From NCBI GenBank assembly GCA_964411675.1, contig CAYPLR010000002.1, forward strand, positions 25,536 through 89,535: a stretch of DNA of 64,000 nt. The letters are read 5' to 3'. Source of the stretch: an uncultured Bacteroidales bacterium. Lineage in GTDB: Bacteria > Bacillota_I > Bacilli_A > ML615J-28 > CAG-698. Shown piece by piece: positions 1 to 64,000 of the stretch (position 1 is the stretch's first letter; each line of letters begins with the position of its first letter). The notes below the pieces were generated by a model, which was not told where the DNA came from, ran no database searches, and worked only from the letters and a program-made list of their open reading frames with translations. Both the position numbers and the translations under genes were made by a program.

Positions 1-2184
1 AAAAAATCTGGTGGTGTTACTCGTAGCCATTTACGATTTGGTAAAAACCCAATTCGTTCTCCATATTTAGTTACAGAGGCGGACTTTGTATCTTGCTCTT
101 TGGATACTTACATTGAAAAATATGATATGTTAAGTAAATTAAAAGTTGGTGGAAGATTCTTACTAAATACAGTAAAGAGTGAAGAAGAATTAATTCAATT
201 TATGCCTAATTCATTTAAGAAAGAATTAGCTAAAAAGAATGCAAAATTATATGTAATTGATGCTGTTACATTGGCAAGAGAAATTGGTTTGGGTAATCGT
301 ACCAATACGATTATGCAATCATCATTCTTTAAATTAAATGAACAAATTATGCCATATGAAGAAGCAAAAGAATTAATGAAAAAATACGCTTATAAAGCTT
401 ATATTAAAAAAGGCCAAGCTATTGTTGACTTGAACTACAAAGCAATTGAACTAGGCGCAGAAGGATTAAAGGAAATTAAAGTAGATCCATCATGGGTTAA
501 TTTACCACTTGAAAAAGTTGTTGAACAACCAAACCTTCCTAAGTTTGTGAAAGAAATTGCTAACCCAGTTAATGCAATCAAGGGTTATGATTTACCAGTT
601 TCTGTATTTAATGATTTCGTTGATGGTACAATGACTCCAGGTTCAGCTGCATATGAAAAACGTTATATCGCTCAATTCGTTCCAGTATGGAATAGCGATA
701 ACTGTATCCAATGTAACCAATGTTCATTCTCATGTCCTCATGGTGTTATTCGTCCATTCTTAGTGACTCCAGAAGAAGAAGCAAAGGCACCAAAGAGTGT
801 TAATTACCTTGCTGCTAATGGAAAAGGTCTAGAAGGCTTGAAGTTTACTATTCAAGTTTCTGTTGCTGATTGTACAGGTTGTGAAGTTTGTGTGAATACT
901 TGTCCAGGCAAAAAAGGAAACAAGGCATTATCAATGGCACCAATTGATGAAGCAATTCATCAAGAGAAAAATAAAGAAGCAGAATATTTCTTTGAAAATG
1001 TAACTTATAAATCAGATTTGGTAGATATCACAGCCAATTCTAAGAATTCACAATTTGCTCAACCATTATTTGAATTTAGTGGAGCCTGTGGTGGATGTGG
1101 TGAAACTCCATATATTAAGTTAGTTACACAATTATTTGGTGATCGTATGATCGTTGCCAATGCAACGGGATGCTCATCTATTTATGGAGGTTCATTCCCT
1201 GCAACACCATATACAGTAAACAAGGAAGGAAAGGGTCCTGCTTGGGCTAATTCATTGTTTGAAGATAACGCAGAGTTTGGTTATGGTATGCGTATGGCAA
1301 CAGAAACTATGCGTGACCGTATTGGTGTATTAATGGAACAAGCAATTGCAAACTGTACAAACGATGATAGTGAAGTGAAAGGATTATTCCAAGCTTGGTT
1401 AGACAACCGTGATAGTGGTGAAGAAACAAAGAAAATTGCAAAGAAATTACTTCCATTATTAGAAGCAAGTGGGTGCGAAACAGCAAAAGAAATCCTTAAA
1501 TTAAAAGAACATCTAATCAAACGTAGCCAATGGATTATTGGTGGTGATGGATGGGCTTACGATATTGGATATGGAGGACTTGATCACGTTATTGCTAACC
1601 AAGAAGATGTTAATATTTTAGTACTAGATACTGAAGTATATTCAAATACGGGTGGACAATCTTCTAAATCATCTCCAACAGCTTCTATCGCTAAGTTTAC
1701 TGCTTCAGGTAAAAAGGGAAAGAAGAAGGATTTAGCAGCAATTGCTATGAGTTATGGACATGTTTATGTAGCACAAATTTCTCATGGAGCTTCTCAAGCA
1801 CAAATGTTGAAAGCAATTAAAGAAGCAGAAAGCTACAAAGGGCCATCAATCGTTATTGCATATTCTCCATGTATCGCTCATGGTTTGAAATCAGGAATGG
1901 GCAAAACGCAAGAACAAGCAAAATTAGCTGTAGAATGCGGATATTGGACAACATTTAGATATGACCCAAGATTAGCAGAAGAAGGTAAAAATCCATTCCA
2001 ATTAGATTCAAAAGAACCAGATTGGAGCAAGTATGAAGACCATCTAATGACAGAAACAAGATATGCACAATTGAAACAAATTAATCCAGAAAAAGCATCA
2101 GCATTATTAGCATTAAATAAAGCTGAAGCTCAAAGAAGATATAAAATGTATCAAAGATACGTAGCAATGGATTATAGTAAATAA
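1..2184 (+). CDS. nifJ: pyruvate:ferredoxin (flavodoxin) oxidoreductase, C-terminal ~728 aa (5' end outside window)
   Basis: Frame is open from nt 1 (KSGGVTRSHLRFGKNP...). It carries the 2x[4Fe-4S] ferredoxin motifs CIQCNQCSFSCPH and CTGCEVCVNTCP and the TPP-domain motif GGDGWAYDIGYGG. Full-length PFOR is ~1170 aa, so the start lies upstream of the window. Confidence 0.9.
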   Translation, partial: KKSGGVTRSHLRFGKNPIRSPYLVTEADFVSCSLDTYIEKYDMLSKLKVGGRFLLNTVKSEEELIQFMPNSFKKELAKKNAKLYVIDAVTLAREIGLGNRTNTIMQSSFFKLNEQIMPYEEAKELMKKYAYKAYIKKGQAIVDLNYKAIELGAEGLKEIKVDPSWVNLPLEKVVEQPNLPKFVKEIANPVNAIKGYDLPVSVFNDFVDGTMTPGSAAYEKRYIAQFVPVWNSDNCIQCNQCSFSCPHGVIRPFLVTPEEEAKAPKSVNYLAANGKGLEGLKFTIQVSVADCTGCEVCVNTCPGKKGNKALSMAPIDEAIHQEKNKEAEYFFENVTYKSDLVDITANSKNSQFAQPLFEFSGACGGCGETPYIKLVTQLFGDRMIVANATGCSSIYGGSFPATPYTVNKEGKGPAWANSLFEDNAEFGYGMRMATETMRDRIGVLMEQAIANCTNDDSEVKGLFQAWLDNRDSGEETKKIAKKLLPLLEASGCETAKEILKLKEHLIKRSQWIIGGDGWAYDIGYGGLDHVIANQEDVNILVLDTEVYSNTGGQSSKSSPTASIAKFTASGKKGKKKDLAAIAMSYGHVYVAQISHGASQAQMLKAIKEAESYKGPSIVIAYSPCIAHGLKSGMGKTQEQAKLAVECGYWTTFRYDPRLAEEGKNPFQLDSKEPDWSKYEDHLMTETRYAQLKQINPEKASALLALNKAEAQRRYKMYQRYVAMDYSK

Positions 2185-2191
2185 CAAAATG

Positions 2192-2222
2192 AAAGGCTCT
2201 ATCAACAAGAGCCTTTTTTTTA
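2192..2222 (+). terminator. rho-independent terminator after PFOR
   Basis: Hairpin AGGCTCT-atcaaca-AGAGCCT followed by T8. Confidence 0.75.
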
Positions 2223-2278
2223 TCGTGACTTTTTAGAAATGTGGTATAATAAGATTAATATAAGAAAGGATAAATGAT

Positions 2279-3871
2279 ATGGGAAAAATATTCAAGATTA
2301 TAATAGGCTTAATTGGAACAATTGTATTCCTTGTTATTATTGGTGTTGTGGTATTTGTAGTTATGCTTACAGGGGGTGAGATACAAACTCCTGAGTATGT
2401 ACTAGATGATGACATAAGTTCAAGCTCTTATGTTAGTTATGCTATTGGAGAAAGTATTAAAGAAACAAAAGATACCAATATTATCGATATTACGTTAGAT
2501 GAGAAAGAATTGAATTATCTTTTAAATGCAATGCTAAGGGAATCAAAAGAAGAAATAGACACTTATCCACTTGAAATAGATTACATATATACCACGATTG
2601 ATGAAGAATCAGGACTAAATGTTTTTATCCCTGCTCGAGCGTTTTCCATTAGAACAGTAGTAAAGACAGCAGTTAAAATAACTCAAGTTGATCAAGATAT
2701 AACCATTGAATTGGTGGATTTTAAAATTGGAAGAATTTCTTTTGCTTCTAAAATATTAAGGACAATCATGGGAATTAATGCGGTTGAAGCGGAAATTGAA
2801 AGAACACTAGAAAGTAAAGGGATTGAAACAGAACTTGATTTAAGTAATTTTTCCTTTACGATAACAACCAATCAACTACAAAACATCATCCTAGATGCTT
2901 TAAAAGAAGATGATAATATCGAGTTATATAAAACAGTTTTTTCTATGTTTTTTTTAGAAGATAATGTTATCAATATTAATTTCGGAGCGGATAACAAAGC
3001 AGGAGTCACACTAGATTTACAAAAAATGAACTATGACGAAATCGTGGATGGAAAAGATGATATTGATTATAGTATTGCTTCTGCAGTAGCAAAAGTAGAA
3101 ACGATGTTGAATAATGATAGTTTAAGTGAGAAGGATTTATCAGCTGCATTTAGATATTTATTATTAGGCTATGACCGAATCAAAGATCAGGATTTAGTAA
3201 TCATTAATAAAATTGATTTTTCTTCCATCGGAATTTCTAGTAAATCAAGTTATCAAGGAATTATACCTCAAGAAGATTTCACTATGGCAGATGTTTTTAC
3301 CTCTATTACATTAGCAGATTTACTAATTAATCCAGGTTGGTTTACGATAAGAATTACAGAAACAGAATTAAATAAAATCTTTTTAGGAATGGATTTAGTA
3401 GGGACAGCATTTGCTTTTCCGTATTTAGAATCAGGAGAATATCATGTTTCCTATATAGCGCTAAGCTCATTTTATGTTGATATTTTTCAAGACATCATTG
3501 AAATCAAATTGGTTCTAGATGTGAATGGAAAAGAAACCATCATAAAAACAGAATTTATGGGAACAAAAAATCAAGATTTGTTGATAGAACTCGATTTTAC
3601 TGAATTGAATCTTGGTCAAATTATCGGGAGCGAAGCAGATCGAACCAATATCCTTAGTTATCTTGCTGATGTTTTAAAAGATGAAGCTTGGTTAGAAATG
3701 GATATTCCTAATAAAAAAATAATTTTCAACTTCGCAGAAATGATAACAACCAACGAAATATTACAAGATGTGATTGTTGAAACAGGAACCAAAGAAACAG
3801 AGTTTATTGGGACCAATTTAACAACCAATGGATATATTGAATTGAAGATGGAAATATCATTACTACCATAA
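2279..3871 (+). CDS. hypothetical membrane-anchored protein (N-terminal TM, ~490-aa extracytoplasmic domain)
   Basis: 530-aa ORF with hydrophobic N-terminus IIIGLIGTIVFLVIIGVVVFVVML. Extended -10 TGgTATAAT at 2242-2250 and RBS AGAAAGGA upstream. No recognisable catalytic motifs. Confidence 0.6.
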   Translation: MGKIFKIIIGLIGTIVFLVIIGVVVFVVMLTGGEIQTPEYVLDDDISSSSYVSYAIGESIKETKDTNIIDITLDEKELNYLLNAMLRESKEEIDTYPLEIDYIYTTIDEESGLNVFIPARAFSIRTVVKTAVKITQVDQDITIELVDFKIGRISFASKILRTIMGINAVEAEIERTLESKGIETELDLSNFSFTITTNQLQNIILDALKEDDNIELYKTVFSMFFLEDNVININFGADNKAGVTLDLQKMNYDEIVDGKDDIDYSIASAVAKVETMLNNDSLSEKDLSAAFRYLLLGYDRIKDQDLVIINKIDFSSIGISSKSSYQGIIPQEDFTMADVFTSITLADLLINPGWFTIRITETELNKIFLGMDLVGTAFAFPYLESGEYHVSYIALSSFYVDIFQDIIEIKLVLDVNGKETIIKTEFMGTKNQDLLIELDFTELNLGQIIGSEADRTNILSYLADVLKDEAWLEMDIPNKKIIFNFAEMITTNEILQDVIVETGTKETEFIGTNLTTNGYIELKMEISLLP

Positions 3872-3970
3872 TCCAAAGAAAGGCTTAATTTCTACTTTTT
3901 AAAAATAAAAAGAAAAGAACCAATAAAAACAACCTTTTGATTGTTTATATATTGAGTAGCAAGGAATACT

Positions 3971-4525
3971 ATGAATAGAGAAAGTGAAAATAGTAATAAT
4001 CTAATCGGAGAAAATATAAATGAACTTGTATATCAATTAAAAAAAGGGAATCTTGATGTTTTTGATGAATTCTATGAATTGACAAAAAAACAAGTTTTTT
4101 ATGCTATTATTGCTATTTTAAAAGACCAAAGTCTAGCTGAAGACATCATGCAAGATACCTATTTACGATTTTTAGATAAAATAAATTATTATAAAGATCG
4201 AACGAATGTAGTGGCATTTCTAGTAACAATCGCTCGCAATTTAGCAATCAATACTTTTAATCGCCGTAAAAAAGAAGTTATTTATGATATTTATGATCAC
4301 GATGATTCATTCCAAGCAGAACAAAAACAAGAAACGCCACTACTTAATTTAGTTATGGAGACTTTAGAAGGCGAGGAACTAGAAGTTTTTTTGCTACATG
4401 TTGTTGATGAATTAAAGCATCGAGAAATAGCAAAAATGATGAATAAACCATTAGGAACTATTACTTGGATTTATAATAATGCGGTTAAAAAAATGAAAAG
4501 GAAGGTGGGTGAAGAAAATGAATAA
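3971..4525 (+). CDS. RNA polymerase sigma factor, sigma-70 family (ECF-sized, regions 2 and 4 only)
   Basis: 184 aa. Region-2-like DIMQDTYLRFLDKINYY...IARNLAINTFNRRKK and region-4 HTH ELKHREIAKMMNKPLGTITWIYNNAVKKMKRK. Confidence 0.8.
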   Translation: MNRESENSNNLIGENINELVYQLKKGNLDVFDEFYELTKKQVFYAIIAILKDQSLAEDIMQDTYLRFLDKINYYKDRTNVVAFLVTIARNLAINTFNRRKKEVIYDIYDHDDSFQAEQKQETPLLNLVMETLEGEELEVFLLHVVDELKHREIAKMMNKPLGTITWIYNNAVKKMKRKVGEENE

Positions 4526-5594
4526 CTATGAAAAATTTGTTAATGACTTAAAAACAGAAGCAAGCAGTAAAAAGATTGCAAATTATAGTACAGTCATAAA
4601 AGCACAATATAAAATGAATCACACTCCTTCTATAAAACAGAATAAGATGTTTTTCAAATGGGGATTTTCTTTGCTTACTATATTGATTTTAGCTTTTGTT
4701 GGCTACTTGATTTGGGAGAATGATAAAATTAAACCAGCAACAGAAATACCAGGAATAGAAACTACGGAAGAGACCTATGCATTCGAAATCGCTGCTGCAG
4801 CAAATATGGTTTATAATATGAATTTAAGTGAAAGGCTGTTAAGTAGTTTTAATAACGACTATACTACGCTTGAATTAGCTAAAAGAGGTGTTGAAGGAAC
4901 TGCAATAGAGGATGTAGCCGCGGAACTAAACAAATATATATATACCATAAAACAATTACTTGATAACGAAGTGGTGGATGCAAAAGAAACAACGCTAGTT
5001 GATGGAGATTATCAATATCAAATGTCCATTAGTGCCAAGTTAAACGAAAGTGAAATGATGGAATATCAAATTCAATATAATAAAACAGATATTACCGAAA
5101 ATGCTTATCGACTTGATGGGTTCATCGACATCGATGGGAAAACATATATGATTAAAGGAGCTCAAGAAACCTTAGAAGAGCAACAAGTGCTCATTGTAAG
5201 AATTTATTTTAGCTCTAGTAATTTTATTTCTATTCATCAAGTAGTTGAAGAAGGAATGACAAAGTTTGTATACCGTGAATTTGTTAATCATCGTCGAACT
5301 AGTGAATTAGTAATTGGAATAGGTGAAAAAAGAGGATATCGAATTATTAGTATTGATTCTCGTGAAGGAAAAGTAAGAGGAAGTTTTGATGCTTTATATT
5401 ATGATTCAGAACTGATTATTCGTAGTAGATATGAACGATATCGAGGGAATATTAGAGTTGAAATCATGGATAGATTTGAAGTTAGGTATTACTTTGTTGG
5501 GGAAAAGAAAGAAATTATTATCAAAAAAAGCGATAATCTAGAGATAGACGATCGCTTTTTATTTACGAGAAAGATGGAACTAATGTTTACATAG
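4518..5594 (+). CDS. putative anti-sigma factor / single-pass membrane protein coupled to the sigma gene
   Basis: The ATG at 4518 overlaps the sigma stop (ATGAATAA) and is preceded by GGAAGGTGG. Topology is ~55-aa cytoplasmic N-terminus, one TM (FSLLTILILAFVGYLIW), then a ~280-aa external domain. The GTG at 4509 is the ORF-track start. Confidence 0.5.
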   Translation: MNNYEKFVNDLKTEASSKKIANYSTVIKAQYKMNHTPSIKQNKMFFKWGFSLLTILILAFVGYLIWENDKIKPATEIPGIETTEETYAFEIAAAANMVYNMNLSERLLSSFNNDYTTLELAKRGVEGTAIEDVAAELNKYIYTIKQLLDNEVVDAKETTLVDGDYQYQMSISAKLNESEMMEYQIQYNKTDITENAYRLDGFIDIDGKTYMIKGAQETLEEQQVLIVRIYFSSSNFISIHQVVEEGMTKFVYREFVNHRRTSELVIGIGEKRGYRIISIDSREGKVRGSFDALYYDSELIIRSRYERYRGNIRVEIMDRFEVRYYFVGEKKEIIIKKSDNLEIDDRFLFTRKMELMFT

Positions 5595-5636
5595 TATATT
5601 TTTTATGGTAGAATATTCAATGTAGGAGTAATTGAT

Positions 5637-6221
5637 ATGGAAATTAGGAAAAATGAAAAGTTACGTGAATATGAAGTTGAAATGTTACAATTAAAGGATC
5701 ATTATTCAAGAGAGTATCATACCATTACCAGTTATTACTGGCCAATAATTGCTCAAAACAAAAAAAGCTTGAAAAACCAAATTTACTATACTGGTGCAAT
5801 GATATGCATGCTTGTTTTTTTTGTTGTGATTATTCTCCTTGGAGGATTAAAAAACGAATATCTTTTATGGGGAAGCATAGTTTTTAGTCTTGTGTTAATC
5901 GGAGTAGGAGCAATTGTTACAACAAAAACATTAAAGAAAAAGAAAATCATTACAGAAGAATGGGACAAAAGCAATAAAAAAGTTCAAGAAATTCAGGAAA
6001 AGATTCACATGGTTGCTATCAAAGCTACTGAAGAAATTCCCTATGTTATTTTTTATAGTGAACACTATGAAGATATTATTTCAAAAAAGCTACAGGAAAA
6101 CAGTGAAGAATGGAAGAATTTAATCGAACAGGAAAAACAAAAAATGCTAGACTATACGGCAGGATCTATGGCATATAATGATGTAATCGGATATTATAAT
6201 CATTGGTCAGATAATTTCTAA
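5637..6221 (+). CDS. hypothetical membrane protein (2 TM)
   Basis: 194-aa ORF, RBS GTAGGAG, extended -10 TGgTAGAAT upstream. TM segments MICMLVFFVVIILLGG and IVFSLVLIGVGAIV. Confidence 0.5.
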   Translation: MEIRKNEKLREYEVEMLQLKDHYSREYHTITSYYWPIIAQNKKSLKNQIYYTGAMICMLVFFVVIILLGGLKNEYLLWGSIVFSLVLIGVGAIVTTKTLKKKKIITEEWDKSNKKVQEIQEKIHMVAIKATEEIPYVIFYSEHYEDIISKKLQENSEEWKNLIEQEKQKMLDYTAGSMAYNDVIGYYNHWSDNF

Positions 6222-6226
6222 CAAAT

Positions 6227-6258
6227 TAAGCACTTGATAAGTCAAGTGCTTTTCTTAT
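6227..6258 (+). terminator. rho-independent terminator
   Basis: AAGCACTTGA-taa-GTCAAGTGCTT followed by TTTCTTAT. Confidence 0.7.
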
Positions 6259-6332
6259 GGAAAAAAATTATTATATTCAAAGCAAACATTAAAAAAATTT
6301 GGTATAATAGTATAAGTTAAAAAGAGGTTACT

Positions 6333-7475
6333 ATGAAGAGAGTTTTATTATTAATCAATTTTTTAATCATGATATTGGTACTTATGGGTTGTAATGCTAG
6401 TCAAAGTAAAGTATATGATTTAAATTTTGATATGTATTACAACACAGTAAATAATGTAAAGATTGTATCTACAGTAAGAAACGAAGATAAATTAGAAAGA
6501 GTATATGAAGGAATCGAAGAAATTTTATTGCGAATTGATCGCTTGTTTAATGTTCAAATACAGGAAGATCAATACGAAACAGAATTAATGTTGGTTAACG
6601 AAAATGCGGGTATCAAGCCTGTCGTAGTAAGTGATGAAATAATCTTTGTTTTAAAGAAGGCACTGGAGGTTGCAAAACTATCTGAAGTTGATGGTGTAGC
6701 ATTATTTGATCCTACAATTGCTCCAGTATGGGATTGCTGGAATTTTATAGAATCTTATTATAGTATTTATAATCCCATTATTGGAACAGTACCTGATGAC
6801 ATTGAAGAGGTTTTACCACTGGTTGATTACCGAAAGGTTATGATTGACGAAGTAGAAAAAACAGTTTTCTTGGAGATGGAAGGAATGAAACTGGATCTAG
6901 GTGGAATTGTAAAGGGATATGTAGCGGATTGCATTCGTACCTATTTACAAGAAGAAGGATTTCAAGATGCGGTAATTGATATTGGAAAGAACATCATTCT
7001 TATGGGAAAGTATCAAGGAAAGGGTTGGAAAACCTCTCTACAAACTCCCTATATCGAACGTTATAACCACTCTCAAGAAGAACAAATGTATTATTATGGG
7101 AGATTGTATTTAAGTGATAAGACGATAGTAACTTCAGGGGTTTATGAAAAATATATCATGGATAAAGACCAAAAAGAATACCATCATATATTAGACCCGC
7201 GAACAGGATTTCCTTTTGATAATTCGGTCATTAGTGTTAGCGTGATTACCGATTCATCGATTGATGCAGATGGGTATAGTACAACACTATTGGCATTAGG
7301 ATTGGAAAAAGGAATGGAATTAGTGAATAAAACAAAAGGATTAGAAGTCATATATGTGATTAAAAATCAGGACAAATATGAAGTATATATTTCTAAAGGG
7401 CTGTTAGATCAGTTCGAATTTAATGAAAATGTAAAAAGTTTAGGTTATGAATATAAAGGAGTTTTTGGTGAATAA
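6333..7475 (+). CDS. apbE: FAD:protein FMN transferase (ApbE family) lipoprotein
   Basis: Signal peptide with lipobox LMGC. ApbE core GGIVKGYVADCIRTYL and the C-terminal ApbE motif region. Extended -10 TGgTATAAT at 6300-6308 and RBS AAAGAGG. Confidence 0.8.
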   Translation: MKRVLLLINFLIMILVLMGCNASQSKVYDLNFDMYYNTVNNVKIVSTVRNEDKLERVYEGIEEILLRIDRLFNVQIQEDQYETELMLVNENAGIKPVVVSDEIIFVLKKALEVAKLSEVDGVALFDPTIAPVWDCWNFIESYYSIYNPIIGTVPDDIEEVLPLVDYRKVMIDEVEKTVFLEMEGMKLDLGGIVKGYVADCIRTYLQEEGFQDAVIDIGKNIILMGKYQGKGWKTSLQTPYIERYNHSQEEQMYYYGRLYLSDKTIVTSGVYEKYIMDKDQKEYHHILDPRTGFPFDNSVISVSVITDSSIDADGYSTTLLALGLEKGMELVNKTKGLEVIYVIKNQDKYEVYISKGLLDQFEFNENVKSLGYEYKGVFGE

Positions 7476-8301
7476 TATGAGAACATTAGAAATAAAAAAT
7501 TTACATGCACGAGTTGAAGAAAAAGAAATACTAAAAGGAATTAATTTAAAAGTGAATACAGGGGAGGTTCATGCAATCATGGGACCAAATGGTACGGGGA
7601 AAAGCACGTTAGCTTCTGTAATCATGGGACATTATCGTTACCAAGTAACCGAAGGAGAAGTGAAACTAGACGATGAAGACCTACTAGCAATGTCAGTAGA
7701 TGAAAGAAGTCGTAAAGGTATTTTTCTTGCGATGCAATATCCAAATGAAATCAGTGGAATTACCAATTCTGATTTTATTAAAACAGCAATGCAAGCACGA
7801 CTTGCTGAAGGGGAACACATTTCCTTATTTAAGTTTATCAAACAATTTGATAAAGCGGTGGATGATTTAAAAATGAGAAAAGACTTACCACATCGATATC
7901 TAAATGAAGGATTTTCAGGTGGAGAAAAGAAACGAAATGAAATCTTACAAATGAAAATGTTGAAGCCTAGTTTTGCTATTCTTGATGAAATTGATTCAGG
8001 ATTAGACGTTGATGCATTAAGAATTGTCGGAGAAAATATCAATAATATGCGAAGCGATGATTTTGGAGCAATTATTATTACTCATTATCAAAGATTACTT
8101 GATTACCTTGATGTTGATTATGTTCATATTATTATGAATGGGAAAATTGTAAAATCAGGGGGAAAAGAATTGATTTCTAAGATTGATGCAGAAGGTTATG
8201 ATTGGATTAAAACGGAATTAGGAATTGAAGATGAAGAAATAGTGAATAAAAAAGCTCATGCTGTATTAGGATCTTGTGCATTTAAGACTTCTAAGGAGTA
8301 G
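7468..8301 (+). CDS. sufC: Fe-S cluster assembly ATPase SufC
   Basis: Walker A GPNGTGKST, ABC signature FSGGEKKR, Walker B ILDEIDSGLD. GTG 7468 sits 6 nt after AGGAG; an alternative ATG is at 7477. The ORF-track start 7447 lacks an RBS. Confidence 0.85.
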   Translation: MNNMRTLEIKNLHARVEEKEILKGINLKVNTGEVHAIMGPNGTGKSTLASVIMGHYRYQVTEGEVKLDDEDLLAMSVDERSRKGIFLAMQYPNEISGITNSDFIKTAMQARLAEGEHISLFKFIKQFDKAVDDLKMRKDLPHRYLNEGFSGGEKKRNEILQMKMLKPSFAILDEIDSGLDVDALRIVGENINNMRSDDFGAIIITHYQRLLDYLDVDYVHIIMNGKIVKSGGKELISKIDAEGYDWIKTELGIEDEEIVNKKAHAVLGSCAFKTSKE

Positions 8302-8305
8302 AAAA

Positions 8306-9199
8306 ATGAATTTAGAGAAAATTCAAAATGAGATTTTAGAAAAAGAAGATAATTTTGTAATCTTAGAGAACGGGAAAATAATTTATAGCTCTTATTCAAG
8401 TACTGATTTAAAAATAGAAAAAAACATGTCATTAAAAGTGATTCATTTTATTGATAAGAAAACTGAATTTGCTATTGAGATTGCTTCGGGAATATCCGCT
8501 AAAATAGAAGAAATTTATTATAGTGTAAAGAATAATGTGGAGATTCACACCAATATTACCATAGCAGATTATGCTTGTTTAGATTATTTAAATTTCGAAC
8601 GAAATGAAGACACTCAAAAAATAATCACCCATGTTAGCATTCATTTAGGGAAAGAAGCAAGAATTAATAATAAAAGCATTGCTCTTTTTGATGGTGAAGT
8701 TTCTTCTAATCAATATATTTATTTAGATGGCGAAGGAGCTATTAATGATAGTATTAATGTCGTTATTAATAGCAGTGAAGGAAAGCAGGATTTCACTTAT
8801 CACTTATATCATCAAGTTCCAAATACAAATTCTACAATGGTTAATTATGCGATTTGTAAGAAGAAATCATTACTAAATGCTAATACGCACGGAATCATTG
8901 TAAAAGGAGCAAAAAATACGAATTTATCACAAAAGGTAAAAGGATTATTAATGGATCCTGAAGCCATGATTAGTGCGAACCCTAAACTACAAATTGATGA
9001 ATATGATTGCATGGCTTCTCATGGGGCTTCTATTGGGGCTATTGATGAAGATGAATTATATTATTTAATGAGTCGAGGATTAACCAAAGAGGCAAGCGAA
9101 ACGCTTATTGTTGAAGGATTTATTAATCCATTTTTATTAGAAATAAAGAATGAAAAATTTCAAGACTATATTAAGTATTGGAGTAGTAGACATATATAG
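8306..9199 (+). CDS. sufD: Fe-S cluster assembly protein SufD
   Basis: SufB/D family C-terminal signature ...ASHGASIGAIDEDELYYLMSRGL. ATG 8306 sits 6 nt after AAGGAG. Confidence 0.8.
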   Translation: MNLEKIQNEILEKEDNFVILENGKIIYSSYSSTDLKIEKNMSLKVIHFIDKKTEFAIEIASGISAKIEEIYYSVKNNVEIHTNITIADYACLDYLNFERNEDTQKIITHVSIHLGKEARINNKSIALFDGEVSSNQYIYLDGEGAINDSINVVINSSEGKQDFTYHLYHQVPNTNSTMVNYAICKKKSLLNANTHGIIVKGAKNTNLSQKVKGLLMDPEAMISANPKLQIDEYDCMASHGASIGAIDEDELYYLMSRGLTKEASETLIVEGFINPFLLEIKNEKFQDYIKYWSSRHI

Positions 9200-9211
9200 A
9201 AGGTGGCTATC

Positions 9212-10438
9212 ATGGTAGATGTTAAGAAAATCAAAGAAATGTTTCCAATATATAAAGAAAGCCCTCAATTGACTTATTTAGATTCGTGTGCAACCAGTTT
9301 GAAGCCACAACGAGTCATTGATAAAATGAACGAATATTATACACAGTATGGTGTTAATATTCATCGAGGAGTTTATCAGTTAAGCTATAAAGCTTCTGAT
9401 GAATACGATATTGCTCGTAATAAAGTTGCGAAATTTATTAATAGCAAATTTGAGGAAGTAATCTTTACACGAAACGCTTCAGAAGCACTTAATTTAGCGG
9501 CATTAATTTATGGTGAAAAATACCTTCAAGAAGGAGATATTGTCATTACTTCTGAATTAGAACATCATAGTTCGGTTTTACCATGGATGAAGCTTTGTGA
9601 AAGAAAGAAAGCAGAGTTAAAATATATACCTCTTGATAAAGAGGGAAGAATTACTATTTCTGCGTTTAAAAAGATAATGTCAGAGAAAGTAAAAGTAGTT
9701 GCTTTAACTTATGTATCTAATGTGATGGGGTATATCACTCCAATCGAAGAGATTATTAAGTTAGCCCATCAATATCAAGCAGTTGTGGTTGTTGATGCAG
9801 CGCAAGCAGTCATGCATGTAAAGATTGATGTAAAGAAAATGGATGCTGATTTTTTAGCTTTTTCTGGTCATAAAATGTTAGGACCAACAGGTATTGGCGT
9901 TTTATATGGGAAAGAGAAGATTCTTCATAAATTGGAACCATTATTATATGGTGGTGATATGAACGAAGAAGTAAACCTAGATAGTGTAGTTGTAAAAGAG
10001 ATTCCCTATCGTTTTGAAACAGGTACGCCAGCGATTGCGGAAGTGATTGGTTTAGGAGAAGCAATTGATGTATTAGAATCCATTGGAATCAAAACGATTC
10101 ATGATCATACAATGGCGATTAAGAATTATGCATTGAAAGGCTTATTAGCAATAGAAGGAATTACAGTGTACAATCCGACGGCAGAAACAGCAATTATTTC
10201 ATTTAATATCGATGGAGTTCATCCTCACGATGCGGCGACAATCTATGATAATGCGGATATTGCTTTACGAGCAGGACATCATTGTGCTCAGCTAATAACA
10301 AAATGGCTGAAAACAAATGGTACACTAAGAGGATCTTTTAGTATTTACAACGACTATCAAGATGCTGATAAACTAATAAAGATTACAAGAGAAGCAACTT
10401 CGTTTTTCCGTCAATTTGCAGGTGAAAATAATGAATAA
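9212..10438 (+). CDS. sufS: cysteine desulfurase SufS (class V aminotransferase)
   Basis: PLP-lysine motif SGHKMLGPTGIGVLYG and active-site Cys region RAGHHCAQ. ATG 9212 follows GAAGGTGG. Confidence 0.85.
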   Translation: MVDVKKIKEMFPIYKESPQLTYLDSCATSLKPQRVIDKMNEYYTQYGVNIHRGVYQLSYKASDEYDIARNKVAKFINSKFEEVIFTRNASEALNLAALIYGEKYLQEGDIVITSELEHHSSVLPWMKLCERKKAELKYIPLDKEGRITISAFKKIMSEKVKVVALTYVSNVMGYITPIEEIIKLAHQYQAVVVVDAAQAVMHVKIDVKKMDADFLAFSGHKMLGPTGIGVLYGKEKILHKLEPLLYGGDMNEEVNLDSVVVKEIPYRFETGTPAIAEVIGLGEAIDVLESIGIKTIHDHTMAIKNYALKGLLAIEGITVYNPTAETAIISFNIDGVHPHDAATIYDNADIALRAGHHCAQLITKWLKTNGTLRGSFSIYNDYQDADKLIKITREATSFFRQFAGENNE

Positions 10439-10862
10439 CATAGAAAATTTATATCGTCAAGTGATTATGGATCACTATAAAAATCCGCGAAATAAAGGAC
10501 TGAAGGGTTACCCTCATGTTCATATCAAAAATCCTTCTTGTGGGGATGATATTACGGTAGAAGCAAAAATAGAGAATGGCATTATTGTAGAGATAAATCA
10601 TCAAGGAACAGGATGTTCGATTTGCTGTTCTTCTGCAAGTGTATTATCGGAAGTATTGAAAGGAAAAACAGTAGTAGAAGCCAATGCTTTGATTAAGAAA
10701 TATTTACAAATGATCAAAGGAGAACCGATTACTGATGAGGAAGAACTGGAAGAAGCTTTGGTCTACGAAGGAGTTTCAAAATTTCCAGCAAGAATTAAAT
10801 GTGCAACAGTAGCATGGAAAGCTTTAGAGAAAGTAATCAATGGTGATGCCGATGAAGAATGA
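10431..10862 (+). CDS. sufU: Fe-S cluster scaffold SufU (NifU-like, Zn-dependent sulfurtransferase)
   Basis: NPSCGD...[10 protein letters not shown] cysteine motifs. Its start overlaps the sufS stop. Confidence 0.8.
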
Positions 10863-12255
10863 AAAAATAGATAACATTGTTGGCGATTACAAATATGGAT
10901 TTAAAACAGAAGCAAAAGAAATCTATAGTACGGGGAAAGGACTAAACCTAGAGGTAATTTTAAACATATCTAAGTTCAAGAATGAACCGGAATGGATGAA
11001 AGAAATTCGAGTAAAAGCCTATCAAAAATTTGTTGAAATGCCACAACCTAATTTCGGACCTAAACTTGATTTTATTGATTTCAATGAATATATATACTAT
11101 ATTAAATCAAGTAAAGGAGTAGAAAAAAGTTGGGAGGATGTTCCCGAAGAAATCAAAGAAACGTTTGATAAATTAGGGATTCCTGAATCAGAAAGAAAAT
11201 ATTTGGGAGGATTATCTGGTCAATTTGAATCTGAAGTAGTTTATCACAACACCTTAGAAGAATTAGAAAAACTAGGAGTTTTGTTTTGTGATACGGATAC
11301 TGCAATTAAAAAATACCCAGAGATTGTGAAAGAATATTTTGCAAAAGTAGTTCCTTATACTGATAATAAGTATGCAGCATTAAATACTGCGGTTTGGAGT
11401 GGTGGCTCTTTTATCTATGTTCCCAAGGGAGTAAAAATTGAAAAGCCATTGCAATCGTATTTCCGAATTAACACCGAACAAATGGGTCAGTTTGAACGAA
11501 CATTAATTATTGTTGATGAAGAAGCAAGCTTAAATTATGTGGAAGGATGCACAGCTCCCATTTATTCAAGAGATTCTCTTCATGCTGCGGTTGTTGAGAT
11601 TTATGTAAAAGATAAAGGATATTGCCGATACTCAACGGTTCAAAATTGGTCAAATAATATTGTCAATTTAGTTACGAAGAGAGCAATTTGTTATAGCCAT
11701 GCTCATATGGAATGGATTGATGGTAATATTGGTTCAGGAATTAACATGAAGTATCCAGCTTGTATTCTTGCTGGTGATGGGGCAAAGGGAACAACAATCT
11801 CAATTGCCTTTGCCGGAAAAGGTCAGATTCAAGATACAGGGGCGAAAATGATTCACTTAGCTCCGAATACGACGAGCACTATTATTTCTAAATCGATTTG
11901 TCGAGGTGGTGGGGAAGTTAATTACCGAGGAACCGTTCGTCATAGTCCAAAAGCAATCAATGCCCGTAGCCATGTTGAATGTGATACCATTATTCTAGAC
12001 AATTTATCAAGAAGCGATACAACACCATTCAATTTTGTTCAGAATCAAAAAGCAAGAATTGAACACGAGGCAACAGTATCGAAAGTTAGTGAAGATCAAT
12101 TATTCTATTTAATGAGTCGTGGACTAACAGAAGCACAAGCATTAGAGATGATTGTTATGGGTTTCATTGAGCCATTTTCAAAAGAATTACCAATGGAATA
12201 TGCAGTAGAATTAAATCAATTAATCAAACTAGAAATGACAGGATCTATTGGATAA
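10840..12255 (+). CDS. sufB: Fe-S cluster assembly protein SufB
   Basis: 471 aa with SufB/D core and C-terminal ...[25 protein letters not shown]. Start is ambiguous among ATG 10840, 10846 and 10852. Confidence 0.85.
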
Positions 12256-12351
12256 GATAGATCCTTTTAAAAAGATTAGAAAAAACAATACTTGTTTTGT
12301 TTATAAGAAGTAGTTATGAAAGTGACAAATATTTTAATGAGGAGAAAACAA

Positions 12352-12840
12352 ATGAAAAGAATTTTATGTTTAATCATGGGCATTGTTATGGTTTTAGGAT
12401 TAAGTGCCTGTGCAAAAAAAGAAGAAAAACTAGAAGGATCACTCGAAGAGATCCTAAACGAGATTTATGAAAAAGGAGACTATTCAGACGATTTTGAACA
12501 ATACATGAAACCCAATCTATTAGTTTTTGAAATTGATGAGGAAAATGTAACGTATTATTTAGGAAAAGAAATTGAGTTTGAAGAAGCAATTGCTTCTGAA
12601 TCAATGATGATGACTTCTGCTTACTCAGTTTGTCTGGTACGCATGAAAGAAGATGCTGATATCGAACAAGCAAAACAAGATATTTTAGATAATGTTAATC
12701 CCTATAAATGGATATGTGTAGGTGTTGATGAAGACAAAATTATTGTAGATAATATCGGAGATGTTATTATTCTAATTATGACAAATTATGATGGTGAAGC
12801 CATTCACGATGCGTTCTTAAGTTTGAAAAACAAAAAATAG
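12352..12840 (+). CDS. hypothetical lipoprotein
   Basis: Signal peptide with lipobox LSAC. RBS GAGGAG sits 7 nt before ATG 12352. No known domain recognised. Confidence 0.55.
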   Translation: MKRILCLIMGIVMVLGLSACAKKEEKLEGSLEEILNEIYEKGDYSDDFEQYMKPNLLVFEIDEENVTYYLGKEIEFEEAIASESMMMTSAYSVCLVRMKEDADIEQAKQDILDNVNPYKWICVGVDEDKIIVDNIGDVIILIMTNYDGEAIHDAFLSLKNKK

Positions 12841-12855
12841 ATAGCAAGGAAAAAT

Positions 12856-14259
12856 ATGCTTTTTTCTAGTATCAGTTTCTTATATTATTTTTTACCCATT
12901 GTTTTTATTGTATACTTTTTGGTTCCCAAGAAAGGGAAGAATTTAGTTTTATTGATAGCAAGTTTAATTTTCTATTTCATTGGTGAACCAATCTATAGTA
13001 TATTAATGATTGCATCATCATTGTTAGGTTTTATTCATGGTCTTTTAATAGACAAGTTCCGAGGAACTAAAAAAGCAAAGATAGCATTGATATCTTCGAT
13101 TGTGTTTGGAATTGGAATTCTTGGTTTCTTTAAGTATGCTGATTTTTTTATAAAAAACATCAATGACTTACTGAATAGCAAGCTTGGATTACTACATATC
13201 GCATTACCTATTGGGATTAGTTTTTATACCTTTCAAATCTTAAGTTATACGATTGATGTCTATCGGGGAAACGCACAAGTACAAAAAAGTTTTATTAAAT
13301 TTGCGACATATGTTACTTTATTTCCTCAATTAATTGCAGGACCAATCGTTAGATATACAGATATAGAAGAGCAACTATCGCTAAGAAAACATAATTGGGA
13401 AAATATCTATTCTGGTAGTAAAAGATTCATTATTGGGCTTGCTAAAAAAGTAATTATCGCGAATACTCTTGCTGAAATAGGAGTGCTCTTCGCTAATTCA
13501 ATCGATAGATCGGTTGCTCTTTATTGGTTAATGGCCATTGGTTTTATGCTACAAATCTATTTTGATTTTTCTGGATATAGTGATATGGCAATTGGCTTGG
13601 GTCGCATCTTCGGTTTTGATTTTCAAGAAAACTTCAATTATCCATATATTGCAAAAAGCATAACTGAATTTTGGCGTAGATGGCATATTTCTTTATCGTC
13701 TTGGTTTCGTGACTATGTTTATATCCCTATGGGTGGAAGTCGTGTTAATTTGCTGAAGTGGATTAGAAATATTTTAATTGTGTGGTTATTAACAGGATTT
13801 TGGCATGGAGCGGAATGGAATTTTATTCTTTGGGGAGTTTATTTTGGTGTTTTATTGATTTTTGAAAAACTATTTATAACAAAGATCTTTAAAAAAATAC
13901 CTTCTATCTTCCATCACTTCTATCTTTTATTCCTAGTGCTGGTAGGATTTGTTATTTTTAACGCCGGTAGCTTACCGGATGTATTCAATAATCTATCTGG
14001 ATTGTTTGGAGGTTTAGATATCCCAATCATTAACACAGAAACGATTTACTATTTACGAAATTATTTCGTGGTTATCGCTATCGCTATGATAGGGTCTACT
14101 CCACTTCTGAATAAATTAATGACTAGAATTAGAGAAAAAACAAGAGGATTAAAAACCCTTAAATTTGTAGAACCAGTATTATTTGTCTTGCTTTTGTTAA
14201 TGGTAACAGGATGTTTAATCAGCGGTTCATTTAATCCTTTCTTGTATTTTCGTTTTTAG
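12856..14259 (+). CDS. MBOAT-family membrane-bound O-acyltransferase (DltB/AlgI-like)
   Basis: Multi-TM protein with the MBOAT catalytic-His region EFWRRWHISLSSWFRDYVYIPMGGSR and FYTFQILSYTIDVYRG. Confidence 0.85.
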   Translation: MLFSSISFLYYFLPIVFIVYFLVPKKGKNLVLLIASLIFYFIGEPIYSILMIASSLLGFIHGLLIDKFRGTKKAKIALISSIVFGIGILGFFKYADFFIKNINDLLNSKLGLLHIALPIGISFYTFQILSYTIDVYRGNAQVQKSFIKFATYVTLFPQLIAGPIVRYTDIEEQLSLRKHNWENIYSGSKRFIIGLAKKVIIANTLAEIGVLFANSIDRSVALYWLMAIGFMLQIYFDFSGYSDMAIGLGRIFGFDFQENFNYPYIAKSITEFWRRWHISLSSWFRDYVYIPMGGSRVNLLKWIRNILIVWLLTGFWHGAEWNFILWGVYFGVLLIFEKLFITKIFKKIPSIFHHFYLLFLVLVGFVIFNAGSLPDVFNNLSGLFGGLDIPIINTETIYYLRNYFVVIAIAMIGSTPLLNKLMTRIREKTRGLKTLKFVEPVLFVLLLLMVTGCLISGSFNPFLYFRF

Positions 14260-14267
14260 GAGTTTAT

Positions 14268-15371
14268 ATGCAAAAAATTATTTCAAAAATTATTACAATA
14301 TTTTTGCTAATAGGCATTTTAATTTTAATCATGTTCACCAATATGGTTGTATCTGACAAAGAATATTCTTTCAATGAAAGAAGAAAACTAACACAATTTC
14401 CCCAATTAAAAGTATCTGAAATTGCTAATGGTGATTTCTTTGAAGATTTAGAAGATTATTTTCTTGATCAATTTGTCTTTCGTGATTTCTTTCTAAAAAT
14501 GGATTCTTTTATGAGACTTCGTTTATTGCAACAAAAAGAAATCAAAGGAATTTATGCAATTAAGGATAGTTTATATAAAATAGAATATCCACTAAATGAA
14601 AAATCAGTGATAAATATTGCTGAAACAATTGAACAAATTTCTAAGGAATACCAGGATTATTTATCTATTTATTATGGAGTTATTCCTGATAAAAATTATT
14701 TCGGTGCCCAAAATAGTAAGGTGTTATCTCTTGATTACCAACGAATGTTAACATTGCTACAAGAAAATATTAATCATGCGAAATACATTGATTTATTTGT
14801 TGCTTTAGAAGCTGAGGATTATTACCGTACTGATATTCATTGGCAACAAGATAAGATTTTAGATGTAGTAGGACAAATTTCTCTTAACATGAAAAGCAGT
14901 ATTAAGACAAACTTGGATTATTATGAAATACACAAATTATCGCCATTTTATGGAACATACTATGGACAAGCACCCCATAAAATCGAAGCAGATGAATTAG
15001 TATTCTTAACAAATGAAGTTATTGATCAAGCCAAGGTTTATAATTATTCTACTTTTAAATATTCACAAGTATACCATGAAGAAAACATTTCTAATGTTGA
15101 TGGTTATGATGTATATTTAGAAGGAGCAGTTCCATTATTGACAATCGAAAATACAAATAGCACAAATGAGAAAGAATTATATCTATTTAGAGATTCATTT
15201 GGTAGTAGTATTGCTCCCTTATTAATAGAAGGATATCAAAAAATACATTTGATTGATTTACGCTATGTAAGTTATGAAAAGGTAAAAGAATATATCAATT
15301 TCGAAGCAGGGAATGATATTTTATTTTTATATAGTACAACAATTATAAACAATAGTTTTACTATAAAATAA
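14268..15371 (+). CDS. DHHW-motif (AlgX/AlgJ-like SGNH-fold) partner of the MBOAT acyltransferase
   Basis: N-terminal TM anchor and a conserved TDIHWQQ (D-x-H-W) motif. Immediately downstream of the MBOAT gene, as is typical for DHHW proteins. Confidence 0.6.
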   Translation: MQKIISKIITIFLLIGILILIMFTNMVVSDKEYSFNERRKLTQFPQLKVSEIANGDFFEDLEDYFLDQFVFRDFFLKMDSFMRLRLLQQKEIKGIYAIKDSLYKIEYPLNEKSVINIAETIEQISKEYQDYLSIYYGVIPDKNYFGAQNSKVLSLDYQRMLTLLQENINHAKYIDLFVALEAEDYYRTDIHWQQDKILDVVGQISLNMKSSIKTNLDYYEIHKLSPFYGTYYGQAPHKIEADELVFLTNEVIDQAKVYNYSTFKYSQVYHEENISNVDGYDVYLEGAVPLLTIENTNSTNEKELYLFRDSFGSSIAPLLIEGYQKIHLIDLRYVSYEKVKEYINFEAGNDILFLYSTTIINNSFTIK

Positions 15372-15380
15372 GTGAAATTA

Positions 15381-15417
15381 AAAGCAGTATCCTAAGGGAT
15401 GAACACTGCTTTTTTAT
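15381..15417 (+). terminator. rho-independent terminator
   Basis: AGCAGTATCC-taag-GGATgaacACTGCT followed by T6. Confidence 0.65.
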
Positions 15418-15486
15418 TTATCAATTTGATTAGCGCTTTATTTTTTCAGAAAAATTTGATATAATAACACAAGGTGATTGGCTATT

Positions 15487-16314
15487 ATGGAATATATCAG
15501 AATACAAAAATTACAATTTAAGAACATGGAGATTGATATTTCCTTAAATAAACAAGAAATATTTGCAGTTTATTCTTGTGATAAAAAAACGACCCATGAT
15601 TTCTTAATGGTGTTGAATGGAATAAATCCCAATAATGGTAGTTGCTTATATCAAGATAAGGATATTTTTGATAACGAGGATTTTTTTAAACAAAGAATTT
15701 ACATTGATTTTAAAGAATCATATTTAAAGACTATGAACGTTGAGTTTATTCAAGAAGCATTAGCGAATCGATTTAATTTATCATTCAATAAAGAAGCTTT
15801 TAATGCTTATGTACAAGAAATGGGAATTCGGCTTGAAACAAAGGTTAGAGCAAATTACACATTTACGGATACAGGAAATACAATGGTAAATTTCGCTTTC
15901 TTTAAAGCCTTAAATATACCTTTTGTTACGATTAACAACCCTACAATTTATTTGAAAAAAGCAAAGATTATTGAGACGATAACAAATAGTCTAGTAGATA
16001 AAAGAAAATACGAAAGCATTGTTCTTGGTTTGGATAAAATTAAAAACTTTAAAGAAAAGTTAGATAGAGTGTTGGTATTTACAGATTACCAGACATATGT
16101 GGTTGTTAATCCGCAACAAGATAGTTTTTTATTAATTGAAGATAACATTCATTTGCATGATAAAATGTTTCGAACAAAAGAAATCGGTTTAGTTATATGC
16201 TTAAATAATTACACGAAAGAAGAGATGAAGAAATTTAACAATTTTAAATTTAAATATCAAAAACTATCGTTTTATGAATTGGAAGATTATTTTGGTGATG
16301 ATAATGGAAAATAG
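15487..16314 (+). CDS. ABC-transporter-like nucleotide-binding-domain protein with degenerate P-loop
   Basis: Aligns to ABC NBDs (EIFAVYSCDKKTTHDFLMVLNGINPNNGS vs canonical GxxGxGKTTLlxxlxGlxxPxsG), but the Walker A glycines are replaced (SCDKKTT) and no LSGGQ signature is present. RBS AAGGTGA sits 9 nt before ATG 15487. Confidence 0.45.
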   Translation: MEYIRIQKLQFKNMEIDISLNKQEIFAVYSCDKKTTHDFLMVLNGINPNNGSCLYQDKDIFDNEDFFKQRIYIDFKESYLKTMNVEFIQEALANRFNLSFNKEAFNAYVQEMGIRLETKVRANYTFTDTGNTMVNFAFFKALNIPFVTINNPTIYLKKAKIIETITNSLVDKRKYESIVLGLDKIKNFKEKLDRVLVFTDYQTYVVVNPQQDSFLLIEDNIHLHDKMFRTKEIGLVICLNNYTKEEMKKFNNFKFKYQKLSFYELEDYFGDDNGK

Positions 16315-16930
16315 AAAAACACAAAAAAACCTTCATCATTATGAAATCCAATTAATCGTATTGGGAATCATAATTGCTATTTTACTTATCGGTTCTTTGA
16401 TATTAATAAATGGAATAAAAAATCAAGAAATAAAAATAATCAAAAGCAATTTTATGGTAGCTTTATTTTGTAGTTCTATCATGGGGGGTGCTTTTCTCTC
16501 TTTTTCAACAACCAATCGACTTTTAAAGTTTCAAACATCGTTTGGAATTACTCGTAAAAAAATATATAAAGACTATATTCTACGAATTATTCAAGTGTTT
16601 TCTTGGATGATAGGGATCTATTTATTTTATACCATGATGGATTTTATAATAATGGGTCAAAACGTCAGCCTTATCCCAATGCTCTTTGATCAAAAAATTA
16701 TGATTTTAATTTTATTGTTTTTACTAATGAATATGACTGGTTTTTGGTGTGGAATTCGACAAATTAGAATCGAATTGTTTCTAATTATTTTACTAGCTAT
16801 ATTTGCAATAACGTTTTTGTTATATTATTTTCAAATCTATAATATTTTTGTGCTTGGAGGATTTGTAGCCATCATTGTAGGTCTATTTTTCAATAATTAT
16901 AAAACAATCACTAAAGGAAAAATTAGGTGA
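16304..16930 (+). CDS. ABC-2-type-like integral membrane protein (approximately 6 TM)
   Basis: Highly hydrophobic ~208-aa product. Start overlaps the upstream gene (GGTGATGA then ATG 16304). Probable permease partner of 15487. Confidence 0.45.
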   Translation: MENRKTQKNLHHYEIQLIVLGIIIAILLIGSLILINGIKNQEIKIIKSNFMVALFCSSIMGGAFLSFSTTNRLLKFQTSFGITRKKIYKDYILRIIQVFSWMIGIYLFYTMMDFIIMGQNVSLIPMLFDQKIMILILLFLLMNMTGFWCGIRQIRIELFLIILLAIFAITFLLYYFQIYNIFVLGGFVAIIVGLFFNNYKTITKGKIR

Positions 16931-16934
16931 GAAT

Positions 16935-18971
16935 ATGAGTATTTTTAAAAAGCATAGAAAAATATGGTTTATTGTTTTCTTCATCGTGATTAATTTAATT
17001 AATGCAATGATGATTACACAGATTAATAAGACAAACAATTGGCAAGAAACATTAGGGATGACTCTCAATAGTATTTTAGGAAATATTGGTTTCATCGCAG
17101 TTTTATTATCGCTAGCAATACTGTTTTTTGGCCAAGAAAAAAGATTCATGATTTTCTTAGTCATTGAAACAATAATGTTATCTATTTTTTTAATAGCGAT
17201 TACTATGTATTATAATTACTATAAAATGTTTCCTTCTTTTTACAACTTGACTGCTTTTAGTGGAGAATCAAGTGATAGTGCCTTAGAATTTATTATCGAT
17301 TCTCTTGGTGAATTATCAAAAAATATTAAATGGATATTTGGGTTACCAATCATTTTCATTATTGGTTTGTATATTTTTATAAAAAAAACCAATGATTTGC
17401 ATAAGGAAACACCATTTTCTTCAAGGAAGTATCAAGCAAGCATCATTTTTTTGATTGGAGTTTTATTGCTTGGTGGGTCTGAAAAGTTTTATGAACGAAT
17501 TGTTAAAGGGACGTGGCATGAAGAAAACACAACAGTTACCTTTGGATTACAGGCTAAAGGAGTATTGAATTTTTATTTGGGAGAATCGATAGAGTATTTT
17601 ATAATAGGGGAAGAAGAACCTGAACCTGAAAAAATTGAACTACAGCTAGAAGAACTAAAAAAGTATCAAAACGACTCACAGATAAGTTTTATTGACAATA
17701 GTGAAATCAATAATAATGAATTATATAAAGGAATCTTCGCAGAAAAAAACCTGTTATTAATTCAACTTGAATCTGAAAGCAATTTTTTAATTGGATTAAA
17801 AGTAAAAGTAGGTACTGAGTATATTGAAGTAACACCCAATTTGAATCGCTTAGTTGATAAATCAATATATTGTAATCAATTTTATACAACCGTGGGAATT
17901 GGGAATACATCGGATGCAGAATTTACAGCAATGACAGGAATTAATCCTAGTGGGAATCGTTACACTGTTTATGAATACAATAATCAATCCTATGAAACAT
18001 TACCAAACTTGTTCAAAGAAAAAGGTTATTTTACTTTTGCAACACATGCCAATGCAGGATTTTTTTATTCAAGAGAAGAAAACTTTATCAACACATATGG
18101 ATTTGATTTATTTCTTGAAAAAACTTATTTTGAAGAAAGCATCCAGGATTATCAAGATAAAATTGTTCACGAATGGGTGGGCGATGTTAGCTTTTTAGAA
18201 CAAACAGTAAAAGAAATGAGAGTACAAAAAGAGAATACAGGGAAAGCTGTTTTTAGCTACCCTATTACTGTATCGAATCATTTGCCTTACAATTTGAATG
18301 AGGGACAAGATTTTTATGGTCAAAAGGAGTTATTATTTCCTAATGGTGTTGAAGGTATTTCAGAAGATTATATTAATTATTTGGAACATGCTAGTTATAA
18401 TGACTATGCAATCGGGAAAGCAATTGAGGCTTTAGAAAAAGAAGGTCTTGCGGATGATACCGTAATGGTAATATATGGCGATCATGGTTGTGGAATTGAT
18501 ATCTACGAAATGTTTTATCAAACACCTGAACTATTTACCAATGAAATGAATCCAATTATTGAATATGTTGAAGAGGAAAGTTCTAGGAATCTGCTAGAAC
18601 AACAGTTCCTATTAAATGTTCCATTTTTTATCTATGATGTTTCGGAATCAGGAATATTACCACCTCAAACAATCTCTTTAGTTAGAGGGCATGAATCAAT
18701 TAAAAGGACAATTGCCAACTTATTCGGTCTGGATGCTGAGTATTATTTTGGTATCGATATATTAAGCGATGATAAAACCTCTTGTTATAATCCAAGAAAC
18801 TTAACAATTCTTGCAGATGGAATCATTGTTTCAGGAAGTTCAAAGAAAAAGGTCTTTACGGATCAATACGTGTATACAGACGCAGAAATTGATAGAATTA
18901 TTTTAGGAACCCTTGAATACAAAAACATGAATGATAAAATCTTTAAGTATAAAATTTTTCTTGATAAATAA
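16935..18971 (+). CDS. LTA-synthase-family (LtaS-like) phosphoglycerol transferase / sulfatase-fold membrane enzyme
   Basis: Five N-terminal TM helices plus an extracellular sulfatase-fold domain. Catalytic-Thr motif GNTSDAEFTAMTG (LtaS GKTSDSEF). RBS AGGTGA. Confidence 0.8.
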   Translation: MSIFKKHRKIWFIVFFIVINLINAMMITQINKTNNWQETLGMTLNSILGNIGFIAVLLSLAILFFGQEKRFMIFLVIETIMLSIFLIAITMYYNYYKMFPSFYNLTAFSGESSDSALEFIIDSLGELSKNIKWIFGLPIIFIIGLYIFIKKTNDLHKETPFSSRKYQASIIFLIGVLLLGGSEKFYERIVKGTWHEENTTVTFGLQAKGVLNFYLGESIEYFIIGEEEPEPEKIELQLEELKKYQNDSQISFIDNSEINNNELYKGIFAEKNLLLIQLESESNFLIGLKVKVGTEYIEVTPNLNRLVDKSIYCNQFYTTVGIGNTSDAEFTAMTGINPSGNRYTVYEYNNQSYETLPNLFKEKGYFTFATHANAGFFYSREENFINTYGFDLFLEKTYFEESIQDYQDKIVHEWVGDVSFLEQTVKEMRVQKENTGKAVFSYPITVSNHLPYNLNEGQDFYGQKELLFPNGVEGISEDYINYLEHASYNDYAIGKAIEALEKEGLADDTVMVIYGDHGCGIDIYEMFYQTPELFTNEMNPIIEYVEEESSRNLLEQQFLLNVPFFIYDVSESGILPPQTISLVRGHESIKRTIANLFGLDAEYYFGIDILSDDKTSCYNPRNLTILADGIIVSGSSKKKVFTDQYVYTDAEIDRIILGTLEYKNMNDKIFKYKIFLDK

Positions 18972-18987
18972 AGCCCACTTTTGAATT

Positions 18988-19026
18988 GAACCAATTTATA
19001 TATACATATAAATTGGTCTTTTATAT
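18988..19026 (+). terminator. rho-independent terminator
   Basis: ACCAATTTATAT-atac-ATATAAATTGGT followed by CTTTTAT. Confidence 0.65.
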
Positions 19027-19136
19027 AGGTGTATACTTTAAGAGACTCTATTCATTTGATAAGGCTTTATTTTTTTTGATTGCTTTTTCATTGAAGAAAT
19101 GGTGTATTCATAGTATAATATGTCGAGGAAAAAGTT

Positions 19137-20483
19137 ATGAAACGAAGGATAATTGCTTTTTTAAAAGAAAACAATATAAATCTTAACGGAAAAAAAATAG
19201 TTTTGGCGGTATCAACAGGGATTGATTCTATGGTGATGCTTCATGTATTTATGCAGTTAATAAAAGAATTAAACTTTTCTGTTGTTGTTGCTCATGTGAA
19301 TCATCAAAAAAGAGTGCAATCACAAGAAGAAGAAGAATTCATCCGGAAGTTTTGCTTGGATAATCAATTAATTTGTTATGTGAAGAGATTAGATTTTTCT
19401 CATGTTACAGAGAATTTTCAAGCAGATGCTCGAAGAAAAAGATATGAATTTTTTCAAGAAGTTTTAGAGAAGGAAAACGCCGAGTATTTGGTATTAGCTC
19501 ATCATGGGAATGATGTATTGGAGACAATTATGATGCGATTATTAAGGGGAAGTTCATTAAGTGGTTATGCAGGAATGAAAGCTATCGTGCCTTTTAATAA
19601 CAAAACCATTCTTCGTCCATTCCTTACTGTGTTGAAATGTGATATTGAACAATATCAACAATTACATCATATTGAGTATTATGAGGATCAATCAAATATA
19701 GAGGATTTGTATACTCGTAATCGACTTCGCAAAGAAGTTATTCCTGCTTTGATTAAGGAAGATCAAAATGTCCACTTAAAGTTTTTAGAATTCTCTGAAA
19801 CTTTGGAAGAAGCTAGTGCAGAAATTCATAAAATTCGTGATGATTTCATTCAAAAAAAAGTGACTTCTGATCAAGAAAAAGTATCGTTTAATATCCTAGA
19901 TTTTAAAAAGCTTTCAACATATATGCAAACGGAAGTACTCTATGAACTTCTTAAAAGTTACAATTTGGGAAAAGCGAACATTGTGGAATTGTTGAAATTG
20001 ATAAATTCTAGTAAAGCAAATCATGAAGTTTTATACAAAAAAGATTTAACATTTGTAAAAGAATACAATAAAATTTATTTCTTCTTTAAAGAGTTAATCA
20101 GTGAGAACATAAATATTGTGATTTCTGAATGTAAAAAGTATCTAGTTAATGACACTATTGCAATAAATGTAACAAAAAAAACAGCAGAAAATATTACAAA
20201 TGACAACTGTTTATGTTATAATAGTAACAACTTACCATTAGTGCTTCGTTCCCGAAAACCTGCAGATAAAATAAAACTTTCTCAAGGCTATAAAAAAGTC
20301 AAAGATTTATTGATTGACAAAAAAATAGGAATCTTACAAAGAAAAAGAGTTTTAATTTTAGAAGATGGTTCTCATGAAATATTAGCTGTTTTAGGGATCA
20401 AGAAAAGCGAAAAATTAAAAGAAATAAAAATCAAAGATATTATGATATCATTGGAGGAAAAAACAAATGGACAAATTTATTGA
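19137..20483 (+). CDS. tilS: tRNA(Ile)-lysidine synthetase
   Basis: PP-loop SGGxDS (LAVSTGIDSMVML). Conserved tilS-hpt-ftsH gene order. -10 TAGTATAAT and RBS GAGGAAAAAG upstream. Confidence 0.85.
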   Translation: MKRRIIAFLKENNINLNGKKIVLAVSTGIDSMVMLHVFMQLIKELNFSVVVAHVNHQKRVQSQEEEEFIRKFCLDNQLICYVKRLDFSHVTENFQADARRKRYEFFQEVLEKENAEYLVLAHHGNDVLETIMMRLLRGSSLSGYAGMKAIVPFNNKTILRPFLTVLKCDIEQYQQLHHIEYYEDQSNIEDLYTRNRLRKEVIPALIKEDQNVHLKFLEFSETLEEASAEIHKIRDDFIQKKVTSDQEKVSFNILDFKKLSTYMQTEVLYELLKSYNLGKANIVELLKLINSSKANHEVLYKKDLTFVKEYNKIYFFFKELISENINIVISECKKYLVNDTIAINVTKKTAENITNDNCLCYNSNNLPLVLRSRKPADKIKLSQGYKKVKDLLIDKKIGILQRKRVLILEDGSHEILAVLGIKKSEKLKEIKIKDIMISLEEKTNGQIY

Positions 20484-21006
20484 GGAAGTTTTGTTCACCC
20501 ATGAAGAAATCGTTGAAAAAAGTAAAGAATTAGGTAAAATTCTTACAAAAGATTATCAAGATAAATGTCCAGTTTTAATTGGTTTATTAAAGGGATGTGT
20601 GCCATTTATGGCTGAATTAATCAAACACATCAAATGCGATTTGGAAATTGATTTCATGAAAGCTTCTAGTTATGAAGGAACCTGTTCAACAGGAACAGTT
20701 ACCATAACAAAGGATATGAATACTTCTGTTGTTGGACGTCATGTTATTATTGTAGAAGATATTGTTGATAGTGGACTAACCTTACAACAAGTAATGAATT
20801 TATTAAGAGATCGTAAGGCAGCAAGTATTGAAGTAGTTGCCCTTTTAGATAAGCCAGCAGGAAGAACAATCAAATGTTTTGAACCAAAATATGTTGGTTT
20901 TATAATTCCACCAAAGTTTGTTGTAGGCTTTGGACTTGATTATAATGAATTGTATCGAAATTTAGATTATGTAGGAGTGTTAAAAAAATCTGTTTATGAG
21001 AAATAA
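20467..21006 (+). CDS. hpt: hypoxanthine phosphoribosyltransferase
   Basis: PRPP-binding motif VIIVEDIVDSGLTL. RBS GGAGGA. Start overlaps the tilS 3' end. Confidence 0.9.
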   Translation: MDKFIEEVLFTHEEIVEKSKELGKILTKDYQDKCPVLIGLLKGCVPFMAELIKHIKCDLEIDFMKASSYEGTCSTGTVTITKDMNTSVVGRHVIIVEDIVDSGLTLQQVMNLLRDRKAASIEVVALLDKPAGRTIKCFEPKYVGFIIPPKFVVGFGLDYNELYRNLDYVGVLKKSVYEK

Positions 21007-21019
21007 GGAGGTGGTGTAA

Positions 21020-23110
21020 ATGCCACAACAACAAGAGGGATCAAGAAAATTTAAAAAATCAGATATAGGATTATTAATTGTTTTCGTCGCTATTTTAGTG
21101 GGAATATTTATTTTAGTTAATAATTCATTAGGAAAGCCTGATGAATTAACCCAATATGATTTTCATGAGCTATTAGAAGATGAAAAATTAAAATCAATTA
21201 ATATCAAACCTATTGGAGGAGATAACAAAGATTTCTTTGAAGTATATGGTACCTATTTAGATGCTACGAACGAAGAAAAGAATTACTCCACTGTATTGTC
21301 TATTGAATATGTAAATGAAAATATTTTAAGTACTGAGGGAATGGCAAAATACAACATCAATCCTAAAATTGTAAAATTGGTTACAGTGGATTGGTTTAGT
21401 ATCATTTTTATGGTAGTTTTACCAATAGCATTAATTGTTGGTTTTGTTGTTTTCATTAGTAAAAACGCGAATAATAGTAATAATAAAGCCTTTGAATTTG
21501 CAAAAACAAGAGCAAAATTAAGTAAAAAAACAGACACAACATTTAAAGATGTTGCTGGTTGTGATGAAGAAAAACAAGAGTTAGAAGAGATTATTGACTT
21601 TTTAAAGAATCCAAGAAAATATTTTGAAATTGGAGCAAGAATACCGAAGGGTGTTTTATTAATTGGCCCTCCAGGAACAGGTAAAACTTTACTTGCAAGA
21701 GCGGTTGCTGGTGAAGCAAAAGTTCCATTTTATTCTATTTCAGGTAGTGATTTCGTTGAAATGTTTGTTGGAGTAGGTGCTAGCCGTGTTCGTGATATGT
21801 TTAAAACAGCGAAACAGACAGCCCCATGCATTGTTTTTATCGATGAAATTGATGCTGTAGGTCGTCAAAGAGGAGCAGGTCTTGGTGGTGGACATGATGA
21901 AAGAGAACAAACATTAAATCAATTGTTGGTTGAAATGGATGGATTTGCTCAAAATAGTGGTGTTATTGTTATGGCAGCCACAAATAGAGCGGATATTCTT
22001 GATCCTGCTTTATTACGTCCAGGAAGATTCGATCGCCAGATTAGAATTAGTAATCCTGATGTAAAGGGAAGAAAAGAAATCATGCAAGTGCATGCACGTA
22101 ATAAGAAATTATCACCAAAGATTAATCTTGAAGACATCGCTCGTCGTACACCAGGCTTTAGTGGTGCTGATTTAGAAAACTTACTAAATGAAGCAGCATT
22201 ATTAGCGGCACGTGAGAATCGTCGAGAAATTAAAATTTACGATATTGATGAAGCCATCGATAGAGTATTAATGGGACCTGCAAAACGAAGTCGTAAATAT
22301 TCAGAAAAAGAAAAACAAATCGTTTCTTATCATGAATCAGGACATGCTGTTTTAGGTGTTAAATTAGAGAATGCCGAGATTGTTCAAAAAGTTACCATTG
22401 TCCCACGGGGTGATGCTGGTGGATATTCAATGATGACACCAGAAGAGGAAAGATTCTTACAAACGAAACAAGGATTACTAGATACGATTACAGGCCTTTT
22501 AGGTGGGCGAGTTGCTGAAGAGCTTATGACAACCGAAATTACTACGGGAGCTCATAATGACTTCCAAAAAGCTACTTTAATTGCAAGGGCAATGGTCACT
22601 GAATATGGAATGAGCGAATTAGGACCAATCCAATATGAGCAAAGAAGCCAAACAGTCTTCCTTGGTCGTGACTATATGAGTGATAAAAACTTCTCTGATC
22701 AAGTTGCGATGGAGATTGACCATGCCGTTCGTAATATTATTGAAGAATGCTATCAAAGAGCCAAAACGGTATTAACAGAAAATAAAGATTTGTTAATTAA
22801 TATTGCTAAACACCTAATGGATATTGAAACACTAACAAAAGAAGACATTTATGAAATCGTAAATACAGGTCGTCTTGAGTGGTGGGAAAAGAAAAAAGCC
22901 AAAGAGGAAGCTCAAAAAATAGCTGCTGAGAAGGAACAAGAATTAAATGAAATCTATCAAAAGCAATTAAAAGCAATGGAAGAAGCAAAAAAAGCTAGTG
23001 GTGAAACAGCTTCACCAAGTACAAGCAATGTTGATCCAGCTGCAGATTCTAAAGAATTGTTCCGTGAAGCATTGGCTAAAGATGAGAAAGAAAAACCTGA
23101 GGAAAAATAA
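21020..23110 (+). CDS. ftsH: ATP-dependent zinc metalloprotease FtsH
   Basis: Two N-terminal TM helices, AAA+ Walker [12 protein letters not shown], and the HEXXH zinc motif HESGHA. C-terminal K/E-rich tail. RBS GGAGGTGG. Confidence 0.95.
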
Positions 23111-23364
23111 TGAGAGTAGATAAGTTTCTCAAGGTTTCGCGCTTAATTAAAAGAAGAACGGTAGCGAAAGAAGCAAGTGACAGCGATAAAATTATCGTGA
23201 ATGGAAAGATTGCTAAACCAAGTACTATTTTAAAAATAGGCGATAAATTGGAAATAAATTATTTCAAGAAAAAAATGATAGTTATCGTAAAAGCTTTGAC
23301 AACTTCAACAAAAAAAGAAGATGCCGATGCGATGTATGACGTCATAGAAATCATTGATAATTAA
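23110..23364 (+). CDS. S4-domain RNA-binding protein (Hsp15/YabO-like)
   Basis: 84 aa, [21 protein letters not shown]... S4 fold. Start overlaps the ftsH stop (TAATG). Confidence 0.7.
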   Translation: MRVDKFLKVSRLIKRRTVAKEASDSDKIIVNGKIAKPSTILKIGDKLEINYFKKKMIVIVKALTTSTKKEDADAMYDVIEIIDN

Positions 23365-23395
23365 TGCAAAGTGAAAAAAACTTTGCATTTTTTTA
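23365..23395 (+). terminator. rho-independent terminator
   Basis: TGCAAAG-tgaaaaaaa-CTTTGCA followed by T7. Confidence 0.75.
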
Positions 23396-23468
23396 TGTAA
23401 AAAAATGCTTTTGATTTTCTTTATAAAAGCAATAACATGTGGTATAATAATTAAAAAGAGGTATGGTT

Positions 23469-24761
23469 ATGAAAAAAGGTTTAAAAATTGCTATTATCGG
23501 TTCAGGAAGTACTTATACACCTGAATTAATTGAAGGATTCATTAATAAAAAAGATTCTTTACCATTAAAAGAATTGTTCCTAATGGATATTGAAGAGCGA
23601 AAATTGAATATTGTTGGGGGCTTATGCGAGCGTATGATTAAAGCAGCAGGATTAGCCTGTAAAGTAGTATTAACAACAGACTTGACTGCATCGCTTGATA
23701 AAGCAGATTTTGTATTGGCTCAAATCAGGGTAGGGAAACTTCCGGCACGAGTTCTCGACGAAAGAATACCTTTAAAATATGATTTAATTGGCCAAGAAAC
23801 AAATGGCATAGGCGGATTTTTCAAAGGAATGAGAACAATACCTGCAATTATGGAGATTGTTCATAAAATGGAAGAATTGTGTCCAAATGCTTGGCTAATC
23901 AATTTTTCTAATCCTTCCGGAATGATTGCAGAAGCGGTTTTAAATCATAGTAAAATTAAAATGATGGGTCTATGTAACGTTCCGATTAATATGATTGATA
24001 GTTTGAAAAAAAGATTAGCAATCCCTGATGCTGAAGTTGAATATGTTGGCTTAAATCACTTAAGTTGGATTACTTCAATCAAGTATAAAGGTGTTGATTA
24101 CCTACAAAAAGCAATTAATGAAGGAATCAATAGTGAAGCCATGAAAAATATTCCTGCAAGTGGGTTCACTGCTGAATTAATCAAAACTGTTGGAGCGATT
24201 CCTTCCTCATATTTAGAATACTATTATTTTAAAGATCAAAAATTAGCAAAAGCAAAAGAAGTAGAAAAATGTCGAGCTGAAGTATGTATGGAAATAGAAG
24301 AGCAATTATTAGATATCTATTCTAATAGCGAACTTCATGTAAAACCAGAACTACTAAGTAAACGAGGAGGCTCTCGCTACTCTGAAGTTGCAATTAATTT
24401 AGTAGATGCGATATACAACGATAAAAATGACATCCAAGTAGTAAATGTATTAAATAAGGGAGCAATTCCTTTTATGGGAGATAATGATGCTGTGGAAGTG
24501 TGCGCCGTTATTGGTAAAGATGGAGCGAAACCGATAAAAACGCATTTTAAGAATGAGCATATCAAAGAATATATGTTAATGATGAAAGCTTATGAAAAGC
24601 ATGCTGTGATAGCAGCATTAACTGGTGATGAGGATGAAGCAATTAGAGCATTAATGATTAATCCTTTGGTTTTTGATTATAAGAAACTATACCCTTGTTT
24701 TCAAGAATTAAAAGAAGTACATAAAACTCACTTACCTCAATTCTTTAAGAAAGAGAAATAA
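23469..24761 (+). CDS. glycoside hydrolase family 4 (NAD+/Mn2+-dependent 6-phospho-beta-glucosidase-like)
   Basis: N-terminal Rossmann motif KIAIIGSGSTYTPE and GH4 catalytic Cys region MMGLCNVPI. AAGAGGT sits 6 nt before ATG 23469. The ORF-track start 23463 has a 0-nt spacer. Confidence 0.75.
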   Translation: MKKGLKIAIIGSGSTYTPELIEGFINKKDSLPLKELFLMDIEERKLNIVGGLCERMIKAAGLACKVVLTTDLTASLDKADFVLAQIRVGKLPARVLDERIPLKYDLIGQETNGIGGFFKGMRTIPAIMEIVHKMEELCPNAWLINFSNPSGMIAEAVLNHSKIKMMGLCNVPINMIDSLKKRLAIPDAEVEYVGLNHLSWITSIKYKGVDYLQKAINEGINSEAMKNIPASGFTAELIKTVGAIPSSYLEYYYFKDQKLAKAKEVEKCRAEVCMEIEEQLLDIYSNSELHVKPELLSKRGGSRYSEVAINLVDAIYNDKNDIQVVNVLNKGAIPFMGDNDAVEVCAVIGKDGAKPIKTHFKNEHIKEYMLMMKAYEKHAVIAALTGDEDEAIRALMINPLVFDYKKLYPCFQELKEVHKTHLPQFFKKEK

Positions 24762-24764
24762 AAC

Positions 24765-25781
24765 ATGAAAGAATATATCATTGGAGTAGATGGTGGTAAT
24801 ACCAAAACAGATTACTTCTTATTTGATATTACCGGTAATTTTATTGATTTTTATCGTGGTGGGACTTGTAGTCATGAAGGATTACATGATAGTTTTACTG
24901 GCTCATATAGAGTAATGAATGAGGTTTTCACAAGCCTATTTCAGAAGAATAATATCAATATCAAGCAAATAAAGACAGCTGTGTTTGGTTTAGCGGGTGT
25001 AGACACTCCATTTCAAAAAGCAAAACTTGAAGAAGTGATACAAATGTTAGGATTCACACAATTTAAAGTTGTTAATGATTCTTTTTTAGGAATTAAAGCA
25101 GGGACTACTAACGGGTATGGTGTTTGTTCTATTAATGGGACAGGAACATCAAGTGGAGGAATTGACCTAGATGGTAAAGATCTACAAGTCGGTGGTATTG
25201 GTGCTATTGTAGGAGATGAAGCGGGTGGATCTTGGATAGCTAGACAAGCGATTAGAGTTGTTTATGATGCCTGTTACCGTTTTGGGCAACAAACTTTATT
25301 AACAGAAATTGTCATGAAAGAATTAGGTGTTAATGATAAATATTATTTAATGGAAGCAATTAGCAAAAACTTGACTCAACGCAAGATTAATCTAACAACA
25401 TTAACAATTGCTGTCTTCGAATGTGCTAATAAAAATGATCAAGTAGCACTTCAAATCTTAAAAAACATGGCTGATAATCTTGCAAGAAGCGCTGGCGGCT
25501 GTGTAGTCAATCTTAATTTTCCAGAAAAAGTTGAGATTGTATTGGCTGGAAGTGTTTGGGTAAAAGGATCATGTCCGGTTTTAATCGAAGAATTCACAAA
25601 AAAAATTGAAGAATATACCAATAAAAAATGTAACATAATTACTTTAAACGTTCCACCAGCAACAGGTGCTATTGTATGGGCATTAGAACTTGCCACAGGA
25701 AAGTTCCCTGATTATGAAACAAGAAAGTTAATCAGTGGTAACGTTGAAAAAGAATTAGGAAGAATAGAACGTCACGAATAA
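24765..25781 (+). CDS. BadF/BadG/BcrA/BcrD-type ATPase (N-acetylglucosamine-kinase-like sugar kinase)
   Basis: N-terminal phosphate-1 motif IIGVDGGNTKTD, plus GLAGVD and GTGTSSGG motifs. Confidence 0.7.
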   Translation: MKEYIIGVDGGNTKTDYFLFDITGNFIDFYRGGTCSHEGLHDSFTGSYRVMNEVFTSLFQKNNINIKQIKTAVFGLAGVDTPFQKAKLEEVIQMLGFTQFKVVNDSFLGIKAGTTNGYGVCSINGTGTSSGGIDLDGKDLQVGGIGAIVGDEAGGSWIARQAIRVVYDACYRFGQQTLLTEIVMKELGVNDKYYLMEAISKNLTQRKINLTTLTIAVFECANKNDQVALQILKNMADNLARSAGGCVVNLNFPEKVEIVLAGSVWVKGSCPVLIEEFTKKIEEYTNKKCNIITLNVPPATGAIVWALELATGKFPDYETRKLISGNVEKELGRIERHE

Positions 25782-25782
25782 T

Positions 25783-26358
25783 ATGAAAATTATATTAGGG
25801 TCAAAGTCACCACGAAGAAAAGAACTACTAAAACAAATGGGGATTTCTTTTGAAGTTTATACGTTAGATGTAAATGAAGATATTAAAGATTTTAAAGATC
25901 CTCAGGACTATGTTACTAAAACAGCATTGAAAAAGGGAAAAGCAATATCACAAGTTTTTCCTAATGACATCGTTATTTGTGCAGATACGATTGTCGCGCA
26001 TAACAATCGTATTTTAGAAAAACCTAAAACTAAAGAGGAAGCATACCAAATGATTCAGGAATTGCAAGGAGATGCTCACTTTGTTTATACAGCGGTATAC
26101 TTAGGACTAAACGATAAGATTGAAGTATTTGTTGAGGAAACAAAAGTAACAATTGATCATATGAGCGAAGCTGAAATCGAAGAATATGTCAATACAAAAG
26201 AACCCTATGATAAAGCTGGTGCTTATGCAATTCAAGGATTTTTTGGAAGATATGTACAAAAGATTGAGGGAGATTACTATAATGTAATGGGACTACCAGT
26301 GAATAGGGTATATCGTGAAATTAAAAAATTAGGATTAACATTGGAGTTAGAGCGTTGA
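25783..26358 (+). CDS. maf: Maf-family nucleoside triphosphate pyrophosphatase
   Basis: MKIILGSKSPRRKELL start, plus DTIV and AGAYAIQG motifs. Confidence 0.85.
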   Translation: MKIILGSKSPRRKELLKQMGISFEVYTLDVNEDIKDFKDPQDYVTKTALKKGKAISQVFPNDIVICADTIVAHNNRILEKPKTKEEAYQMIQELQGDAHFVYTAVYLGLNDKIEVFVEETKVTIDHMSEAEIEEYVNTKEPYDKAGAYAIQGFFGRYVQKIEGDYYNVMGLPVNRVYREIKKLGLTLELER

Positions 26359-26379
26359 AAAAGTCAACGCTCATTTTTT
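26350..26379 (+). terminator. rho-independent terminator after maf
   Basis: GAGCGTTGA-aaaag-TCAACGCTC followed by ATTTTTTA. Confidence 0.75.
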
Positions 26380-26439
26380 ATATTTGTAAATAATGTCCAA
26401 GTGAGGATATATTTCATAGATACTCCCTTTATGGGGAAA

Positions 26440-26476
26440 ATAAAAACCACCTTTTTATCATTTTAAAAAGGTGGCT
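26440..26476 (-). terminator. rho-independent terminator of the minus-strand M42 peptidase gene
   Basis: On the minus strand: CCACCTTTTT-aaaatgat-AAAAAGGTGG followed by TTTTTATTTT, 30 nt after the stop. Confidence 0.7.
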
Positions 26477-26504
26477 TGTCATCGTTCTGACTCGGATGTT
26501 AATT

Positions 26505-27536
26505 CTATTTTTTTTCATTGTATTCAATTAGTAGTTTTAATGTGTTAATTACTCCATCAATATGTGTTCTTTCCATTCCATGAGAAGCATGAACACCAGG
26601 ACCAATTAAAGCCCCTCTAATGTTGTTTCCCGCTTTTAATGCAGCAGAAACATCAGAACCATAAAATGGATAGATATCAACTACATAAGATAATTTTGCG
26701 TTTTTTGCACAGGAAATTAAATCATTGGTTAAATCTAGATTATAGGGACCGCTAGTATCTTTAGCACAAATGGAAACATCATATTCTGTACAAGACAAGT
26801 CTTCTCCAATACACCCCATGTCTACAGCGATTAATTCATCCACCTCTGGAATATAACTAGCACCAAATCCAACTTCTTCGTTTGTTGAAAAAATAAATTT
26901 CAATGTGTTTTTTGGCTCAATATTATTTTCTAGTAAATAATCGATAAATCCAAATAAAATAGCGACGCTTATTTTATCATCTAAGAATCTAGATTTAATA
27001 AAACCAGAAGGAGTAATAACTGTCTTAGGGTCTAGAACAATGAAGTCACCATTTCCGATTCCCAAATCAAGTACATCTTGTTTGTTTTTAACTTTTTCAT
27101 CAAGACGAACAAACATATTAGCATCATCACGTGGAAGCGTGCGAGAATCTTTATAAACGTGAACAGAAGGTGCTGCGGATAAAAATGTACCTGTAAACTT
27201 TCTTCCATTGCGGGTAATAATATAGCAATATTCTCCATCATAAGTTGGAAGTATTGGCCCTCCAAGGACACTAAACTTTAATTCACCCTTGCTTGTGATA
27301 CTTCTTACCATAGCTCCTAAAGTATCAACATGAGCAGAAAAACCAGTTATCTTTTTGCCTTTTCCTGGAATAGTGATTACTAAATTACCATTTTTCGAAA
27401 CCTCATGCATAAGATTGCGCTTTTTTGCTTCCTCTTTTAGAAACTCAACAGCGACATTTGTATATCCTGATGGGCTTGGAATACTTAGAATATCTTTTGT
27501 AAATGCTAATAATTTTTCTTGGTTAATTGATTTCAT
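26505..27536 (-). CDS. M42-family aminopeptidase (FrvX/cellulase-M-like)
   Basis: Metal-ligand motifs SAHVDTLG, FLDDKISV and TNEEVGFGA. ATG 27536 follows AAAGGT. The ORF-track start 27557 has no RBS. Confidence 0.8.
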   Translation of the reverse strand: MKSINQEKLLAFTKDILSIPSPSGYTNVAVEFLKEEAKKRNLMHEVSKNGNLVITIPGKGKKITGFSAHVDTLGAMVRSITSKGELKFSVLGGPILPTYDGEYCYIITRNGRKFTGTFLSAAPSVHVYKDSRTLPRDDANMFVRLDEKVKNKQDVLDLGIGNGDFIVLDPKTVITPSGFIKSRFLDDKISVAILFGFIDYLLENNIEPKNTLKFIFSTNEEVGFGASYIPEVDELIAVDMGCIGEDLSCTEYDVSICAKDTSGPYNLDLTNDLISCAKNAKLSYVVDIYPFYGSDVSAALKAGNNIRGALIGPGVHASHGMERTHIDGVINTLKLLIEYNEKK

Positions 27537-28413
27537 TTTTGTTTTTACCTTTCGCATGGACTAGTATTTTGTTTAATTCTTCTTCACTATATCGGTACAC
27601 TTCTTTACAATAGTGACAAATAACTTCCGCTTTATGATCTTTTGTAATCATTTCATTTATTTCTTCTTTTCCTAGAGAAGCAATTCCTCCAGCAAATTTT
27701 TCTTTTGAACAATTGCATTTAAATTGTATCTCTTTCGTTTCTATGATGTGATAATCATCCTTAAAAATAAGTTTTAATATCTCTTCTTGATTAGGATATT
27801 CCATTAATAATTTTGAAAAAGAACTTAGTAATTTAATTCTACTCTCAAGAAAATCGATATCCTCTTCTAATGCATCGGGTAATAACTGAATTAAAATACC
27901 TCCAAACACTTGAGCGAAGCCATCAGTTGTAAAATATGATCCTAGACTTATTAAAGAAGGAGTTTGCTCGCTAGTTGTAAAGTAATAGGTGAAGTCTTTT
28001 GCTAAGTCTCCTGTTTGAATAGGAATTGTAGATATGAAAAAATCTTTTAGTTTTAAATCTTTAATAACTTCGATATAACCATTATATCCAAGTGTTGTAA
28101 CATCATCTATGGTTTGCTTGTTATCAAAATGAACATGTTCTCTACCTACATAACCACGAACGTTGCCTTTTGCATCAGCATCGGCAACAACATTGCCAAT
28201 GGGGCCATTACCATCAATTTTAATAGTAAGGGCTTCTTCCCCTTTCAACATTGCTCCCATCATTATCCCAATAGTCATTGTCTTTCCCAGAACAGAAGCT
28301 GCACTAGGCCATAGATCATGACGTTTAATTGCTTCATTTGTGATATCAACAGAATTAGCAAGAAAAACTCTTACTCTTTCATTTAGTGCTAGAGCTTTTA
28401 TTAAAATACCCAT
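27523..28413 (-). CDS. hslO: redox-regulated chaperone Hsp33
   Basis: C-terminal zinc centre CNCSKEKF...CHYCKEVY. GGAGGAG sits 5 nt before ATG 28413; the upstream 15 codons of the ORF-track call lack an RBS. Confidence 0.85.
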   Translation of the reverse strand: MGILIKALALNERVRVFLANSVDITNEAIKRHDLWPSAASVLGKTMTIGIMMGAMLKGEEALTIKIDGNGPIGNVVADADAKGNVRGYVGREHVHFDNKQTIDDVTTLGYNGYIEVIKDLKLKDFFISTIPIQTGDLAKDFTYYFTTSEQTPSLISLGSYFTTDGFAQVFGGILIQLLPDALEEDIDFLESRIKLLSSFSKLLMEYPNQEEILKLIFKDDYHIIETKEIQFKCNCSKEKFAGGIASLGKEEINEMITKDHKAEVICHYCKEVYRYSEEELNKILVHAKGKNKNEIN

Positions 28414-28552
28414 TCTTCTCCTCCGTTTAATTACATATATTTTAGTATAAAATGTCATTTAAATCAACTTATTTGTAAATATTGTTTTCCATTATAAAAT
28501 AAAATATGTTATAATAGACAAAGAAAAATAGAAATTACTGAGAGGGACATCG

Positions 28553-29110
28553 ATGAATAAAATAGTTGTAAAAAGTCAATATTCAAAAAAAATGCATCTT
28601 GCATTTTATAAGTTTCATATGTTTAGAAAATCAACAAAAATATACTTTATCATGCTAATAGGAGTATTTACTTTATATCTAGCTATTAGATATTCGTTAT
28701 CAGCAGAAATGGATTCAACAAATCTAATGATTGTTTGGTCATTAGCAGCATTTTCTATCTTACTAACACCAATTATTATGATAACGAGAACAAGTTCTAT
28801 TGTCCGCCAAGAAGCAAATGAACGAAAAGACACTGTTGAAATCCTTGAAATCACAAAAGATAGGATTTTAAGAAAAGTGGAAAAAGCAGGTAGTGTTGCT
28901 ATTGGATGGTATAATGTAAGTAGTGTTTATGAAACAAAAGATGCTTTTTATTTCTATTTATCAGCAGAACAAGGATTAGTGGTTGTTAAAAAAGATATCA
29001 TTACTGGTGATACTGAATCATTAAGAAGCATTATCAGCAAAAACTTAAAACCGAATAAAAAGGGAAAAGTATCTTATAAAAAATGCTTTAAGGAAAGAAA
29101 CAATGATTAA
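28553..29110 (+). CDS. YcxB-like small membrane protein
   Basis: Two adjacent TM helices (IYFIMLIGVFTLYLAI / LMIVWSLAAFSILLTPIIMI) then a soluble domain. Paralogous to 45606 and 46313. -10 TATAAT and RBS GAGAGGGA upstream. Confidence 0.5.
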   Translation: MNKIVVKSQYSKKMHLAFYKFHMFRKSTKIYFIMLIGVFTLYLAIRYSLSAEMDSTNLMIVWSLAAFSILLTPIIMITRTSSIVRQEANERKDTVEILEITKDRILRKVEKAGSVAIGWYNVSSVYETKDAFYFYLSAEQGLVVVKKDIITGDTESLRSIISKNLKPNKKGKVSYKKCFKERNND

Positions 29111-29639
29111 TATTGAAGATTACAAAAGTTATTATCAAGATAATAATGATTTTTTTGCTTTGTTAATTGAAAACAATTCCTTGGTTTATGATCGACTTAG
29201 CGATGTGTTTAAAGTCTTAGGATTCATTGAGATGATGGTAGATATGTACCAAAAAATTGATGAAGAGTTAGAAATAATTTTTGAAACGGGGTTTAGTTAT
29301 TTTCATGAACAAATAGAGCAGATAAAAATCTATTACAAAGATTATTTTAAAGGAAACTTTATCAAGTTTGAACGTTATGCACAATTAATTAATTATAGTT
29401 TGTATCTAGATGACTTAGAAGAAGCACTAAATGAAAAAGAATTGTTAAACAAAGAAACAAAAGAAGCATTAACAGGATTAGGCCAAGAAATTGAAAATAT
29501 TCTTATAAAGCAAGAAAAATTTAGTGATGAAGATGTTGATCGATTTGATTTGATTGTTGGAGAACTTGTGAATTCTTCTAATCCAATTTATACAACTCAA
29601 GAAATATTTGCGATGATTGTTGAAGAATTGGAGTTATAA
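29103..29639 (+). CDS. hypothetical acidic cytoplasmic protein
   Basis: 178-aa ORF overlapping the previous stop. No recognisable motifs. Confidence 0.45.
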   Translation: MINIEDYKSYYQDNNDFFALLIENNSLVYDRLSDVFKVLGFIEMMVDMYQKIDEELEIIFETGFSYFHEQIEQIKIYYKDYFKGNFIKFERYAQLINYSLYLDDLEEALNEKELLNKETKEALTGLGQEIENILIKQEKFSDEDVDRFDLIVGELVNSSNPIYTTQEIFAMIVEELEL

Positions 29640-29660
29640 AAAAAGCCTCATAAAGAGGCT
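29634..29660 (-). terminator. rho-independent terminator of lysS (minus strand)
   Basis: On the minus strand: AGCCTC-tttat-GAGGCT followed by T7ATAA, 29 nt after the lysS stop. Confidence 0.65.
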
Positions 29661-29666
29661 ATAAGG

Positions 29667-29693
29667 CGTTAACATAGTTAACGTTTTTTTATT
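29667..29693 (+). terminator. rho-independent terminator of the plus-strand unit (overlaps lysS stop codon)
   Basis: CGTTAAC-ata-GTTAACG followed by T7ATTT. Confidence 0.65.
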
Positions 29694-31176
29694 TAGTTCG
29701 CATGTGTGGGAATAAGATAACATCCCGAATAGAATCGATTTGTCCTAGTAGCATAACGGTTCTATCAATACCGATGCCAAGACCACCAGTAGGAGGCATG
29801 CCATATTCTAATGCTTCAACATAGTCGTTATCCATCTCAGTTGCTTCATCATTTCCTAAAGCTTTTTCCTTCAATTGATTAACAAAGCGTTCGCGTTGAT
29901 CAATTGGATCGTTTAATTCACTAAAAGCATTGGCAAATTCCTTTTTATTAATAAATAGTTCAAATCTTTCAGTGAATCTAGGATCTTTGCTCTTTTTTGC
30001 TAATGGACTAATCTCAAGAGGATGCCCAAAGACAAATGTTGGTTGAATTAATGTTTCTTCAACATACTTTTCAAAGAAAAGATTAATAATATGACCGATT
30101 GATTGTTGATGTTTACCTACAACAATTTCATGCTTCTTAGCAAGCATTAGCGCTTCATCAAGATTGGTTATTTCAAAGAAATCAAGACCAGTTATTTCTT
30201 TAATTGCATCTACCATATGAATTCTTTTAAAAGGTTCTCCAATATGAATTAGATTTCCTTGGTATTCAATATCAGAATTTCCTAAAATAGATTTACTGAT
30301 TGTTTGGAAACATTCTTCGATTAAATCCATCATACCTTCCATATCAGAATATGCCAAATAAGCTTCTACTGTTGTGAATTCAGGATTATGGGTTGAGTCC
30401 ATTCCCTCATTACGGAAAAGACGACCAATTTCATAAACAGCTTCCATACCACCAACGATTAACCTCTTTAGTGGTAGCTCAGTAGCAATGCGCAAATAAA
30501 AATCCATATCTAATGTATTATGATGAGTTACAAAGGGTCTAGCATTTGCACCACCAAGAATTGGTTGTAAAATTGGAGTTTCTACTTCAACAAAACCCTT
30601 ACTATCAAAAAAGTTTTGAAAAGCTCGAATAATTCTTGGGCGCAAAAAAGCAATTTTCTTGGAATCTTCATTCACAATTAAATCTACATAACGATGGCGT
30701 CTTGCTTCTTCACGATCCTGTAAACCATGAAATTTCTCTGGTAAGGGACGTAAAGCTTTAGAAAGATGAGTATATTTATTTACTTTGATGGTAATTTCTC
30801 CAGTATCGGTTCTAATAACTTGTCCTTCGATACCAACAAAATCCCCGATATCACCTTTTTTAAAAAGTTCGTATTCAGTTTCAGTTAAATGGTCACTACG
30901 AACATAAATTTGTAATTGACCAAATTTATCTTGGATGTGCATAAAGCCGACCTTGCCCTTAAAGCGCTTAGTCATAATTCTTCCTGCAACAGTAGCAAAG
31001 ACATTCAATTCTATTAATTCTTCTTTTGTAGCATTTTCATATTTTGTTTTCAACTCTAAAGAATTTGTAGTCCGTTTAAAAGCACTGCCAAAAGGATCAA
31101 TTCCCATTTCGCGAAGAGCTTCCATTTTTTGGCGGCGGACTAGTTCTTGATCGTTTAAGTATAATTCATCTGCCAT
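29689..31176 (-). CDS. lysS: lysine--tRNA ligase (class II)
   Basis: 495 aa with class II motifs ([14 protein letters not shown]) and an N-terminal OB anticodon-binding domain. GAGGTGA sits 6 nt before the ATG. Confidence 0.95.
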
Positions 31177-31244
31177 TAGTTTTCACCTCGTATTTCTTAT
31201 ATATTATAGCATAAAAAAAATAATTTACAAATAATACTTATAAA

Positions 31245-31952
31245 TTATTCTTCAACATATGGGTATAGAAGACTTGTTATAAAACAATAACCATCTAAAG
31301 ATATATGCAAACCTTCCACTGTATATTCTTTTTTCAAACGACAATCCTCATCTAGAAGGTGAGGGAAAATATCGATATAGGTAATATTTTGTTCTTTCGC
31401 AAATGCAACAAGAGCACTATTGATTGTTTCGATATCTGCTTGTTTGCGTCTACCAACGATAATTTTACTGACAGCCATTGCCTTATCATTAATGGGATAT
31501 AAAGATATTAAATATAACTTTGTTTCTGGTAATTTTTCTATTAGAATAGAAATAATCTTCTTAATATTGTTTATAATATAGAGAGGTTTTTTATTCTCAT
31601 TTAAATCGTTTGTTCCGATTTGTAAGAAAATTTTCTTTGGTTTCATCATGATAACATTAGACTCTAGTCGATCTAGAACATCATCAGTAGTGTCGCCAGC
31701 GATACCCCGATTGTAGATGTTAAAATCACGAAGAAATTCATCAGTTCGATAAAACTCTGTTAGAGAATCGCCTAAGAATACAATGCTTTCTTTTTCAAGG
31801 TCTCGATTCAACAATTCATAATACTCTTTTTTTCCTGCTTTGCTACTTTTCATGTATTTAAGAAAAGCGTGGAAAAAAATCGAAATTAGTACAATATTAG
31901 ATAAAAAAAGAATAATAAATATAAAAAAAATCACATTTTCAAAAGTAAGCAT
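31245..31952 (-). CDS. SGNH/GDSL-family hydrolase, membrane anchored
   Basis: N-terminal TM, catalytic block IVFLGDSLTE, and GTNDL. AGGAGG sits 6 nt before the ATG. Confidence 0.75.
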   Translation of the reverse strand: MLTFENVIFFIFIILFLSNIVLISIFFHAFLKYMKSSKAGKKEYYELLNRDLEKESIVFLGDSLTEFYRTDEFLRDFNIYNRGIAGDTTDDVLDRLESNVIMMKPKKIFLQIGTNDLNENKKPLYIINNIKKIISILIEKLPETKLYLISLYPINDKAMAVSKIIVGRRKQADIETINSALVAFAKEQNITYIDIFPHLLDEDCRLKKEYTVEGLHISLDGYCFITSLLYPYVEE

Positions 31953-32060
31953 AATTTTCCTCCTAGATAATTATACCATAAATTTAAGAAAAATCATATA
32001 AAAACTTTGTCTTATAACCAAATTATGATATAATCTTATGTAATGTAAATAGGTGAAAAA

Positions 32061-32585
32061 ATGGAATGGTTTATTACGGGTGGTATCATAGCATTAGGAG
32101 TTGTTGCTTTTATCATTTTTACAATTATAAATAACAAAAACAACAACAAAATAATAGAAGAACACTTAAAAGAAATCGCAAAAAAACATAATATGAAATT
32201 GTCATTAGGAAATAAAGAAGACCATGATTATCTGATTGAGAATATGGATGTGGCGTTATATATAAAAAAAGCGATGATTCCTAGTAACTCCTCGGTTACT
32301 ATCAATGCCCGTAGTACTTGGTGTTTAAGGTGGGGTGGGAAACGCCTGGGAAGAAGTTATCCTAATATGCGGTATATGAATGAATTAATCCCATATCTGG
32401 TTCGTGATTACCAAAGCGAGAAAAAAGTAGTTAAAATAGTTTTAATTTATCCTAATACGGAAGTAATCTTAAAATATTTGAATGAAAGCGAACTAGCAAT
32501 AGTCAGTCCTCTAGATAATAATTATGGAACAAAAGTAGTCAGATTTTTAGATTTTGAAGAAACAGTTAAAGAATTAATAAAATAG
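32061..32585 (+). CDS. hypothetical membrane-anchored protein
   Basis: 174 aa with N-terminal TM. -10 TGATATAAT and RBS AGGTGA upstream. Confidence 0.45.
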   Translation: MEWFITGGIIALGVVAFIIFTIINNKNNNKIIEEHLKEIAKKHNMKLSLGNKEDHDYLIENMDVALYIKKAMIPSNSSVTINARSTWCLRWGGKRLGRSYPNMRYMNELIPYLVRDYQSEKKVVKIVLIYPNTEVILKYLNESELAIVSPLDNNYGTKVVRFLDFEETVKELIK

Positions 32586-32606
32586 AAAGTCTAATCGGAG
32601 AAAGTT

Positions 32607-33533
32607 ATGAAAAAAGCATTATTATTGTTTATTTTAATAGGAATTGTAATGATGATTACAGGGTGTAAATTAAGCGATCAAGCAGATATCTATACCACTG
32701 TTTATCCAATTGAATTTGTCACAAAGGAAATTGTGAAAGACAAAAAAATAGTCAAGTCTGTTTATCCCCGTGGAGGAGAAGTTCATGACTATGAACCATA
32801 TCCTAAACAAATTATAGCAATTGCTGATTGTGATATTTTGTTTTATATTGGATTGGGATTAGAGCCCTTCATAGAGAATGCGTTAACAACAACTTTTAGT
32901 AATTTGAAAACTGTAAAAGTAACGGATGGCTTACAACTTGTTGAAATGGATGGGACACACGTTCATGGCGAGGGAGAAAGTAACCACGAAGGTGAGATTT
33001 ATGACACTCATGTTTGGCTAGATCCGATTTCCTTAATAGGAATAACGAATACAATTCTTCAAGAATTAATCCTAATATATCCTGAATATACAGAAGAGTT
33101 CACAAACAATGCCAATGCATTAGTTTTAGAACTAGAAATACTAAATAATGAATTTGTTGAAGCATTGATGGATGAAACAATCACGAGTAAAACAATTATG
33201 GTTGATCATGATGCTTATGCTTATTGGACATTTCGTTATGGAATTAATCGTATTAAATTACGTAGTGACAACGAAAGTAATGAAGTTGATGCGGCAACTC
33301 TAATAGAAAAAATTAATCAAGCAAAAGAATTGGGAATTAAATATATAATTGCTTCTAAAAATGAAACAAAATCAGCGTTGTTCGATCAATACTTATCAAA
33401 TTTAAATGCGGAACAAGAAGAATTACATCATTTAGGAACGATAACAACCAACGAATTAAAAGCTGGTAAAAATTATTTAACAATTATGCGAGACAATTTA
33501 CAGGTATTAATTAAAGTTTTACCACGTGAATAG
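32607..33533 (+). CDS. metal (Zn/Mn) ABC transporter substrate-binding lipoprotein, ZnuA/TroA family
   Basis: Lipobox ITGC. Metal-binding motifs DTHVWLDP and HDAYAYW. No cognate permease or ATPase adjacent. Confidence 0.75.
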   Translation: MKKALLLFILIGIVMMITGCKLSDQADIYTTVYPIEFVTKEIVKDKKIVKSVYPRGGEVHDYEPYPKQIIAIADCDILFYIGLGLEPFIENALTTTFSNLKTVKVTDGLQLVEMDGTHVHGEGESNHEGEIYDTHVWLDPISLIGITNTILQELILIYPEYTEEFTNNANALVLELEILNNEFVEALMDETITSKTIMVDHDAYAYWTFRYGINRIKLRSDNESNEVDAATLIEKINQAKELGIKYIIASKNETKSALFDQYLSNLNAEQEELHHLGTITTNELKAGKNYLTIMRDNLQVLIKVLPRE

Positions 33534-33568
33534 GATAAGAATTTATACGTAAAAAAAGCAAAAAAGGC

Positions 33569-33597
33569 TTGCATTTCATCTTCATTTATAGTAAAAT
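33569..33597 (+). promoter_or_regulatory. sigma-A promoter for the tRNA pair
   Basis: TTGCAT, a 17-nt spacer, then TAAAAT, 30 nt upstream of tRNA-Tyr. Confidence 0.65.
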
Positions 33598-33626
33598 AAT
33601 AAGGCAGTTTAAAAACTGCTTAAATT

Positions 33627-33711
33627 GGTGGGGTAGCGAAGTGGCTAAACGCGGTGGACTGTAAATCCACTCTCTCCGAGTTCGGTGGTTCGAATCCACT
33701 CCCCACCACCA
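33627..33711 (+). tRNA. tRNA-Tyr (GTA), type II with long variable arm, CCA encoded
   Basis: Acceptor GGTGGGG/CCCCACC, anticodon loop cTGTAAa, long extra arm CTCTCCGAGTTCGG, T-arm GGTTCGAATCC. Confidence 0.9.
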
Positions 33712-33765
33712 TTATTCTCTTTACGTTCTAAAAAGTACCTTTATGTACTTTTTATGACAGGTTGT

Positions 33766-33841
33766 AGGGCTATAGCCAAGCGGTAAGGCAACGGACTTTG
33801 ACTCCGTCATTTCTCTGGTTCAAATCCAGATAGCCCTGCCA
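33766..33841 (+). tRNA. tRNA-Gln (TTG), CCA encoded
   Basis: Acceptor AGGGCTA/TAGCCCT, D-arm AGCCAAGCGGTAAGGC, anticodon loop cTTTGAc, T-arm GGTTCAAATCC. Confidence 0.9.
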
Positions 33842-33865
33842 TTTTTTATTTAAAATAGATCAATC

Positions 33866-33903
33866 AAATCTCTATCTACATGTAGTATAGAGATTTTTTA
33901 TAT
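33866..33903 (+). terminator. rho-independent terminator after the tRNA genes
   Basis: Imperfect hairpin ATCTCTATCTACA / TGTAGTATAGAGAT followed by T6. Confidence 0.6.
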
Positions 33904-33972
33904 TATATATAAAGTACATATCTATTATGTACAAAGCACATAATAAATATGTACTTTGTAGATTCAAATGTA

Positions 33973-34001
33973 TTGCGTAGAATAGTTAAGTGTGATAAAA
34001 T
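33973..34001 (+). promoter_or_regulatory. sigma-A promoter with extended -10 for the LRR lipoprotein gene
   Basis: TTGCGT, a 17-nt spacer, then TGaTAAAAT. Confidence 0.6.
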
Positions 34002-34149
34002 TTAATCAAAGATAGAATTTATTTGTTGGCTTTTGTTTTTGCGGTTGTTTCTAGAGAAAAACAGGTGTAAAAGCTAATAACCTCTCTAGAAGAAAACCAC
34101 ATCGTGGCTTTTTTGTTATAGATCGAAATAGATTATAGACGGAGGGAAT

Positions 34150-35622
34150 ATGAAAAAAATCTATACAATATGTTTCGTTTTATTAGGATTATTACTATTG
34201 TCAAGCTGTAAGCCAGAAAAAGAAGTAAGTAGCATTGAAGTAATTATGGATAAAGTCATGTATAATATCGAGGATTTTTCATTATCAGATATCAAGATAA
34301 AAGTAAATTATGGTGATAATTCAAATGAGACCATTCCTCTAGATAAAAGCATGATTTCAAGTGAAGACCAAACTCGCCTTAAAACACCTGGGTATTACTA
34401 TATTTGGGTTAATTACAAGGGAAAAGCAGCAGAAATGGAGATTTACTTAGCAATCGTTCATACAGTCAGTTTTGGAGAAATTTCTCAAGTAGAAGTAGTT
34501 GATGGAACCTATGTATGGAAGCCAATAGATCCGCAACAAGAAGGGAAAATTTTTGAAGGATGGTACTTAGATAGTGCTTTAACAATCATGTATAATTTTG
34601 ACACAGCGGTTACTTCCGATTTGAAACTTTATCCTAAGTGGTATGAGCAATCAATGGATACTTCCGATTTTATCATTGAATATACTTATTATGGATATAG
34701 TGTTGTGAGTTATTTAGGAAACGATCAAACAATTATAATCCCTACTACTTATAATGATGGGATAAATGGTTCTGGTCCAGTAGTTAGAATTGCTGATGAT
34801 TTATTTAGAGAAAATAGTGACCTTATTAGTGTTACCTTACCGAATAGTATTCAATATATTGGTGAATTTGCATTTGGCTATTGTGACTCATTACAAACAA
34901 TAAATTTTCCGAATGGACTTTTGGAAATTGATGATTATGCGTTTTATTCGTGTACAAGTCTACAAAACATAACATTACCTAATACAATAACAAAAATTAA
35001 TAAAGGAACCTTTGCAGATTGCGATACATTAACAACAGTGATCATTCCTCAAGGAGTTGAAAGAATAGAAAATAGTGCTTTTAATGATTGTGATAGTTTA
35101 GTAACAATTAGTTTTCCTCAAAGCTTAATCGCGCTAGGAGAAGAAGTATTTATGCATTGTCCCAATATTAAAACAATTTCACTTCCTAATAGTGTTACAG
35201 CTGTTGGCCAAGGAGCATTCAACGAATGTGATGGTTTAACTAGTATTACTCTTTCAAATAATTTACAAGCAATTGATGCATGGACTTTTGCTTATTGTTC
35301 AAGTTTGACTAGTATCAATCTTCCAACTGGAATTACTGAAATAGGAAGTTATGCTTTTACAGAAGCAACGGGTATTACGAGCATTACACTTCCAGCAACG
35401 GTAACCAAAATAGATTTTGGAGCTTTTGAATACTGCACGGCTTTAAAAACTTTATTTATTCCTAGTAGTGTTATAACAATTACTGATTCTATAGCTGAAG
35501 GATGTAATGAATTAACAATATACTGTCAAACTGGTTCAAAACCATTAGGATGGAGTGAAAAGTTTAATCGTTTAGATTCGTGGGGTGGAGTAGTTACTGT
35601 TGTATGGGGGTATAATAATTAG
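34150..35622 (+). CDS. surface lipoprotein with Listeria-Bacteroides repeat and BspA-type leucine-rich repeats
   Basis: Lipobox LLSSC. The repeat EGKIFEGWYLDSALTIMYNFDTAVTSDLKLYPKW, then ~9 tandem about 23-aa LRRs of the form IPxxVxxIxxxAFxxCxxLxxI. Confidence 0.75.
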   Translation: MKKIYTICFVLLGLLLLSSCKPEKEVSSIEVIMDKVMYNIEDFSLSDIKIKVNYGDNSNETIPLDKSMISSEDQTRLKTPGYYYIWVNYKGKAAEMEIYLAIVHTVSFGEISQVEVVDGTYVWKPIDPQQEGKIFEGWYLDSALTIMYNFDTAVTSDLKLYPKWYEQSMDTSDFIIEYTYYGYSVVSYLGNDQTIIIPTTYNDGINGSGPVVRIADDLFRENSDLISVTLPNSIQYIGEFAFGYCDSLQTINFPNGLLEIDDYAFYSCTSLQNITLPNTITKINKGTFADCDTLTTVIIPQGVERIENSAFNDCDSLVTISFPQSLIALGEEVFMHCPNIKTISLPNSVTAVGQGAFNECDGLTSITLSNNLQAIDAWTFAYCSSLTSINLPTGITEIGSYAFTEATGITSITLPATVTKIDFGAFEYCTALKTLFIPSSVITITDSIAEGCNELTIYCQTGSKPLGWSEKFNRLDSWGGVVTVVWGYNN

Positions 35623-35654
35623 CAAATACATGATAATATTGCGAAATATTTGCA

Positions 35655-35685
35655 GATTCTAAAGATTTTCTTTAGAATCTTTTTA
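35655..35685 (+). terminator. rho-independent terminator
   Basis: GATTCTAAAG-atttt-CTTTAGAATC followed by T5AATT. Confidence 0.75.
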
Positions 35686-35852
35686 ATTAAGGAGGGAAAT
35701 TCACTTTATTCTAAAAAAGCGTTGTCTTTTCCTTATCTGTATTATATAATTATGCTTAAGGGTAATTTTTTAAAGTAGATAACAAAAAACACCTTGATAG
35801 CTACTTACTTTTTATTGTGGGATAATAAGATTAAACGTAAAGAGGAAAATGA

Positions 35853-38800
35853 ATGAATCTTAAAAAAACAATTCTGGTTATTGATAAAGATTATCAAGAA
35901 TCTATTTTTTTAAACGATTTTTTAGCTAGTGAATTTGATGTTTTAACAATCAATGATGAATGTATCATAAATAATATAATCAATACCCAAAAAGAAAATT
36001 TGTTAATCATTTTAATTAGTGATACATTTATGAATGAAAATATTACAAGCAAAGGTGTTATTGATAGAATTAAGGCTCTAAAAATTCCTTTATTGGGAAT
36101 TGTGAGTCAAAAAGGGAATGGCGAAGAAAAAAAATTCTTAGACTTAGGAATTATTGATCTTTTATATAAACCCTTCACTTATGGCGATGTTTTTGGGGAA
36201 ATAGTAAATATCGTTAAAAAAGACAAAACTCAAAAACAATTACAACTTATTATGGATAATATTACTGGAGGAGTTTTGCTTATTGATGTGGGAGAAACCC
36301 TTCGATGTTTATATGTAAACCAAGGCTTTTTTAGTTTTAGTGGGTATAGTGAAGAAAAATATCATCAAAACATGCAAATAGATATTGCAAGATATATTTT
36401 TTCTGAGGATGAACCTTTTGTAAGAAACCAATTAACACAAGCTGTAAAGGATAATAAACCTTTTTCTTTTGATTTTCGTACAACAATTAAAGAAAATGAA
36501 ATTAGATGGTTTTATGCACAAGGAACACCAATAAAAGATAATGAAACTACAGATTCGATGGTATTGGTTTTATTAACTGATATAACAAAATTAAAGAATG
36601 CCGAAGAAGAACTTTCACGAACTTCCTCTCAGTTGTCAATGATTATCAAAAATTTAAACTGTGGAATTGCCATTTTTTTATTAGATGAAGATATTGAACT
36701 ACTTTATGGGAATGGAACTTTATCAAAATTAATGGGATTTAAAAATGATGAAATTCGCAATTTATCAAGCGAATCCTTATCAAAATGTGTTTATGAAAAA
36801 GATTTTGAGAAATTTAAAAAGTATTTAAAAGAAGCTAGCCAAGAAAAAACAGATTCAAAAATAGATATAAGATTTATAAAAGGAAATGCAACCATTAACT
36901 GGGTTCGATTTAACGCGGAAAGAATCAGTGAAAATAGCAATAAATCATTAGTATACGGTATATTCTTAGAAATTAATAAGGAAAAAGCTCAGGAAGAGCA
37001 TACACAAAAAACAACAGAAGAACTAACATATCGTGCCAACTATGATTTATTGACAGGCGTTTTTAATAAAACAGCATTTTGTAATGCTACCTATACGATG
37101 CTTAAAATTTATCCTCAGAAGAAATTCATTCTTACTATGTGGAACATCGAGCAATTTAAAATTATTAATGATTTATTGGGAATCAAAACAGGAGATAGAA
37201 TTTTACAAATAATCGCTAATCGTTTTGCAAACATATTATCTGGTCAAGGTACTTATGCTCGAGCTGAAGCAGATCACTTTGTAACGTGCTTTCCAAAAGA
37301 TCAATTCGATGTTGAAGAAATCTTAAATGATATCGTTAATAGTATTGGACAATTGAAAATACAAAATCAAATTAGAATTGTTGCAGGAATCTATGAAGTA
37401 GATGATATTAATATTCCTGTTGAACAAATGTGTGATCGTGCAGCATTAGCTATGCAGACAATTAAAGGAAAATTCTTAAAGAACTTTGCTTATTATGATG
37501 ATCATTTGCGACTGAGCCTAGTTGTAGAGCGAGAGATTGTTAACGAAATGATACAAGCAATTGAGAATCGAGAATTTACAATTTACTTACAACCAATTTA
37601 TAGTCTTGCAAAGAATGAAGTAATCGGTGCAGAAGCATTAGCTAGATGGATTCACCCTCAAAAAGGAGTCATCAGCCCAAGTGTATTTATTCCTGTTTTT
37701 GAAAGAAATGGGTTTATTGCAAAATTGGATTACTATATTTGGGAAGAAACATGCCGTTATATTCGTAAACGAATGGATGAAAATAAGAAACTGATTCCTA
37801 TTTCTGTCAACGTATCACGATTAAGTTTATATAATCCTTTTTTGTGCGAAGAAATTGTTGAATTGATTGATAACTATGGAATAAATCATAATTTATTACG
37901 CTTTGAAATTACAGAAACAGCGTATAACGATAATCCAAAACAATTATTATCAACAATCAGTAAAATGAAAAAAGAAAAACTAAAAATTATGATTGATGAT
38001 TTTGGTAGTGGATATTCATCATTGAACGCATTGAAAGAAATACCAGTAGACATTATCAAAATGGATATGAAGTTTCTAGAAGGAGTAAAAGAATCGAATC
38101 GTGCTGATAGTATCTTAACTTCTGTTATTAGAATGGCAAAATGGATAGACAATCCAGTGATTGCTGAAGGAGTAGAGACAGAGACACAACTACATTTCTT
38201 GAAGAGTATTGGTTGTGATCGAATTCAGGGATATTATATTTCTCCGCCATTACCAGTAGAACAATTCGATAAATATCTTGAATCGAATCCTAAAGTATAT
38301 ATCGGAGAAGCACCCCTTCAATTGGTTGTCGATCAACTTGATTTAGGTGCACTATTCAGTGGGAATCCACTCTTGACTTATTTTTTAGATAACATCGCAA
38401 GTGGTGTAGGAGTTTATGAATTTTATAAAGGGAATTTAATTGGACTTAGAGTTAATAATGCTTACTATAAAATCATGGGTTACACGAAAGAGACCTTCTT
38501 GCAAGATGCAAAAAGCATTTTACAACAAGTTTATGAAGAAGATAGAAAAAAACTTATCGATGCTTGTAAATTAGTAATTAGTAATAAGAAACCAGAAAAA
38601 TTATTATTTAGAAGATATCGTGCCGATAAAGTAATTATCTGGTTGGATTCAAATATTAATTATTTAGGTGGATCAAAGAAAAAGCCTTTGATATCGATTA
38701 CTATTAGTGATGTTACTATTAGTGTTCAAGATAGAAAACTATTGAGTTATCAAGAAGAAACCATTATGCGATCATATCGTTTCCTAGCAAAATTATATGA

Positions 38801-40427
38801 TACGATTCCTTGTGGTATTATTCAGTTTACGTTAGCAACAAATCCAAAAGCAGTTGCTGCCAATCAGTCAGCATGTAAGATGCTTGGATATGCCAATGAA
38901 AAAGATTTTGTTGAGACTGTGGGGAAAGATCTTTCTAACCTTCTTGTAAAAGGAACAAATAAGTTTGTCAATAAACAAACATACAAGGAATTAAAAGAGG
39001 GAAAACAACTCAATTACGAAGTCGAGTTTAAAAAGAAAAACGGTAGTTCAGGTTGGTATCGTATCACGATCTATCAATTAACCAATGTTGAAGGAATAGA
39101 GGTAATTCAAGGAGTATTTATTGACTTTAGCGAAGATAAAACTAAATTGATTACCACGAAAGAAAACATCTCAATTTTAAATCGTTCTCTTGATTTTTTA
39201 AGAGTTGGGGTTGTTTGCTGGGAACAAGATAGCAAAATCAAGATTGCTTTAATCAATAAAAAAATGAGCGAAATGTTGGGTTATTCTCATCAAGAATATT
39301 GTAAATTATTCTCATCGGGTAAAATTGATAATAATACTAAAATAGAAGATCTTAAGTTTAATTATGAGGAATTGAAGAAACTCCAAAGCAACGAAGAAAA
39401 AGTTGTTGAATTAACTAGAAAAGATAATAGTAAAATTATTGCTAAGATTAATTTATCTATCGATACTAGCGAAGGACAAGATTCTTATCAAGCAACAGTA
39501 ATAGATATTACCAAAGAATATCAAGAAAACAAGGAAATAAACAGTAAAATTGATTTATATGAGAATTTATTGTGTATTCCTAAAAGCTATATATTCGATT
39601 ATAATATCAACAGCAAAGTTTTAAAATACTATAGGCCAGATAAAGAAGAAAATAAAGACACGAATATTGTTGAAAACTTCAACACAAAAATTGTGAAATA
39701 TAAAAATATACACGAAGATTATATTAAAGAATTCACAAAAATCTTCTTAAAAAAATACGAACAAGAAACGAAAGACAGTTTAGAATTTCTCGCCAAATTC
39801 AATAGTCCTGATTTCAATTGGTATCGTATTACTTATAAAGTTATTAAGGATGAAGAAAAAAAAGGTTTTCGTGTCATCGGTAGTGTTTGCAATGTTCATT
39901 CCGAAGTAGAAAAAGTAATCAGGATGAAAGAGCGTTCCCAAAGAGACATTATGAGTGGGCTTTACAATCGGGCAGTTACTGAAGAATTGATAAAAAGTAA
40001 ACTTTGTGAAATGAAAAGAAATGAAACATTTACTTTTTATATGATAGATATCGATCAATTTAAAGAAATTAATGATGAATATGGTCATTTAATTGGGGAT
40101 AGATTAATTTTAAAAATATCAAACATGTTAAAGCAAAAATTCGATTCTAAAGCAATCATAGGTAGACTGGGTGGGGATGAATTTGCGGTTTTATCTATGA
40201 CAGAAAACAGTGAAGAAAAAGCAATTCTTAAAGCAGAAGATATTCTTCAAGCGACAAGAGATTTGAGTAAAACAATGAATGTTAAGCTAAAAATTACAAC
40301 AAGTGTAGGGATAGCGATGGCTCCTCGCGATGGAAAAGCATTTAAGACACTATTTATGAATGCTGATAAAGCAATGTATAAAGCTAAAAACGAAGGAAAA
40401 GATTGTTGTAAGGTTTATCAAGACTAA
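35853..40427 (+). CDS. multidomain c-di-GMP turnover/sensor protein: REC-like - PAS - degenerate GGDEF - EAL - PAS repeats - GGDEF
   Basis: 1524 aa. N-terminal CheY-like fold (VIDKDY...LLIILISD...LYKPF). First GGDEF degenerate (RAEADHF in place of RxGGDEF; DID replaced by WNIE). EAL domain with all catalytic signatures (EALARW, QPIY, VNVS, FEITET, DDFGSGYSS, KMDMKF, AEGVET, QGYY). C-terminal GGDEF intact (RLGGDEFAVL). Extended -10 TGtGGGATAAT and RBS AAGAGGAAAA upstream. Confidence 0.85.
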   Translation: MNLKKTILVIDKDYQESIFLNDFLASEFDVLTINDECIINNIINTQKENLLIILISDTFMNENITSKGVIDRIKALKIPLLGIVSQKGNGEEKKFLDLGIIDLLYKPFTYGDVFGEIVNIVKKDKTQKQLQLIMDNITGGVLLIDVGETLRCLYVNQGFFSFSGYSEEKYHQNMQIDIARYIFSEDEPFVRNQLTQAVKDNKPFSFDFRTTIKENEIRWFYAQGTPIKDNETTDSMVLVLLTDITKLKNAEEELSRTSSQLSMIIKNLNCGIAIFLLDEDIELLYGNGTLSKLMGFKNDEIRNLSSESLSKCVYEKDFEKFKKYLKEASQEKTDSKIDIRFIKGNATINWVRFNAERISENSNKSLVYGIFLEINKEKAQEEHTQKTTEELTYRANYDLLTGVFNKTAFCNATYTMLKIYPQKKFILTMWNIEQFKIINDLLGIKTGDRILQIIANRFANILSGQGTYARAEADHFVTCFPKDQFDVEEILNDIVNSIGQLKIQNQIRIVAGIYEVDDINIPVEQMCDRAALAMQTIKGKFLKNFAYYDDHLRLSLVVEREIVNEMIQAIENREFTIYLQPIYSLAKNEVIGAEALARWIHPQKGVISPSVFIPVFERNGFIAKLDYYIWEETCRYIRKRMDENKKLIPISVNVSRLSLYNPFLCEEIVELIDNYGINHNLLRFEITETAYNDNPKQLLSTISKMKKEKLKIMIDDFGSGYSSLNALKEIPVDIIKMDMKFLEGVKESNRADSILTSVIRMAKWIDNPVIAEGVETETQLHFLKSIGCDRIQGYYISPPLPVEQFDKYLESNPKVYIGEAPLQLVVDQLDLGALFSGNPLLTYFLDNIASGVGVYEFYKGNLIGLRVNNAYYKIMGYTKETFLQDAKSILQQVYEEDRKKLIDACKLVISNKKPEKLLFRRYRADKVIIWLDSNINYLGGSKKKPLISITISDVTISVQDRKLLSYQEETIMRSYRFLAKLYDTIPCGIIQFTLATNPKAVAANQSACKMLGYANEKDFVETVGKDLSNLLVKGTNKFVNKQTYKELKEGKQLNYEVEFKKKNGSSGWYRITIYQLTNVEGIEVIQGVFIDFSEDKTKLITTKENISILNRSLDFLRVGVVCWEQDSKIKIALINKKMSEMLGYSHQEYCKLFSSGKIDNNTKIEDLKFNYEELKKLQSNEEKVVELTRKDNSKIIAKINLSIDTSEGQDSYQATVIDITKEYQENKEINSKIDLYENLLCIPKSYIFDYNINSKVLKYYRPDKEENKDTNIVENFNTKIVKYKNIHEDYIKEFTKIFLKKYEQETKDSLEFLAKFNSPDFNWYRITYKVIKDEEKKGFRVIGSVCNVHSEVEKVIRMKERSQRDIMSGLYNRAVTEELIKSKLCEMKRNETFTFYMIDIDQFKEINDEYGHLIGDRLILKISNMLKQKFDSKAIIGRLGGDEFAVLSMTENSEEKAILKAEDILQATRDLSKTMNVKLKITTSVGIAMAPRDGKAFKTLFMNADKAMYKAKNEGKDCCKVYQD

Positions 40428-40457
40428 AAGAGCGCATCAAGAATGCGTTCTTTTTTT
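40428..40457 (+). terminator. rho-independent terminator
   Basis: AGAGCGCAT-caaga-ATGCGTTCT followed by T7. Confidence 0.8.
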
Positions 40458-40548
40458 ATTATTGGAGAAACAATTCAGCGAAAGCCTTTACAAAAATCAC
40501 GAATTTTATTATAATGTATATAATTATAAATACAATAAGAGGGACATT

Positions 40549-41181
40549 ATGGAAAGAACTGTGGCAAAGTGCTTATTAGAAATAAAAGCCATATTTTTTG
40601 GGTTTTCAACCGAGTATATCTCTTCTAAAGGTGAAAGATTGCCGGTTTACTGTAACAATAGAGTAATTCTATCTTATCCAAGAGTAAGAAAAGTAATCAC
40701 TAAATGGTTAACTAATGTAATTAAGGATACTTATCCTGATGTAGATATGATTATTGGAACGTCAATTGCAGGAACTTCCTTCGCTGTTTTAATCAGTGAT
40801 GCTTTAAGTGTTGCATCAGGATATGTGTTAGAAAATGATGCAATGCGTGAATCTGATGAAAGAATTAGGGAAGCGTTTAAACCTGGTGCAAAAGTAGTGG
40901 TTATTGATGACACAATTCGTACAGGAGCAACAATTATAAGTGTTACAAAAACATTGAGGAAATTTGGATGTGAAGTGCTTGGAGGCGTTGCATTATTTTC
41001 CTATGAACTAGAAAGAACAGAAAAAATGTTAGCGGAAGAACATATTAAATATACAGCACTAACAAATTTTGATACCGTTACTTTGATTGGGCAGCAAACA
41101 GGAAGAATTAGTTATAACGAATATGTTCAAGCTCTAAAATTCAAGAACGAGCCATTTGCTGATGAGTGGCATAAAAAGTAA
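40549..41181 (+). CDS. orotate phosphoribosyltransferase (PyrE) homolog with divergent catalytic loop
   Basis: 211 aa, collinear with PyrE (LLEIKAIFFGF...PVYCNNR...SYPRVR; PRPP motif KVVVIDDTIRTGATI). The flexible-loop region reads LENDAMRESDERIREA instead of the Lys-rich SKAKGHGKGNQIEG-type loop. AGAGGGA precedes ATG 40549. The ORF-track 5' extension overlaps the upstream gene and lacks an RBS. Confidence 0.65.
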   Translation: MERTVAKCLLEIKAIFFGFSTEYISSKGERLPVYCNNRVILSYPRVRKVITKWLTNVIKDTYPDVDMIIGTSIAGTSFAVLISDALSVASGYVLENDAMRESDERIREAFKPGAKVVVIDDTIRTGATIISVTKTLRKFGCEVLGGVALFSYELERTEKMLAEEHIKYTALTNFDTVTLIGQQTGRISYNEYVQALKFKNEPFADEWHKK

Positions 41182-41189
41182 GGAATTTC

Positions 41190-41909
41190 ATGGACACTTT
41201 AAAAATAGCAAAAGAAAATGTAAAGATGATTGCTCATCGTGGATTGAGCGGTTTAGAAAAGGAAAACACCATTGCTGCATTTATTGCAGCGGGTAATAGA
41301 ACATATTATGGAATGGAGTGTGACATCCACTTGACAAAAGATAATGTTTTTGTTGTTTGTCATGATGATCACACAGGGAGAGTTTCACCAATCAAAAAAA
41401 TTATAAAAGAGTTGACTTATGAGGAACTATCAGAGATTTGCTTGTTCGGATTTGAAAGTAAAACTACAAGATCGTATTTGAAGATTCCAACTCTTAAAGA
41501 ATATTTAGAAACTTCTAAAAAATATAATAAACATTGTATTATTGAAATAAAATGCGAACTAGAAAAAAAAGATGTTGATAAATTGCTAGCAGAAATAGAA
41601 GAATTAGATTATTTAGATAATGTTGTTTTTATTTCTTTTAATCTTGAAAACTTAAAAAAAGTAAGAAGAATTAATAAAAATATACCCTTGCAGTTTTTAA
41701 CATCGACCTATACAAAGGAACTACCAGAACTTTGTAAAAAAGAAAAAGTGGACATTGATATTGCGTATCATGAATTGACTTTATCAATTGTAGAGGAATT
41801 TCATAGCTCCAATATCAAGGTGAATGCATGGACAGTTAATAATCCGATTGAAGCGTTGATTTTAGTTTCTTGGAATATAGATTATATTACAACCAACATA
41901 TTAGAATAA
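41190..41909 (+). CDS. glycerophosphodiester phosphodiesterase family protein (cytoplasmic)
   Basis: GDPD motifs IAHRG...ENT, ECDIHLTKD, and VCHDD. Confidence 0.8.
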   Translation: MDTLKIAKENVKMIAHRGLSGLEKENTIAAFIAAGNRTYYGMECDIHLTKDNVFVVCHDDHTGRVSPIKKIIKELTYEELSEICLFGFESKTTRSYLKIPTLKEYLETSKKYNKHCIIEIKCELEKKDVDKLLAEIEELDYLDNVVFISFNLENLKKVRRINKNIPLQFLTSTYTKELPELCKKEKVDIDIAYHELTLSIVEEFHSSNIKVNAWTVNNPIEALILVSWNIDYITTNILE

Positions 41910-41934
41910 GCTTCAAATTTGAAGCTTTTTATTT
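41908..41934 (+). terminator. rho-independent terminator
   Basis: Palindrome AAGCTTCAAATTTGAAGCTT followed by TTTATTT, starting 1 nt after the stop. Confidence 0.7.
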
Positions 41935-41978
41935 ATAGTTTAAAAATTATGTTATAATGATTACTCGAGGTGACGATA

Positions 41979-43217
41979 ATGAGTTTATACCAAAAAGATT
42001 ATGAAGTTTATCAAGCAATTAAAAATGAATTACAAAGACAACAAAATAATATTGAACTAATCGCATCAGAAAACTTTACATCGAAAGAAGTAATGGCTGC
42101 GCAGGGTTCGGTTATGACCAACAAGTATGCGGAAGGATATCCGAATGCTCGCTATTATAGTGGCTGTGAGAATGTTGATATCGTAGAACGATTGGCAATA
42201 GAACGAGTAAAAGAGCTTTTTGGAGCTAAATTTGCTAATGTACAACCCCATTCTGGTTCACAAGCGAATATGGGAGCTTATCGAGCGTTGCTAGCAGCAA
42301 AAGATGTGGTATTAGGAATGGCTTTAGATCAAGGAGGTCACTTAACGCATGGACATCCTTTGAACTTTTCTGGTGTTGATTACCAATTTATTCCATATTA
42401 TGTAAATAAAGAAACAGAAGAAATAGATTATGAAGCATTACAACAATTAGCCTTACAAGAAAAACCAGCATTGATCGTTGCAGGTGCTAGTGCTTATTCA
42501 AAAGCTATTGATTTCAAACGATTCCGTGAAATTGCAGATTTAGTAGGCGCAAAATTAATGGTTGATATGGCACATATCGCAGGATTAGTTGCTACTGGTT
42601 TGCACCAAAATCCAGTTTTATATGCAGATGTGGTTACGAGTACAACTCATAAAACTTTGCGAGGACCTCGCGGTGGTTTGATACTAACGAATAATGAAGA
42701 AATCGCGAAGAAAATTGATAAAGTAGTTTTTCCAGGAATTCAAGGTGGACCATTAATGCACGTGATTGCAGCAAAAGCAGTTGCTTTCAAAGAAGCATTA
42801 CAACCTGAATTTAAAACATACCAACAACAAGTGATTAAAAACAGTAAAGTTTTAGCGGAAGAATTAATGAAACATGGTTTCATCTTGGTTGCAAATGGAA
42901 CAGATAATCATTTACTGATTTTAAACGCCAAAAAATCTTTAGGAATTTCTGGTAAAAAAGCAGCAAATATTTTGGACAGTGTAGGAATCACATGTAATAA
43001 GAATACTGTACCTTACGACACAGAAAAACCGATGGTTACTAGTGGAATTAGAATGGGAACAGCAGCCGTAACAACAAGGGGATTTAAAGAACCAGAAATG
43101 AGAAAAGTTGCGGAATTGATTAGTAGAACATTAAAAAATTATACAAAACAAGAAGAATTAGATCAAATTAAGAAAGAAGTTTTAGCACTAACATCACAAT
43201 TTCCATTATATTGCTGA
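41979..43217 (+). CDS. glyA: serine hydroxymethyltransferase
   Basis: PLP-lysine motif [12 protein letters not shown]. Full-length SHMT similarity. GAGGTG sits 7 nt before ATG 41979. -10 TGTTATAAT upstream. Confidence 0.95.
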
Positions 43218-43332
43218 TGAATGATTTAATTAAAATATCTTTCCTTTCATGATAAAATATGATAAGATAAAGAAAAGGAATGGGTGTGTTAGCATCACAC
43301 GAATTCTCATCGCCAAAAAAATGGAGGTGCCT

Positions 43333-44457
43333 ATGAGATATAGAATAGAGAAAGATTCGTTAGGAGAAAAAATTATTCCCGCTGAATCATATTTTGGAAT
43401 TCAAACTCTTCGCTCAAAAGAATTATTTCAAATAACAAAGCATGGTCAATGCCGCCAAAACATTAAGGCTTTTGCCCATGTGAAAAAAGCAGCTGCAAAA
43501 ACTAATCAAGAATTTGGTTTTATTCCTAAGGAAAAAGCAAATGCAATTAGTCTAAGCGCTGATGAGATATTGAATGGAAGACTTCATGGACAATTCGTTA
43601 CAGATTCTATTCAAGATGGCTATGGAATGGGAATGCATATGAATGCCTGCGAGGTAATCGCAAATCGAGCCAATGAGATGCTTGGTGGTGAAAAAGGTCG
43701 CTATGATAAAGTTGACCCAGTAGCAGATGTCAATTTGAATCAAGACAATGAAGAAGTAGTTGTACTAGCAGGAAAAATTACAACCATTCGATTAGTGAAG
43801 AAATTAATGACAGAAGCCAAGAAACTTGTGAATGCTTATTATGACAAAATCGAACAAGCTAATCTTGATAAAGAAGATCCAAAATCATTTGGGTATCAGT
43901 TGGCATCAATGGCAAGTATTTTAGAGAAAGATATCAAACGTCTCGACAAAGCACTAGACTCTATGTTAGAAATTCATTTTGGACTAGCTTTGAATCTTAA
44001 TGAAGAACAAGGAAGAGATGAATATTTAAAAAAATTTGTGAAGAACTTGAGTTTATCTAACAGTGAAAGCTACAACTATTCAAAAAACGCTTTAGATTCT
44101 ATTCGTAGTTTAAATGGTTTTATGATGGTTTCTTCTGTCTTAAAAAATATGATTATTAATTTTTCGAAAATAGCAAGCGATATGAAAATATTATCGAAAG
44201 AAGGAAAAATAAAAATCCCTCAAGTTCAGGATTTTCTAACATTTACGGATAATAATGTCGTTTTAGATATGGTTAGGCAAATCTCATTTTATATTATGGG
44301 AAATGATTTAACGATTTCTCGAGCAGTTGAAGAAGGAGATTTAGGAATCAACATCTTCAAACCAATGATCTTTGCTTGTTTATTTGAAAGTGCCAATTTA
44401 ATTAGAAGAGCTATTAGAACGGTTAGAGAAAAAGTAGTCGAACCAATGCAAATATAA
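43333..44457 (+). CDS. aspartase/fumarase-fold (fumarate-lyase superfamily) protein, truncated and catalytically degenerate
   Basis: N-terminus collinear with AspA/FumC (YRIEKDSLGEKIIPAESYFGIQTLRS; VKKAAAKTN). Signature catalytic blocks are altered (TS of GxxGTSxMN -> MGMHMN; SQSxND -> NQDNEE; no GSSxMPxKxN SS-loop). About 100 aa shorter than class II lyases. GGAGGTG sits 4 nt before ATG 43333. Confidence 0.6.
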   Translation: MRYRIEKDSLGEKIIPAESYFGIQTLRSKELFQITKHGQCRQNIKAFAHVKKAAAKTNQEFGFIPKEKANAISLSADEILNGRLHGQFVTDSIQDGYGMGMHMNACEVIANRANEMLGGEKGRYDKVDPVADVNLNQDNEEVVVLAGKITTIRLVKKLMTEAKKLVNAYYDKIEQANLDKEDPKSFGYQLASMASILEKDIKRLDKALDSMLEIHFGLALNLNEEQGRDEYLKKFVKNLSLSNSESYNYSKNALDSIRSLNGFMMVSSVLKNMIINFSKIASDMKILSKEGKIKIPQVQDFLTFTDNNVVLDMVRQISFYIMGNDLTISRAVEEGDLGINIFKPMIFACLFESANLIRRAIRTVREKVVEPMQI

Positions 44458-44491
44458 AAACTCCACTTATGTGGAGTCAGACTGATGACAA

Positions 44492-44535
44492 ACTACCTTT
44501 TTTAAAAAGCAATAAAAGGTAGTTTTTTATTTTCC
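44492..44535 (+). terminator. rho-independent terminator of the plus-strand unit
   Basis: ACTACCTTTT-ttaaaaagcaat-AAAAGGTAGT followed by T6ATTTT. Confidence 0.7.
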
Positions 44536-44640
44536 CCATTTGGCATCTAAATATATACCCCATATGATGATTAATCCCCACAAGGGGGATATATAGAAAA
44601 ATAATCCCCACTTAACAATCATATGAGAACAAAAAAATAT

Positions 44641-44663
44641 GAGCGTTGACTTTGTCAACGCTC
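44641..44663 (-). terminator. rho-independent terminator of DppA-like gene (minus strand)
   Basis: On the minus strand: GAGCGTTGAC-aaa-GTCAACGCTC followed by ATATTTTTTTG. Confidence 0.6.
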
Positions 44664-44687
44664 TGACTCCACTTATGTGGAGTTTTT

Positions 44688-45485
44688 TTATAGGATAAAT
44701 TTGAAAACAGTTAAGATATCAGTATAATTTGATGATTGACAAATGACACTGTCACTTCCTAAAAGTTTACAACCAGGAAAGAAAGAATTACGATAAGCAT
44801 CAGTATGGCGTTTATATTGTATTTCTATCTCAAATTTTTTTGGTAAAGATACTATATTCTGTGCCAAATCTTTAGTTAAAGCTTGAAAAACGCCTTCTTC
44901 AATTTCTTTACAAGTAATATGTGGATGTTTAGAAATGACAGCATTGAAACGTCCCTCTTTACTAGCTACGGTTTCAATATTAGGATTTATCTCTTTCACA
45001 AGATTTGTTAGGTTAGCATCTCCACTTAAAAAAGCAACGGGTACATTTAATAACGATGCATAATAAGAATTAATAGTAAATTCACTTGCAATTACGTTGT
45101 TTATCTTAACGTAATGAATGTTTGTATTCATGGTGTGGGACAAAGGATTTCCATTTGAGCGTGATGGGCTGTGATAGCCAATAAAAACAACAGCATCAAA
45201 AGAAGAATCTAATCCTGCCATCATACTGCATAGACTGCCTTCCCAACCACGATGAAGCTTAACCATTTCTGGTAAATCAAGAATGTTTAGATTTCTTGCA
45301 CTATCGTGAGCATCTTTAATAACAATTTCTGTTGCTCCTGCACGGATTGCACCCAGACAAGCAGCGTTTACTTCCCTTTGTAATTCTTCTTGAAACTCCT
45401 TATAACGAGGAGAAGAGACTTCTGTTTCTTCCCAATGGCAAATGCCATTGATACCTTCAATATCAATACTTAAAAATACTTTCAT
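44688..45485 (-). CDS. M55-family D-aminopeptidase (DppA-like)
   Basis: MKVFLSIDIEGINGI N-terminus and metal-ligand H/E pattern typical of DppA. AGGAGG sits 9 nt before the ATG. Confidence 0.65.
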   Translation of the reverse strand: MKVFLSIDIEGINGICHWEETEVSSPRYKEFQEELQREVNAACLGAIRAGATEIVIKDAHDSARNLNILDLPEMVKLHRGWEGSLCSMMAGLDSSFDAVVFIGYHSPSRSNGNPLSHTMNTNIHYVKINNVIASEFTINSYYASLLNVPVAFLSGDANLTNLVKEINPNIETVASKEGRFNAVISKHPHITCKEIEEGVFQALTKDLAQNIVSLPKKFEIEIQYKRHTDAYRNSFFPGCKLLGSDSVICQSSNYTDILTVFKFIL

Positions 45486-45605
45486 AAAACTAATTTCCTC
45501 CTGACAATTACAAATTAATTATACATTAAAAAGGGGATATTTTAAATATATATTTTATTTTTCTACTATTTATGATATAATAAGTTCATATTTCGGAGGT
45601 AAATA

Positions 45606-46313
45606 ATGGAAAAAATTAAAATGCGTACCAAATTTGATTATAGGACAATGAAGTATTGTAATATGTATTTATTAACATATAAAAGAAAGAGCTTCCTTAT
45701 GTATATTTTCTTAATTTTATTATCGCTTGGAGCAAGTGTTTACTTTGGATTCTTTTCTGGAGAAAACAATAATTTATTAATGGCTGGTTTATTTTTATTA
45801 GTTGCAGCATATGTTGCTTATCAAGCTTTATCGGTAGAAAAAGCTTTAGACAAGCATTTACAAAATTTCTTTTATAATCGCCCTGTTGTTGAACAAATTA
45901 TTGAAATTGATGAAGAGAAGATTACCATTACAGCATCATCAAGACCTAATGAGCCACAAACATATGACTGGAGTTTTGTGAGTGAAATTCATGAAATTCC
46001 TCAATACTATATGTTGTTTGTTGGAAAGAATACGCCAATTATTCTTGATCGTAGTGAGGAAGCTTTACTGGAAGGTTCATTTGCTGATTTAGCAGCGTTA
46101 ATTACTGAAAAAGCAGAAACAAAACCATATAAAATTCTTAATAAAAATATCATTAAGAAGCCAATTACCTATGTACACCAATATATTGAACCCGTTCATA
46201 ATATAGAAGAGGTTGAAGCAACTGATGAAAGCCAAGAAGTACCAGAAGTAGAAGTAAAAAATGTTGAAGAAGCAGAAGTAGTTGCTCCAAAAGAAGATAA
46301 CAAACAAGAATAA
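45606..46313 (+). CDS. YcxB-like membrane protein with acidic C-terminal tail
   Basis: Two TM helices (FLMYIFLILLSLGASVYFGFF / LMAGLFLLVAAYVAYQAL). C-terminal E/V-rich low-complexity segment. Confidence 0.5.
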   Translation: MEKIKMRTKFDYRTMKYCNMYLLTYKRKSFLMYIFLILLSLGASVYFGFFSGENNNLLMAGLFLLVAAYVAYQALSVEKALDKHLQNFFYNRPVVEQIIEIDEEKITITASSRPNEPQTYDWSFVSEIHEIPQYYMLFVGKNTPIILDRSEEALLEGSFADLAALITEKAETKPYKILNKNIIKKPITYVHQYIEPVHNIEEVEATDESQEVPEVEVKNVEEAEVVAPKEDNKQE

Positions 46314-46834
46314 TGAAAGTTGTTGTCAGTACTAATTTTTCTGAATCGCGAGCAAAAACTTTTTTTCGCTTTCACTTAACGAAGAAATCAAAATCTCAAT
46401 ATATTTATTTTGGGATTGGATTATTCCTAATCATTCTAGGAATATTATTCGTATTTGCTTTTCACAAAGATACGGCAGGAATGATTATTTTTATTGCTGG
46501 ATTTGCTGTTTTTATCGTTAGGCCGATACAAATAAATTCAATCGTAAATAAAATTGTGATGAGAAACAAAATTAGTGGTGGTAAATATATCATCACCATT
46601 GAGGATGATTTCATTGCCTATGATTTTGAAGGGAATGTTCGTCGTTACTCATGGAAAACGATTGAATGTGTATTTGAAACAGAGGATTGTTTTTATATTT
46701 ATACAAACCCTAACATGGCAATCATTTTACCTAAATTTACAGTTGAGGGAGCAAAGCGTAAAGAATTAATAGAATTTTTTAAAACAAAAGTCACTTATAA
46801 AAAATATCGCTTCAAGCAGAAAGCAGAAGAGTAA
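46313..46834 (+). CDS. YcxB-like membrane protein (paralog)
   Basis: Two TM helices (YIYFGIGLFLIILGILFVFAF / MIIFIAGFAVFIV). Start overlaps the previous stop (TAATG). Confidence 0.5.
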   Translation: MKVVVSTNFSESRAKTFFRFHLTKKSKSQYIYFGIGLFLIILGILFVFAFHKDTAGMIIFIAGFAVFIVRPIQINSIVNKIVMRNKISGGKYIITIEDDFIAYDFEGNVRRYSWKTIECVFETEDCFYIYTNPNMAIILPKFTVEGAKRKELIEFFKTKVTYKKYRFKQKAEE

Positions 46835-46837
46835 GCC

Positions 46838-47053
46838 ATGAAAAAAGTTCTTATTTTCTTAGGTATTCTTGCAGCATTATTGCTAGGTTTTACTACGCTA
46901 GATGGAATCGGGTTGATTATTTTCTTGCTAGTTGTTTTTCCATTGGTTTTTTTCTATTTACCAATTTTATTAAGAATTGAGAAAAAAGAAGAATTGACAG
47001 AAGAAGCCAAAAAAGAAAGAGATAAAAAAGATCGCTTTTCGCGGTGGGAATAA
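46838..47053 (+). CDS. small hydrophobic protein (71 aa, 2 TM)
   Basis: VLIFLGILAALLLGF / GLIIFLLVVFPLVFFYLPILL. Tightly packed after the preceding gene. Confidence 0.4.
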   Translation: MKKVLIFLGILAALLLGFTTLDGIGLIIFLLVVFPLVFFYLPILLRIEKKEELTEEAKKERDKKDRFSRWE

Positions 47054-47751
47054 TGAATGTCCAAACCAAAGAAGAATTATTGGTTTTATATGAAGACAAT
47101 CACGTAATAGTGGTTGTAAAACCAGAAAACATGCTATCTCAAGAGGATATTACGACTGAGGATGACATGGTTAATCTTGTGAAAGAATATTTAAAAGTAA
47201 AATATCAAAAGCCAGGAAATGTATATGTAGGTTTAGTACATCGCTTAGATCGCCGTGTAGGTGGAGTCATGGTTTTTGCACGGACATCGAAAGCGGCTAG
47301 TAGATTAAGCGAAGATATACGTAACCATCTTTTTTCTAAACAATACTATGCCATTGTTACAGGTAAGTTATTAAAAGAAGAAACAATCACTAGTTATCTT
47401 GTGAAAGAAGAGAAAGGCAATAAACACATAGCAAAAATATCATCAAGCGATGATGAAAAAGCAAAAGAAGCGATTCTTGATTATACCATTGTTAAACATA
47501 TTAAAATAAATGATAAAGATTTTACCATATTACAAATCAATTTAATTACAGGTAGATACAACCAAATCAGATTACAACTATCTAGTATAGGCCATCCAAT
47601 TATCAATGATTTTAAATATGGATATGTGGGAACAAACGTGGAAAATAGTTTAGGACTTTGGTGTTATAAGATTACATTCTTACACCCAGTTTCTAAAGAA
47701 AAAATAGAGATTTCTTACTTACCAAAGAATGGAGTGTGGCGTTTCTTATGA
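47053..47751 (+). CDS. RluA-family pseudouridine synthase
   Basis: Catalytic Asp motif VHRLDRRVGGVMVFARTSKAASRL. The GTG at 47044 is an alternative start. Confidence 0.75.
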   Translation: MNVQTKEELLVLYEDNHVIVVVKPENMLSQEDITTEDDMVNLVKEYLKVKYQKPGNVYVGLVHRLDRRVGGVMVFARTSKAASRLSEDIRNHLFSKQYYAIVTGKLLKEETITSYLVKEEKGNKHIAKISSSDDEKAKEAILDYTIVKHIKINDKDFTILQINLITGRYNQIRLQLSSIGHPIINDFKYGYVGTNVENSLGLWCYKITFLHPVSKEKIEISYLPKNGVWRFL

Positions 47752-49703
47752 AAAACAAGAAAGGTTTTATTATATTCGCCGTTATCATCATTATTTTTTG
47801 TTTCACTGTATTGGTAGGAATTCTTTCCAATTCAGATATAGCAATCGAATCCTATGATGCAATTATCGATGTTGATGAAGCAGGAAACATGACTGTTGAT
47901 GAAACGTGGGTTATTCGATATCCAGAGGATTATAACGTTCGTTTTCGTGATTTGAAATATGGAAAAGATCATCGTAACAATCCATTAATGTCAGGAATGA
48001 ATTATCAAAATGATCAGGCCAATTTGGACTTGAATACGATAAAGACAAGAGTTTCTTATATTGATGGTGATGATATCATTGATGTCACAGAAAAAATAGA
48101 CATAGGCTATTCTTATAATGGAGATAGAGATGAACTAGGTGAATTGATAGAGTGTTATCCTTATAGTTCGGAATGTGAATCCGTTTTTGTCAATTTACAA
48201 GCTATTGGTGGTATGAAAGAAAAAATGGTGTTTGAATATACCTACACCATTAATGGAGCAGTAACTGGTTATAATGATATCGCTGAATTAAATTGGGTGT
48301 TATTTAGCGGTGTTGAAGCTATGGTAAAAAAAGCCCAAGTAAAAATTAACATTTATAATAATACAAATTTAGATGCATTACGGGTTTGGGGACATGGCTT
48401 AAGTCAAGGAAACATTGACATCACTTCTGTAAAAGAAATCAATATTAGCGCTAGAAATGTAAAAGCAACGGAGGAGTTAGAATTCCGTGTTCTAATGGAC
48501 AATACTGCTGTGGCTAGTATTGCGAGTGATAATGTCATTCTAGGAACTATGCAAGAAAAGATTATCGACTATGAAACCGACTTAGCAAGACAAACAAATA
48601 TTAAAAATATAATTGCCAAGATTATAAATTTGTTAACAATCATATTAGTCATTGTGATGGCTTATATTACTTATAAGGTATATAAAAAATATGATAAAGA
48701 ATATGCTCCAGAGTTCTCAGGAGTTTATTATCGGGAATTACCATATGAATACACACCAGCAGAAATGAGTTATTTGTACTATTTTGGAAAAACAAATGAC
48801 GAGGATGTTACAGCAACTCTGCTAGATTTAGTGCGTAAAGGTTATCTAGAATTAGAAGTAACCCCATCGATTGCCAATAAAAAAGATAATAATATGACTA
48901 TCTATTTAAATAAAGATCAATCGCTTGCTGACTTATTACCTCATGAAGAGCATATCATTCAATGGTTTATCAAAGATATTGGCGATGGTGAAAAAGTAAC
49001 CATTGAGCAGATTGAAAAATATGGTAAGAAGAGTTACGCGGAAGCAACAAAATTCACTAGTCAAGGAGCTCAATTTAAACGAAAAGTGAAAGCAGAAGCG
49101 GTCAAATATGACTTCTTTGAAAATGCCGCAGAGAAAGCAAAAAATAAAGCGCAAATTTATGTGCTATTACCAATTGCTTTTGCTGTGTTATGTTTATTAA
49201 TTGTACCTATGTTTAGTGTTGATGCAAAAGTAAATGGTTTTATTTCTATAGCAATTATGGCGATTTATCTTGTTTACTTATATTCCATAAAAAGAAGAAG
49301 TAAAGAGGGAAACGAACAATTTGCAAAGTGGAAAGCTTTTAAACGATTTTTAGAAGAGTTTAGTATGATGAAGGATTACCCAATGCCAAGCGTTATTGTT
49401 TGGGAACATTATTTAGTATATGCGACATCACTAAAAATTGCTGATAAAGTGATGGATCAATTACGAGTAAAACTACCTGAGATAGATACACAAGAAGGAA
49501 CATTTTTATCTAGTCGACATGTATATCCAGGATTCTATTATGGATATATGTTTAATCGAATTCATACATCCGTTTCCATTGCTAGAACTAACGTTGTTAG
49601 TACGATTGCAAGTCATAATGCAGCTAGCGGAATGGGACGTGGTGGTGGATTTAGTGGAGGATCGTCTTTTGGTGGCGGTGGAGGCGGAGCTCGAAGCCGT
49701 TAA
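47736..49703 (+). CDS. DUF2207-family membrane protein with Gly-rich C-terminal tail
   Basis: N-terminal TM, a large external domain, two central TM helices, and tail GMGRGGGFSGGSSFGGGGGGARSR. The alternative ATG 47748 overlaps the rluA-like stop. Confidence 0.65.
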   Translation: MAFLMKNKKGFIIFAVIIIIFCFTVLVGILSNSDIAIESYDAIIDVDEAGNMTVDETWVIRYPEDYNVRFRDLKYGKDHRNNPLMSGMNYQNDQANLDLNTIKTRVSYIDGDDIIDVTEKIDIGYSYNGDRDELGELIECYPYSSECESVFVNLQAIGGMKEKMVFEYTYTINGAVTGYNDIAELNWVLFSGVEAMVKKAQVKINIYNNTNLDALRVWGHGLSQGNIDITSVKEINISARNVKATEELEFRVLMDNTAVASIASDNVILGTMQEKIIDYETDLARQTNIKNIIAKIINLLTIILVIVMAYITYKVYKKYDKEYAPEFSGVYYRELPYEYTPAEMSYLYYFGKTNDEDVTATLLDLVRKGYLELEVTPSIANKKDNNMTIYLNKDQSLADLLPHEEHIIQWFIKDIGDGEKVTIEQIEKYGKKSYAEATKFTSQGAQFKRKVKAEAVKYDFFENAAEKAKNKAQIYVLLPIAFAVLCLLIVPMFSVDAKVNGFISIAIMAIYLVYLYSIKRRSKEGNEQFAKWKAFKRFLEEFSMMKDYPMPSVIVWEHYLVYATSLKIADKVMDQLRVKLPEIDTQEGTFLSSRHVYPGFYYGYMFNRIHTSVSIARTNVVSTIASHNAASGMGRGGGFSGGSSFGGGGGGARSR

Positions 49704-49734
49704 AATATAAAAGGAAAGAAAATTGGAGGAAGTA

Positions 49735-50325
49735 ATGATGATTTTTTTAAGTGTTGGTGGAACAATTACAATTATTGTTGTAATTTTATTAGTGCTAGTT
49801 TTAGCTGGTTTTGTTATTGTAAATTATAACAAATTAGTTGAACTAAGAAACAAGGTAAAAAATCAATGGCATCAAATCGATGTTCAATTAAAACGTAGAT
49901 TTGATATGATTCCAAACTTAGCAGAAACGGTAAAAGGTTATGCTAAACATGAAGAAGCAATTTTTGGTGAATTTGCGAAAGCAAGAGGACTATATGCTCA
50001 AGCTTCACAAACAGGAAATGTTGCAGAGATGGCTGAAGCCAATAAAGGATTGGCAGGAGCTTTGAGTAGATTGCTGGTTGTTCAAGAACAATATCCAGAA
50101 TTACAAGCAAATACTAATTTCCAACAAATGATGAAAGATTTAAAAGAAACAGAAGATAAGATTGCTTATCAAAGACAATTCTATAATGATGTTGTACAAA
50201 TAAACAATAATAAAATAGAAATGTTCCCAAGCAATATTATTGCAAAATTATTTGGTTTTAAGATTGCTGAATTCTTTGCTTTAACTGAAGAAGGCGAAAG
50301 AGAAGCACCAAAAGTATCATTTTAA
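49735..50325 (+). CDS. LemA-family protein
   Basis: N-terminal TM, then the LemA core YNKLVELRNKVKNQWHQIDVQLKRRFDMIPNL. GGAGGAAG precedes the start. Adjacent to the DUF2207 gene. Confidence 0.8.
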   Translation: MMIFLSVGGTITIIVVILLVLVLAGFVIVNYNKLVELRNKVKNQWHQIDVQLKRRFDMIPNLAETVKGYAKHEEAIFGEFAKARGLYAQASQTGNVAEMAEANKGLAGALSRLLVVQEQYPELQANTNFQQMMKDLKETEDKIAYQRQFYNDVVQINNNKIEMFPSNIIAKLFGFKIAEFFALTEEGEREAPKVSF

Positions 50326-50395
50326 AAAATAAGCATGTGAATAATCTCACATGCTTTTGATATATTGGTTATAAGGTTTTACTAAGAGGTGGTTT

Positions 50396-51124
50396 GTGGA
50401 AAAATTATTTTGGGAGAAAGAGTATACGATCACAACGAATAGTTTAGATTGTCATGATCGATTATCTTTAGTAGGAATTCTCGATTTATTACAAGATGCA
50501 GCAGGATATCATGCTGCTCTTTTAGGATTGGGATTTGATGATTTAAAAGAAATAGGAATAACTTGGCTTTTAGTTAGAACAAAATTTGAGATTGTGAAAG
50601 AATTGCCACCCATTAGAAGAGTAAAAGTAAAAACATGGCAAAGTTACAAAGGCCGTGTTGATTATGAAAGAGACTATTTAGTCTGTAATGAAAATGATGA
50701 GGTACTAATCAAAGGGACTAGCAAGTGGTGTTTGATTGAACCGAAGACTCGTCGCATTGTTCCAACATCGAGGATAAGTTTTGATATTACTTATCCAGAT
50801 AAGCGTAATTATGAAAAACGATTTGAAAAGCTTGATTTTACATTGAAAGAGGTAATGAATGAGAAGACCTACACTGTTTACCAAAGTCATCTTGATCACA
50901 ATTTTCATGTAAACAACACGAAATATGGGGAGTTCATTATGAATACTATTTCTCTTTCACAGGAGGAACAAATTAAAAATTTTGAAATTAATTATATAAA
51001 AGAAGTTCATCTTCATGATGAACTGACCATTAAATTTAATAAACAAGGAAATCAATACTTTATTGAAGGATATAGTAATAATGAATTAGCAATCAGAAGT
51101 TTTTTAGAAGTTGAAAAGCACTGA
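50396..51124 (+). CDS. acyl-ACP thioesterase
   Basis: 242 aa, FatA-type double hot-dog pattern (LSLVGILDLLQDAAGYHA; HLDHNFHVNNTKY). GTG start sits 4 nt after GAGGTGG. Confidence 0.7.
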   Translation: MEKLFWEKEYTITTNSLDCHDRLSLVGILDLLQDAAGYHAALLGLGFDDLKEIGITWLLVRTKFEIVKELPPIRRVKVKTWQSYKGRVDYERDYLVCNENDEVLIKGTSKWCLIEPKTRRIVPTSRISFDITYPDKRNYEKRFEKLDFTLKEVMNEKTYTVYQSHLDHNFHVNNTKYGEFIMNTISLSQEEQIKNFEINYIKEVHLHDELTIKFNKQGNQYFIEGYSNNELAIRSFLEVEKH

Positions 51125-51133
51125 TTGCTTTTT

Positions 51134-51162
51134 ATAATAAAAAAACCCCTAAAACAGGGGAT
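51134..51162 (-). terminator. bidirectional rho-independent terminator (rpmE / thioesterase)
   Basis: CCCCTGTTTTAGGGG followed by T7 on the minus strand; A-rich on the plus strand. Confidence 0.7.
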
Positions 51163-51371
51163 TATTTATCTTTCTTTTCTAAACGTTTATTGAAACGCTC
51201 TACACGACCAGCAGCTTGAACAAATTTTTGTTGCCCTGTAAAGAAAGGATGACATTTTGCACAAGTATCTACACGCATTTCTTTCAAAACAGAACCTGTT
51301 TCAAAAGTGTTACCGCAAGATGTACAAACAACAGTTATTTTGTTGTATTTTGGATGAATTCCTTTTTTCAT
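51162..51371 (-). CDS. rpmE: 50S ribosomal protein L31
   Basis: 69 aa, MKKGIHPKY start, and CxxC...CxxC zinc ribbon. GGAAGGAG sits 7 nt before the ATG. Confidence 0.9.
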
Positions 51372-51616
51372 AGTTTTACTCCTTCCGCCATAGTTTATGT
51401 CAACTATAGTAAGTTTCCTGATATATTATATAACAAAATGTAATGAAAGTCAAGATAAAATATAGGGGATTATTAATGAACGATAGGATTGTTTTTCTTT
51501 TTCTTAATAAGAAAAAAATAAATGATTTTTATTCGGGATAAAGTTATAAAAAAACTTTATAAAACAAATTTAATATTGTATAATATATATGAGAAAATAA
51601 GTTAAGGAGATCACTT

Positions 51617-52207
51617 ATGGATTTGCAATTAAAAGACGGTTGGATAGAAGTCATTACTGGAAGTATGTATGCTGGGAAAACGGAAGAACTATTGCGAAGA
51701 ATTAGAAGAATAGAATACGCGAAACGAACTGTCATCGTTTTTAAACCTAAGATTGATGATCGCTATAGTAGCTGTGAGGTTGTTTCGCACAATAATGGAA
51801 GAACAAAGTCAGTTAATGTTACTAAAGCAGAAGATATATTAGATTATTTAGTCGAACCATATCCTTATGCGATTGCGATTGATGAGGTACAGTTTCTCGA
51901 TGAAAAAATTATTGGTGTTTGTGAGAAGTTTGCCAATAAAGGTGTTCGAGTTATTGTTGCTGGATTAGATCGTAACTTTCGTGGAGAACCATTTGGAGTA
52001 ATGCCTGAACTACTAGCAAGGGCCGAATATGTTACTAAATTAGCAGCTATTTGTAGTGTTTGTGGTGCTCCTGCAACAAGGACACAACGCTTAATTAACG
52101 GAATGCCAGCAAATTATAGCGATCCAATTATTTTAGTTGGAGCGAAAGAACAATACGAAGCTCGATGCCGACATTGTCATAGGGTCCCAGGGAAAAGCAA
52201 TGATTAA
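51617..52207 (+). CDS. tdk: thymidine kinase
   Basis: P-loop [11 protein letters not shown] and C-terminal zinc ribbon CSVCG...CRHCH. RBS AAGGAG. Confidence 0.9.
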
Positions 52208-52664
52208 AAACGATGAATACTACATGAGACTTGCTATATTAGAAGCAAAAAAAGCATATAGTAAGGGCGAGGTTCCTGTTGGTGCCATCATAGTTTATCA
52301 AGATAAAATCATTGCTCGTGGATACAATGTAAGAGAAACAAAGAAAAGTGTTTTTGGTCACGCAGAAATAGTAGCCATTATGAAAGCAACCAAAAAATTA
52401 AATCAGAAATTTCTTGATGGTTGTTCTTTGTATGTTACATTAGAGCCTTGTCTTATGTGTGCAGGAGCGATTCAAGCGGCAAGAATAAAAAAATTAATTT
52501 ATAGCGCTAGAGAACCAAAGTTTGGTTCTTTAGAGAGTCAGGGAAATGTCTACCAAATATTCAAAGGGAACCATGATGTACAGGTAATCGGGGGATTGTT
52601 AGAAGAAGTTACGTCACAGATGATGAAAGATTTTTTTAAGACAATAAGAGAAAACAAGCTATGA
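52200..52664 (+). CDS. tadA: tRNA adenosine(34) deaminase
   Basis: CDA zinc motifs HAEIVAI and [12 protein letters not shown] 52200 overlaps the tdk stop by 8 nt. The ORF-track start 52137 lies inside tdk. Confidence 0.85.
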
Positions 52665-52671
52665 TATTACC

Positions 52672-52700
52672 TTGCCAAAATCGAACATTAATGGTATAAT
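52672..52700 (+). promoter_or_regulatory. sigma-A promoter of the SRP RNA gene
   Basis: TTGCCA, a 17-nt spacer, then TATAAT. Confidence 0.65.
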
Positions 52701-52705
52701 TTACG

Positions 52706-52830
52706 GGTAATAATCTCGCTTTAAGTACCCATATTCAATATTAAGCAGTGAATCAGGTCAGGTCGTGATTGAAGCAGCCTTAAGCTTAACTTAGTATGTG
52801 AGTATGGGTACTTAAGGTGAGATTAATTAG
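52706..52830 (+). ncRNA. ffs: signal recognition particle RNA (small 4.5S/scRNA type)
   Basis: Conserved domain-IV sequence AUCAGGUCAGGUCGUGAUUGAAGCAGCC (cf. CCAGGUCAGGUCCGGAAGGAAGCAGCC). About 23-bp terminal helix UAAUCUCGCUUUAAGUACCCAUA / UAUGGGUACUUAAGGUGAGAUUA. The tadA-SRP RNA position is as in Bacillus. Confidence 0.8.
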
Positions 52831-52837
52831 GAAAGTG

Positions 52838-52870
52838 GAAGCTCTTATTGATAAGAGTTTTTTATTTTTT
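52838..52870 (+). terminator. rho-independent terminator of SRP RNA
   Basis: AAGCTCTTATtgATAAGAGTTT followed by T5ATTTTTT. Confidence 0.75.
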
Positions 52871-52881
52871 AGGAGAAAAAT

Positions 52882-53859
52882 ATGTTTAAAATTGGAAATG
52901 TAGAAGTGAAAAATTCTATTGTGCTTGCTCCATTAGCTGGATATACAAATCAAGCCTATCGAAAAATAATCAAAGAATTCGGTGTGGGACTTGTTTATAC
53001 AGAAATGATTAGTGCAAAAGGACTCATTTACGATAATGATAAAACTTGGTATTTAACGGAAATAGCAGATAATGAACATCCGATAGCTGTGCAACTATTT
53101 GGTGGAAACGCTGAAGATTTAGTCAAAGCAGCGATTATGATTGATCAAAAAACAAAGGCTGATATTATTGATATTAATATGGGATGCCCAGTAAAGAAGG
53201 TTATCAAAGCTGAATCTGGTGTAAAAATGATGCTGGATATCAAGAAAGCCTACAACATTGTTAGTCAGGTAGTGCAAGCCGTAAAAAAGCCAGTTAGTAT
53301 AAAAATGCGAGCAGGTTGGGATCATCAAAATATCAACTGTTCTGAATTTGCAAAAGCGATGGAACAAGCGGGAGTGGCATTAATTACCATTCATGGTAGA
53401 ACTAAAAGCGATTTGTATGGAGGGCATGTTAACCTAGACTATATAAAAAAGGTAAAAGAAAGTGTTAAAATCCCTGTTATTGGTAATGGTGACATCAAAT
53501 CCGTGAAAGATGCAGTAAAAATGTTAGAGTATACAAATGCCGATGGAATCATGGTTGGTAGGGGAACCTTTGGTAACCCATGGTTAATAAGAGATTTAGT
53601 AGATTATTTCTCTGGTAAAACAACCGATGCACCACCAACAAAAAAAGAAAAAGTCACTATGATTAGACGACATTTTCAAGAATTATTGCAAATAAAAGCG
53701 GAAAAAATCGCAGTATTAGAAATGCGCACATTAGCAGCATGGTATGTGAAGGGATTTCATTACGCAAAAGAATTCAAACAAAAATTAATCAGTATCAAAA
53801 CAAAAGAAGAAATGAATTTACTAATAAATGAACTGGAAAAGAGTATAGACGAGGAATAA
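52882..53859 (+). CDS. dusB: tRNA-dihydrouridine synthase
   Basis: FMN/TIM-barrel motifs LAPLAGYTN, DINMGCPVKKV and catalytic Cys. RBS GGAGAAA. Confidence 0.85.
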   Translation: MFKIGNVEVKNSIVLAPLAGYTNQAYRKIIKEFGVGLVYTEMISAKGLIYDNDKTWYLTEIADNEHPIAVQLFGGNAEDLVKAAIMIDQKTKADIIDINMGCPVKKVIKAESGVKMMLDIKKAYNIVSQVVQAVKKPVSIKMRAGWDHQNINCSEFAKAMEQAGVALITIHGRTKSDLYGGHVNLDYIKKVKESVKIPVIGNGDIKSVKDAVKMLEYTNADGIMVGRGTFGNPWLIRDLVDYFSGKTTDAPPTKKEKVTMIRRHFQELLQIKAEKIAVLEMRTLAAWYVKGFHYAKEFKQKLISIKTKEEMNLLINELEKSIDEE

Positions 53860-53862
53860 TAA

Positions 53863-56070
53863 ATGATAACAAAATCGATGCATGTTCAAGACAATGTTTT
53901 ATATATGGGAGAATATAGTTTAGTAGATCTTGCAAAAAAGTATGGAACTCCCCTATATGTATATGATGAAGTAGGAATAAACAATAAAATAGAAAAATTT
54001 AAAAACAATTTTAAAAGCAATCAATTCGAATGTGAAGTAGTATATGCTTCTAAAGCATTTATCGCACCATATTTATGCAAGATTCTTGCTCAAAATAATT
54101 TTAGTATTGATTCTGTGAGCGAAGGAGATTTATATTTAATTAATAAAAGTGGCTTCCCAATGAATAAAGTAGTTGCTCATGGTAATAATAAACTAATGAG
54201 TGAATTGATGCTAGCTTTAGATTATGGAGTAGAATATTTAGTTGTTGATAATCTTACTGAATTATTAAAATTAGAATATTTAGCTAATCGAAAGCAAAAA
54301 CCCTTAAAGACATTAATTAGAGTTAATCCAGGGATTGAAGCTCATACACATGCTTACATTGAGACTGCAAATTTAAGCTCTAAGTTTGGTGAGTCAATTT
54401 TTGCTACCGATATTTTAGAACAAATGATAGCTGTTTATCGCAATTCAAAATATTTAACTTTAGAAGGATTCCATGCGCATATAGGTTCACAAATTAATAA
54501 TCCCAATAGTTTTCTTTCAGAAGTAAAAACGATGTGTCAATTCATGCGTAACTTTTCAGAAAAAACAGGATTTTCTTTTCGAGCATTAGATATTGGTGGT
54601 GGCTTTGCTATTAAATATTTGGATGATGATGTTGAAATAGATTTACCTACCATGTTACAGTTAATTGTGAAAGCAGTAGAAGAAGAAAATGCAAAATCAG
54701 AAACAATGAAAATTGAAAAATTGATGATAGAACCAGGAAGATCACTAGTAGGTGATTCTGGAGTTACGCTTTATACATGCGGAAGTAAAAAGACAACCTA
54801 TAATGGTAAAAATTATATCTTTGTTGATGGTGGAATGTCAGATAATATTCGTCCCGCTTTATATCAGGCAAAATACTCAGTTGATGTAGTGAATCATGTC
54901 GTTTCACCAACAAAAGAAAAATATGATGTGGTTGGAAAATGCTGCGAAAGCGGGGATATCATTGTCACTGATACAATGATTGGTGAAATTCATAAAGGCG
55001 ACATTATGGTAGTGTATTCTACTGGTGCTTATTGCTATTCAATGTCAATGAACTATAACAGCTTAGCAAGAGGTGCAGTTATTTTTGTAAATGGGGATAA
55101 AATTACAACAGCAATAAGGAGACAAAGTTTTGAACACATGTTTGAAACCTGTGTTTTTGAGGAGAAAGATATGAAGATATTTGATATTCACAGCGATATG
55201 TTATATGATTTGAATAAACAAAGCTTATTAGGAAACCATACAAGATTTAAAGATTACCATGTTCCTCAATTGCAAAATAGTTGCATTAAAGGAGCAGTTT
55301 GGACGATGTATTCACCTGATGATTTCAATTTATTGGAAGCGGTGAAGCGAGCAATCAACAAAATTGATTTACAGGAGTTACCAGGGTTTGAAGTTATCTT
55401 GGGGCTTGAAGGGCTACGAAACCTAGAAAAAGTGGAAGATATCAACCAATTATACGAACTAGGCTTTAGACATGCGATGCTAACATGGAATGAAGAAAAC
55501 AAATATGCGACGGGTGTTGGAGGCAATGCAAATAGAGGATTAACTGAAGAAGGCATACGTCTAGTAAAACGCATGGAAGAACTAGGTATGATTATTGACT
55601 TGGCGCATTTAAATGAAAAAAGTTTTTATGATGTCTTAAAAGTTGTAAACAAGAATATTGTTTATTCTCATGGATGTGTAAAAGACATTTGTAATCATCG
55701 TCGTAATGTCACAAATGAGCAAATGCTTGCTTTAAAAGCAGTTGATGGTTTGTTAGGATTAACACTAGCAAAAAACTTTGTGAGTCCAATAGAAGAAGAA
55801 AAAGATTTGGCCCACTTCTTAAATCATCTAGATAAAGCGATAGATGTAATGGGAATCGATCATGTTTGCTTTGGCTTTGATTTCATGGATTATTTGTCAG
55901 AATTTCCTAATGATAATATCATTGATGTACCAAATGCAACAAAAGCATTTCGCATTATTGATGGAATGAGAGAAAGAGGTTACACGGAAGAAGAAATAGA
56001 AAAGATTTGTTGGAGCAATTTTTACAATCGATATAAAAACAAGGTTGTCTTAAGAGGAGAAAAGAAATGA
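53863..56070 (+). CDS. lysA: diaminopimelate decarboxylase (LysA, aa 1-436) fused in frame to an M19 membrane-dipeptidase-family domain (aa 437-735)
   Basis: N-terminal part has LysA motifs (YASKAF PLP-Lys, GGGF, EPGRSLVGDSG, CCESGD). C-terminal part starts MKIFDIHSDMLYDL with M19 His/Asp/Glu metal ligands. An intact SD GAGGAG sits 6 nt before the internal ATG 55171. The junction is on T5 (55154-55158). Confidence 0.7.
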   Translation: MITKSMHVQDNVLYMGEYSLVDLAKKYGTPLYVYDEVGINNKIEKFKNNFKSNQFECEVVYASKAFIAPYLCKILAQNNFSIDSVSEGDLYLINKSGFPMNKVVAHGNNKLMSELMLALDYGVEYLVVDNLTELLKLEYLANRKQKPLKTLIRVNPGIEAHTHAYIETANLSSKFGESIFATDILEQMIAVYRNSKYLTLEGFHAHIGSQINNPNSFLSEVKTMCQFMRNFSEKTGFSFRALDIGGGFAIKYLDDDVEIDLPTMLQLIVKAVEEENAKSETMKIEKLMIEPGRSLVGDSGVTLYTCGSKKTTYNGKNYIFVDGGMSDNIRPALYQAKYSVDVVNHVVSPTKEKYDVVGKCCESGDIIVTDTMIGEIHKGDIMVVYSTGAYCYSMSMNYNSLARGAVIFVNGDKITTAIRRQSFEHMFETCVFEEKDMKIFDIHSDMLYDLNKQSLLGNHTRFKDYHVPQLQNSCIKGAVWTMYSPDDFNLLEAVKRAINKIDLQELPGFEVILGLEGLRNLEKVEDINQLYELGFRHAMLTWNEENKYATGVGGNANRGLTEEGIRLVKRMEELGMIIDLAHLNEKSFYDVLKVVNKNIVYSHGCVKDICNHRRNVTNEQMLALKAVDGLLGLTLAKNFVSPIEEEKDLAHFLNHLDKAIDVMGIDHVCFGFDFMDYLSEFPNDNIIDVPNATKAFRIIDGMRERGYTEEEIEKICWSNFYNRYKNKVVLRGEKK

Positions 56071-57155
56071 TAAAGGGTAAAGTCGAAGGATTAGATAATC
56101 TAATTAAAAAAGCACTGGAAGATGAAACATTTCCAGGAGCAAACTATTGTTTAATTACTGATAAAGATGAAATCTATGGATGCTTTGGAAAGAAAGCAAT
56201 TTATCCAGAAGTAGAAGAAAATGATATTGATACCTTATATGATATGGCTTCCTGTAGTAAGGTAATCAGCACAACAACTTCGATTATGATGTTATTAGAG
56301 CAAGGTAAATTAAGACTTTATGATTCGGTTAAAAAATATATCCCTCGTTTTCGCTATGATAAGATAACCATATGGGATTTGCTAACTCATTCATCGGGAT
56401 TACCTTCTGATATTATTCGAGCATCTCGATTACAAAGTCGTGAAGAAGCATTGGATAAAATCTTTGATTCGCTATTAATCTACGAAAAAAATACAAAAAT
56501 TGTCTATTCGGATTTAGGATTTATTTTGTTGGGGTTGGTTGTTGAAGAAATCAGTGGAATGAAACTTGATGAGTTTGCTCAAAAAAATGTATTTATCCCA
56601 TTAGAAATGACATCAACAGGCTATAATCCTAAAGATGAAAAAAGATGTGCACCAACAGAAGAACGAAAAGATGATGTATACCATGGGGTTTTACGAGGAA
56701 AAGTCCATGATGAAAAAGCGTATATCCTTGGAGGAGTAGCAGGACATGCTGGACTGTTCTCTTGTGTTAAAGATTTGAGTCATTTTATTAAAATGATTTT
56801 AAATGATGGCGTTTATAAAGGAAAACAAATCTTAAGTAAAGCAACGATTGATTTATTATTTACACCACAAGTAGCCATGAAAAACAGTATCTCTTTAGAT
56901 GACGATACGAGAGGATTGGGATGGATTGTTAGAGGAACTGTATGTTCTGCAGGTGATTTAGCAAGTCCACAAACCATATTACATACAGGCTTTACAGGAA
57001 CTAATATTTTTATTGATCGTATTAACAGGGTTGGTTTTTCTATGCTATCTAATCGTGTTCATCCAACACGGGAGAATGTGAAAATCATACCATTTAGAGG
57101 TATGTTAGGCAATTATATCATAGCTAATTTTGGAGGAAGAAATAATGGAAATTAA
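56067..57155 (+). CDS. beta-lactamase/transpeptidase-fold serine hydrolase (S12-like)
   Basis: SxxK motif MASCSKV, YSDLGF, and HTGFTG. No signal peptide. Start overlaps the upstream stop (ATGA). Confidence 0.7.
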   Translation: MIKGKVEGLDNLIKKALEDETFPGANYCLITDKDEIYGCFGKKAIYPEVEENDIDTLYDMASCSKVISTTTSIMMLLEQGKLRLYDSVKKYIPRFRYDKITIWDLLTHSSGLPSDIIRASRLQSREEALDKIFDSLLIYEKNTKIVYSDLGFILLGLVVEEISGMKLDEFAQKNVFIPLEMTSTGYNPKDEKRCAPTEERKDDVYHGVLRGKVHDEKAYILGGVAGHAGLFSCVKDLSHFIKMILNDGVYKGKQILSKATIDLLFTPQVAMKNSISLDDDTRGLGWIVRGTVCSAGDLASPQTILHTGFTGTNIFIDRINRVGFSMLSNRVHPTRENVKIIPFRGMLGNYIIANFGGRNNGN

Positions 57156-58128
57156 AAGTTTTAATAAGGAAATGGTTAGTGATGTAGTAAAACTATGGAA
57201 TGAGAGTGTTGTACCCTATTCTATATTTGCAGAGTTTACCGATGAAAGCTTCACAGAAAAATTTTTAAACAATCCTTTTTATGATAATGATGGTAGTTGT
57301 GTTGTCTTTGAAAAGGGTAAAATTATTGCTTTTGGTAATGCTACTTATAACAACAATGGCCTAGAACCAGAAAAAACACCAGGATATATTACTTGTATCG
57401 CTGTCGATAAAGATTATTGGCGTCAAGGAATTGGTAGTAAAGTGTTACTTTATCTTGAAACATTCTTAAAAAGCAAGGGGAAAACATTTATTCGTACTTT
57501 TTTCGCAAATCCAATCAACTTAAAATGGTATGTTCCTGGTTATCATAAACACGAACATGCTGGAGCTCCTGCGGTTGAAATCAATAGTCCATTTTACTTT
57601 TTGCTAATGGCCAATGGATATAATACTAATGGCCAACAAGATGCTTATCATGTTGATCTAACAAAATTTAAAATGCCACAAAAGGTATTAGACAAAATCG
57701 CTGAAAATGAAAAAGATGGATATACAATTACTATTTATGATGAGAAAAAGCATCACGGCTTTAATGAGTTGTTTGATGCTTTAGGCAGTGAAGGTTGGAG
57801 ACAAGCAATCAATAATAATCTTGCGAAAGAAAAGCCATTACCAATTTTAATAGTTCAAAAAGATGGAGAAATTCTTGGCTTTACTGGCCCAATTAACAAC
57901 GAACCAAGCGGTAGAGCATATTTAGCGGGTGTAGCAATTCATCCTAAAGCTCAGGCTCGTGGTTTAGGAAAAACGATGTTTTGTTCGTTGTGCCAAGTAT
58001 CCAAAGAAAATGGCTCTACCTTCATGACATTATTTACAGGTTCAGATAACAAAGCGAGAAATATATATCTATATGCAGGATTAAGAGTAATTCGTTCATT
58101 TGCAATTATGAGAAAGGAACTTGTTTAA
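57145..58128 (+). CDS. GNAT-family N-acetyltransferase (tandem GNAT-like domains)
   Basis: Acetyl-CoA motif RQGIGSKVL in the first half and RGLGKTMF in the second half. GGAGGAAG sits 5 nt before ATG 57145. Confidence 0.7.
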   Translation: MEIKSFNKEMVSDVVKLWNESVVPYSIFAEFTDESFTEKFLNNPFYDNDGSCVVFEKGKIIAFGNATYNNNGLEPEKTPGYITCIAVDKDYWRQGIGSKVLLYLETFLKSKGKTFIRTFFANPINLKWYVPGYHKHEHAGAPAVEINSPFYFLLMANGYNTNGQQDAYHVDLTKFKMPQKVLDKIAENEKDGYTITIYDEKKHHGFNELFDALGSEGWRQAINNNLAKEKPLPILIVQKDGEILGFTGPINNEPSGRAYLAGVAIHPKAQARGLGKTMFCSLCQVSKENGSTFMTLFTGSDNKARNIYLYAGLRVIRSFAIMRKELV

Positions 58129-58129
58129 A

Positions 58130-58819
58130 ATGGCAAAAACATTTATGGCAATTGGAGGACATGTTGGTGATATGGAACTAACAGCGGGGTGCGTATTAGC
58201 CCATCAAGCTGTTCACCAAGATAAAATTATCACAGTTGCTCTAACTGCTGGGGAAAGAGGAAACCCCAAAAACATGAGTCAAGCAGATTACCGTGTGCAA
58301 AAAGTAAAAGAAGCACAGGAGTTTGCAGAAATGTTAAATGGTGAAGCAATCGTTCTTGATTATCCGGATGGTGAACTTCCTGATAACGAAGAAGTGAGAT
58401 GGCAAGTAGCCGCTTTAATTAGAAAATATCGACCTAATGTCATATTTACTCATTGGGAAAAAAGCATGCACAAAGACCATGCTACAACAAATAAAATAGT
58501 TGTAGATGCTTCTTTTTGGGCAGGTATCGATGTAGGAAATAAATTAGAAGGAACTCCTTGTTGGGCACCTGTTTATTTTTGTGAAAACTGGGAAGATAGA
58601 GAAGATTTTGATCCTTACATGATTGTTGATTGTAGCGATGGCTATGACTTATGGTGTAAGGCGATTCAAAAACATTGGTTTATTATGAATAGCCCTTCGT
58701 TTAGATATTATGATTATTATACACACTTGACTTATGTGCGAGGAGCATTAGGAAAATATCAACATGCACAGTGCTTCAATGTCAAAGGATATCAAAAATT
58801 TACCAAGGTTACTTTTTAA
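58130..58819 (+). CDS. LmbE/PIG-L-family N-acetylglucosaminyl deacetylase
   Basis: N-terminal AIGGHVGDME (AHxDDE-like) and HxDH block MHKDHATT. Confidence 0.55.
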   Translation: MAKTFMAIGGHVGDMELTAGCVLAHQAVHQDKIITVALTAGERGNPKNMSQADYRVQKVKEAQEFAEMLNGEAIVLDYPDGELPDNEEVRWQVAALIRKYRPNVIFTHWEKSMHKDHATTNKIVVDASFWAGIDVGNKLEGTPCWAPVYFCENWEDREDFDPYMIVDCSDGYDLWCKAIQKHWFIMNSPSFRYYDYYTHLTYVRGALGKYQHAQCFNVKGYQKFTKVTF

Positions 58820-58821
58820 CT

Positions 58822-59760
58822 ATGAAGAATAAACCAAACAAGTTGAAAACGAATGATACCATAGGTTTGGTTTGCCCGGCCTTTAAAAACCCAGATTCCT
58901 CCTCAACAGAAAGAGCAATTGAATATCTTACAAGCAAAGGTTATCGTGTAAAAGTCGGAGAAACTTGCTATGCTAGTGAAGGATACCTAGCGGGAAGTGA
59001 TCAATTACGGGCACAAGATTTGGAAAAAATGTTTCTCGATGATGAAGTGAAAGCAATTATTTGCATGCGCGGTGGTTATGGGGCAAGTCGAATGGTAGAC
59101 TTGATTGATTATGAAAAAATAAAAAACCATCCTAAAACATTTATTGGATATAGTGATATTACTGTATTGCTAAATGCAATTTACCATAAAGCAAAAGTGC
59201 CAACAGTTCATGGAATGGTAGGGTTTGCTTTTGGAACAGAGAAGTTTGCTGGTGAAAGCGAAAACGACTTTTGGAAATTTATACTGGAAAATCAAGAGAA
59301 ACGGGTCTTAAAAGACCCATTAGATCAAACAAAAACCCTAGTAGGAGGGACATGTTGTGGTGAACTTGTTGGTGGTAATTTAAGCTTATTAGCAACAATG
59401 ATCGCTAGCGATTATGGAGCCGATTTCTCAAATAAGATTCTTTTTATTGAAGAAGTCGAAGAGGAACCCTATAAGCTAGATCGATATTTTTCAACTTTAC
59501 GTCTTTCTGGTAAACTTGAAAAAGTAAAAGGATTTGTCTTTGGCTACTTTACAGAGTGTGAACCTTCAGAAAAAAGAAAAGGGACACAGACGTATGTTGA
59601 TCTAATTAAAGAGTATTTTGCTCATTATCAAAAACCTATTATTTATGACTTCCCATCAGGACATTCTTATCCATTCATTAACCTTCCAATTGGTGTTAAA
59701 GTAAAACTAGATGCTGATGAAAGAAGTATAACCATTATGGAAGAATTCTATAAAGAATAA
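58822..59760 (+). CDS. ldcA: LD-carboxypeptidase (S66, muramoyltetrapeptide carboxypeptidase LdcA-like)
   Basis: Catalytic Ser motif FIGYSDITVL, Glu and His (PSGHSYPF) triad context. About 313 aa. Confidence 0.75.
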   Translation: MKNKPNKLKTNDTIGLVCPAFKNPDSSSTERAIEYLTSKGYRVKVGETCYASEGYLAGSDQLRAQDLEKMFLDDEVKAIICMRGGYGASRMVDLIDYEKIKNHPKTFIGYSDITVLLNAIYHKAKVPTVHGMVGFAFGTEKFAGESENDFWKFILENQEKRVLKDPLDQTKTLVGGTCCGELVGGNLSLLATMIASDYGADFSNKILFIEEVEEEPYKLDRYFSTLRLSGKLEKVKGFVFGYFTECEPSEKRKGTQTYVDLIKEYFAHYQKPIIYDFPSGHSYPFINLPIGVKVKLDADERSITIMEEFYKE

Positions 59761-59773
59761 AAAAGGAGAAAGT

Positions 59774-61078
59774 ATGCAAAAAGCACTTAAGAGATTTACA
59801 CTTCCAGGATATGTCACTTATTATGGAACAACCAAAAAGGTTATGATACCTACAGAATATGAAGAAAAAGATGAGGAATTACGAGGAGTATGGTTTTCCA
59901 CTGTTGCTAATATTGACATTCCTCAAATGACTAATCCAGATGAAATTAAGCAATATTTATTGGGAGTTATTCAAAAAGTAAAAGAGTTCAACATGAATAC
60001 TGTTGTCTTTCAAGTTAGACCTATGAATGATGCTTTTTATCCATCAAAACTTAATCCATGGAGTCGTTATATCACAGGAACTGAAGGAAAAGATCCCGGG
60101 TTTGATGTGTTTGGATATTTTGTTGAAGAGGCGAAAAAAGCGGGTATTACAACACATGCTTGGATAAATCCATATCGTGTTACTGGTCAAGAACTGAATA
60201 AAATAAGCAAGACAAAAGAAGAATTCTTAGAAACACTAGATAAGAAAAATTTTGCTCGTAAACATCCTGAATGTGTTATTAAGACATCATTATCAAAACT
60301 AATTCTTGATCCTGCAAACGCTAAAGTTAGAAAGTTTGTTACGGATACGGTATTAGAAATTGCTCAAAACTATGATATAAAAGCTGTCCATATCGATGAT
60401 TATTTTTATCCATATGAACCAATTGCAGATGAAGACGAAGAAAGAAAATTCAAAGAAAGTAAGTTTGATAAACTATCTGATTTCAGAAGAAATAATGTTG
60501 ATAAACTAATTAAAATGATTTCACAAAAGCTAAGAAAACTGGATAAGAAGGTTGAGTTTGGTATTAGTCCTTTTGGTATCTATCGAACGAATTCTAAATT
60601 CTTTGAAAAAGAAGAAGCAGATGAAGCTTCGTGGGACAAAGGTTCTAATAATCATAAAGGTTGCTATAGCTGTTACAAAGGATTATATGCTGATGTATAT
60701 TTGTGGATGAAAAAGAAATGGATTGACTATGTAACACCTCAAAACTACTTTGATTTTAGTAATACTAAAATTGATGAAAAAGGTGAGGAAACTTGTCGAG
60801 TTCGTTATGCTGACTTAGCTAAATGGTGGAGTTGGGTTTCAAAAAAAACAGGGATAAAACTATATATGGGACAAGGATTTTATCGATATTCTGATGAAGG
60901 AGATTGGTCTAATCCAGAAGAAATTATCAATCAATTAAAATTCAATCAGACGTTTCCAAATGTAAAAGGAACTATGTTTTTCACATATAAAAATTTTGTT
61001 GAAGAAAAAGTCCAATCAGCAGTTAAAGCTCGAAAATTATTAAAAGAAATTTGGAAAAATCCAGTAAAAGAAATATAA
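59774..61078 (+). CDS. glycoside-hydrolase-like family 10 (GHL10/YngK-like TIM-barrel) protein, cytoplasmic
   Basis: RGVWFSTVANIDIPQ N-terminal block typical of GHL10. RBS AAAGGAGAAAG. No signal peptide. Confidence 0.55.
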   Translation: MQKALKRFTLPGYVTYYGTTKKVMIPTEYEEKDEELRGVWFSTVANIDIPQMTNPDEIKQYLLGVIQKVKEFNMNTVVFQVRPMNDAFYPSKLNPWSRYITGTEGKDPGFDVFGYFVEEAKKAGITTHAWINPYRVTGQELNKISKTKEEFLETLDKKNFARKHPECVIKTSLSKLILDPANAKVRKFVTDTVLEIAQNYDIKAVHIDDYFYPYEPIADEDEERKFKESKFDKLSDFRRNNVDKLIKMISQKLRKLDKKVEFGISPFGIYRTNSKFFEKEEADEASWDKGSNNHKGCYSCYKGLYADVYLWMKKKWIDYVTPQNYFDFSNTKIDEKGEETCRVRYADLAKWWSWVSKKTGIKLYMGQGFYRYSDEGDWSNPEEIINQLKFNQTFPNVKGTMFFTYKNFVEEKVQSAVKARKLLKEIWKNPVKEI

Positions 61079-61084
61079 AACGAG

Positions 61085-61112
61085 TAGCACTTTTTAGTGC
61101 TACTTTTTAATA
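61085..61112 (+). terminator. rho-independent terminator
   Basis: GTAGCACTttttAGTGCTAC followed by T5AAT. Confidence 0.75.
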
Positions 61113-61218
61113 TAGGAAATAATTGTTAAGATATCTTGTATTTAAAAAAGGTTTCTTAATAAAATGTAATAAAATATATTTGTTAAAACAAAAAACCATA
61201 AATTATTTAAAATTGGTC

Positions 61219-61247
61219 TTGAAAAAAAATCGATTTTATAGTATAAT
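61219..61247 (+). promoter_or_regulatory. sigma-A promoter for the GH20 gene
   Basis: TTGAAA, a 17-nt spacer, then TATAAT. Confidence 0.65.
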
Positions 61248-61312
61248 TGTAGAAACTATTATATGGTTAATTTTTTCCGTTTTGATTAAAAAAATATAAC
61301 TAGGAGAAAGCT

Positions 61313-63190
61313 ATGTATAAGATATACCCTAACGTCAAGAAAATTTCTTTGGGACAAGGAGAGTTTCTTGTAAAAGAAAAATTAACTGTTTTTTTTCAAG
61401 GTGAAAAAGAAAACGTTTTTACCATAACCAAAGAGTTTATTGATGATAAGAAAAAAGTTAATGAAGCAGAAGCTGATATCATTTTCATAAAAGATGAACA
61501 ATTAAGCGAAGAAGCTTACAAGTTAGAAGTCAAAGAAAAGATTTACATTACCTATCAAACAAGAAGGGGAGCACTTTTTGCTCTACAAACATTAAAACAA
61601 ATTGTTAAGCAAGGAAAAACAAAAATAGACTATTTGCAAATATTTGATGAGCCAGATATAAAAATAAGGGGATATATGTTGGATATCAGTCGCGATAAAG
61701 TCCCAAAAATTGCGACAATCAAATCGATCATTTCAAGAATGGCAGAACTAAAGATGAATCATTTTGAATTATATGTGGAAGGATTCTCTTTTGAATATCA
61801 GAGTTTTCACCAATTTTTAGAAGAAGATGGATACATAAGTGTCAAAGAATATCAAGAACTTGAAAATTATGCGAATGATTTAGGAATTGATATGGTACCA
61901 AATCAAAATGGATTTGGTCATATGGCAAAATGGTTAGCAACAGAGGAGTTTAAAGATTTAGCAGAGTGCCCAGAAGGAATTTTCTTATGGGGAAGAAATC
62001 GTGAACCAAGTACATTAAATCCATTGGATTTGCGTTCGCTTGAGCTAATTAGAAAAATGTATTTAGACATGCTACCCTATGCTAAGTCTTCTTATTTTAA
62101 CATGAATTTTGATGAACCTTTTGAATTAGGAAAAGGGAAAAGCAAAGAAGAATGTGAGAAAAAGGGAATTGGCAACGTCTATATTGATTATGTTCTGAAA
62201 GCTTATGAAATAATAAAACAATATCAAAAAACGCCATTAATTTGGGGTGATGTTTTAATTAAACATCCTGACTTATTAGGCCGTTTACCAAAAGATATGA
62301 TTTTTGTTGATTGGGGGTATGATGCAACCCACCCATTTGATAAAAATTTAGGTCTTTTAAAAAAACTTGGAATTTCTTTTATGGCAGCACCAGGTACAAC
62401 AAGCTGGTCGAGTTTTACAGCGCGCAATCGTGATTGGTCAGAAAACATTACTAATGCTTGTTTAGCAGTAAAAAAACATGGTGGAGAAGGTGTTCTCTTA
62501 ACTGATTGGGGAGATTTTGGCCATTTGCAATTCTTACCAATTTCTTATCCAGGGCTTGTTTATATGGGACTATATTCTTGGAGAATGAAAGAAGGAACAT
62601 ACTTAAGTTTAAAAGACTACTTAAACACTTATATTTTCGATGACAAAGCAGAAATTATGGGTGAATGTTTACTAGATCTAGGTAATTACTACCGTTTTGA
62701 AAATGACTATCGTGGCAATGGTGTACCAACATTTTATAATTTTATGTGGGCTAGCCTTGCTAATGGTGAAAAAGATAGTATTCAATATTATATCGACCGG
62801 GTTAAAACAACGTTTTTAAGTGAAAAGAAGTTTGCTTTGATGCAAAGATTTTTGGATTTCAAGGAATTTGAACTTGGATTAACTGAAATGAAATGTAGTG
62901 ATGCTGACTTAATTAAAGCAGAAATGAAGCAAGCGATTCGCTTTATTCGTATGGCACAGAAAGTTAACATCGGTTTAAACAAACAAATTGATATGAATCT
63001 TCGAAAAAAATACTTGGAAGAAATAGTATCTGAAAAGAATAATTTTATAAGTGAACAAAAAAGACTTTGGCATACTAGAAATAAATCGGGGGGATTCAAG
63101 GATAGTATATTCCTTGTAACGGAGTTTATCGACTTTGCTGAAAGCATGTTAGAATTTTTAAATAAAAGAGGTGAAGATTATGAAATCTAA
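61313..63190 (+). CDS. GH20-family beta-N-acetylhexosaminidase-like enzyme (cytoplasmic)
   Basis: GH20 motif IRGYMLDISRDKVP and catalytic D-E pair region NFDEPFE. RBS TAGGAGAAAG. No signal peptide. Confidence 0.7.
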   Translation: MYKIYPNVKKISLGQGEFLVKEKLTVFFQGEKENVFTITKEFIDDKKKVNEAEADIIFIKDEQLSEEAYKLEVKEKIYITYQTRRGALFALQTLKQIVKQGKTKIDYLQIFDEPDIKIRGYMLDISRDKVPKIATIKSIISRMAELKMNHFELYVEGFSFEYQSFHQFLEEDGYISVKEYQELENYANDLGIDMVPNQNGFGHMAKWLATEEFKDLAECPEGIFLWGRNREPSTLNPLDLRSLELIRKMYLDMLPYAKSSYFNMNFDEPFELGKGKSKEECEKKGIGNVYIDYVLKAYEIIKQYQKTPLIWGDVLIKHPDLLGRLPKDMIFVDWGYDATHPFDKNLGLLKKLGISFMAAPGTTSWSSFTARNRDWSENITNACLAVKKHGGEGVLLTDWGDFGHLQFLPISYPGLVYMGLYSWRMKEGTYLSLKDYLNTYIFDDKAEIMGECLLDLGNYYRFENDYRGNGVPTFYNFMWASLANGEKDSIQYYIDRVKTTFLSEKKFALMQRFLDFKEFELGLTEMKCSDADLIKAEMKQAIRFIRMAQKVNIGLNKQIDMNLRKKYLEEIVSEKNNFISEQKRLWHTRNKSGGFKDSIFLVTEFIDFAESMLEFLNKRGEDYEI

Positions 63191-64000
63191 GATTAAATAT
63201 AACCCCGAAGTTACTAAAAAAGTAGTTATATGGCTAATTTTATTAGCGATTGTAGGACTATTTGGTGGTTCAATCGTAAAGAGTTATGAATCAAATCATA
63301 TAACATCTAATTCAAAACTATTGGATGTGGAAATACCATCTGGAAGTTATGAAGATTATCTTAAAGTAAAAGCAGGAATCAATCCCAATCGTTTAGAAGA
63401 ATTCGATTTGGCTGATTATTGGCAATATTTAAGTTTCCCTGAAAATAAAACTATTTATGTAGATGGAAATACAGCAAAAGCTAGTGAAGAAGCTACTGAT
63501 TTTGCTGCTAACTATTTAGTAGATGGCAAAAAAGGTTATTACACAGGAGAAAATGGAACAGCGACTTGGGATGTAAAGAATGTTCCTGAAGCTGGACTTT
63601 ATAACGTGATTATCAACTACTACATGCCACAAGGTGGTGGAAGTAATGCTGAGAGATTAATTAAAATAAATGATGAAGTATTATTCAGCGATTTAAATAA
63701 TATTACTTTTTATCGTGTTTGGGCTGACAAAGGACCCATTGAACAAGACGTTACAGGTAATGATTTAAAACCAACACAAGTAGAAATATTTTCAGAGAGA
63801 ACTAATTATTTACGTGATGAAACAGGATATGTAGCAGAACCGTTTATGATTTATTTCAAAGCAGGTGATAACACAATTTCATTTACATCATTACGAGAAA
63901 ACTTAGTAATTTTTAGCTTTGAAATTGTTTCAGTTAAAACTAGTTTGACCTATGCAGAATATTTAGAAGAAAACCAAGATAAAGCAATAGGTAGCAATCA
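63180..64000 (+). CDS. membrane-anchored extracytoplasmic protein, 3' end outside window
   Basis: GAGGTGA sits 6 nt before ATG 63180. N-terminal TM VVIWLILLAIVGLFGG. Open frame to the window end (>273 aa). Absent from the ORF track because no stop is reached. Confidence 0.55.
   Translation, partial: MKSKIKYNPEVTKKVVIWLILLAIVGLFGGSIVKSYESNHITSNSKLLDVEIPSGSYEDYLKVKAGINPNRLEEFDLADYWQYLSFPENKTIYVDGNTAKASEEATDFAANYLVDGKKGYYTGENGTATWDVKNVPEAGLYNVIINYYMPQGGGSNAERLIKINDEVLFSDLNNITFYRVWADKGPIEQDVTGNDLKPTQVEIFSERTNYLRDETGYVAEPFMIYFKAGDNTISFTSLRENLVIFSFEIVSVKTSLTYAEYLEENQDKAIGSN

Follow-up and report, generated by a model that had tools for sequence, protein, structure and literature searches.

Can one polypeptide that carries an EAL domain and an intact GGDEF domain both hydrolyse and synthesise c-di-GMP, and what would set the balance between the two activities? 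The question is raised by a 1524-codon open reading frame on the forward strand of a 64-kb window (the whole stretch of DNA analysed; Table 1). This ORF is real and intact. Its length would not be explained by chance in DNA of about 30% G+C, where we estimated stop codons at about 8% of random triplets; an identical protein (P0001) is encoded on four independent contigs, and full-length orthologues of 1524 aa occur in several uncultured Bacilli/Acholeplasmataceae assemblies. No transmembrane segment was predicted in the protein (Kyte-Doolittle means over 19 residues peak at 1.36), by which it is predicted to be soluble. The analysis bore out the domain order given in a preliminary description of the locus: a receiver-fold domain, two PAS domains, a degenerate GGDEF (EADHF), an EAL domain, three further PAS domains, a probable sixth PAS and a C-terminal GGDEF. 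No second REC, GGDEF or EAL protein is present in the 64-kb window.

Table 1. Features of the signalling gene, its product and the upstream flank
Feature	Coordinates	Strand	Evidence or details
Upstream gene	34150..35622		490 aa; lipobox-type signal (LLLSSC), LRR_5/Flg_new repeats
Terminator-like hairpin ending the upstream LRR-lipoprotein gene	35654..35680	+	12-bp stem, then T-run
Conserved promoter block (CACTTTATTCTAAAAAAGCGTTGTCTTTTC...TATTATATAATTAT)	35702..35753	+	10/12 match
Shine-Dalgarno-like AGAGGA	35841..35846	+	6 nt 5' of ATG; read from sequence
Whole CDS	35853..40427	+	ATG to TAA, 1524 aa + stop
Receiver-fold domain, aa 1-125	35853..36227	+	AF2 model, Foldseek, hhalign, phmmer
PAS 1, aa 126-250 (Pfam about 129-248)	36228..36602	+	PAS_3 47.6 bits, PAS 37 bits
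PAS 2, aa 255-378 (Pfam about 270-375)	36615..36986	+	PAS_9 27.3 bits
Degenerate GGDEF, aa 392-545 (Pfam 395-538)	37026..37487	+	GGDEF 69 bits
EAL, aa 560-805 (Pfam 567-799)	37530..38267	+	225-230 bits, profile positions 5-236 of 236
PAS 3, aa 841-960 (Pfam about 865-955)	38373..38732	+	PAS_3 43.9 bits
PAS 4, aa 975-1098 (Pfam about 978-1094)	38775..39146	+	PAS_9 38.2 bits
PAS 5 (weak), aa 1108-1225 (Pfam about 1115-1222)	39174..39527	+	PAS_9 24.3 bits alone, below the 27-bit cut-off
Probable sixth, divergent PAS-like unit, aa 1232-1358	39546..39926	+	hhalign, AF2, Foldseek
C-terminal GGDEF, aa 1362-1524 (Pfam 1363-1517)	39936..40424	+	132 bits, profile positions 2-160 of 161
Intrinsic-terminator-like hairpin overlapping the stop codon, then T-run	40426..40454	+	12 pairs

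The EAL domain had been described as fully conserved, and its catalytic set is complete (Q580, E594-A-L, R598, N653, E685, E688, D715, D716, K736, D738, E772, E775 and Q792, with DFGSGYSS as loop 6). Seven proteins share all of these residues, with overall identity as low as about 27-29%, and the motif set is also invariant in five to six orthologues including the most divergent one (L009, 51% identical). The best PDB relatives of the domain, MorA (E 6e-52), MucR, TBD1265, DosP and RocR, are enzymatically active EAL proteins. The C-terminal GGDEF domain likewise retains all of its active-site residues (D1399, N1407, D1416, GGDEF at 1440-1444, K1512 and K1516), as the earlier reading of its motif implied, and the DxD-type Mg-binding, N/D guanine-binding and GGDEF residues are invariant in all orthologues. 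In the PDB it is closest to REC-GGDEF cyclases and MorA, and it looks like a catalytically competent diguanylate cyclase domain. An RxxD I-site is absent from this domain, where the position reads DSKA. It is the best-conserved domain of the protein, with 73% identity to L009, followed by the EAL domain (70%), while the sensors range from 26 to 59%. Invariant catalytic residues in both domains, alongside diverging sensors, point to selection on catalysis in both.

The middle GGDEF does look inactive, with EADHF (472-476) in place of GGDEF and N431 in place of the Mg-binding Asp. The stretch WNIEQFK..EADHF is kept in close orthologues (WNVEQFK in L009), and judged on these alignments the EADHF and D-to-N changes show conservation, not decay. 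Both guanine-contact positions, N439 and D448, are retained; all seven proteins of alignment A1 share them along with G443 and G447, although the full-length L009 ORF has Ala at position 439. The domain had been suggested to be an allosteric pseudo-GGDEF. As read from the sequence it lacks an RxxD I-site, so that, if it is allosteric, it would be a GTP-type rather than a c-di-GMP-type sensor, and the two retained residues (one of them Ala in L009) indicate that it possibly binds GTP. PdeA (CC3396) of Caulobacter is reportedly a GTP-activated phosphodiesterase in which a PAS domain and a degenerate GGDEF (GEDEF) precede the EAL domain. The present protein resembles it in having a degenerate GGDEF directly before an active-type EAL, with N439 and D448 compatible with GTP sensing, but its A-site is more degenerate (EADHF, Mg-Asp replaced by Asn) and PdeA has no second, active GGDEF.

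At least five PAS-like segments had been noted in the protein. Five have Pfam matches, four of which reach the cut-off when the segments are scanned separately, and the count is probably six. PAS 2 aligns with PAS 1 in hhalign at 98%, and the weak PAS 5 aligns with PAS 4 at 65% and with PAS 2 at 72%. The candidate sixth unit, less well supported than the others, has no Pfam match; it aligns in register with PAS 2 (hhalign 52%), and in its low-confidence AF2 model (pLDDT 57) strands and helices follow one another as in a PAS domain. The top 50 Foldseek matches to this model are all PAS/LOV domains (TM about 0.5). Neither a LOV motif nor an obvious haem motif was found in the PAS units of the protein sequence.

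The N-terminal domain had been called a receiver, and this stands only as regards its fold and its profile-profile matches. The AF2 model (pLDDT 83) has a (beta-alpha)5 layout, the top 50 Foldseek matches are all receivers (TM about 0.75), phmmer against the PDB returned receiver domains only (E 0.002-0.7) and hhalign matched the domain of the close orthologues to canonical REC (97.6%, E 3e-12). However, Pfam Response_reg (PF00072) gives no match to the domain even at E<=10, and the signature positions (D11, K12, D57, S85 and K106) are atypical: the hhalign alignment places D57 on the phospho-acceptor and K12 on the second acidic Asp (CheY D13), and this Mg-binding position is Lys or Asn in every close orthologue. 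K106 is Gln in three close relatives (P0003, P0004 and L006), L009 has Gly in place of D57, and the Thr/Ser position varies among orthologues. Given the missing Pfam match, K12 at the Mg-Asp position and the drift at the other signature residues, the domain is most probably a pseudo-receiver or an atypical one, for which a cognate histidine kinase is probably the wrong thing to expect.

Phosphorylation-switched REC-GGDEF-EAL proteins have been reported (for example Legionella Lpl0329), and D57 could in principle be phosphorylated by an orphan histidine kinase encoded at another genomic locus, which would switch the protein between phosphodiesterase and cyclase. Besides the fold and the profile homology, this reading can draw on the retention of D11, D57 (in an ISD context, like ISD57 of CheY) and K106 followed by P107, and on the canonical, Pfam-positive receivers that precede the same degenerate GGDEF-EAL core in two clostridial relatives (L012 and P0007). 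We consider it unlikely, given the substitutions listed above and the fast evolution of the receiver-fold domain, the least conserved of the protein (26%, compared with 70% in the catalytic domains). The cognate kinase that the preliminary description had proposed to look for is not among the ORFs scanned in the 64-kb window. A natural Lys at the CheY-D13 position has been tied to poor phosphorylation in a REC-LOV-GGDEF enzyme (CpRldC-type), and CheY D13K is also less well phosphorylated (PMC13501900). The likeness, taken from the published description, lies in this Lys in a receiver that precedes a c-di-GMP enzyme; the CpRldC-type protein differs in having a LOV domain, a single GGDEF and no EAL (PMC13501900).

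The protein is thus probably a soluble enzyme that both makes and breaks down c-di-GMP under the control of several sensors, with two regulatory-catalytic modules on one chain and a non-phosphorylated pseudo-receiver. Module 1 (aa 1-805) would be a phosphodiesterase, in which the receiver-fold domain, two PAS domains and the dead GGDEF control an intact EAL that linearises c-di-GMP to pGpG. The receiver-fold domain would most likely be a pseudo-receiver that serves dimerisation or regulation and needs no phosphorylation, and the dead GGDEF would most likely be structural or allosteric, possibly a GTP sensor like PdeA. Module 2 (aa about 840-1524) would be a diguanylate cyclase, with four PAS-type units steering the dimerisation and alignment of the GGDEF domain, which would convert two GTP to c-di-GMP. 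Because the cyclase lacks an I-site, we propose that product feedback comes from the EAL in cis rather than from allosteric inhibition. The two PAS arrays may sense different signals and so shift the balance of synthesis and hydrolysis.

Intact motifs are no guarantee of activity, and in vivo many GGDEF-EAL proteins display just one of the two activities. One of the two catalytic domains could serve as a c-di-GMP or GTP sensor or as a protein-interaction surface, leaving net hydrolysis or net synthesis only, a common behaviour of composite GGDEF-EAL proteins for which PdeR/YciR (a trigger enzyme) and FimX and LapD (both receptors) are models. FimX of Pseudomonas aeruginosa, which is said to be a c-di-GMP receptor with a receiver-like domain, a PAS domain and degenerate GGDEF and EAL domains, shares the order of the N-terminal half, including the non-canonical receiver-like domain and the degenerate GGDEF. 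Its EAL, however, only binds c-di-GMP, whereas the catalytic set is complete here, and a C-terminal cyclase module is absent from FimX. EAL and GGDEF domains of the receptor type have usually lost catalytic residues; in the present protein all of these are invariant while the sensors diverge. [quoted passage not shown] On balance, a single-activity or mainly scaffolding protein appears somewhat less probable still than a kinase-driven switch.

The gene forms its own transcription unit, in agreement with the earlier view of it as monocistronic and terminator-flanked. The promoter-like site (35722-35750) combines a -35-like TTGTCT with a -10 TATAAT at a spacing of 17 nt. About 45 nt of the block are invariant in four orthologous loci, including L009, where the flanks have diverged and another gene lies upstream, and AGAGGAA is likewise kept across the aligned loci. 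The 3' hairpin lies at the same place in the four loci with differing stem sequences, and is followed by a second promoter-like site (40487-40515). A mechanically called ORF (40360..41181) that overlaps the 3' end of the CDS was rejected; gene calls on the identical contigs start the downstream gene at 40549. The preliminary description implied that the protein is dedicated to regulating the adjoining LRR surface lipoprotein, as an adhesin-control module. This would fit both their adjacency (in the window and at the loci of P0002 and P0004) and the common control of adhesins by c-di-GMP, but it is very improbable. The upstream gene varies in size (490 aa in two loci and 1009 aa in a third) and is missing from the otherwise syntenic L009 locus, the signalling gene has a conserved promoter of its own beyond the terminator that ends the upstream gene, and even a permissive search threshold revealed no c-di-GMP riboswitch upstream of either gene. 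A functional link between the two genes is therefore not supported.

Among known systems, the proteins nearest in sequence beyond the orthologues themselves come from uncultured Clostridia (L012 and P0007, the latter NLD20383.1), and their degenerate GGDEF-EAL core is 30-42% identical. They are uncharacterised proteins, with the layouts REC-degenerate GGDEF-EAL and REC-degenerate GGDEF-EAL-PASn-GGDEF, respectively. P0007 also ends in PAS repeats and a GGDEF-type domain (motif GGDEY). Both differ in their canonical receivers (78-85 bits in Pfam) and in having no PAS between the receiver and the degenerate GGDEF, and P0007 is longer (2122 aa), with many more PAS units. The DosC-DosP (DgcO-PdeO) pair of E. 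coli consists of a sensor cyclase and a sensor phosphodiesterase that are co-expressed and work as a complex. It too brings together antagonistic, separately sensed activities, and DosP has the layout PAS-PAS-degenerate GGDEF-EAL; however, in that pair two polypeptides are made from a single operon and O2 is sensed through haem, whereas here there is one polypeptide in which no haem motif was recognised.

The closest layout is that of Cph2 (Sll0821) of Synechocystis sp. PCC 6803, GAF-GAF-GGDEF(HGDGF)-EAL-GAF(CBCR)-GGDEF with a degenerate first GGDEF, in which both the EAL and the C-terminal GGDEF are reported to be active and the C-terminal sensor-GGDEF is an autonomous cyclase module (PMC10124867). 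The two proteins share the order of a sensor array, a degenerate GGDEF, an EAL, a second sensor and a C-terminal GGDEF, a likeness of layout, with no orthology implied. Cph2 senses light through bilin-binding GAF/cyanobacteriochrome domains, whereas the present protein has a receiver-fold domain and probably six PAS-type units, and its host belongs to an uncultured Bacilli/Acholeplasmataceae lineage. The 1524-aa protein is thus an ordinary, uncharacterised case of a layout known from Synechocystis Cph2.

The signalling gene is one continuous reading frame of 1524 codons, running from ATG to TAA on the + strand at 35853..40427. The window is AT-rich (~30% G+C), and because we estimate that stop triplets make up ~8% of random codons at this composition, a frame of this length is not a product of chance. 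A fusion of two genes through sequencing error is ruled out: four independent metagenome contigs code for the identical 1524-aa product (P0001), and the full-length orthologues P0002, P0003 and P0004 (84%, 77% and 75% identity, respectively) are likewise 1524 aa long. A further orthologue, at 51% identity, is encoded at the locus L009. The metagenome-assembled genomes of the orthologues are named "Bacilli bacterium" or "Acholeplasmataceae bacterium", and their only annotation for the product is "EAL domain-containing protein". One of these genomes (JAQUVC01, Bacilli bacterium STD2_158) has 91%-identical copies of the gene on two short contigs (L005 and L006), both truncated at the contig end; either strain heterogeneity or a pair of recent paralogues at which the assembly broke could account for them.

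Pfam scans of the whole protein and of ten overlapping segments recovered the domains in the order given in the preliminary description (see table), and the multi-domain protein described there stands. No Pfam match was obtained for aa 1-130 or aa 1225-1370 in either the full-length or the segment scans. A membrane sensor was rejected as no hydrophobic segment was found in the protein, which is therefore cytoplasmic. The named NCBIfam equivalogs (DibA, DosP, GepA, PdeR-like, LapD and others) all scored far under their curated cut-offs, the best being DibA (376 bits, cut-off 980), and the only NCBIfam models passed were the domain models GGDEF and sensory_box.

Features of the signalling protein (aa), its transcription unit and an RNA gene of the window (window positions)
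Feature	Position	Strand	Evidence
PAS	aa ~129-248		Pfam, above cut-off
PAS	aa ~270-375		Pfam, above cut-off
GGDEF (degenerate)	aa 395-538		Pfam, 69 bits
EAL	aa 567-799		Pfam, 225-230 bits, full profile
PAS	aa ~865-955		Pfam, above cut-off
PAS	aa ~978-1094		Pfam, above cut-off
PAS, weak	aa ~1115-1222		PAS_9, 24.3 bits, under the 27-bit cut-off
GGDEF	aa 1363-1517		Pfam, 132 bits
Terminator-like hairpin closing the upstream gene	35654-35680		Terminator scan
Promoter-like site of the signalling gene, TTGTCT-17-TATAAT	35722-35750		Promoter scan
Hairpin overlapping the stop codon of the signalling gene	40426-40454		Terminator scan
Strong promoter-like site of the next gene, 11/12 match	40487-40515		Promoter scan
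Bacterial small SRP RNA gene	52722-52817	+	Rfam RF00169, 53 bits

The EAL domain matches PF00563 (cut-off 31.3 bits) over profile positions 5-236 of 236. Its residues were checked for the QP, ExLxR, N, ExxE, DD, KxD, EGVE and QG motifs (metal, substrate and general base), at positions that we take to be catalytic from studies of RocR and TBD1265. The set is complete (Q580-P, E594-A-L with L596, R598, N653, E685-x-x-E688, D715-D716, K736-x-D738, E772-G-V-E775 and Q792-G), with D715-D716 in the stretch DDFGSGYSS, and loop 6 reads DFGSGYSS, which matches the expected DFG(T/A/S)GYSS. These residues and loop 6 are invariant in all orthologues and in a seven-protein alignment that reaches ~27-29% overall identity, and the catalytic residues are the same as those of MorA, which is the nearest solved structure (E 6e-52), followed by MucR, TBD1265, DosP and RocR. 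The domain is thus predicted to belong to the catalytically active class of c-di-GMP phosphodiesterases. The C-terminal GGDEF domain (PF00990) resembles solved cyclases in a PDB search and carries an intact GGDEF motif at 1440-1444, with D1399, N1407 and D1416 within IDIDQFKEINDEYGHLIGD; all of these are invariant in orthologues. There is no RxxD I-site five residues before the motif, where the sequence is DSKA (NSKA or GSKA in orthologues); such a site is frequent in GGDEF cyclases and not obligatory.

The middle GGDEF domain (aa 392-545) retains its Pfam fold match and has EADHF at 472-476 in place of GGDEF and N431 in place of the Mg-binding Asp, both kept in close orthologues. The guanine-contact residues N439 and D448 are retained in most relatives (N439 is Ala in L009), and RxxD is absent in the sequence alignments. 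This pattern points to a degenerate, non-cyclase domain that is maintained by selection. A GTP-sensing role is possible by analogy with PdeA/CC3396, whose degenerate GGDEF domain reportedly senses GTP. The earlier reading of the three domains, an inactive-looking GGDEF, a fully conserved EAL and a C-terminal GGDEF with intact motif, is upheld by this conservation.

At least five PAS-like segments had been proposed, and that count holds with four units over the Pfam cut-off when scanned as separate segments and a fifth, weak one. In the full-length Pfam scan, PAS_3 and PAS_9 each matched four stretches. A sixth PAS is probable at aa 1232-1358: hhalign aligns this segment, which has no Pfam match, to the second PAS in register with 52% probability. 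The AlphaFold2 model of aa 1226-1362 has low confidence (pLDDT 57) and a PAS-like order of strands and helices; with this low-confidence model all 50 of the top 50 Foldseek matches are PAS or LOV domains (TM ~0.5), a supporting hint only. A crude motif check found no NCRFL-type or CxxCH motif indicative of a LOV or haem PAS.

The N-terminal domain was previously called a receiver. Its fold is confirmed, although aa 1-130 give no match to Pfam Response_reg (PF00072) either in the full-length scan or, even at E<=10, when scanned alone, and the acidic pocket is incomplete. When aa 1-130 were compared with the PDB by phmmer, the only matches were receiver domains, with weak E-values (0.002-0.7). 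The AlphaFold2 model built from seven relatives (pLDDT 83) has a CheY-like (beta-alpha)5 layout, and the 50 PDB structures that Foldseek ranks closest to it are without exception response-regulator receivers (TM ~0.7-0.79). With hhalign, a profile of the six close orthologues alone aligned to canonical receivers (E. coli CheY and those of two uncultured-Clostridia relatives, L012 and P0007, NLD20383.1) with 97.6% probability (E 3e-12). We consider the receiver fold real because these four lines of evidence agree. A profile search with the N-terminal domain, in which the profile included one canonical receiver (P0007), retrieved >200,000 proteins, many of which matched in several places; the hits are unannotated and are taken to be the receiver superfamily.

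In the hhalign alignment, D11 falls on the first acidic Asp, D57 on the phospho-acceptor and K106-P107 on the conserved Lys-Pro. Pairwise HMMER alignments to PhoP and 3N53 shift D57 by two to three residues relative to the phospho-acceptor, whereas the profile-profile alignment and the AlphaFold2 strand boundaries place it at the acceptor position, and these were followed. The second Mg-binding Asp position (CheY D13) is occupied by K12, and the acidic pair (CheY D12, D13) is thus incomplete; five orthologues have DK at the D11-K12 pair and one has DN. Gln replaces K106 in P0003, P0004 and L006, L009 has Gly for D57, and the Thr/Ser position, S85 here, varies among S, N, H and T across the orthologues, in uncertain register. 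In a REC-LOV-GGDEF enzyme, a natural Lys at the site equivalent to CheY D13 is associated with poor phosphorylation (PMC13501900), and CheY D13K is less efficiently phosphorylated yet behaves as constitutively active (PMC13501900; bioRxiv 10.1101/781468). Judging from these residues, the domain is probably a pseudo- or atypical receiver, and it seems unlikely that D57 is still phosphorylated in the window protein specifically. The preliminary description suggested seeking a cognate histidine kinase elsewhere in the genome; within the window, Pfam scans of 30 other ORFs gave housekeeping functions and no such kinase, and when the protein's own REC, first PAS, GGDEF and EAL domains were used as phmmer queries, the signalling protein was the sole match among all ORFs of the window.

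Between the window protein and its L009 orthologue, identity is 70% in the EAL domain, 73% in the C-terminal GGDEF and 26% in the receiver-fold domain, the least conserved of all domains. The far better conservation of the catalytic domains than of the sensors fits selection on both activities together with diversifying sensor specificity. When window 29689-50325 is compared with L009, the flanking genes are mostly ~75-87% identical (LysS 87%, SHMT 83%). By these identities, the signalling protein evolves far more quickly than the majority of the genes around it, with the receiver-fold domain the fastest part.

The gene had been described as monocistronic and flanked by terminators, and this is corroborated by the hairpins on both sides and by comparison with orthologous loci. 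Four orthologous loci share an invariant block of ~45 nt that includes the -35 and -10 elements (the leader is unconserved), and in each of the four a terminator hairpin follows the stop codon, with differing stem sequences. Monocistronic expression is well supported because of this conserved promoter block and hairpin. A mechanically called ORF (40360-41181, +, 273 aa) shares the signalling gene's final 68 nt. The downstream phosphoribosyltransferase (PyrE-like, under the equivalog cut-off) starts at 40549 by gene calls on identical contigs, past the terminator and the promoter-like site. In L009, the longer leader of the orthologue contains at ~4330-4370 a GC-containing hairpin followed by T's (GGCGTTTTTTTAAGGAAAAGAACGC), which is absent from the window leader and could be a lineage-specific attenuator.

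The upstream gene (34150..35622), earlier described as adhesin-like, encodes a lipoprotein with BspA-type LRR_5 repeats. It adjoins the signalling gene in the window, but the adjacency is not conserved. The lipoprotein is 490 aa in the window and at the P0004 locus and 1009 aa at the P0002 locus. In L009 the LRR gene is absent: a zinc-binding lipoprotein gene is followed by a gap of ~585 nt and then directly by the signalling gene, and all other neighbours are syntenic with the window. A conserved adhesin partnership was rejected, the LRR gene being missing in L009 and of another size in the locus L018. Rfam searches of the whole window (gathering threshold) and of 33500-36000 (E<=1) detected no c-di-GMP riboswitch or cis-RNA, the matches being two tRNAs, the SRP RNA and sub-threshold chance matches only. 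Because the LRR gene varies or is absent across loci and no riboswitch is detectable, the adjacency is read as a variable insertion beside tRNA-Tyr and tRNA-Gln with no conserved functional pairing. The slot between this tRNA pair (33627-33841) and the signalling gene is variable (window 33533-35650; L009 3878-4463; L018 617-3646) and looks like a variable surface-protein cassette beside tRNA genes. Directly past the two tRNA genes lies a nearly perfect AT-rich hairpin (33913-33955, 20-bp stem), called on the minus strand in the terminator scan, for which Rfam gave chance-level miRNA-family matches.

Other parts of the window also merit mention. An ECF-type sigma factor gene (3971-4525) is surrounded by three ORFs of 530, 361 and 194 aa (2279-3871, 4509-5594 and 5637-6221, all +) for which Pfam gave no match at E<=1e-5; the 361-aa one overlaps the sigma factor gene at its end and could encode the corresponding anti-sigma factor. 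Genes for an MBOAT acyltransferase, a DHHW protein and an LtaS-like sulfatase-family protein (678 aa) at 12856-18971 (+) represent cell-envelope polymer modification and synthesis in an Acholeplasmataceae/Bacilli-labelled lineage. At 53863-56070 (+), a 735-aa ORF joins an ornithine/DAP/arginine decarboxylase (Orn_Arg_deC_N and C-terminal sheet domain) to a C-terminal M19 membrane-dipeptidase, an unusual-looking fusion.

PAS domains are known to control GGDEF enzymes via dimer geometry. In the mechanism that we propose, one chain would hold two modules. In the first, the pseudo-receiver, two PAS units and the dead GGDEF would control the EAL phosphodiesterase; in the second, four PAS-type units would control the GGDEF cyclase, presumably via dimer geometry. 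As neither GGDEF has an I-site, control by product would fall to the phosphodiesterase in cis. A comparable arrangement has been experimentally characterised in Cph2 of Synechocystis, in which the first GGDEF is degenerate (HGDGF), the EAL is active, and the C-terminal GGDEF is active under the control of a sensor (PMC10124867). The two proteins share the module order sensor-GGDEF-EAL-sensor-GGDEF, with the first GGDEF degenerate and the EAL and last GGDEF intact. However, Cph2 has bilin-binding GAF/CBCR photosensors, whereas the window protein has PAS units and a receiver fold. By its predicted domains the signalling protein is an architectural analogue of Cph2 outside the Cph2 family, since full-length and segment Pfam scans gave no GAF match and its sensors are PAS and receiver-fold domains. 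The clostridial relatives, both with canonical receivers, have the layouts REC-GGDEF-EAL (L012) and REC-GGDEF-EAL-PASn-GGDEF (P0007), the GGDEF before the EAL being degenerate in each. In a biased sample of 105 retrieved homologues, 90 are plain GGDEF-EAL proteins and only six have a GGDEF after the EAL. This layout is uncommon and already known; a literature search on "GGDEF-EAL-GGDEF" as a phrase found nothing, and the precedent was reached via Cph2. c-di-GMP enzymes have long been known in Acholeplasma, with 14 GGDEF/EAL proteins in Acholeplasma laidlawii (PMC2408644).

A more speculative idea, by analogy, is that the pseudo-receiver may be a ligand-binding feedback sensor, perhaps for c-di-GMP itself, which would make the single polypeptide a self-contained c-di-GMP set-point controller. 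For Caulobacter ShkA, the pseudo-receiver is described as binding c-di-GMP (PMC10333796; bioRxiv 10.1101/675454). No c-di-GMP-binding motif was identified in the pseudo-receiver studied here, and we regard the idea as very improbable. If it were true, product sensing by the pseudo-receiver would stand in for the missing I-sites and would tune the EAL in cis against the GGDEF in cis, in a small-genome Acholeplasmataceae-like lineage.

Overall, the earlier reading of the gene was largely right, with two amendments: the N-terminal receiver should probably be called a pseudo-receiver, and no link to the adhesin is supported. The annotation "EAL domain-containing protein" could be upgraded to predicted bifunctional PAS-regulated diguanylate cyclase/phosphodiesterase with an atypical receiver, and the significance beyond annotation is small. 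The protein would be a non-photosensory counterpart of the Cph2 layout and another natural receiver with Lys at the Mg-binding Asp position, and it could serve to ask how antagonistic modules on one chain avoid futile cycling.

Follow-up and report, generated by a model that had tools for sequence, protein, structure and literature searches.

The gene at 43333..44457 on the forward strand of the window, the whole 64-kb stretch of DNA that was analysed, encodes a truncated aspartase homolog from which every catalytic signature of the aspartase/fumarase superfamily is missing, and its product is probably a non-catalytic protein derived from aspartase, presumably tetrameric, that has a binding or regulatory role. 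Similar short proteins form a family whose host group is the uncultured Acholeplasmatales/RF39-like Bacilli.

Gene organization and expression signals

The open reading frame starts with the ATG at 43333, its stop codon ends at 44457, and the product has 374 amino acids. The features of the gene and its flanks are as follows.

43333..44457, forward strand: coding sequence of the truncated, catalytically degenerate aspartase homolog (profile match, AspB alignment, dN/dS and model)
43323..43327, forward strand: ribosome-binding site GGAGG, 5 nt 5' of the ATG (direct sequence reading)
43260..43268, forward strand: candidate extended -10 element TGATAAGAT, pattern TGnTAnnAT, in the glyA-lyase spacer (conservation)
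44459..44478, no strand assigned: terminator hairpin, first copy, common to the lyase gene and the convergent M55 gene (hairpin search)
44665..44684, no strand assigned: second copy of the hairpin, identical to the first and followed by a T-tract on the forward strand

The GGAGG upstream of the ATG is invariant in five relatives, in agreement with the strong ribosome-binding site that the preliminary description had assigned to this gene, and glyA, which was also named there as a neighbour, lies directly upstream. The claim of a terminator of its own holds in part: a hairpin is found directly after the stop codon, but this copy is without a T-tract on the forward strand, which is present only at the duplicate copy. 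The two copies bracket an insert of ~188 bp; in the relatives L010 and L011, a single hairpin copy makes up the entire 27–28-bp spacer between the lyase and M55 genes. In the glyA-lyase spacer, the extended -10 block is the sole part kept in all five close relatives (the window and L010–L013), and a consensus scan listed a promoter-like site at 43230–43258; judged from this conservation, TGATAAGAT is a candidate promoter element of the lyase gene. The Rfam search over the whole window returned two tRNAs and the SRP RNA only, with no riboswitch or leader in the spacer. An in-frame upstream ATG at 43249, which would give a 402-amino-acid reading frame, was rejected as the start because the homologs all begin with MRYRIEKD, and the ribosome-binding site precedes 43333.

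All the catalytic signatures are missing

The protein was compared residue by residue with AspB of Bacillus sp. YM55-1 (1J3U) as the reference, and also with related aspartases and 185 relatives from the clade. Four degenerate sites were mapped by these alignments.

43612..43644, forward strand: degenerate signature 1, QGGAGTSxNMN changed to QDGYGMGMHMN
43732..43755, forward strand: degenerate signature 2, VNxSQSTND changed to NLNQDNEE
43852..43881, forward strand: site of a 9-residue deletion, with the GRTH(LQDAVP) motif gone (T187/H188)
44212..44271, forward strand: SS-loop remnant, GSSIMPGKVNP shortened to QDFLTFTDNNV

The loss of the catalytic blocks had been proposed from a manual alignment, which was not shifted: every signature was found to be missing against AspB as well as against the relatives. 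The GxxGTSxNMN block, GGAGTSINMN in AspB, reads DGYGMGMHMN with T101 replaced by M99 and S102 by G100. The SQSxND block, SQSTND in AspB, is replaced by NQDNEE within NLNQDNEE, and S140, T141, and N142 are all substituted, by D138, N139, and E140, respectively. The SS loop (GSSxMPxKxN), which had been described as absent, is shortened, with G317-S318-S319 of AspB deleted and K324 aligned to T305. The estimate that the protein is ~100 residues short is borne out by the AspB alignment, which ends at residue ~386–391 of 468; domain 3 (PF10415 FumaraseC_C) is absent and no PF10415 match was obtained. When canonical domain 3 was searched against the window by tblastn, no remnant was found downstream (the top match, with E = 0.23, lay elsewhere and was unrelated), and a split gene with a separately encoded domain 3 was rejected on this result. 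Retention of the second dicarboxylate (B) site of FumC type was likewise rejected, as the HPxDHVN segment is degenerate or deleted in the family; in the window protein the FumC motif HPNDHVN has become VDPVADVN. The active site of aspartases and fumarases is a composite to which three subunits contribute, and domain 3 borders the SS loop of a neighbouring subunit and exerts control over it (PMC11744663).

The superfamily fold is retained

The protein matches Pfam PF00206 (Lyase_1) with E = 6e-24 and a score of 85 bits (cut-off, 27), and its closest solved relatives are the aspartases 8rj1, 6wng, and 1j3u (E ~1e-56), which supports the earlier statement that the N-terminal ~140 residues align with class II fumarase/aspartase. 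Together with the residue-level alignment, the PF00206 comparison places the protein within the family with its catalytic residues missing. The NCBIfam models for aspA (TIGR00839, 235.7 versus 681.2 bits; NF008909, 270.7 versus 510; NF011092, 214.2 versus 876) and for fumC (TIGR00979, 183.1 versus 664.75 bits; NF009089, 134.4 versus 840) all scored below their cut-offs. The AF2 monomer model (pLDDT 84.8, pTM 0.86) contains five long helices, with helices at 309–333 and 343–369, and Foldseek matched it to aspartases and fumarases with a probability of 1.0 and a TMq of 0.85. The fold of the superfamily is thus retained as an N-terminal domain and a five-helix bundle. The protein sequence, read directly, contains no signal peptide or membrane segment, and the helices fit a cytosolic fold.

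AspB (PDB 1J3U/3R6V) and E. coli AspA (1JSW) are the nearest solved relatives, with ~30% identity overall. They share ~50% identity with it in the N-terminal domain and have the same N-terminal domain and five-helix bundle, whereas the window protein is without domain 3, the SS loop, Thr187/His188, Thr101, Ser140, Thr141, and Asn142. The best length-normalised match (TMt 0.82) is the chymotrypsin-clipped AspB 3R6Y, which is also without domain 3 and still folded; however, 3R6Y is an in vitro proteolytic product with all the catalytic residues, whereas the window protein is truncated by nature and has lost them. The class II fumarase FumC (1FUO and others) has the same fold and belongs to the same superfamily (E ~1e-42, TM ~0.84), and is more distant than the aspartases.

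The short family is under purifying selection and arose in the aspA slot

The short family, with proteins of 362–376 amino acids, is monophyletic in 100 of 100 bootstraps and was found in at least 31 distinct species-level genomes; ~85 clusters at 90% identity span 353–397 amino acids. All the members derive from metagenome-assembled genomes (MAGs), and the genomic context was taken from homologs, the exact window protein having no entry in the contig index. The dN/dS of the lyase gene against four relatives was 0.024–0.049, figures that are approximate because dS is saturated (>1), as compared with 0.028–0.055 for the adjacent SHMT (glyA) gene, and was also lower than that of the M55 gene. 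Because purifying selection is strong and a large monophyletic family is equally short and degenerate, the data support the pseudo-enzyme suggested in the preliminary description and not a broken gene, the inactivity itself being predicted from the sequence. A decaying pseudogene, a gene fragment, or an assembly artefact, which a protein ~100 residues below any characterised aspartase with all its motifs gone might suggest, is refuted by the intact 374-codon reading frame with its ribosome-binding site, the same-length homologs with the same C-terminus in the genomes counted above, the low dN/dS, the fit of the GC content of the gene (32.5%) to that of the window (31.6%), and the absence of a downstream domain 3 remnant.

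In related genomes, the same syntenic slot (SHMT/malic enzyme/lyase/M55 peptidase) holds a full-length aspA. The full-length aspartases of the same clade (for example L034, L038, and L075; 474–475 amino acids) are 45–50% identical to the window protein overall and likewise have malic enzyme, M55 peptidase, and SHMT as neighbours, but none of the four signatures is lost in them, domain 3 is present, and their M55 gene is adjacent and co-directional. Since the slot is that of full-length aspA, the synteny shows that the short proteins originated there, from the aspA gene in a malic enzyme–aspA–M55 peptidase cluster of amino-acid catabolism. At 12 of the 31 family loci, the malic-enzyme gene lies upstream in translational coupling with the lyase gene (gap of -4 to +24 bp), and the window lineage, like the whole DGYG subclade, has no adjacent malic-enzyme gene. 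The ancestral upstream neighbour is the malic enzyme, and the adjacency to glyA is lineage specific. At the window locus, the M55 gene is convergent to the lyase gene and so is not co-transcribed with it. Fusions of malic enzyme with AspA (on a single contig) and of Peptidase_S51 with AspA exist elsewhere and tie AspA to malic enzyme and to hydrolases that release Asp. A second, apparently independent short lineage is present in the clade.

The protein had been called a candidate paralog. It is probably not one kept alongside a live aspA, as the short gene occupies the aspA slot and none of the 80 species-representative assemblies, scanned at 80 pattern-matched loci of incomplete MAGs, carried a short copy together with a full-length one. 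In the 64-kb window, no second aspartase, fumarase, or malic-enzyme gene was found.

Conserved regions and relaxed active-site positions

Three regions of the protein stand out by their conservation.

43333..43737, forward strand: N-terminal domain, residues 1–135, the best conserved part (identity and entropy)
43771..43827, forward strand: Lys-rich stretch in the first long bundle helix, GKITTIRLVKKLMTEAKKL (alignments)
44278..44454, forward strand: last two long helices of the five-helix bundle, QISFYIMGNDLTISR...REKVVEPMQI (identity and model)

Residues 1–135 share 64–69% identity with the clade's live, full-length aspartases, with an entropy of ~1.0 bit in the short family, and together with residues 311–374 they are the most conserved in that family. 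At 75 positions, one and the same residue reaches at least 90% conservation among the dead as well as the live proteins, and most of these positions fall in residues 1–164. Conservation of the N-terminal domain could stem from folding and assembly alone. In the Lys-rich stretch, dead and live members of the clade alike conserve K148, K156, K157, E161, K163, and K164, whereas AspB does not, and this helix face may serve as a binding surface. The last two helices are 61% identical to those of distant family members versus 43% to the canonical forms, and the natural C-terminus coincides with the boundary between domains 2 and 3. A basic, nucleic-acid-binding protein was also considered and rejected, the mean pI being 7.5 in the short family versus 7.8 in the canonical full-length proteins and 8.8 in their query-aligned region.

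The former active-site positions 99, 138, 139, and 140 are among the most variable of the short family, with Y/I/M/L/N at 99, D/N/S/T/G at 138, and R/D/N/K/E at 140. The signature-2 positions lie at the 68th–99th entropy percentile within the family, and the SS-loop region is the most variable of all, with 2.70 bits versus 0.42 in the canonical forms.

Alternative functions

A neo-functionalised enzyme was considered, in which the pocket would have been rebuilt (Asp95, Tyr97, Met99/101, Asp138, and Glu140/141) for another, perhaps cationic or hydrophobic, substrate. Within the DGYG subclade, to which the window protein belongs, QDGYG(Y/I/M/F)GM and NQD..E are conserved. The backbone of the Gly-rich loop (G96, G98, M101, and N104) and the next helix, NAxEVIANRA, are invariant. 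The conserved loop counts against a purely non-catalytic reading in so far as it could mean a new ligand or a new chemistry in the old pocket, and new chemistries are known to evolve in this superfamily, an example being the Tad1 decarboxylase (PMC11880804). Over the whole family, however, the former active-site positions vary as described above, conservation peculiar to the short family is limited to seven positions, which form no polar cluster at the pocket, and the TH and SS loops, the parts of the site that come from other subunits, are deleted or hypervariable. We consider a new enzyme to be unlikely.

Delta-1 crystallin, an inactive argininosuccinate-lyase homolog, is a eukaryotic bulk structural protein of the bird lens, and it sets a precedent within the superfamily for a bulk structural or moonlighting role outside metabolism, such as that of a stable and abundant crystallin-like protein or a surface adhesin. 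It is likewise kept for a non-catalytic role, but it is full length and retains the catalytic residues and the SS loop that the window protein has lost. Aspartase itself has been reported among the moonlighting proteins of bacterial cell surfaces (e.g. PMC6604927 and PMC10341603). The host bacteria are wall-less or thin-walled. The lack of a signal peptide or membrane segment and the tight translational coupling with the malic-enzyme gene at 12 of the 31 loci, which points to a cytosolic metabolic context, argue against such a role, and it appears quite improbable for this protein.

Because the active sites of the superfamily are common to several subunits (PMC11744663), mixed tetramers are conceivable, and with the tetramerisation bundle retained in the model the short protein might have a regulatory or structural part in heterotetramers with fewer active sites, which it would form as a subunit together with an active, full-length aspartase or fumarase from another locus in the genome. 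However, the window holds no second member of the superfamily, the short gene sits in the aspA slot and not alongside aspA, and the last two helices have diverged from the canonical forms. The absence of assemblies with both copies points the same way, although it is a weak test as the scan was pattern based and the MAGs are incomplete. Such a subunit is very improbable.

A probable binding or regulatory role without catalysis

In the non-catalytic reading that we favour, the protein has shed domain 3, the mobile SS loop that carries the catalytic serine, and all the substrate-binding residues while keeping the N-terminal domain and the bundle, and because of these losses no aspartase or fumarase chemistry would be possible. 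The bundle, predicted from a monomer model, would still assemble into the usual tetramer, and the protein would act by binding, as a scaffold or a regulatory subunit. Its binding surfaces would be the parts conserved in dead and live aspartases of the clade, namely the N-terminal domain, the Lys-rich helix face, and the last two helices, and selection would preserve a non-catalytic role that the ancestral enzyme already had. As a speculation, the ancestral partner may have been the NAD(P)-malic enzyme, with the M55 peptidase as an alternative candidate. The DGYG subclade, with the window protein, is without the adjacent malic-enzyme gene.

HisZ, a dead truncated paralog of HisRS, is the regulatory subunit of the short HisG. 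It is comparable in being enzyme derived, in the loss of a C-terminal domain and of catalysis, and in having a gene that adjoins or overlaps that of its partner enzyme, a spacing also seen in the 12 malic enzyme–short lyase pairs, though not in the window or the DGYG subclade. The fold of HisZ is unrelated, and a complex with malic enzyme would be an analogy from the gene layout, of which the single fusion of malic enzyme with AspA gives an indirect hint. By this analogy, one could tentatively suppose, with considerable doubt, that the aspartases of the clade carry a second, non-catalytic function, seated in the N-terminal domain and a Lys-rich bundle helix, for instance in regulating or scaffolding the co-encoded malic enzyme or M55 peptidase, and that the pseudo-aspartases are HisZ-like regulatory subunits in which this function outlasted catalysis, itself lost at least twice independently. 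If this is true, these tetrameric pseudo-aspartases of amino-acid and C4-dicarboxylate catabolism would make up a family that had not been described before.

Implications for the family and its hosts

In the literature searched on pseudoenzymes, truncation, and moonlighting of aspartases and fumarases and on malic enzyme in Acholeplasma, in which most subscription journals lay outside the coverage, such a protein is not described, and the family is a variant within a known superfamily. Public sources name many of its members "aspartate ammonia-lyase", and because of this label metabolic reconstructions for gut, rumen, and digester MAGs of the RF39/Acholeplasmatales type would include the aspartate-to-fumarate step, which, from their sequences, these proteins almost certainly do not perform. 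Nature has left in this clade a gradation from canonical aspA through full-length forms with altered SS loops and short forms with GGSG/QSS remnants to the DGYG forms, and the clade suits the question of what selection keeps in an enzyme fold after catalysis ends. If the retained function is the binding of malic enzyme or M55 peptidase, the family would represent a new kind of regulatory subunit in the central metabolism of genome-reduced bacteria.

Loss of the aspartase catalytic elements in the short lyase

The short lyase gene and the element found upstream of it are as follows.
43260-43268, glyA-lyase spacer: candidate extended -10-like sequence TGnTAnnAT, the only conserved spacer block besides GGAGG
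43333..44457, + strand: coding sequence of the short lyase, ATG 5 bases past GGAGG, 374 residues

The protein matched Pfam Lyase_1 (PF00206, E = 6e-24), and its top NCBIfam matches were aspartate ammonia-lyase models (214-271 bits, the curated cut-offs being 510-876), with class II fumarase models scoring lower. The closest solved structures were aspartases (8rj1, 6wng, and 1j3u/3r6y; E~1e-56), and the alignment spanned query residues 3-370 but only ~5-391 of these 468-475-residue enzymes, in agreement with the preliminary description of a protein ~100 aa short. The PF10415 (FumaraseC_C) domain, referred to as domain 3, was absent from the protein, and no remnant of it turned up downstream or elsewhere in the window when the C-terminal domain of clade aspartases served as tblastn query. 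By fold the protein is a member of the aspartase/fumarase superfamily, whereas the SS-loop signature (GSSxMPxKxN), regions 1 and 2 and domain 3 of the catalytically competent families are all missing, and it falls under every curated cut-off tested for those families.

For the residue comparison, HMMER was used to align the protein to Bacillus sp. YM55-1 AspB, numbered as in 1J3U. T101 and S102 of region 1 are replaced by M99 and G100, and S140, T141, N142, and D143 of region 2 by D138, N139, E140, and E141, respectively. A 9-residue deletion spans the GRTH segment with T187/H188, and in the SS loop G317-S318-S319 are deleted and K324 lies opposite T305. The changed GxxGTSxNMN and SQSxND blocks and the missing SS loop had been noticed earlier by manual alignment, which the HMM comparison found to be correct and not shifted. 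Ser318 is the catalytic residue, and the alpha-carboxylate pocket is made up of Met321, Lys324, and Asn326; three subunits contribute to the active site, and the SS loop is controlled by the C-terminal domain of a neighbouring subunit (PMC11744663). The window protein therefore lacks every element that the known chemistry requires.

Constraint outside the old active site and retention of the fold

Entropy was computed within the short family (105 sequences). Positions 99, 138, 139, and 140 of the old active site were among the most variable (68th-99th percentile), and the SS-loop remnant was the most variable region (2.70 bits, compared with 0.42 bits in canonical proteins). Conservation was good in residues 1-135 (~1.0 bit) and in the final two helices (1.17 bits), and the window protein shared 64-69% identity with live clade aspartases over residues 1-135 and only 25% over 176-250. 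Dead and live clade members have the identical residue, at least 90% conserved, at 75 positions; these lie mostly within residues 1-164 and include K148, K156, K157, E161, K163, and K164, on a helix not conserved in AspB. This pattern indicated relaxed selection on the old active site, with the caveat that conservation is also seen in the replaced loop, QDGYG(Y/I/M/F)GM, within the window's DGYG subclade, and continued selection on something common with the live enzymes. A pocket rebuilt for new chemistry was scored lower than a binding role; the conserved loop is compatible with it, but conservation specific to the short family is limited to seven positions, which form no polar cluster at the old pocket.

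The AlphaFold2 model from the family alignment (pLDDT 84.8, pTM 0.86) starts with a beta-hairpin and helices at the N-terminus, after which come five long helices. It superposed on aspartases in Foldseek (TMq 0.85), so that the aspartase fold appears retained, and the best target-length-normalised match (TMt 0.82) was chymotrypsin-clipped AspB (3R6Y), which, like the window protein, is without the C-terminal domain. The Foldseek hits also included PDB 9a75, an EF-Ts-AspA complex modelled integratively from cross-linking MS data. The intact bundle suggests that the short lyase is probably a tetramer. Heterotetramers formed with a canonical copy from another genomic location, and likewise a bulk structural or surface role, were scored lower than binding by the short lyase itself.

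A monophyletic family under purifying selection

A search over 5.8 billion proteins, clustered at 90% identity, gave about 85 clusters of 353-397-aa homologs (47-92% identity to the window protein) along with full-length aspartases (452-504 aa, 46-50% identity). All came from uncultured "Bacilli," Acholeplasmatales, or "Mollicutes" assemblies. The members of the short family are without exception from MAGs and are annotated as "lyase family protein," "aspartate ammonia-lyase," or "hypothetical protein." In the alignments, full-length homologs retain GGAGTSMNMN, SQS(T/A)ND, GRTHLQ(E/D)AVP, and GSSIMPGKxNP; in short homologs all four signatures are gone and the end position is common. A one-genome-per-species scan gave 80 loci from 80 different assemblies, and the pooled table, including the window protein and contigs fetched earlier, held 85 distinct proteins (37 short and 48 full length).

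A neighbour-joining tree (364 columns, 100 bootstraps) recovered the main short family (31 distinct sequences) as monophyletic in 100/100 replicates, and its sister clade consists of proteins of 448-467 aa whose SS loops are altered, e.g. GSTINPGKINP. Since six further short proteins were placed elsewhere, beside degenerate full-length forms, and all short proteins together were monophyletic in only 3/100 replicates, at least two events of truncation and decay are indicated. A second, independent set of short homologs (363-392 aa, TH and SS-loop motifs lost) comprises loci L067, L069, L077, L080, L083, and L084, each with the lyase at ~6001-7130, and proteins P0122, P0124, P0125, and P0133; the six loci cluster with degenerate full-length L074, L082, and L086 and fall outside the main short family. 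The dead copy of L077 still has an M55 peptidase gene 10 bp past it on the same strand. Partly altered SS loops (GSTINPGKINP, GSAMNPGKINP, ITSTSDPQKNNP, and others) were found in full-length clade members (448-467 aa), at loci L031-L033, L036, L040, L044, L052, L058, L061, L064, L065, L081, and L087 and proteins P0123 and P0127-P0129, several of which have changed TS or TH motifs as well. They may be intermediates toward activity loss or enzymes of changed specificity.

Measured against the four closest relatives (94-84% identity), dN of the window gene was 0.03-0.11 and its dN/dS 0.024-0.049, compared with a dN/dS of 0.028-0.055 for the neighbouring SHMT gene and 0.05-0.11 for the M55 peptidase gene; these ratios are approximate because dS exceeds 1. 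Its GC content matches that of the window. The short lyase is not a broken gene, and a decaying pseudogene was scored lower than a conserved pseudo-enzyme.

Genomic context and origin

The gene order was taken from the window genes, with LemA placed by synteny with the related locus L001.
Part 1: GGDEF/EAL/PAS protein, phosphoribosyltransferase, GDPD, glyA (SHMT), short lyase
Part 2: convergent M55 (DppA-like) peptidase, unknown protein, YcxB, pseudouridine synthase, DUF2207, LemA

The short lyase sits next to glyA, as first described, with glyA directly upstream, and SHMT is close by in short and full-length loci alike. Among 31 non-redundant main-family loci, a convergent M55 gene lies downstream in 26 (within 150 bp in 17), and a malic enzyme gene (386-392 aa) lies directly upstream on the same strand in 12 (gap -4 to +24 bp), all of the less degenerate QGGxG subgroup. 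Malic enzyme, aspA, and M55 lie in that order on one strand in canonical full-length loci L034, L038, and L075, and aspA and M55 are co-directional with a gap of up to 33 bp in 14/33 canonical full-length loci. The short gene thus sits in the aspA position of an amino-acid catabolic cluster, where it arose; the non-catalytic part of the original "non-catalytic paralog" is favoured by sequence, and the paralog part probably does not hold. The adjacent malic enzyme was later lost in the DGYG subclade.

Natural fusions of full-length aspartases were also seen elsewhere, two of which link aspartase to these partners. A malic enzyme-AspA fusion (P0138; L090, 4001-6637) with an intact SS-loop signature forms an operon together with SDF transporter and Asparaginase_2 genes, on a single contig to be treated with caution; P0173 joins Peptidase_S51 (aspartyl dipeptidase family) to AspA, and the aspartase part of both scores as a full Lyase_1 domain. 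Other full-length aspartases are fused to cNMP-binding (P0126, P0143) or methyltransferase (P0155) domains. A few kb upstream of the short lyase, 35853-40427 and 34150-35622 encode, respectively, a very large signalling protein (1524 aa, multi-PAS GGDEF-EAL-GGDEF) and a BspA-type leucine-rich-repeat protein that contains a Listeria-Bacteroides repeat; the c-di-GMP machinery is extensive for an Acholeplasma-like genome of 31.6% GC. Rfam at gathering threshold found only two tRNA genes and small SRP RNA (33627-33838, 52722-52817) in the 64-kb window.

Expression signals

The strong ribosome-binding site proposed earlier is present, GGAGG being invariant across five relatives, and the conserved extended -10-like block makes own transcription of the short lyase plausible. 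The gene had also been assigned its own terminator; a hairpin does follow the stop codon, but in relatives it is shared with the convergent M55 gene. This 18-nt hairpin, ACTCCACTTATGTGGAGT, occurs twice in the window (44460-77 and 44666-83, region 44459-44684; 0 expected by chance), and the ~188-bp insert between the copies, unique within the window, holds further hairpins AAACTACCTTTT...AAAAGGTAGTTT, GAGCGTTGACTTTGTCAACGCTC, and CCCCACAAGGGGG. In the closest relatives, L010 and L011, a single hairpin is the entire 27-28-bp spacer. The duplication looks like an insertion in which a bidirectional terminator was duplicated, and the insert may represent a small mobile element or an sRNA locus.

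A probable conserved pseudo-enzyme and its possible partners

Motif loss, low dN/dS, and the monophyletic family support, with refinements, the pseudo-enzyme reading first proposed. The best-supported interpretation from these sequence comparisons is that the short lyase is a conserved pseudo-enzyme, dead for aspartase/fumarase chemistry, which would be folded and act through binding. Surfaces common to live and dead clade members suggest retention of a pre-existing non-catalytic role; the ancestral aspartase would have had this role, which would now be the retained function. Candidate partners would be malic enzyme (translational coupling and a single fusion) and the M55 peptidase, as the neighbour that is retained most consistently. 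Among non-catalytic members of the superfamily, delta-1 crystallin is the nearest precedent, although it is full length with its catalytic residues kept, whereas the window protein is truncated and without them. In the searchable literature, no account of a bacterial aspartase family that is truncated and without the motifs turned up. HisZ offers a helpful analogy for the putative partner-binding role, and the EF-Ts-AspA complex, a reported aspartase protein-protein interaction (PDB 9a75), could guide the search for non-catalytic partners.

What the first reader, a model, noticed from the sequence alone, without database searches (positions are those of the whole stretch)
44459..44687. IR-bounded, C-rich non-coding element between convergent genes
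Identical 18-nt hairpins ACTCCACTTATGTGGAGT occur immediately after the stop of the plus-strand gene (44460) and immediately after the stop of the minus-strand dppA-like gene (44666). Their outer flanks (CAGA / TCTG) make them 22-nt terminal inverted repeats around a 182-bp core. The core contains four CCCCA motifs (very unusual at ~30 % GC), hairpin ATCCCC-acaag-GGGGAT and inverted repeat CATATGATGATTAA/TTAACAATCATATG, and no ORF. It resembles a MITE-like insertion or a small structured RNA. On each strand the shared hairpin sits directly downstream of that strand's stop codon. Each gene also has a second, conventional terminator.
Basis: seen in the sequence. Interest (0 to 1): 0.55.

Follow-up and report, generated by a model that had tools for sequence, protein, structure and literature searches.

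The report
Terminator-carrying miniature repeat between convergent genes
The flagged spacer is one of at least two copies of a small non-coding, inverted-repeat-bounded repeat that sits in the shared terminator hairpin between convergent genes and brings two terminators of its own; it is a new family of a familiar kind of bacterial "junk" repeat, not a new type of system.

Summary
Identical 18-nt hairpins at 44460-77 and 44666-83 bracket a 188-bp non-coding core between a lyase gene (+) and an M55 peptidase gene (-).

New evidence:
- A second, roughly 71%-identical copy lies in the same window at about 26342-26495, again between convergent genes (Maf and M42 peptidase). It has the same end motif (GGAGTCAGAnnGnTGACAAA; four hits in the window, which are the four ends) and the same two inward-facing intrinsic terminators (T2, T1).
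- Close relatives have empty sites at both loci. At locus 1 they carry one hairpin (AAAAACTCCAC-loop-GTGGAGTTT, a 24-27 nt spacer). At locus 2 they carry one bidirectional hairpin that overlaps both stop codons.
- One relative (L106) carries the element in the opposite orientation.
- Public short-read contigs break exactly at the element's end-proximal 30-mers, which suggests further copies or variants.

The 18-nt hairpins look like the pre-existing bidirectional terminator, now duplicated, rather than the element's own ends. The four CCCCA motifs come from internal duplications specific to this copy.

There is no support for an sRNA or a small-protein gene: no Rfam hit, no conserved promoter or ORF, and no protein homologue.

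Best reading: a MITE-like element, functionally closest to pneumococcal SPRITE. The transposition mechanism, the target-site duplication and the genome-wide copy number remain unresolved.

The parts
44460..44477 (.). Hairpin H, left copy (ACTCCAC-TTAT-GTGGAGT), directly after the lyase stop. On the - strand it is followed by TTTTTATATTT, so it is terminator-like for leftward transcripts.
   Evidence: -11 kcal/mol. A single homologous hairpin is the whole spacer in relatives L025/L030/L107/L188.
44478..44492 (+). Left terminal inverted repeat of the element, CAGACTGATGACAAA. With the preceding GGAGT it forms the 20-nt end motif.
   Evidence: the motif GGAGTCAGAnnGnTGACAAA has 4 hits in 64 kb (0.13 expected), and these are the four ends of the two copies. 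repeat I1.
44488..44535 (+). T2: intrinsic terminator for the lyase gene. It has a 12-bp A/T-rich stem (AAACTACCTTTT / AAAAGGTAGTTT) followed by TTTTTTATTTT.
   Evidence: -14.3 kcal/mol, z = -5.0. It is conserved with compensatory changes in copy 2, L106 and L022.
44536..44629 (.). Variable core. It holds four CCCCA motifs (44534, 44558, 44576, 44606), internal direct repeats (44528-42/44552-66 and 44572-81/44602-11), hairpin 44574-44590, the inverted repeat 44561-74/44612-25, and a promoter-like TTGGCA-17-TATGAT at 44540-68.
   Evidence: About 56 nt of this core have no counterpart in copy 2.
44630..44663 (-). T1: intrinsic terminator for the M55 peptidase gene (GAGCGTTGAC-AAA-GTCAACGCTC followed by ATATTTTTTT on the - strand).
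   Evidence: -16.2 kcal/mol, z = -5.5. An identical stem is present in copy 2. Allele L005 keeps the stem through two compensatory pairs.
44651..44665 (-). Right terminal inverted repeat (CAGAGCGTTGACAAA on the - strand). It overlaps the 3' half of T1.
44666..44690 (.). Hairpin H, right copy, plus a T7 run, abutting the M55 peptidase stop codon. It is terminator-like for rightward transcripts.
   Evidence: -12.1 kcal/mol, z = -5.5.
26342..26495 (-). Copy 2 of the element, in the same orientation as copy 1 when read on the - strand. Its parts are the ends CCGAGTCAGAACGATGACAAG and CTTTTTCAACGCTCTAACTCCA, T2 (about 26438-26477), a short core, and T1 (26349-26372).
   Evidence: blastn; nhmmer E = 5e-49. 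Folds. Empty sites in relatives L108-L120.
26329..26341 (.). Right arm (ATGTTAATCCTAA on the - strand reading) of the palindrome that flanks copy 2. It pairs with the left arm at 26496-26508. The two arms look like the arms of the old bidirectional terminator, split by the insertion.
   Evidence: Relatives carry an uninterrupted hairpin here (L108: CTAGGATTCATTT-CA-AAATGAATCCTAG, -22.5 kcal/mol).
26496..26508 (.). Left arm of the same palindrome (ATAGAATTAACAT on the - strand reading). It includes the M42 peptidase stop codon.

Best explanation
The region is one copy of a short (about 150-190 bp), non-coding, non-autonomous repeat element. It has imperfect terminal inverted repeats with the consensus (GGAGT)CAGAsyGwTGACAAA.

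**Where it sits.** The element lies at the apex of the single bidirectional terminator hairpin that convergent gene pairs in this lineage otherwise share.

**What it carries.** It has two inward-facing intrinsic terminators. T2 lies next to one end and T1 next to the other. Each flanking gene therefore still terminates within about 40-80 nt of its stop codon, and the insertion should be close to neutral.

**At this locus.** The old hairpin H is present on both sides as an 18-nt direct repeat.

**The C-rich motifs.** They are a by-product of internal duplications in this copy, not a conserved functional module.

**Shown versus inferred.** Shown: two copies, shared ends and terminator hairpins, filled and empty sites at two loci, and opposite orientation in one relative. 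Inferred: that the element moved by transposition (no transposase or definite target-site duplication was identified), and that T1, T2 and H actually terminate transcription.
For: 1. **Second copy.** It lies at about 26320-26514, with nhmmer E = 5e-49 and 71% identity over 193 aligned positions.
2. **End motif.** It occurs 4 times in 64 kb against 0.13 expected, and exactly at the four ends. The T1 stem-loop pattern has 2 hits against 0.00 expected.
3. **Locus 1, filled and empty.** Relatives with 86-89% identical M55 peptidase have a 24-27 nt spacer that is one hairpin (L025, L030, L107, L188). Others carry reduced elements (L022 group, 104-109 nt). L106 carries the element collinear but inverted.
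4. **Locus 2, filled and empty.** Relatives at 94% (six contigs shown, L115-L120) and at 90% (seven places shown, L108-L114, with 13 similar places not displayed) have the two stop codons 2-3 nt apart within one hairpin. The window has a 146-nt spacer, and Maf is 3-6 codons longer than in those relatives because it reads into the element end.
5. **Junction occupancy.** Both copies lie between convergent genes. The window has only 3 convergent junctions and 2 of them are occupied.
6. **Hairpin conservation.** All the terminator hairpins fold, with z from -3.6 to -5.5, and are kept by compensatory changes between copies and alleles.
7. **Assembly breaks.** Logan contigs from 4 samples end at the borders of the same two end-proximal 30-mers. 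In one sample the two contigs overlap by exactly k-1 = 30. This is the signature of a sequence present in more than one context.
8. **Possible relative elsewhere.** A Clostridia MAG (L011/L013) has the same hairpin followed by CAGACTGTAGACAAA in a different gene context.
Against: - Only two copies were seen directly. The rest of the genome was not available.
- The combined pattern of right end plus hairpin H had no exact match in 241 million JGI metagenome records. A left-end pattern and the T1 pattern had none in IMG/VR.
- In the species-representative genomes only the 18-mer hairpin was scanned, giving 13 hits, about the number expected by chance. Only L011/L013 also show the end motif.
- No consistent target-site duplication was found. 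Copy 1 is flanked by an 18-nt direct repeat, whereas copy 2 is flanked by inverted palindrome arms.
- No full-length IS with these ends is present in the window.
- At locus 1 the tree allows an alternative history: one old element, then two hairpin-hairpin deletions and one inversion.
- The terminal 7 nt of the inverted repeat in copy 1 (GTGGAGT) equal the stem of the hairpin found in the empty sites. Simple insertion into an unrelated target does not explain this.
Confidence: 0.7

Rival explanations
1. A locally evolved 3' spacer, not a mobile element. Hairpin-stimulated duplication, inversion and slippage expanded the old bidirectional terminator at the lyase/peptidase junction. The Maf/M42 copy arose once by ectopic recombination or gene conversion between terminator regions.
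For: - The core of copy 1 is visibly built from local direct and inverted duplications (D3, D6, I10).
- Hairpin H is at once a direct and an inverted repeat of itself. H-H recombination could therefore give both the single-hairpin relatives and the inverted L106 arrangement.
- No exact copy of the end-plus-hairpin pattern was found in the JGI metagenomes, and none of two other element patterns in IMG/VR.
- There is no clear target-site duplication.
Against: - The two copies share defined ends as well as their interior.
- Copy 2 sits precisely at the centre of a palindrome that is uninterrupted in two related lineages.
- Assembly graphs branch at the element's end-proximal 30-mers in several samples.
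- A related end motif occurs in an unrelated gene context in another MAG.
Confidence: 0.15
2. The core encodes a function of its own. One option is a roughly 115-nt plus-strand sRNA with C-rich seed motifs, running from the promoter-like site at 44540-68 to hairpin H plus U7. The other is a type I toxin-like hydrophobic peptide on the minus strand (MIVKWGLFFYISPLWGLIIIWGIYLDAKWGK). All four TGGGG motifs fall in its frame as Trp-Gly.
For: - A promoter-like TTGGCA-17-TATGAT matches 10 of 12 consensus positions.
- Hairpin H followed by T7 is terminator-like on the + strand.
- CCCCA spacings of 24, 18 and 30 nt are all multiples of 3.
- The 31/43-aa ORF is open and hydrophobic.
- The core is insulated from outside transcription by T1 and T2.
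Against: - No Rfam family matches, even at E <= 10.
- The promoter-like site and three of the four CCCCA motifs lie in sequence absent from copy 2 and from the L022 and L106 elements.
- The ORF is interrupted in copy 2 (read directly from the sequence) and has no Shine-Dalgarno sequence before its ATG.
- It has no Pfam or NCBIfam hit.
- It has no homologue among 5.8 billion proteins, and it is not itself called as a gene there.
Confidence: 0.07
3. An invertible DNA switch. The 41-nt inverted repeats are recombination sites, and the 188-bp segment flips between two orientations.
For: - The element is collinear but inverted in relative L106.
- Contigs break at the inverted-repeat borders.
- A promoter-like site lies inside the segment.
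Against: - No neighbouring ORF that was scanned is a recombinase (SHMT, lyase, M55 peptidase, YcxB-like and one ORF with no Pfam hit).
- Either orientation would point the internal promoter at a gene's 3' end and into a terminator.
- L005, the only alternative allele seen in near-identical strains, is a sequence variant of T1 and not the flipped orientation.
- Inversion between species is equally explained by independent insertion.
Confidence: 0.04

Closest known systems
[quoted passage not shown] 2011, PMC3049150)
   Same: - A small AT-rich interspersed repeat of a low-GC Gram-positive bacterium.
- It carries a terminator-like stem plus a U-tract.
- It lies close to the 3' ends of genes.
- It is strongly enriched between convergent genes.
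- No cognate IS is known.
   Different: - No sequence relationship was established.
- SPRITE has one 18-bp duplex and only AAAA/TTTT ends. This element has 15-20 nt inverted-repeat ends and two opposed terminators.
- For SPRITE no empty site, and hence no target, could be defined. Here empty sites exist at both loci and show insertion into an existing terminator hairpin.
Classical bacterial MITEs (RUP, Correia/NEMIS, ERIC, bcr1; reviewed in PMC3184786 and PMC10969869)
   Same: - Less than 200 bp and non-coding.
- Terminal inverted repeats.
- Folds into a long stem-loop (z = -9.3 as ssDNA).
- Polymorphic between filled and empty sites.
- Can extend a neighbouring ORF, as with Maf here.
   Different: - No short, constant target-site duplication (such as TA) was found.
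- No parent IS was identified.
- Copy number is known only as at least 2.
Hairpin-targeting insertion sequences (IS1397 into REP units; IS621 and IS1594 of the IS110 family next to REP; summarised in PMC3184786)
   Same: Insertion is directed at a palindromic extragenic hairpin rather than at a plain sequence.
   Different: - Those are full-length IS elements with transposase genes, and they target abundant REP families.
- Here the element is non-autonomous and the targets are unrelated terminator hairpins (ACTCCAC/GTGGAGT at one locus, GGATTAACAT/ATGTTAATCC at the other).
REP/BIME elements
   Same: Extragenic palindromes, often between convergent genes, with proposed roles as 3'-end or terminator elements.
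   Different: - REPs are 20-40 nt, G+C-rich, present in hundreds of copies and linked to RAYT transposases.
- This element is 150-190 bp, about 33% G+C, and composite.

Membership tests
Bacterial MITE | Short (under about 400 bp) and without a transposase or any supported ORF | tested here: met
   The element is 188 bp (copy 1) and about 154 bp (copy 2). Only mechanical 43-44 aa ORFs are present. They have no family hit, no homologue, and are not conserved between the copies.
Bacterial MITE | Terminal inverted repeats shared by the copies | tested here: met
   GGAGTCAGAnnGnTGACAAA with up to 3 mismatches gives 4 hits, which are the four ends (0.13 expected).
Bacterial MITE | Multiple dispersed copies in one genome | tested here: inconclusive
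   Two copies lie 18 kb apart in the 64-kb window. Further contexts are suggested by assembly-graph breaks. The whole genome was not available.
Bacterial MITE | Filled versus empty sites in related genomes | tested here: met
   Locus 1: L025/L030/L107/L188 are empty, while the window, L022 and L106 are filled. Locus 2: L108-L120 are empty.
Bacterial MITE | Direct target-site duplication of constant length | tested here: inconclusive
   Copy 1 is flanked by an 18-nt direct repeat, or alternatively a 4-nt TTAT repeat if the ends are taken as GTGGAGT...ACTCCAC. Copy 2 is flanked by inverted arms, with at most an AT dinucleotide repeated.
Bacterial MITE | Cognate autonomous IS with matching ends | not testable with these tools
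   None is present in the window.
SPRITE | Sequence match to the SPRITE consensus; host S. pneumoniae or S. mitis | not tested
   No SPRITE model was available in the tools. The host here is an uncultured Bacilli / Acholeplasmataceae-like lineage. SPRITE has AAAA/TTTT ends (PMC3049150), unlike this element.
SPRITE | Terminator-like stem plus U-tract, located between convergent genes near 3' ends | tested here: met
   T1 and T2 meet this in both copies. Both copies lie at convergent junctions.
IS200/IS605-derived PATE | Element-borne subterminal hairpins at both ends, no inverted-repeat ends, no target duplication | tested here: not met
   Hairpin H is present in the empty sites and absent from copy 2, so it is not element-borne. 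The element does have inverted-repeat ends.
Known sRNA or cis-regulatory RNA families (Rfam 15) | Covariance-model match at or near the gathering score | tested here: not met
   Nothing reached the gathering score. The best hit was 24.4 bits against a 43-bit threshold, E = 0.24.
Type I toxin-antitoxin locus | A conserved small hydrophobic ORF with a ribosome-binding site, plus an overlapping antisense RNA | tested here: not met
   The ORF is not conserved in copy 2 or in relatives, has no Shine-Dalgarno sequence at its ATG, and has no family or homologue.

The most novel reading that the evidence does not exclude
The element may belong to a class of mobile DNA that specifically recognises the extruded apex of bidirectional terminator hairpins between convergent genes. 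It would replace that one shared terminator with its own pair of opposed terminators, so that insertion is self-insulating and nearly neutral. The duplicated palindromic target would then drive later precise excision and inversion. A variant of this reading is that the insulated core of this copy has been exapted as a C-rich sRNA.
Probability: 0.2. Interest if true: 0.6.

Novelty: new member of a known kind. Interest (0 to 1): 0.36.

Why it matters
**Origin of gene 3' ends.** The two terminators that now end four genes in this window appear to have been brought in by a repeat element. They replace the single shared hairpin still seen in relatives.

**Comparison with SPRITE.** Clean filled and empty site pairs exist here for a terminator-bearing repeat. 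These could not be found for SPRITE.

**Practical points.**
- The element explains contig breaks in public assemblies of this lineage.
- It explains a C-terminal extension of Maf.
- It warns against annotating the C-rich core as an sRNA.

It does not open a new mechanism unless the hairpin-apex targeting is confirmed on many copies.

Tried and rejected
- **Rfam.** Whole window at gathering score, and the region at E <= 10. No credible family. Relatives' loci also gave none.
- **Small-ORF / toxin idea.** Pfam, NCBIfam, tblastn against all fetched loci and a search of 5.8 billion proteins were all negative.
- **Exact-pattern scans for further copies.**
  - The 18-mer hairpin in species-representative genomes gave 13 hits, about the number expected by chance. 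They are ordinary terminators, except L011/L013.
  - The right-end-plus-hairpin pattern in JGI metagenomes gave 0 hits.
  - A left-end pattern and the T1 pattern in IMG/VR gave 0 hits each.
  - A looser end motif in IMG/VR gave 60 hits. I take these as chance: the number fits my own rough expectation for 15 specified bases, and nhmmer found no match better than E = 0.04 among them.
- **PLSDB plasmids**, distant blastn: no match.
- **IS200/IS605-type architecture** (end hairpins in the same orientation): rejected, because the hairpin is present in the empty sites.
- **Target-site duplication.** I tried to define a common one for both copies (18, 4 or 2 nt). No model fits both.
- **Direction of events at locus 1.** An NJ tree of the peptidase gene gives 2 events (two insertions) against 3 (one insertion, two deletions, one inversion). 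This is not decisive.

Full report
**1. The observation**

The sequence is as described.
- ACTCCACTTATGTGGAGT lies at 44460-77 and 44666-83. These are the only two occurrences in the window, against 0.07 expected by chance.
- The flanking genes are a Lyase_1 (aspartase/fumarase-like) ORF on the + strand, ending at 44457, and a Peptidase_M55 (DppA-type) ORF on the - strand, ending at 44688.
- The CAGA/TCTG flanks extend the symmetry to a 41-nt, 85% inverted repeat.
- One correction: both hairpins carry the loop TTAT on the + strand. They are therefore a direct repeat, and as an inverted repeat they mismatch at two loop positions.
- Four of the window's twelve plus-strand CCCCA motifs fall in 44534-44610.
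- Each gene has a second, conventional terminator. T2 is at 44488-44535 on the + strand. T1 is at 44641-63 plus a T7 run on the - strand. Both fold well (z about -5).
- On each strand the outer hairpins have their T-runs pointing outwards.

**2. A second copy in the same window**

A blastn of the element against everything fetched gave an unexpected match at 26342-26446. Reading that region and running nhmmer (E = 5e-49) shows a second copy at about 26320-26514, on the other strand. It lies between the convergent Maf (25783-26358, +) and M42 peptidase (26505-27557, -) genes.

The two copies are 71% identical over 193 aligned positions and share these features:
- The end motif GGAGTCAGAnnGnTGACAAA. 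It has four hits in 64 kb, exactly the four ends, against 0.13 expected.
- T2 followed by TTTTATTTTCCCCAT.
- T1 (GAGCGTTGAC-TTTkT-CAACGCTCT; 2 hits against 0.00 expected).

The T2 stems differ by compensatory changes (CTACC/GGTAG against CCACC/GGTGG). About 56 nt of the copy 1 core, including three of the four CCCCA motifs and the promoter-like TTGGCA-17-TATGAT, have no counterpart in copy 2. They consist of local direct and inverted duplications. Copy 2 has no ACTCCAC hairpins. Its flanks are the two arms of a palindrome (ATAGAATTAACAT ... ATGTTAATCCTAA).

**3. Orthologous loci in relatives**

The organism is an uncultured lineage. Sources name its relatives 'Bacilli bacterium' or 'Acholeplasmataceae bacterium', and they come mostly from anaerobic digesters.

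At the lyase/peptidase junction:
- L025/L030 (M55 peptidase 86% identical), L107 (89%) and L185-188 have a 24-27 nt spacer. It consists of one hairpin, AAAAACTCCAC-loop-GTGGAGTTT, a typical shared bidirectional terminator.
- The L022 group (89%) has a 104-109 nt spacer. It has a decayed hairpin, T1 next to the peptidase gene, and a T2-like hairpin next to the lyase gene.
- L106 (81%) has a 141-nt spacer in which T2 lies next to the peptidase gene and T1 next to the lyase gene. The whole element is collinear with the window's but inverted relative to the genes. The nhmmer strands agree, and decayed hairpin remnants lie on both sides.

An inversion swaps two opposed terminators and leaves both in working orientation, so either orientation is viable.

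At the Maf/M42 junction, contigs from two related lineages (M42 peptidase 94% and 90% identical) have the two stop codons only 2-3 nt apart. Both stops lie inside one hairpin:
- L115: AAAAAAACTAGG-ATTAACAC-CCTAGTTTTTT.
- L108: CTAGGATTCATTT-CA-AAATGAATCCTAG.

The window instead has 146 nt there. Maf reads into the element end and is 3-6 codons longer than in those relatives (...KKLGLTLELER*).

**4. Direction of events**

At locus 2 the simplest history is an insertion in the window's lineage, at the centre of a pre-existing palindromic terminator.

At locus 1, an NJ tree of the peptidase gene gives ((L025,L106),(((window,L005),L022 group),L107)) with L026 as outgroup. Two histories fit:
- Two independent insertions, in opposite orientations, into an ancestral single hairpin (2 events).
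- One old insertion, followed by two deletions and one inversion (3 events).

H is a palindrome present twice. It is therefore both a direct and an inverted repeat of itself, so H-H recombination could produce exactly those deletions and that inversion. I cannot choose between the two histories.

**5. Hints of more copies**

Logan contigs that carry the flanking genes stop at the element.
- In sample SRR15237811, one contig ends at 44637 and the other at 44666. They overlap by exactly 30 nt, which is k-1.
- In two other samples, contigs end at 44477 and 44506, the borders of the mirror-image 30-mer at the other end.
- I read this as the pattern left by a sequence that occurs in more than one context, either other copies or variant alleles. 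The outer branch points lie at the CAGA/hairpin border, which suggests the hairpin is not part of the repeated unit.

One near-identical strain (L005) has a T1 allele, GACTGTTGAC/GTCAATAGTC, that keeps the stem through two compensatory pairs.

In a Clostridia MAG (L011/L013) the identical 18-nt hairpin is followed by CAGACTGTAGACAAA in an unrelated gene context. By my own estimate the chance of that motif beside one of the 13 hairpin hits is about 1e-6. A related element end therefore probably exists outside this lineage, and there it is again associated with this hairpin. That association is not explained by simple insertion into an arbitrary target.

Exact-pattern scans for further copies found none. 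The end-plus-hairpin pattern had no match in the JGI metagenomes, and a left-end pattern and the T1 pattern had none in IMG/VR. The family is therefore rare or fast-evolving.

**6. What it is and how it works**

Best reading (confidence about 0.7): a MITE-like, non-autonomous repeat occupying convergent-gene junctions.
- It occupies 2 of the 3 such junctions in this window.
- It carries two inward-facing intrinsic terminators. The gene on each side is terminated by the terminator nearest to it, and the core is shielded from outside transcription.
- Insertion at the apex of the old bidirectional terminator therefore costs the host little.

The terminators are predicted only. The mechanism of movement is unknown: no transposase was found, no constant target-site duplication, and no cognate IS in the window.

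The alternatives are:
- local hairpin-driven rearrangement plus one ectopic recombination (0.15);
- an sRNA or small toxin-like ORF in the core (0.07);
- an invertible switch (0.04).

The sRNA/ORF reading fails on conservation. The promoter-like site, most C-rich motifs and the ORF are missing from copy 2 and from the relatives' elements. There is no Rfam, Pfam or NCBIfam match and no protein homologue.

**7. Comparison with known elements**

The closest functional analogue is pneumococcal SPRITE. It is a terminator-like interspersed repeat, most strongly enriched between convergent genes and close to 3' ends. Its authors suggested it may have been co-opted as a terminator, and they could not find empty sites (PMC3049150).

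Hairpin-directed insertion is known for IS1397, IS621 and IS1594 into or next to REP units (PMC3184786).

This element differs in three ways: it has 15-20 nt inverted-repeat ends, it has two opposed terminators, and both loci have clear filled and empty pairs. It is a new family of a known kind, not a new kind.

**8. Verdict**

- Observation: confirmed.
- MITE-like interpretation: supported.
- Hairpins as the element's own TIRs, and the sRNA alternative: not supported.
- Interest: moderate to low (0.36).

Noticed in passing
window 29640-29688: This is the third and last convergent junction in the window, lysS (tRNA-synt_2 family) against a 178-aa ORF, with a 49-nt spacer. It carries a T1-like palindrome (AACGTTAAC-TAT-GTTAACG; CGTTGAC...GTCAACG in relatives) plus a second hairpin (AGCCTC...GAGGCT). 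The two terminators are 'crossed': each gene's own terminator lies beyond the other's. Relatives L108 and L116 conserve the arrangement. The adjacent coding end contains GGAGTTA, which resembles the element end.
   Followed up: partly
L011:2790-3440 and L013:1550-1780 (Clostridia MAG E09__bin234): The identical 18-nt hairpin is followed by CAGACTGTAGACAAA and GGGGAT/ATCCCC repeats. It then leads into a roughly 600-nt non-coding region with degenerate repeats spaced about 236 nt apart, each containing a TTTGTGC-loop-GCACAAA hairpin. There is no Rfam match. One of the two contigs (L013) ends inside this region. It may be a larger relative of the element, or an unrelated structured-RNA array.
   Followed up: partly
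window 26342-26358: The Maf ORF ends inside the element. Its last 6-7 codons and its TGA stop are supplied by the element's right end and the T1 stem. Relatives without the element end Maf 3-6 codons earlier, inside the shared hairpin.
   Followed up: yes
L002, L003, L004, L020, L021, L184 (Logan contigs), mapped to window 44477, 44506, 44637, 44662 and 44666: Six independent public contigs stop inside the spacer. Five of these ends fall on the borders of the two end-proximal 30-mers or at the hairpin/CAGA junction. One pair from the same sample overlaps by exactly 30 nt. This looks like assembly-graph branching caused by other copies or alleles.
   Followed up: partly
L005:898-948: A strain whose M55 peptidase protein is identical to the window's carries a different T1 allele (GACTGTTGAC-AAAGTAA-GTCAATAGTC). 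It has two compensatory stem changes, and its end motif (CAGACTGTTGACAAA) is closer to the left end of the window's element. The contig ends there.
   Followed up: partly
L026:986-1677: A more distant relative (M55 peptidase 76% identical) has a 692-nt spacer at the same junction. It has its own terminator hairpins and a called 60-aa ORF on the opposite strand, with a longer open stretch around it that looks like a decayed gene. It was not identified.
   Followed up: no
window 1-64000: There is a strong coding-strand bias. Only three convergent junctions appear among about 52 long ORFs, and cumulative GC skew rises almost monotonically. Most of the window is therefore co-oriented, presumably on the leading strand.
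   Followed up: no
window 43249-44457: The 'lyase' scores 271 bits against the aspartate ammonia-lyase subfamily model, whose cut-off is 510. It covers only about positions 3-393 of a 474-position profile. It is thus a C-terminally short aspartase/fumarase-like protein of uncertain activity, conserved next to SHMT in all relatives.
   Followed up: no
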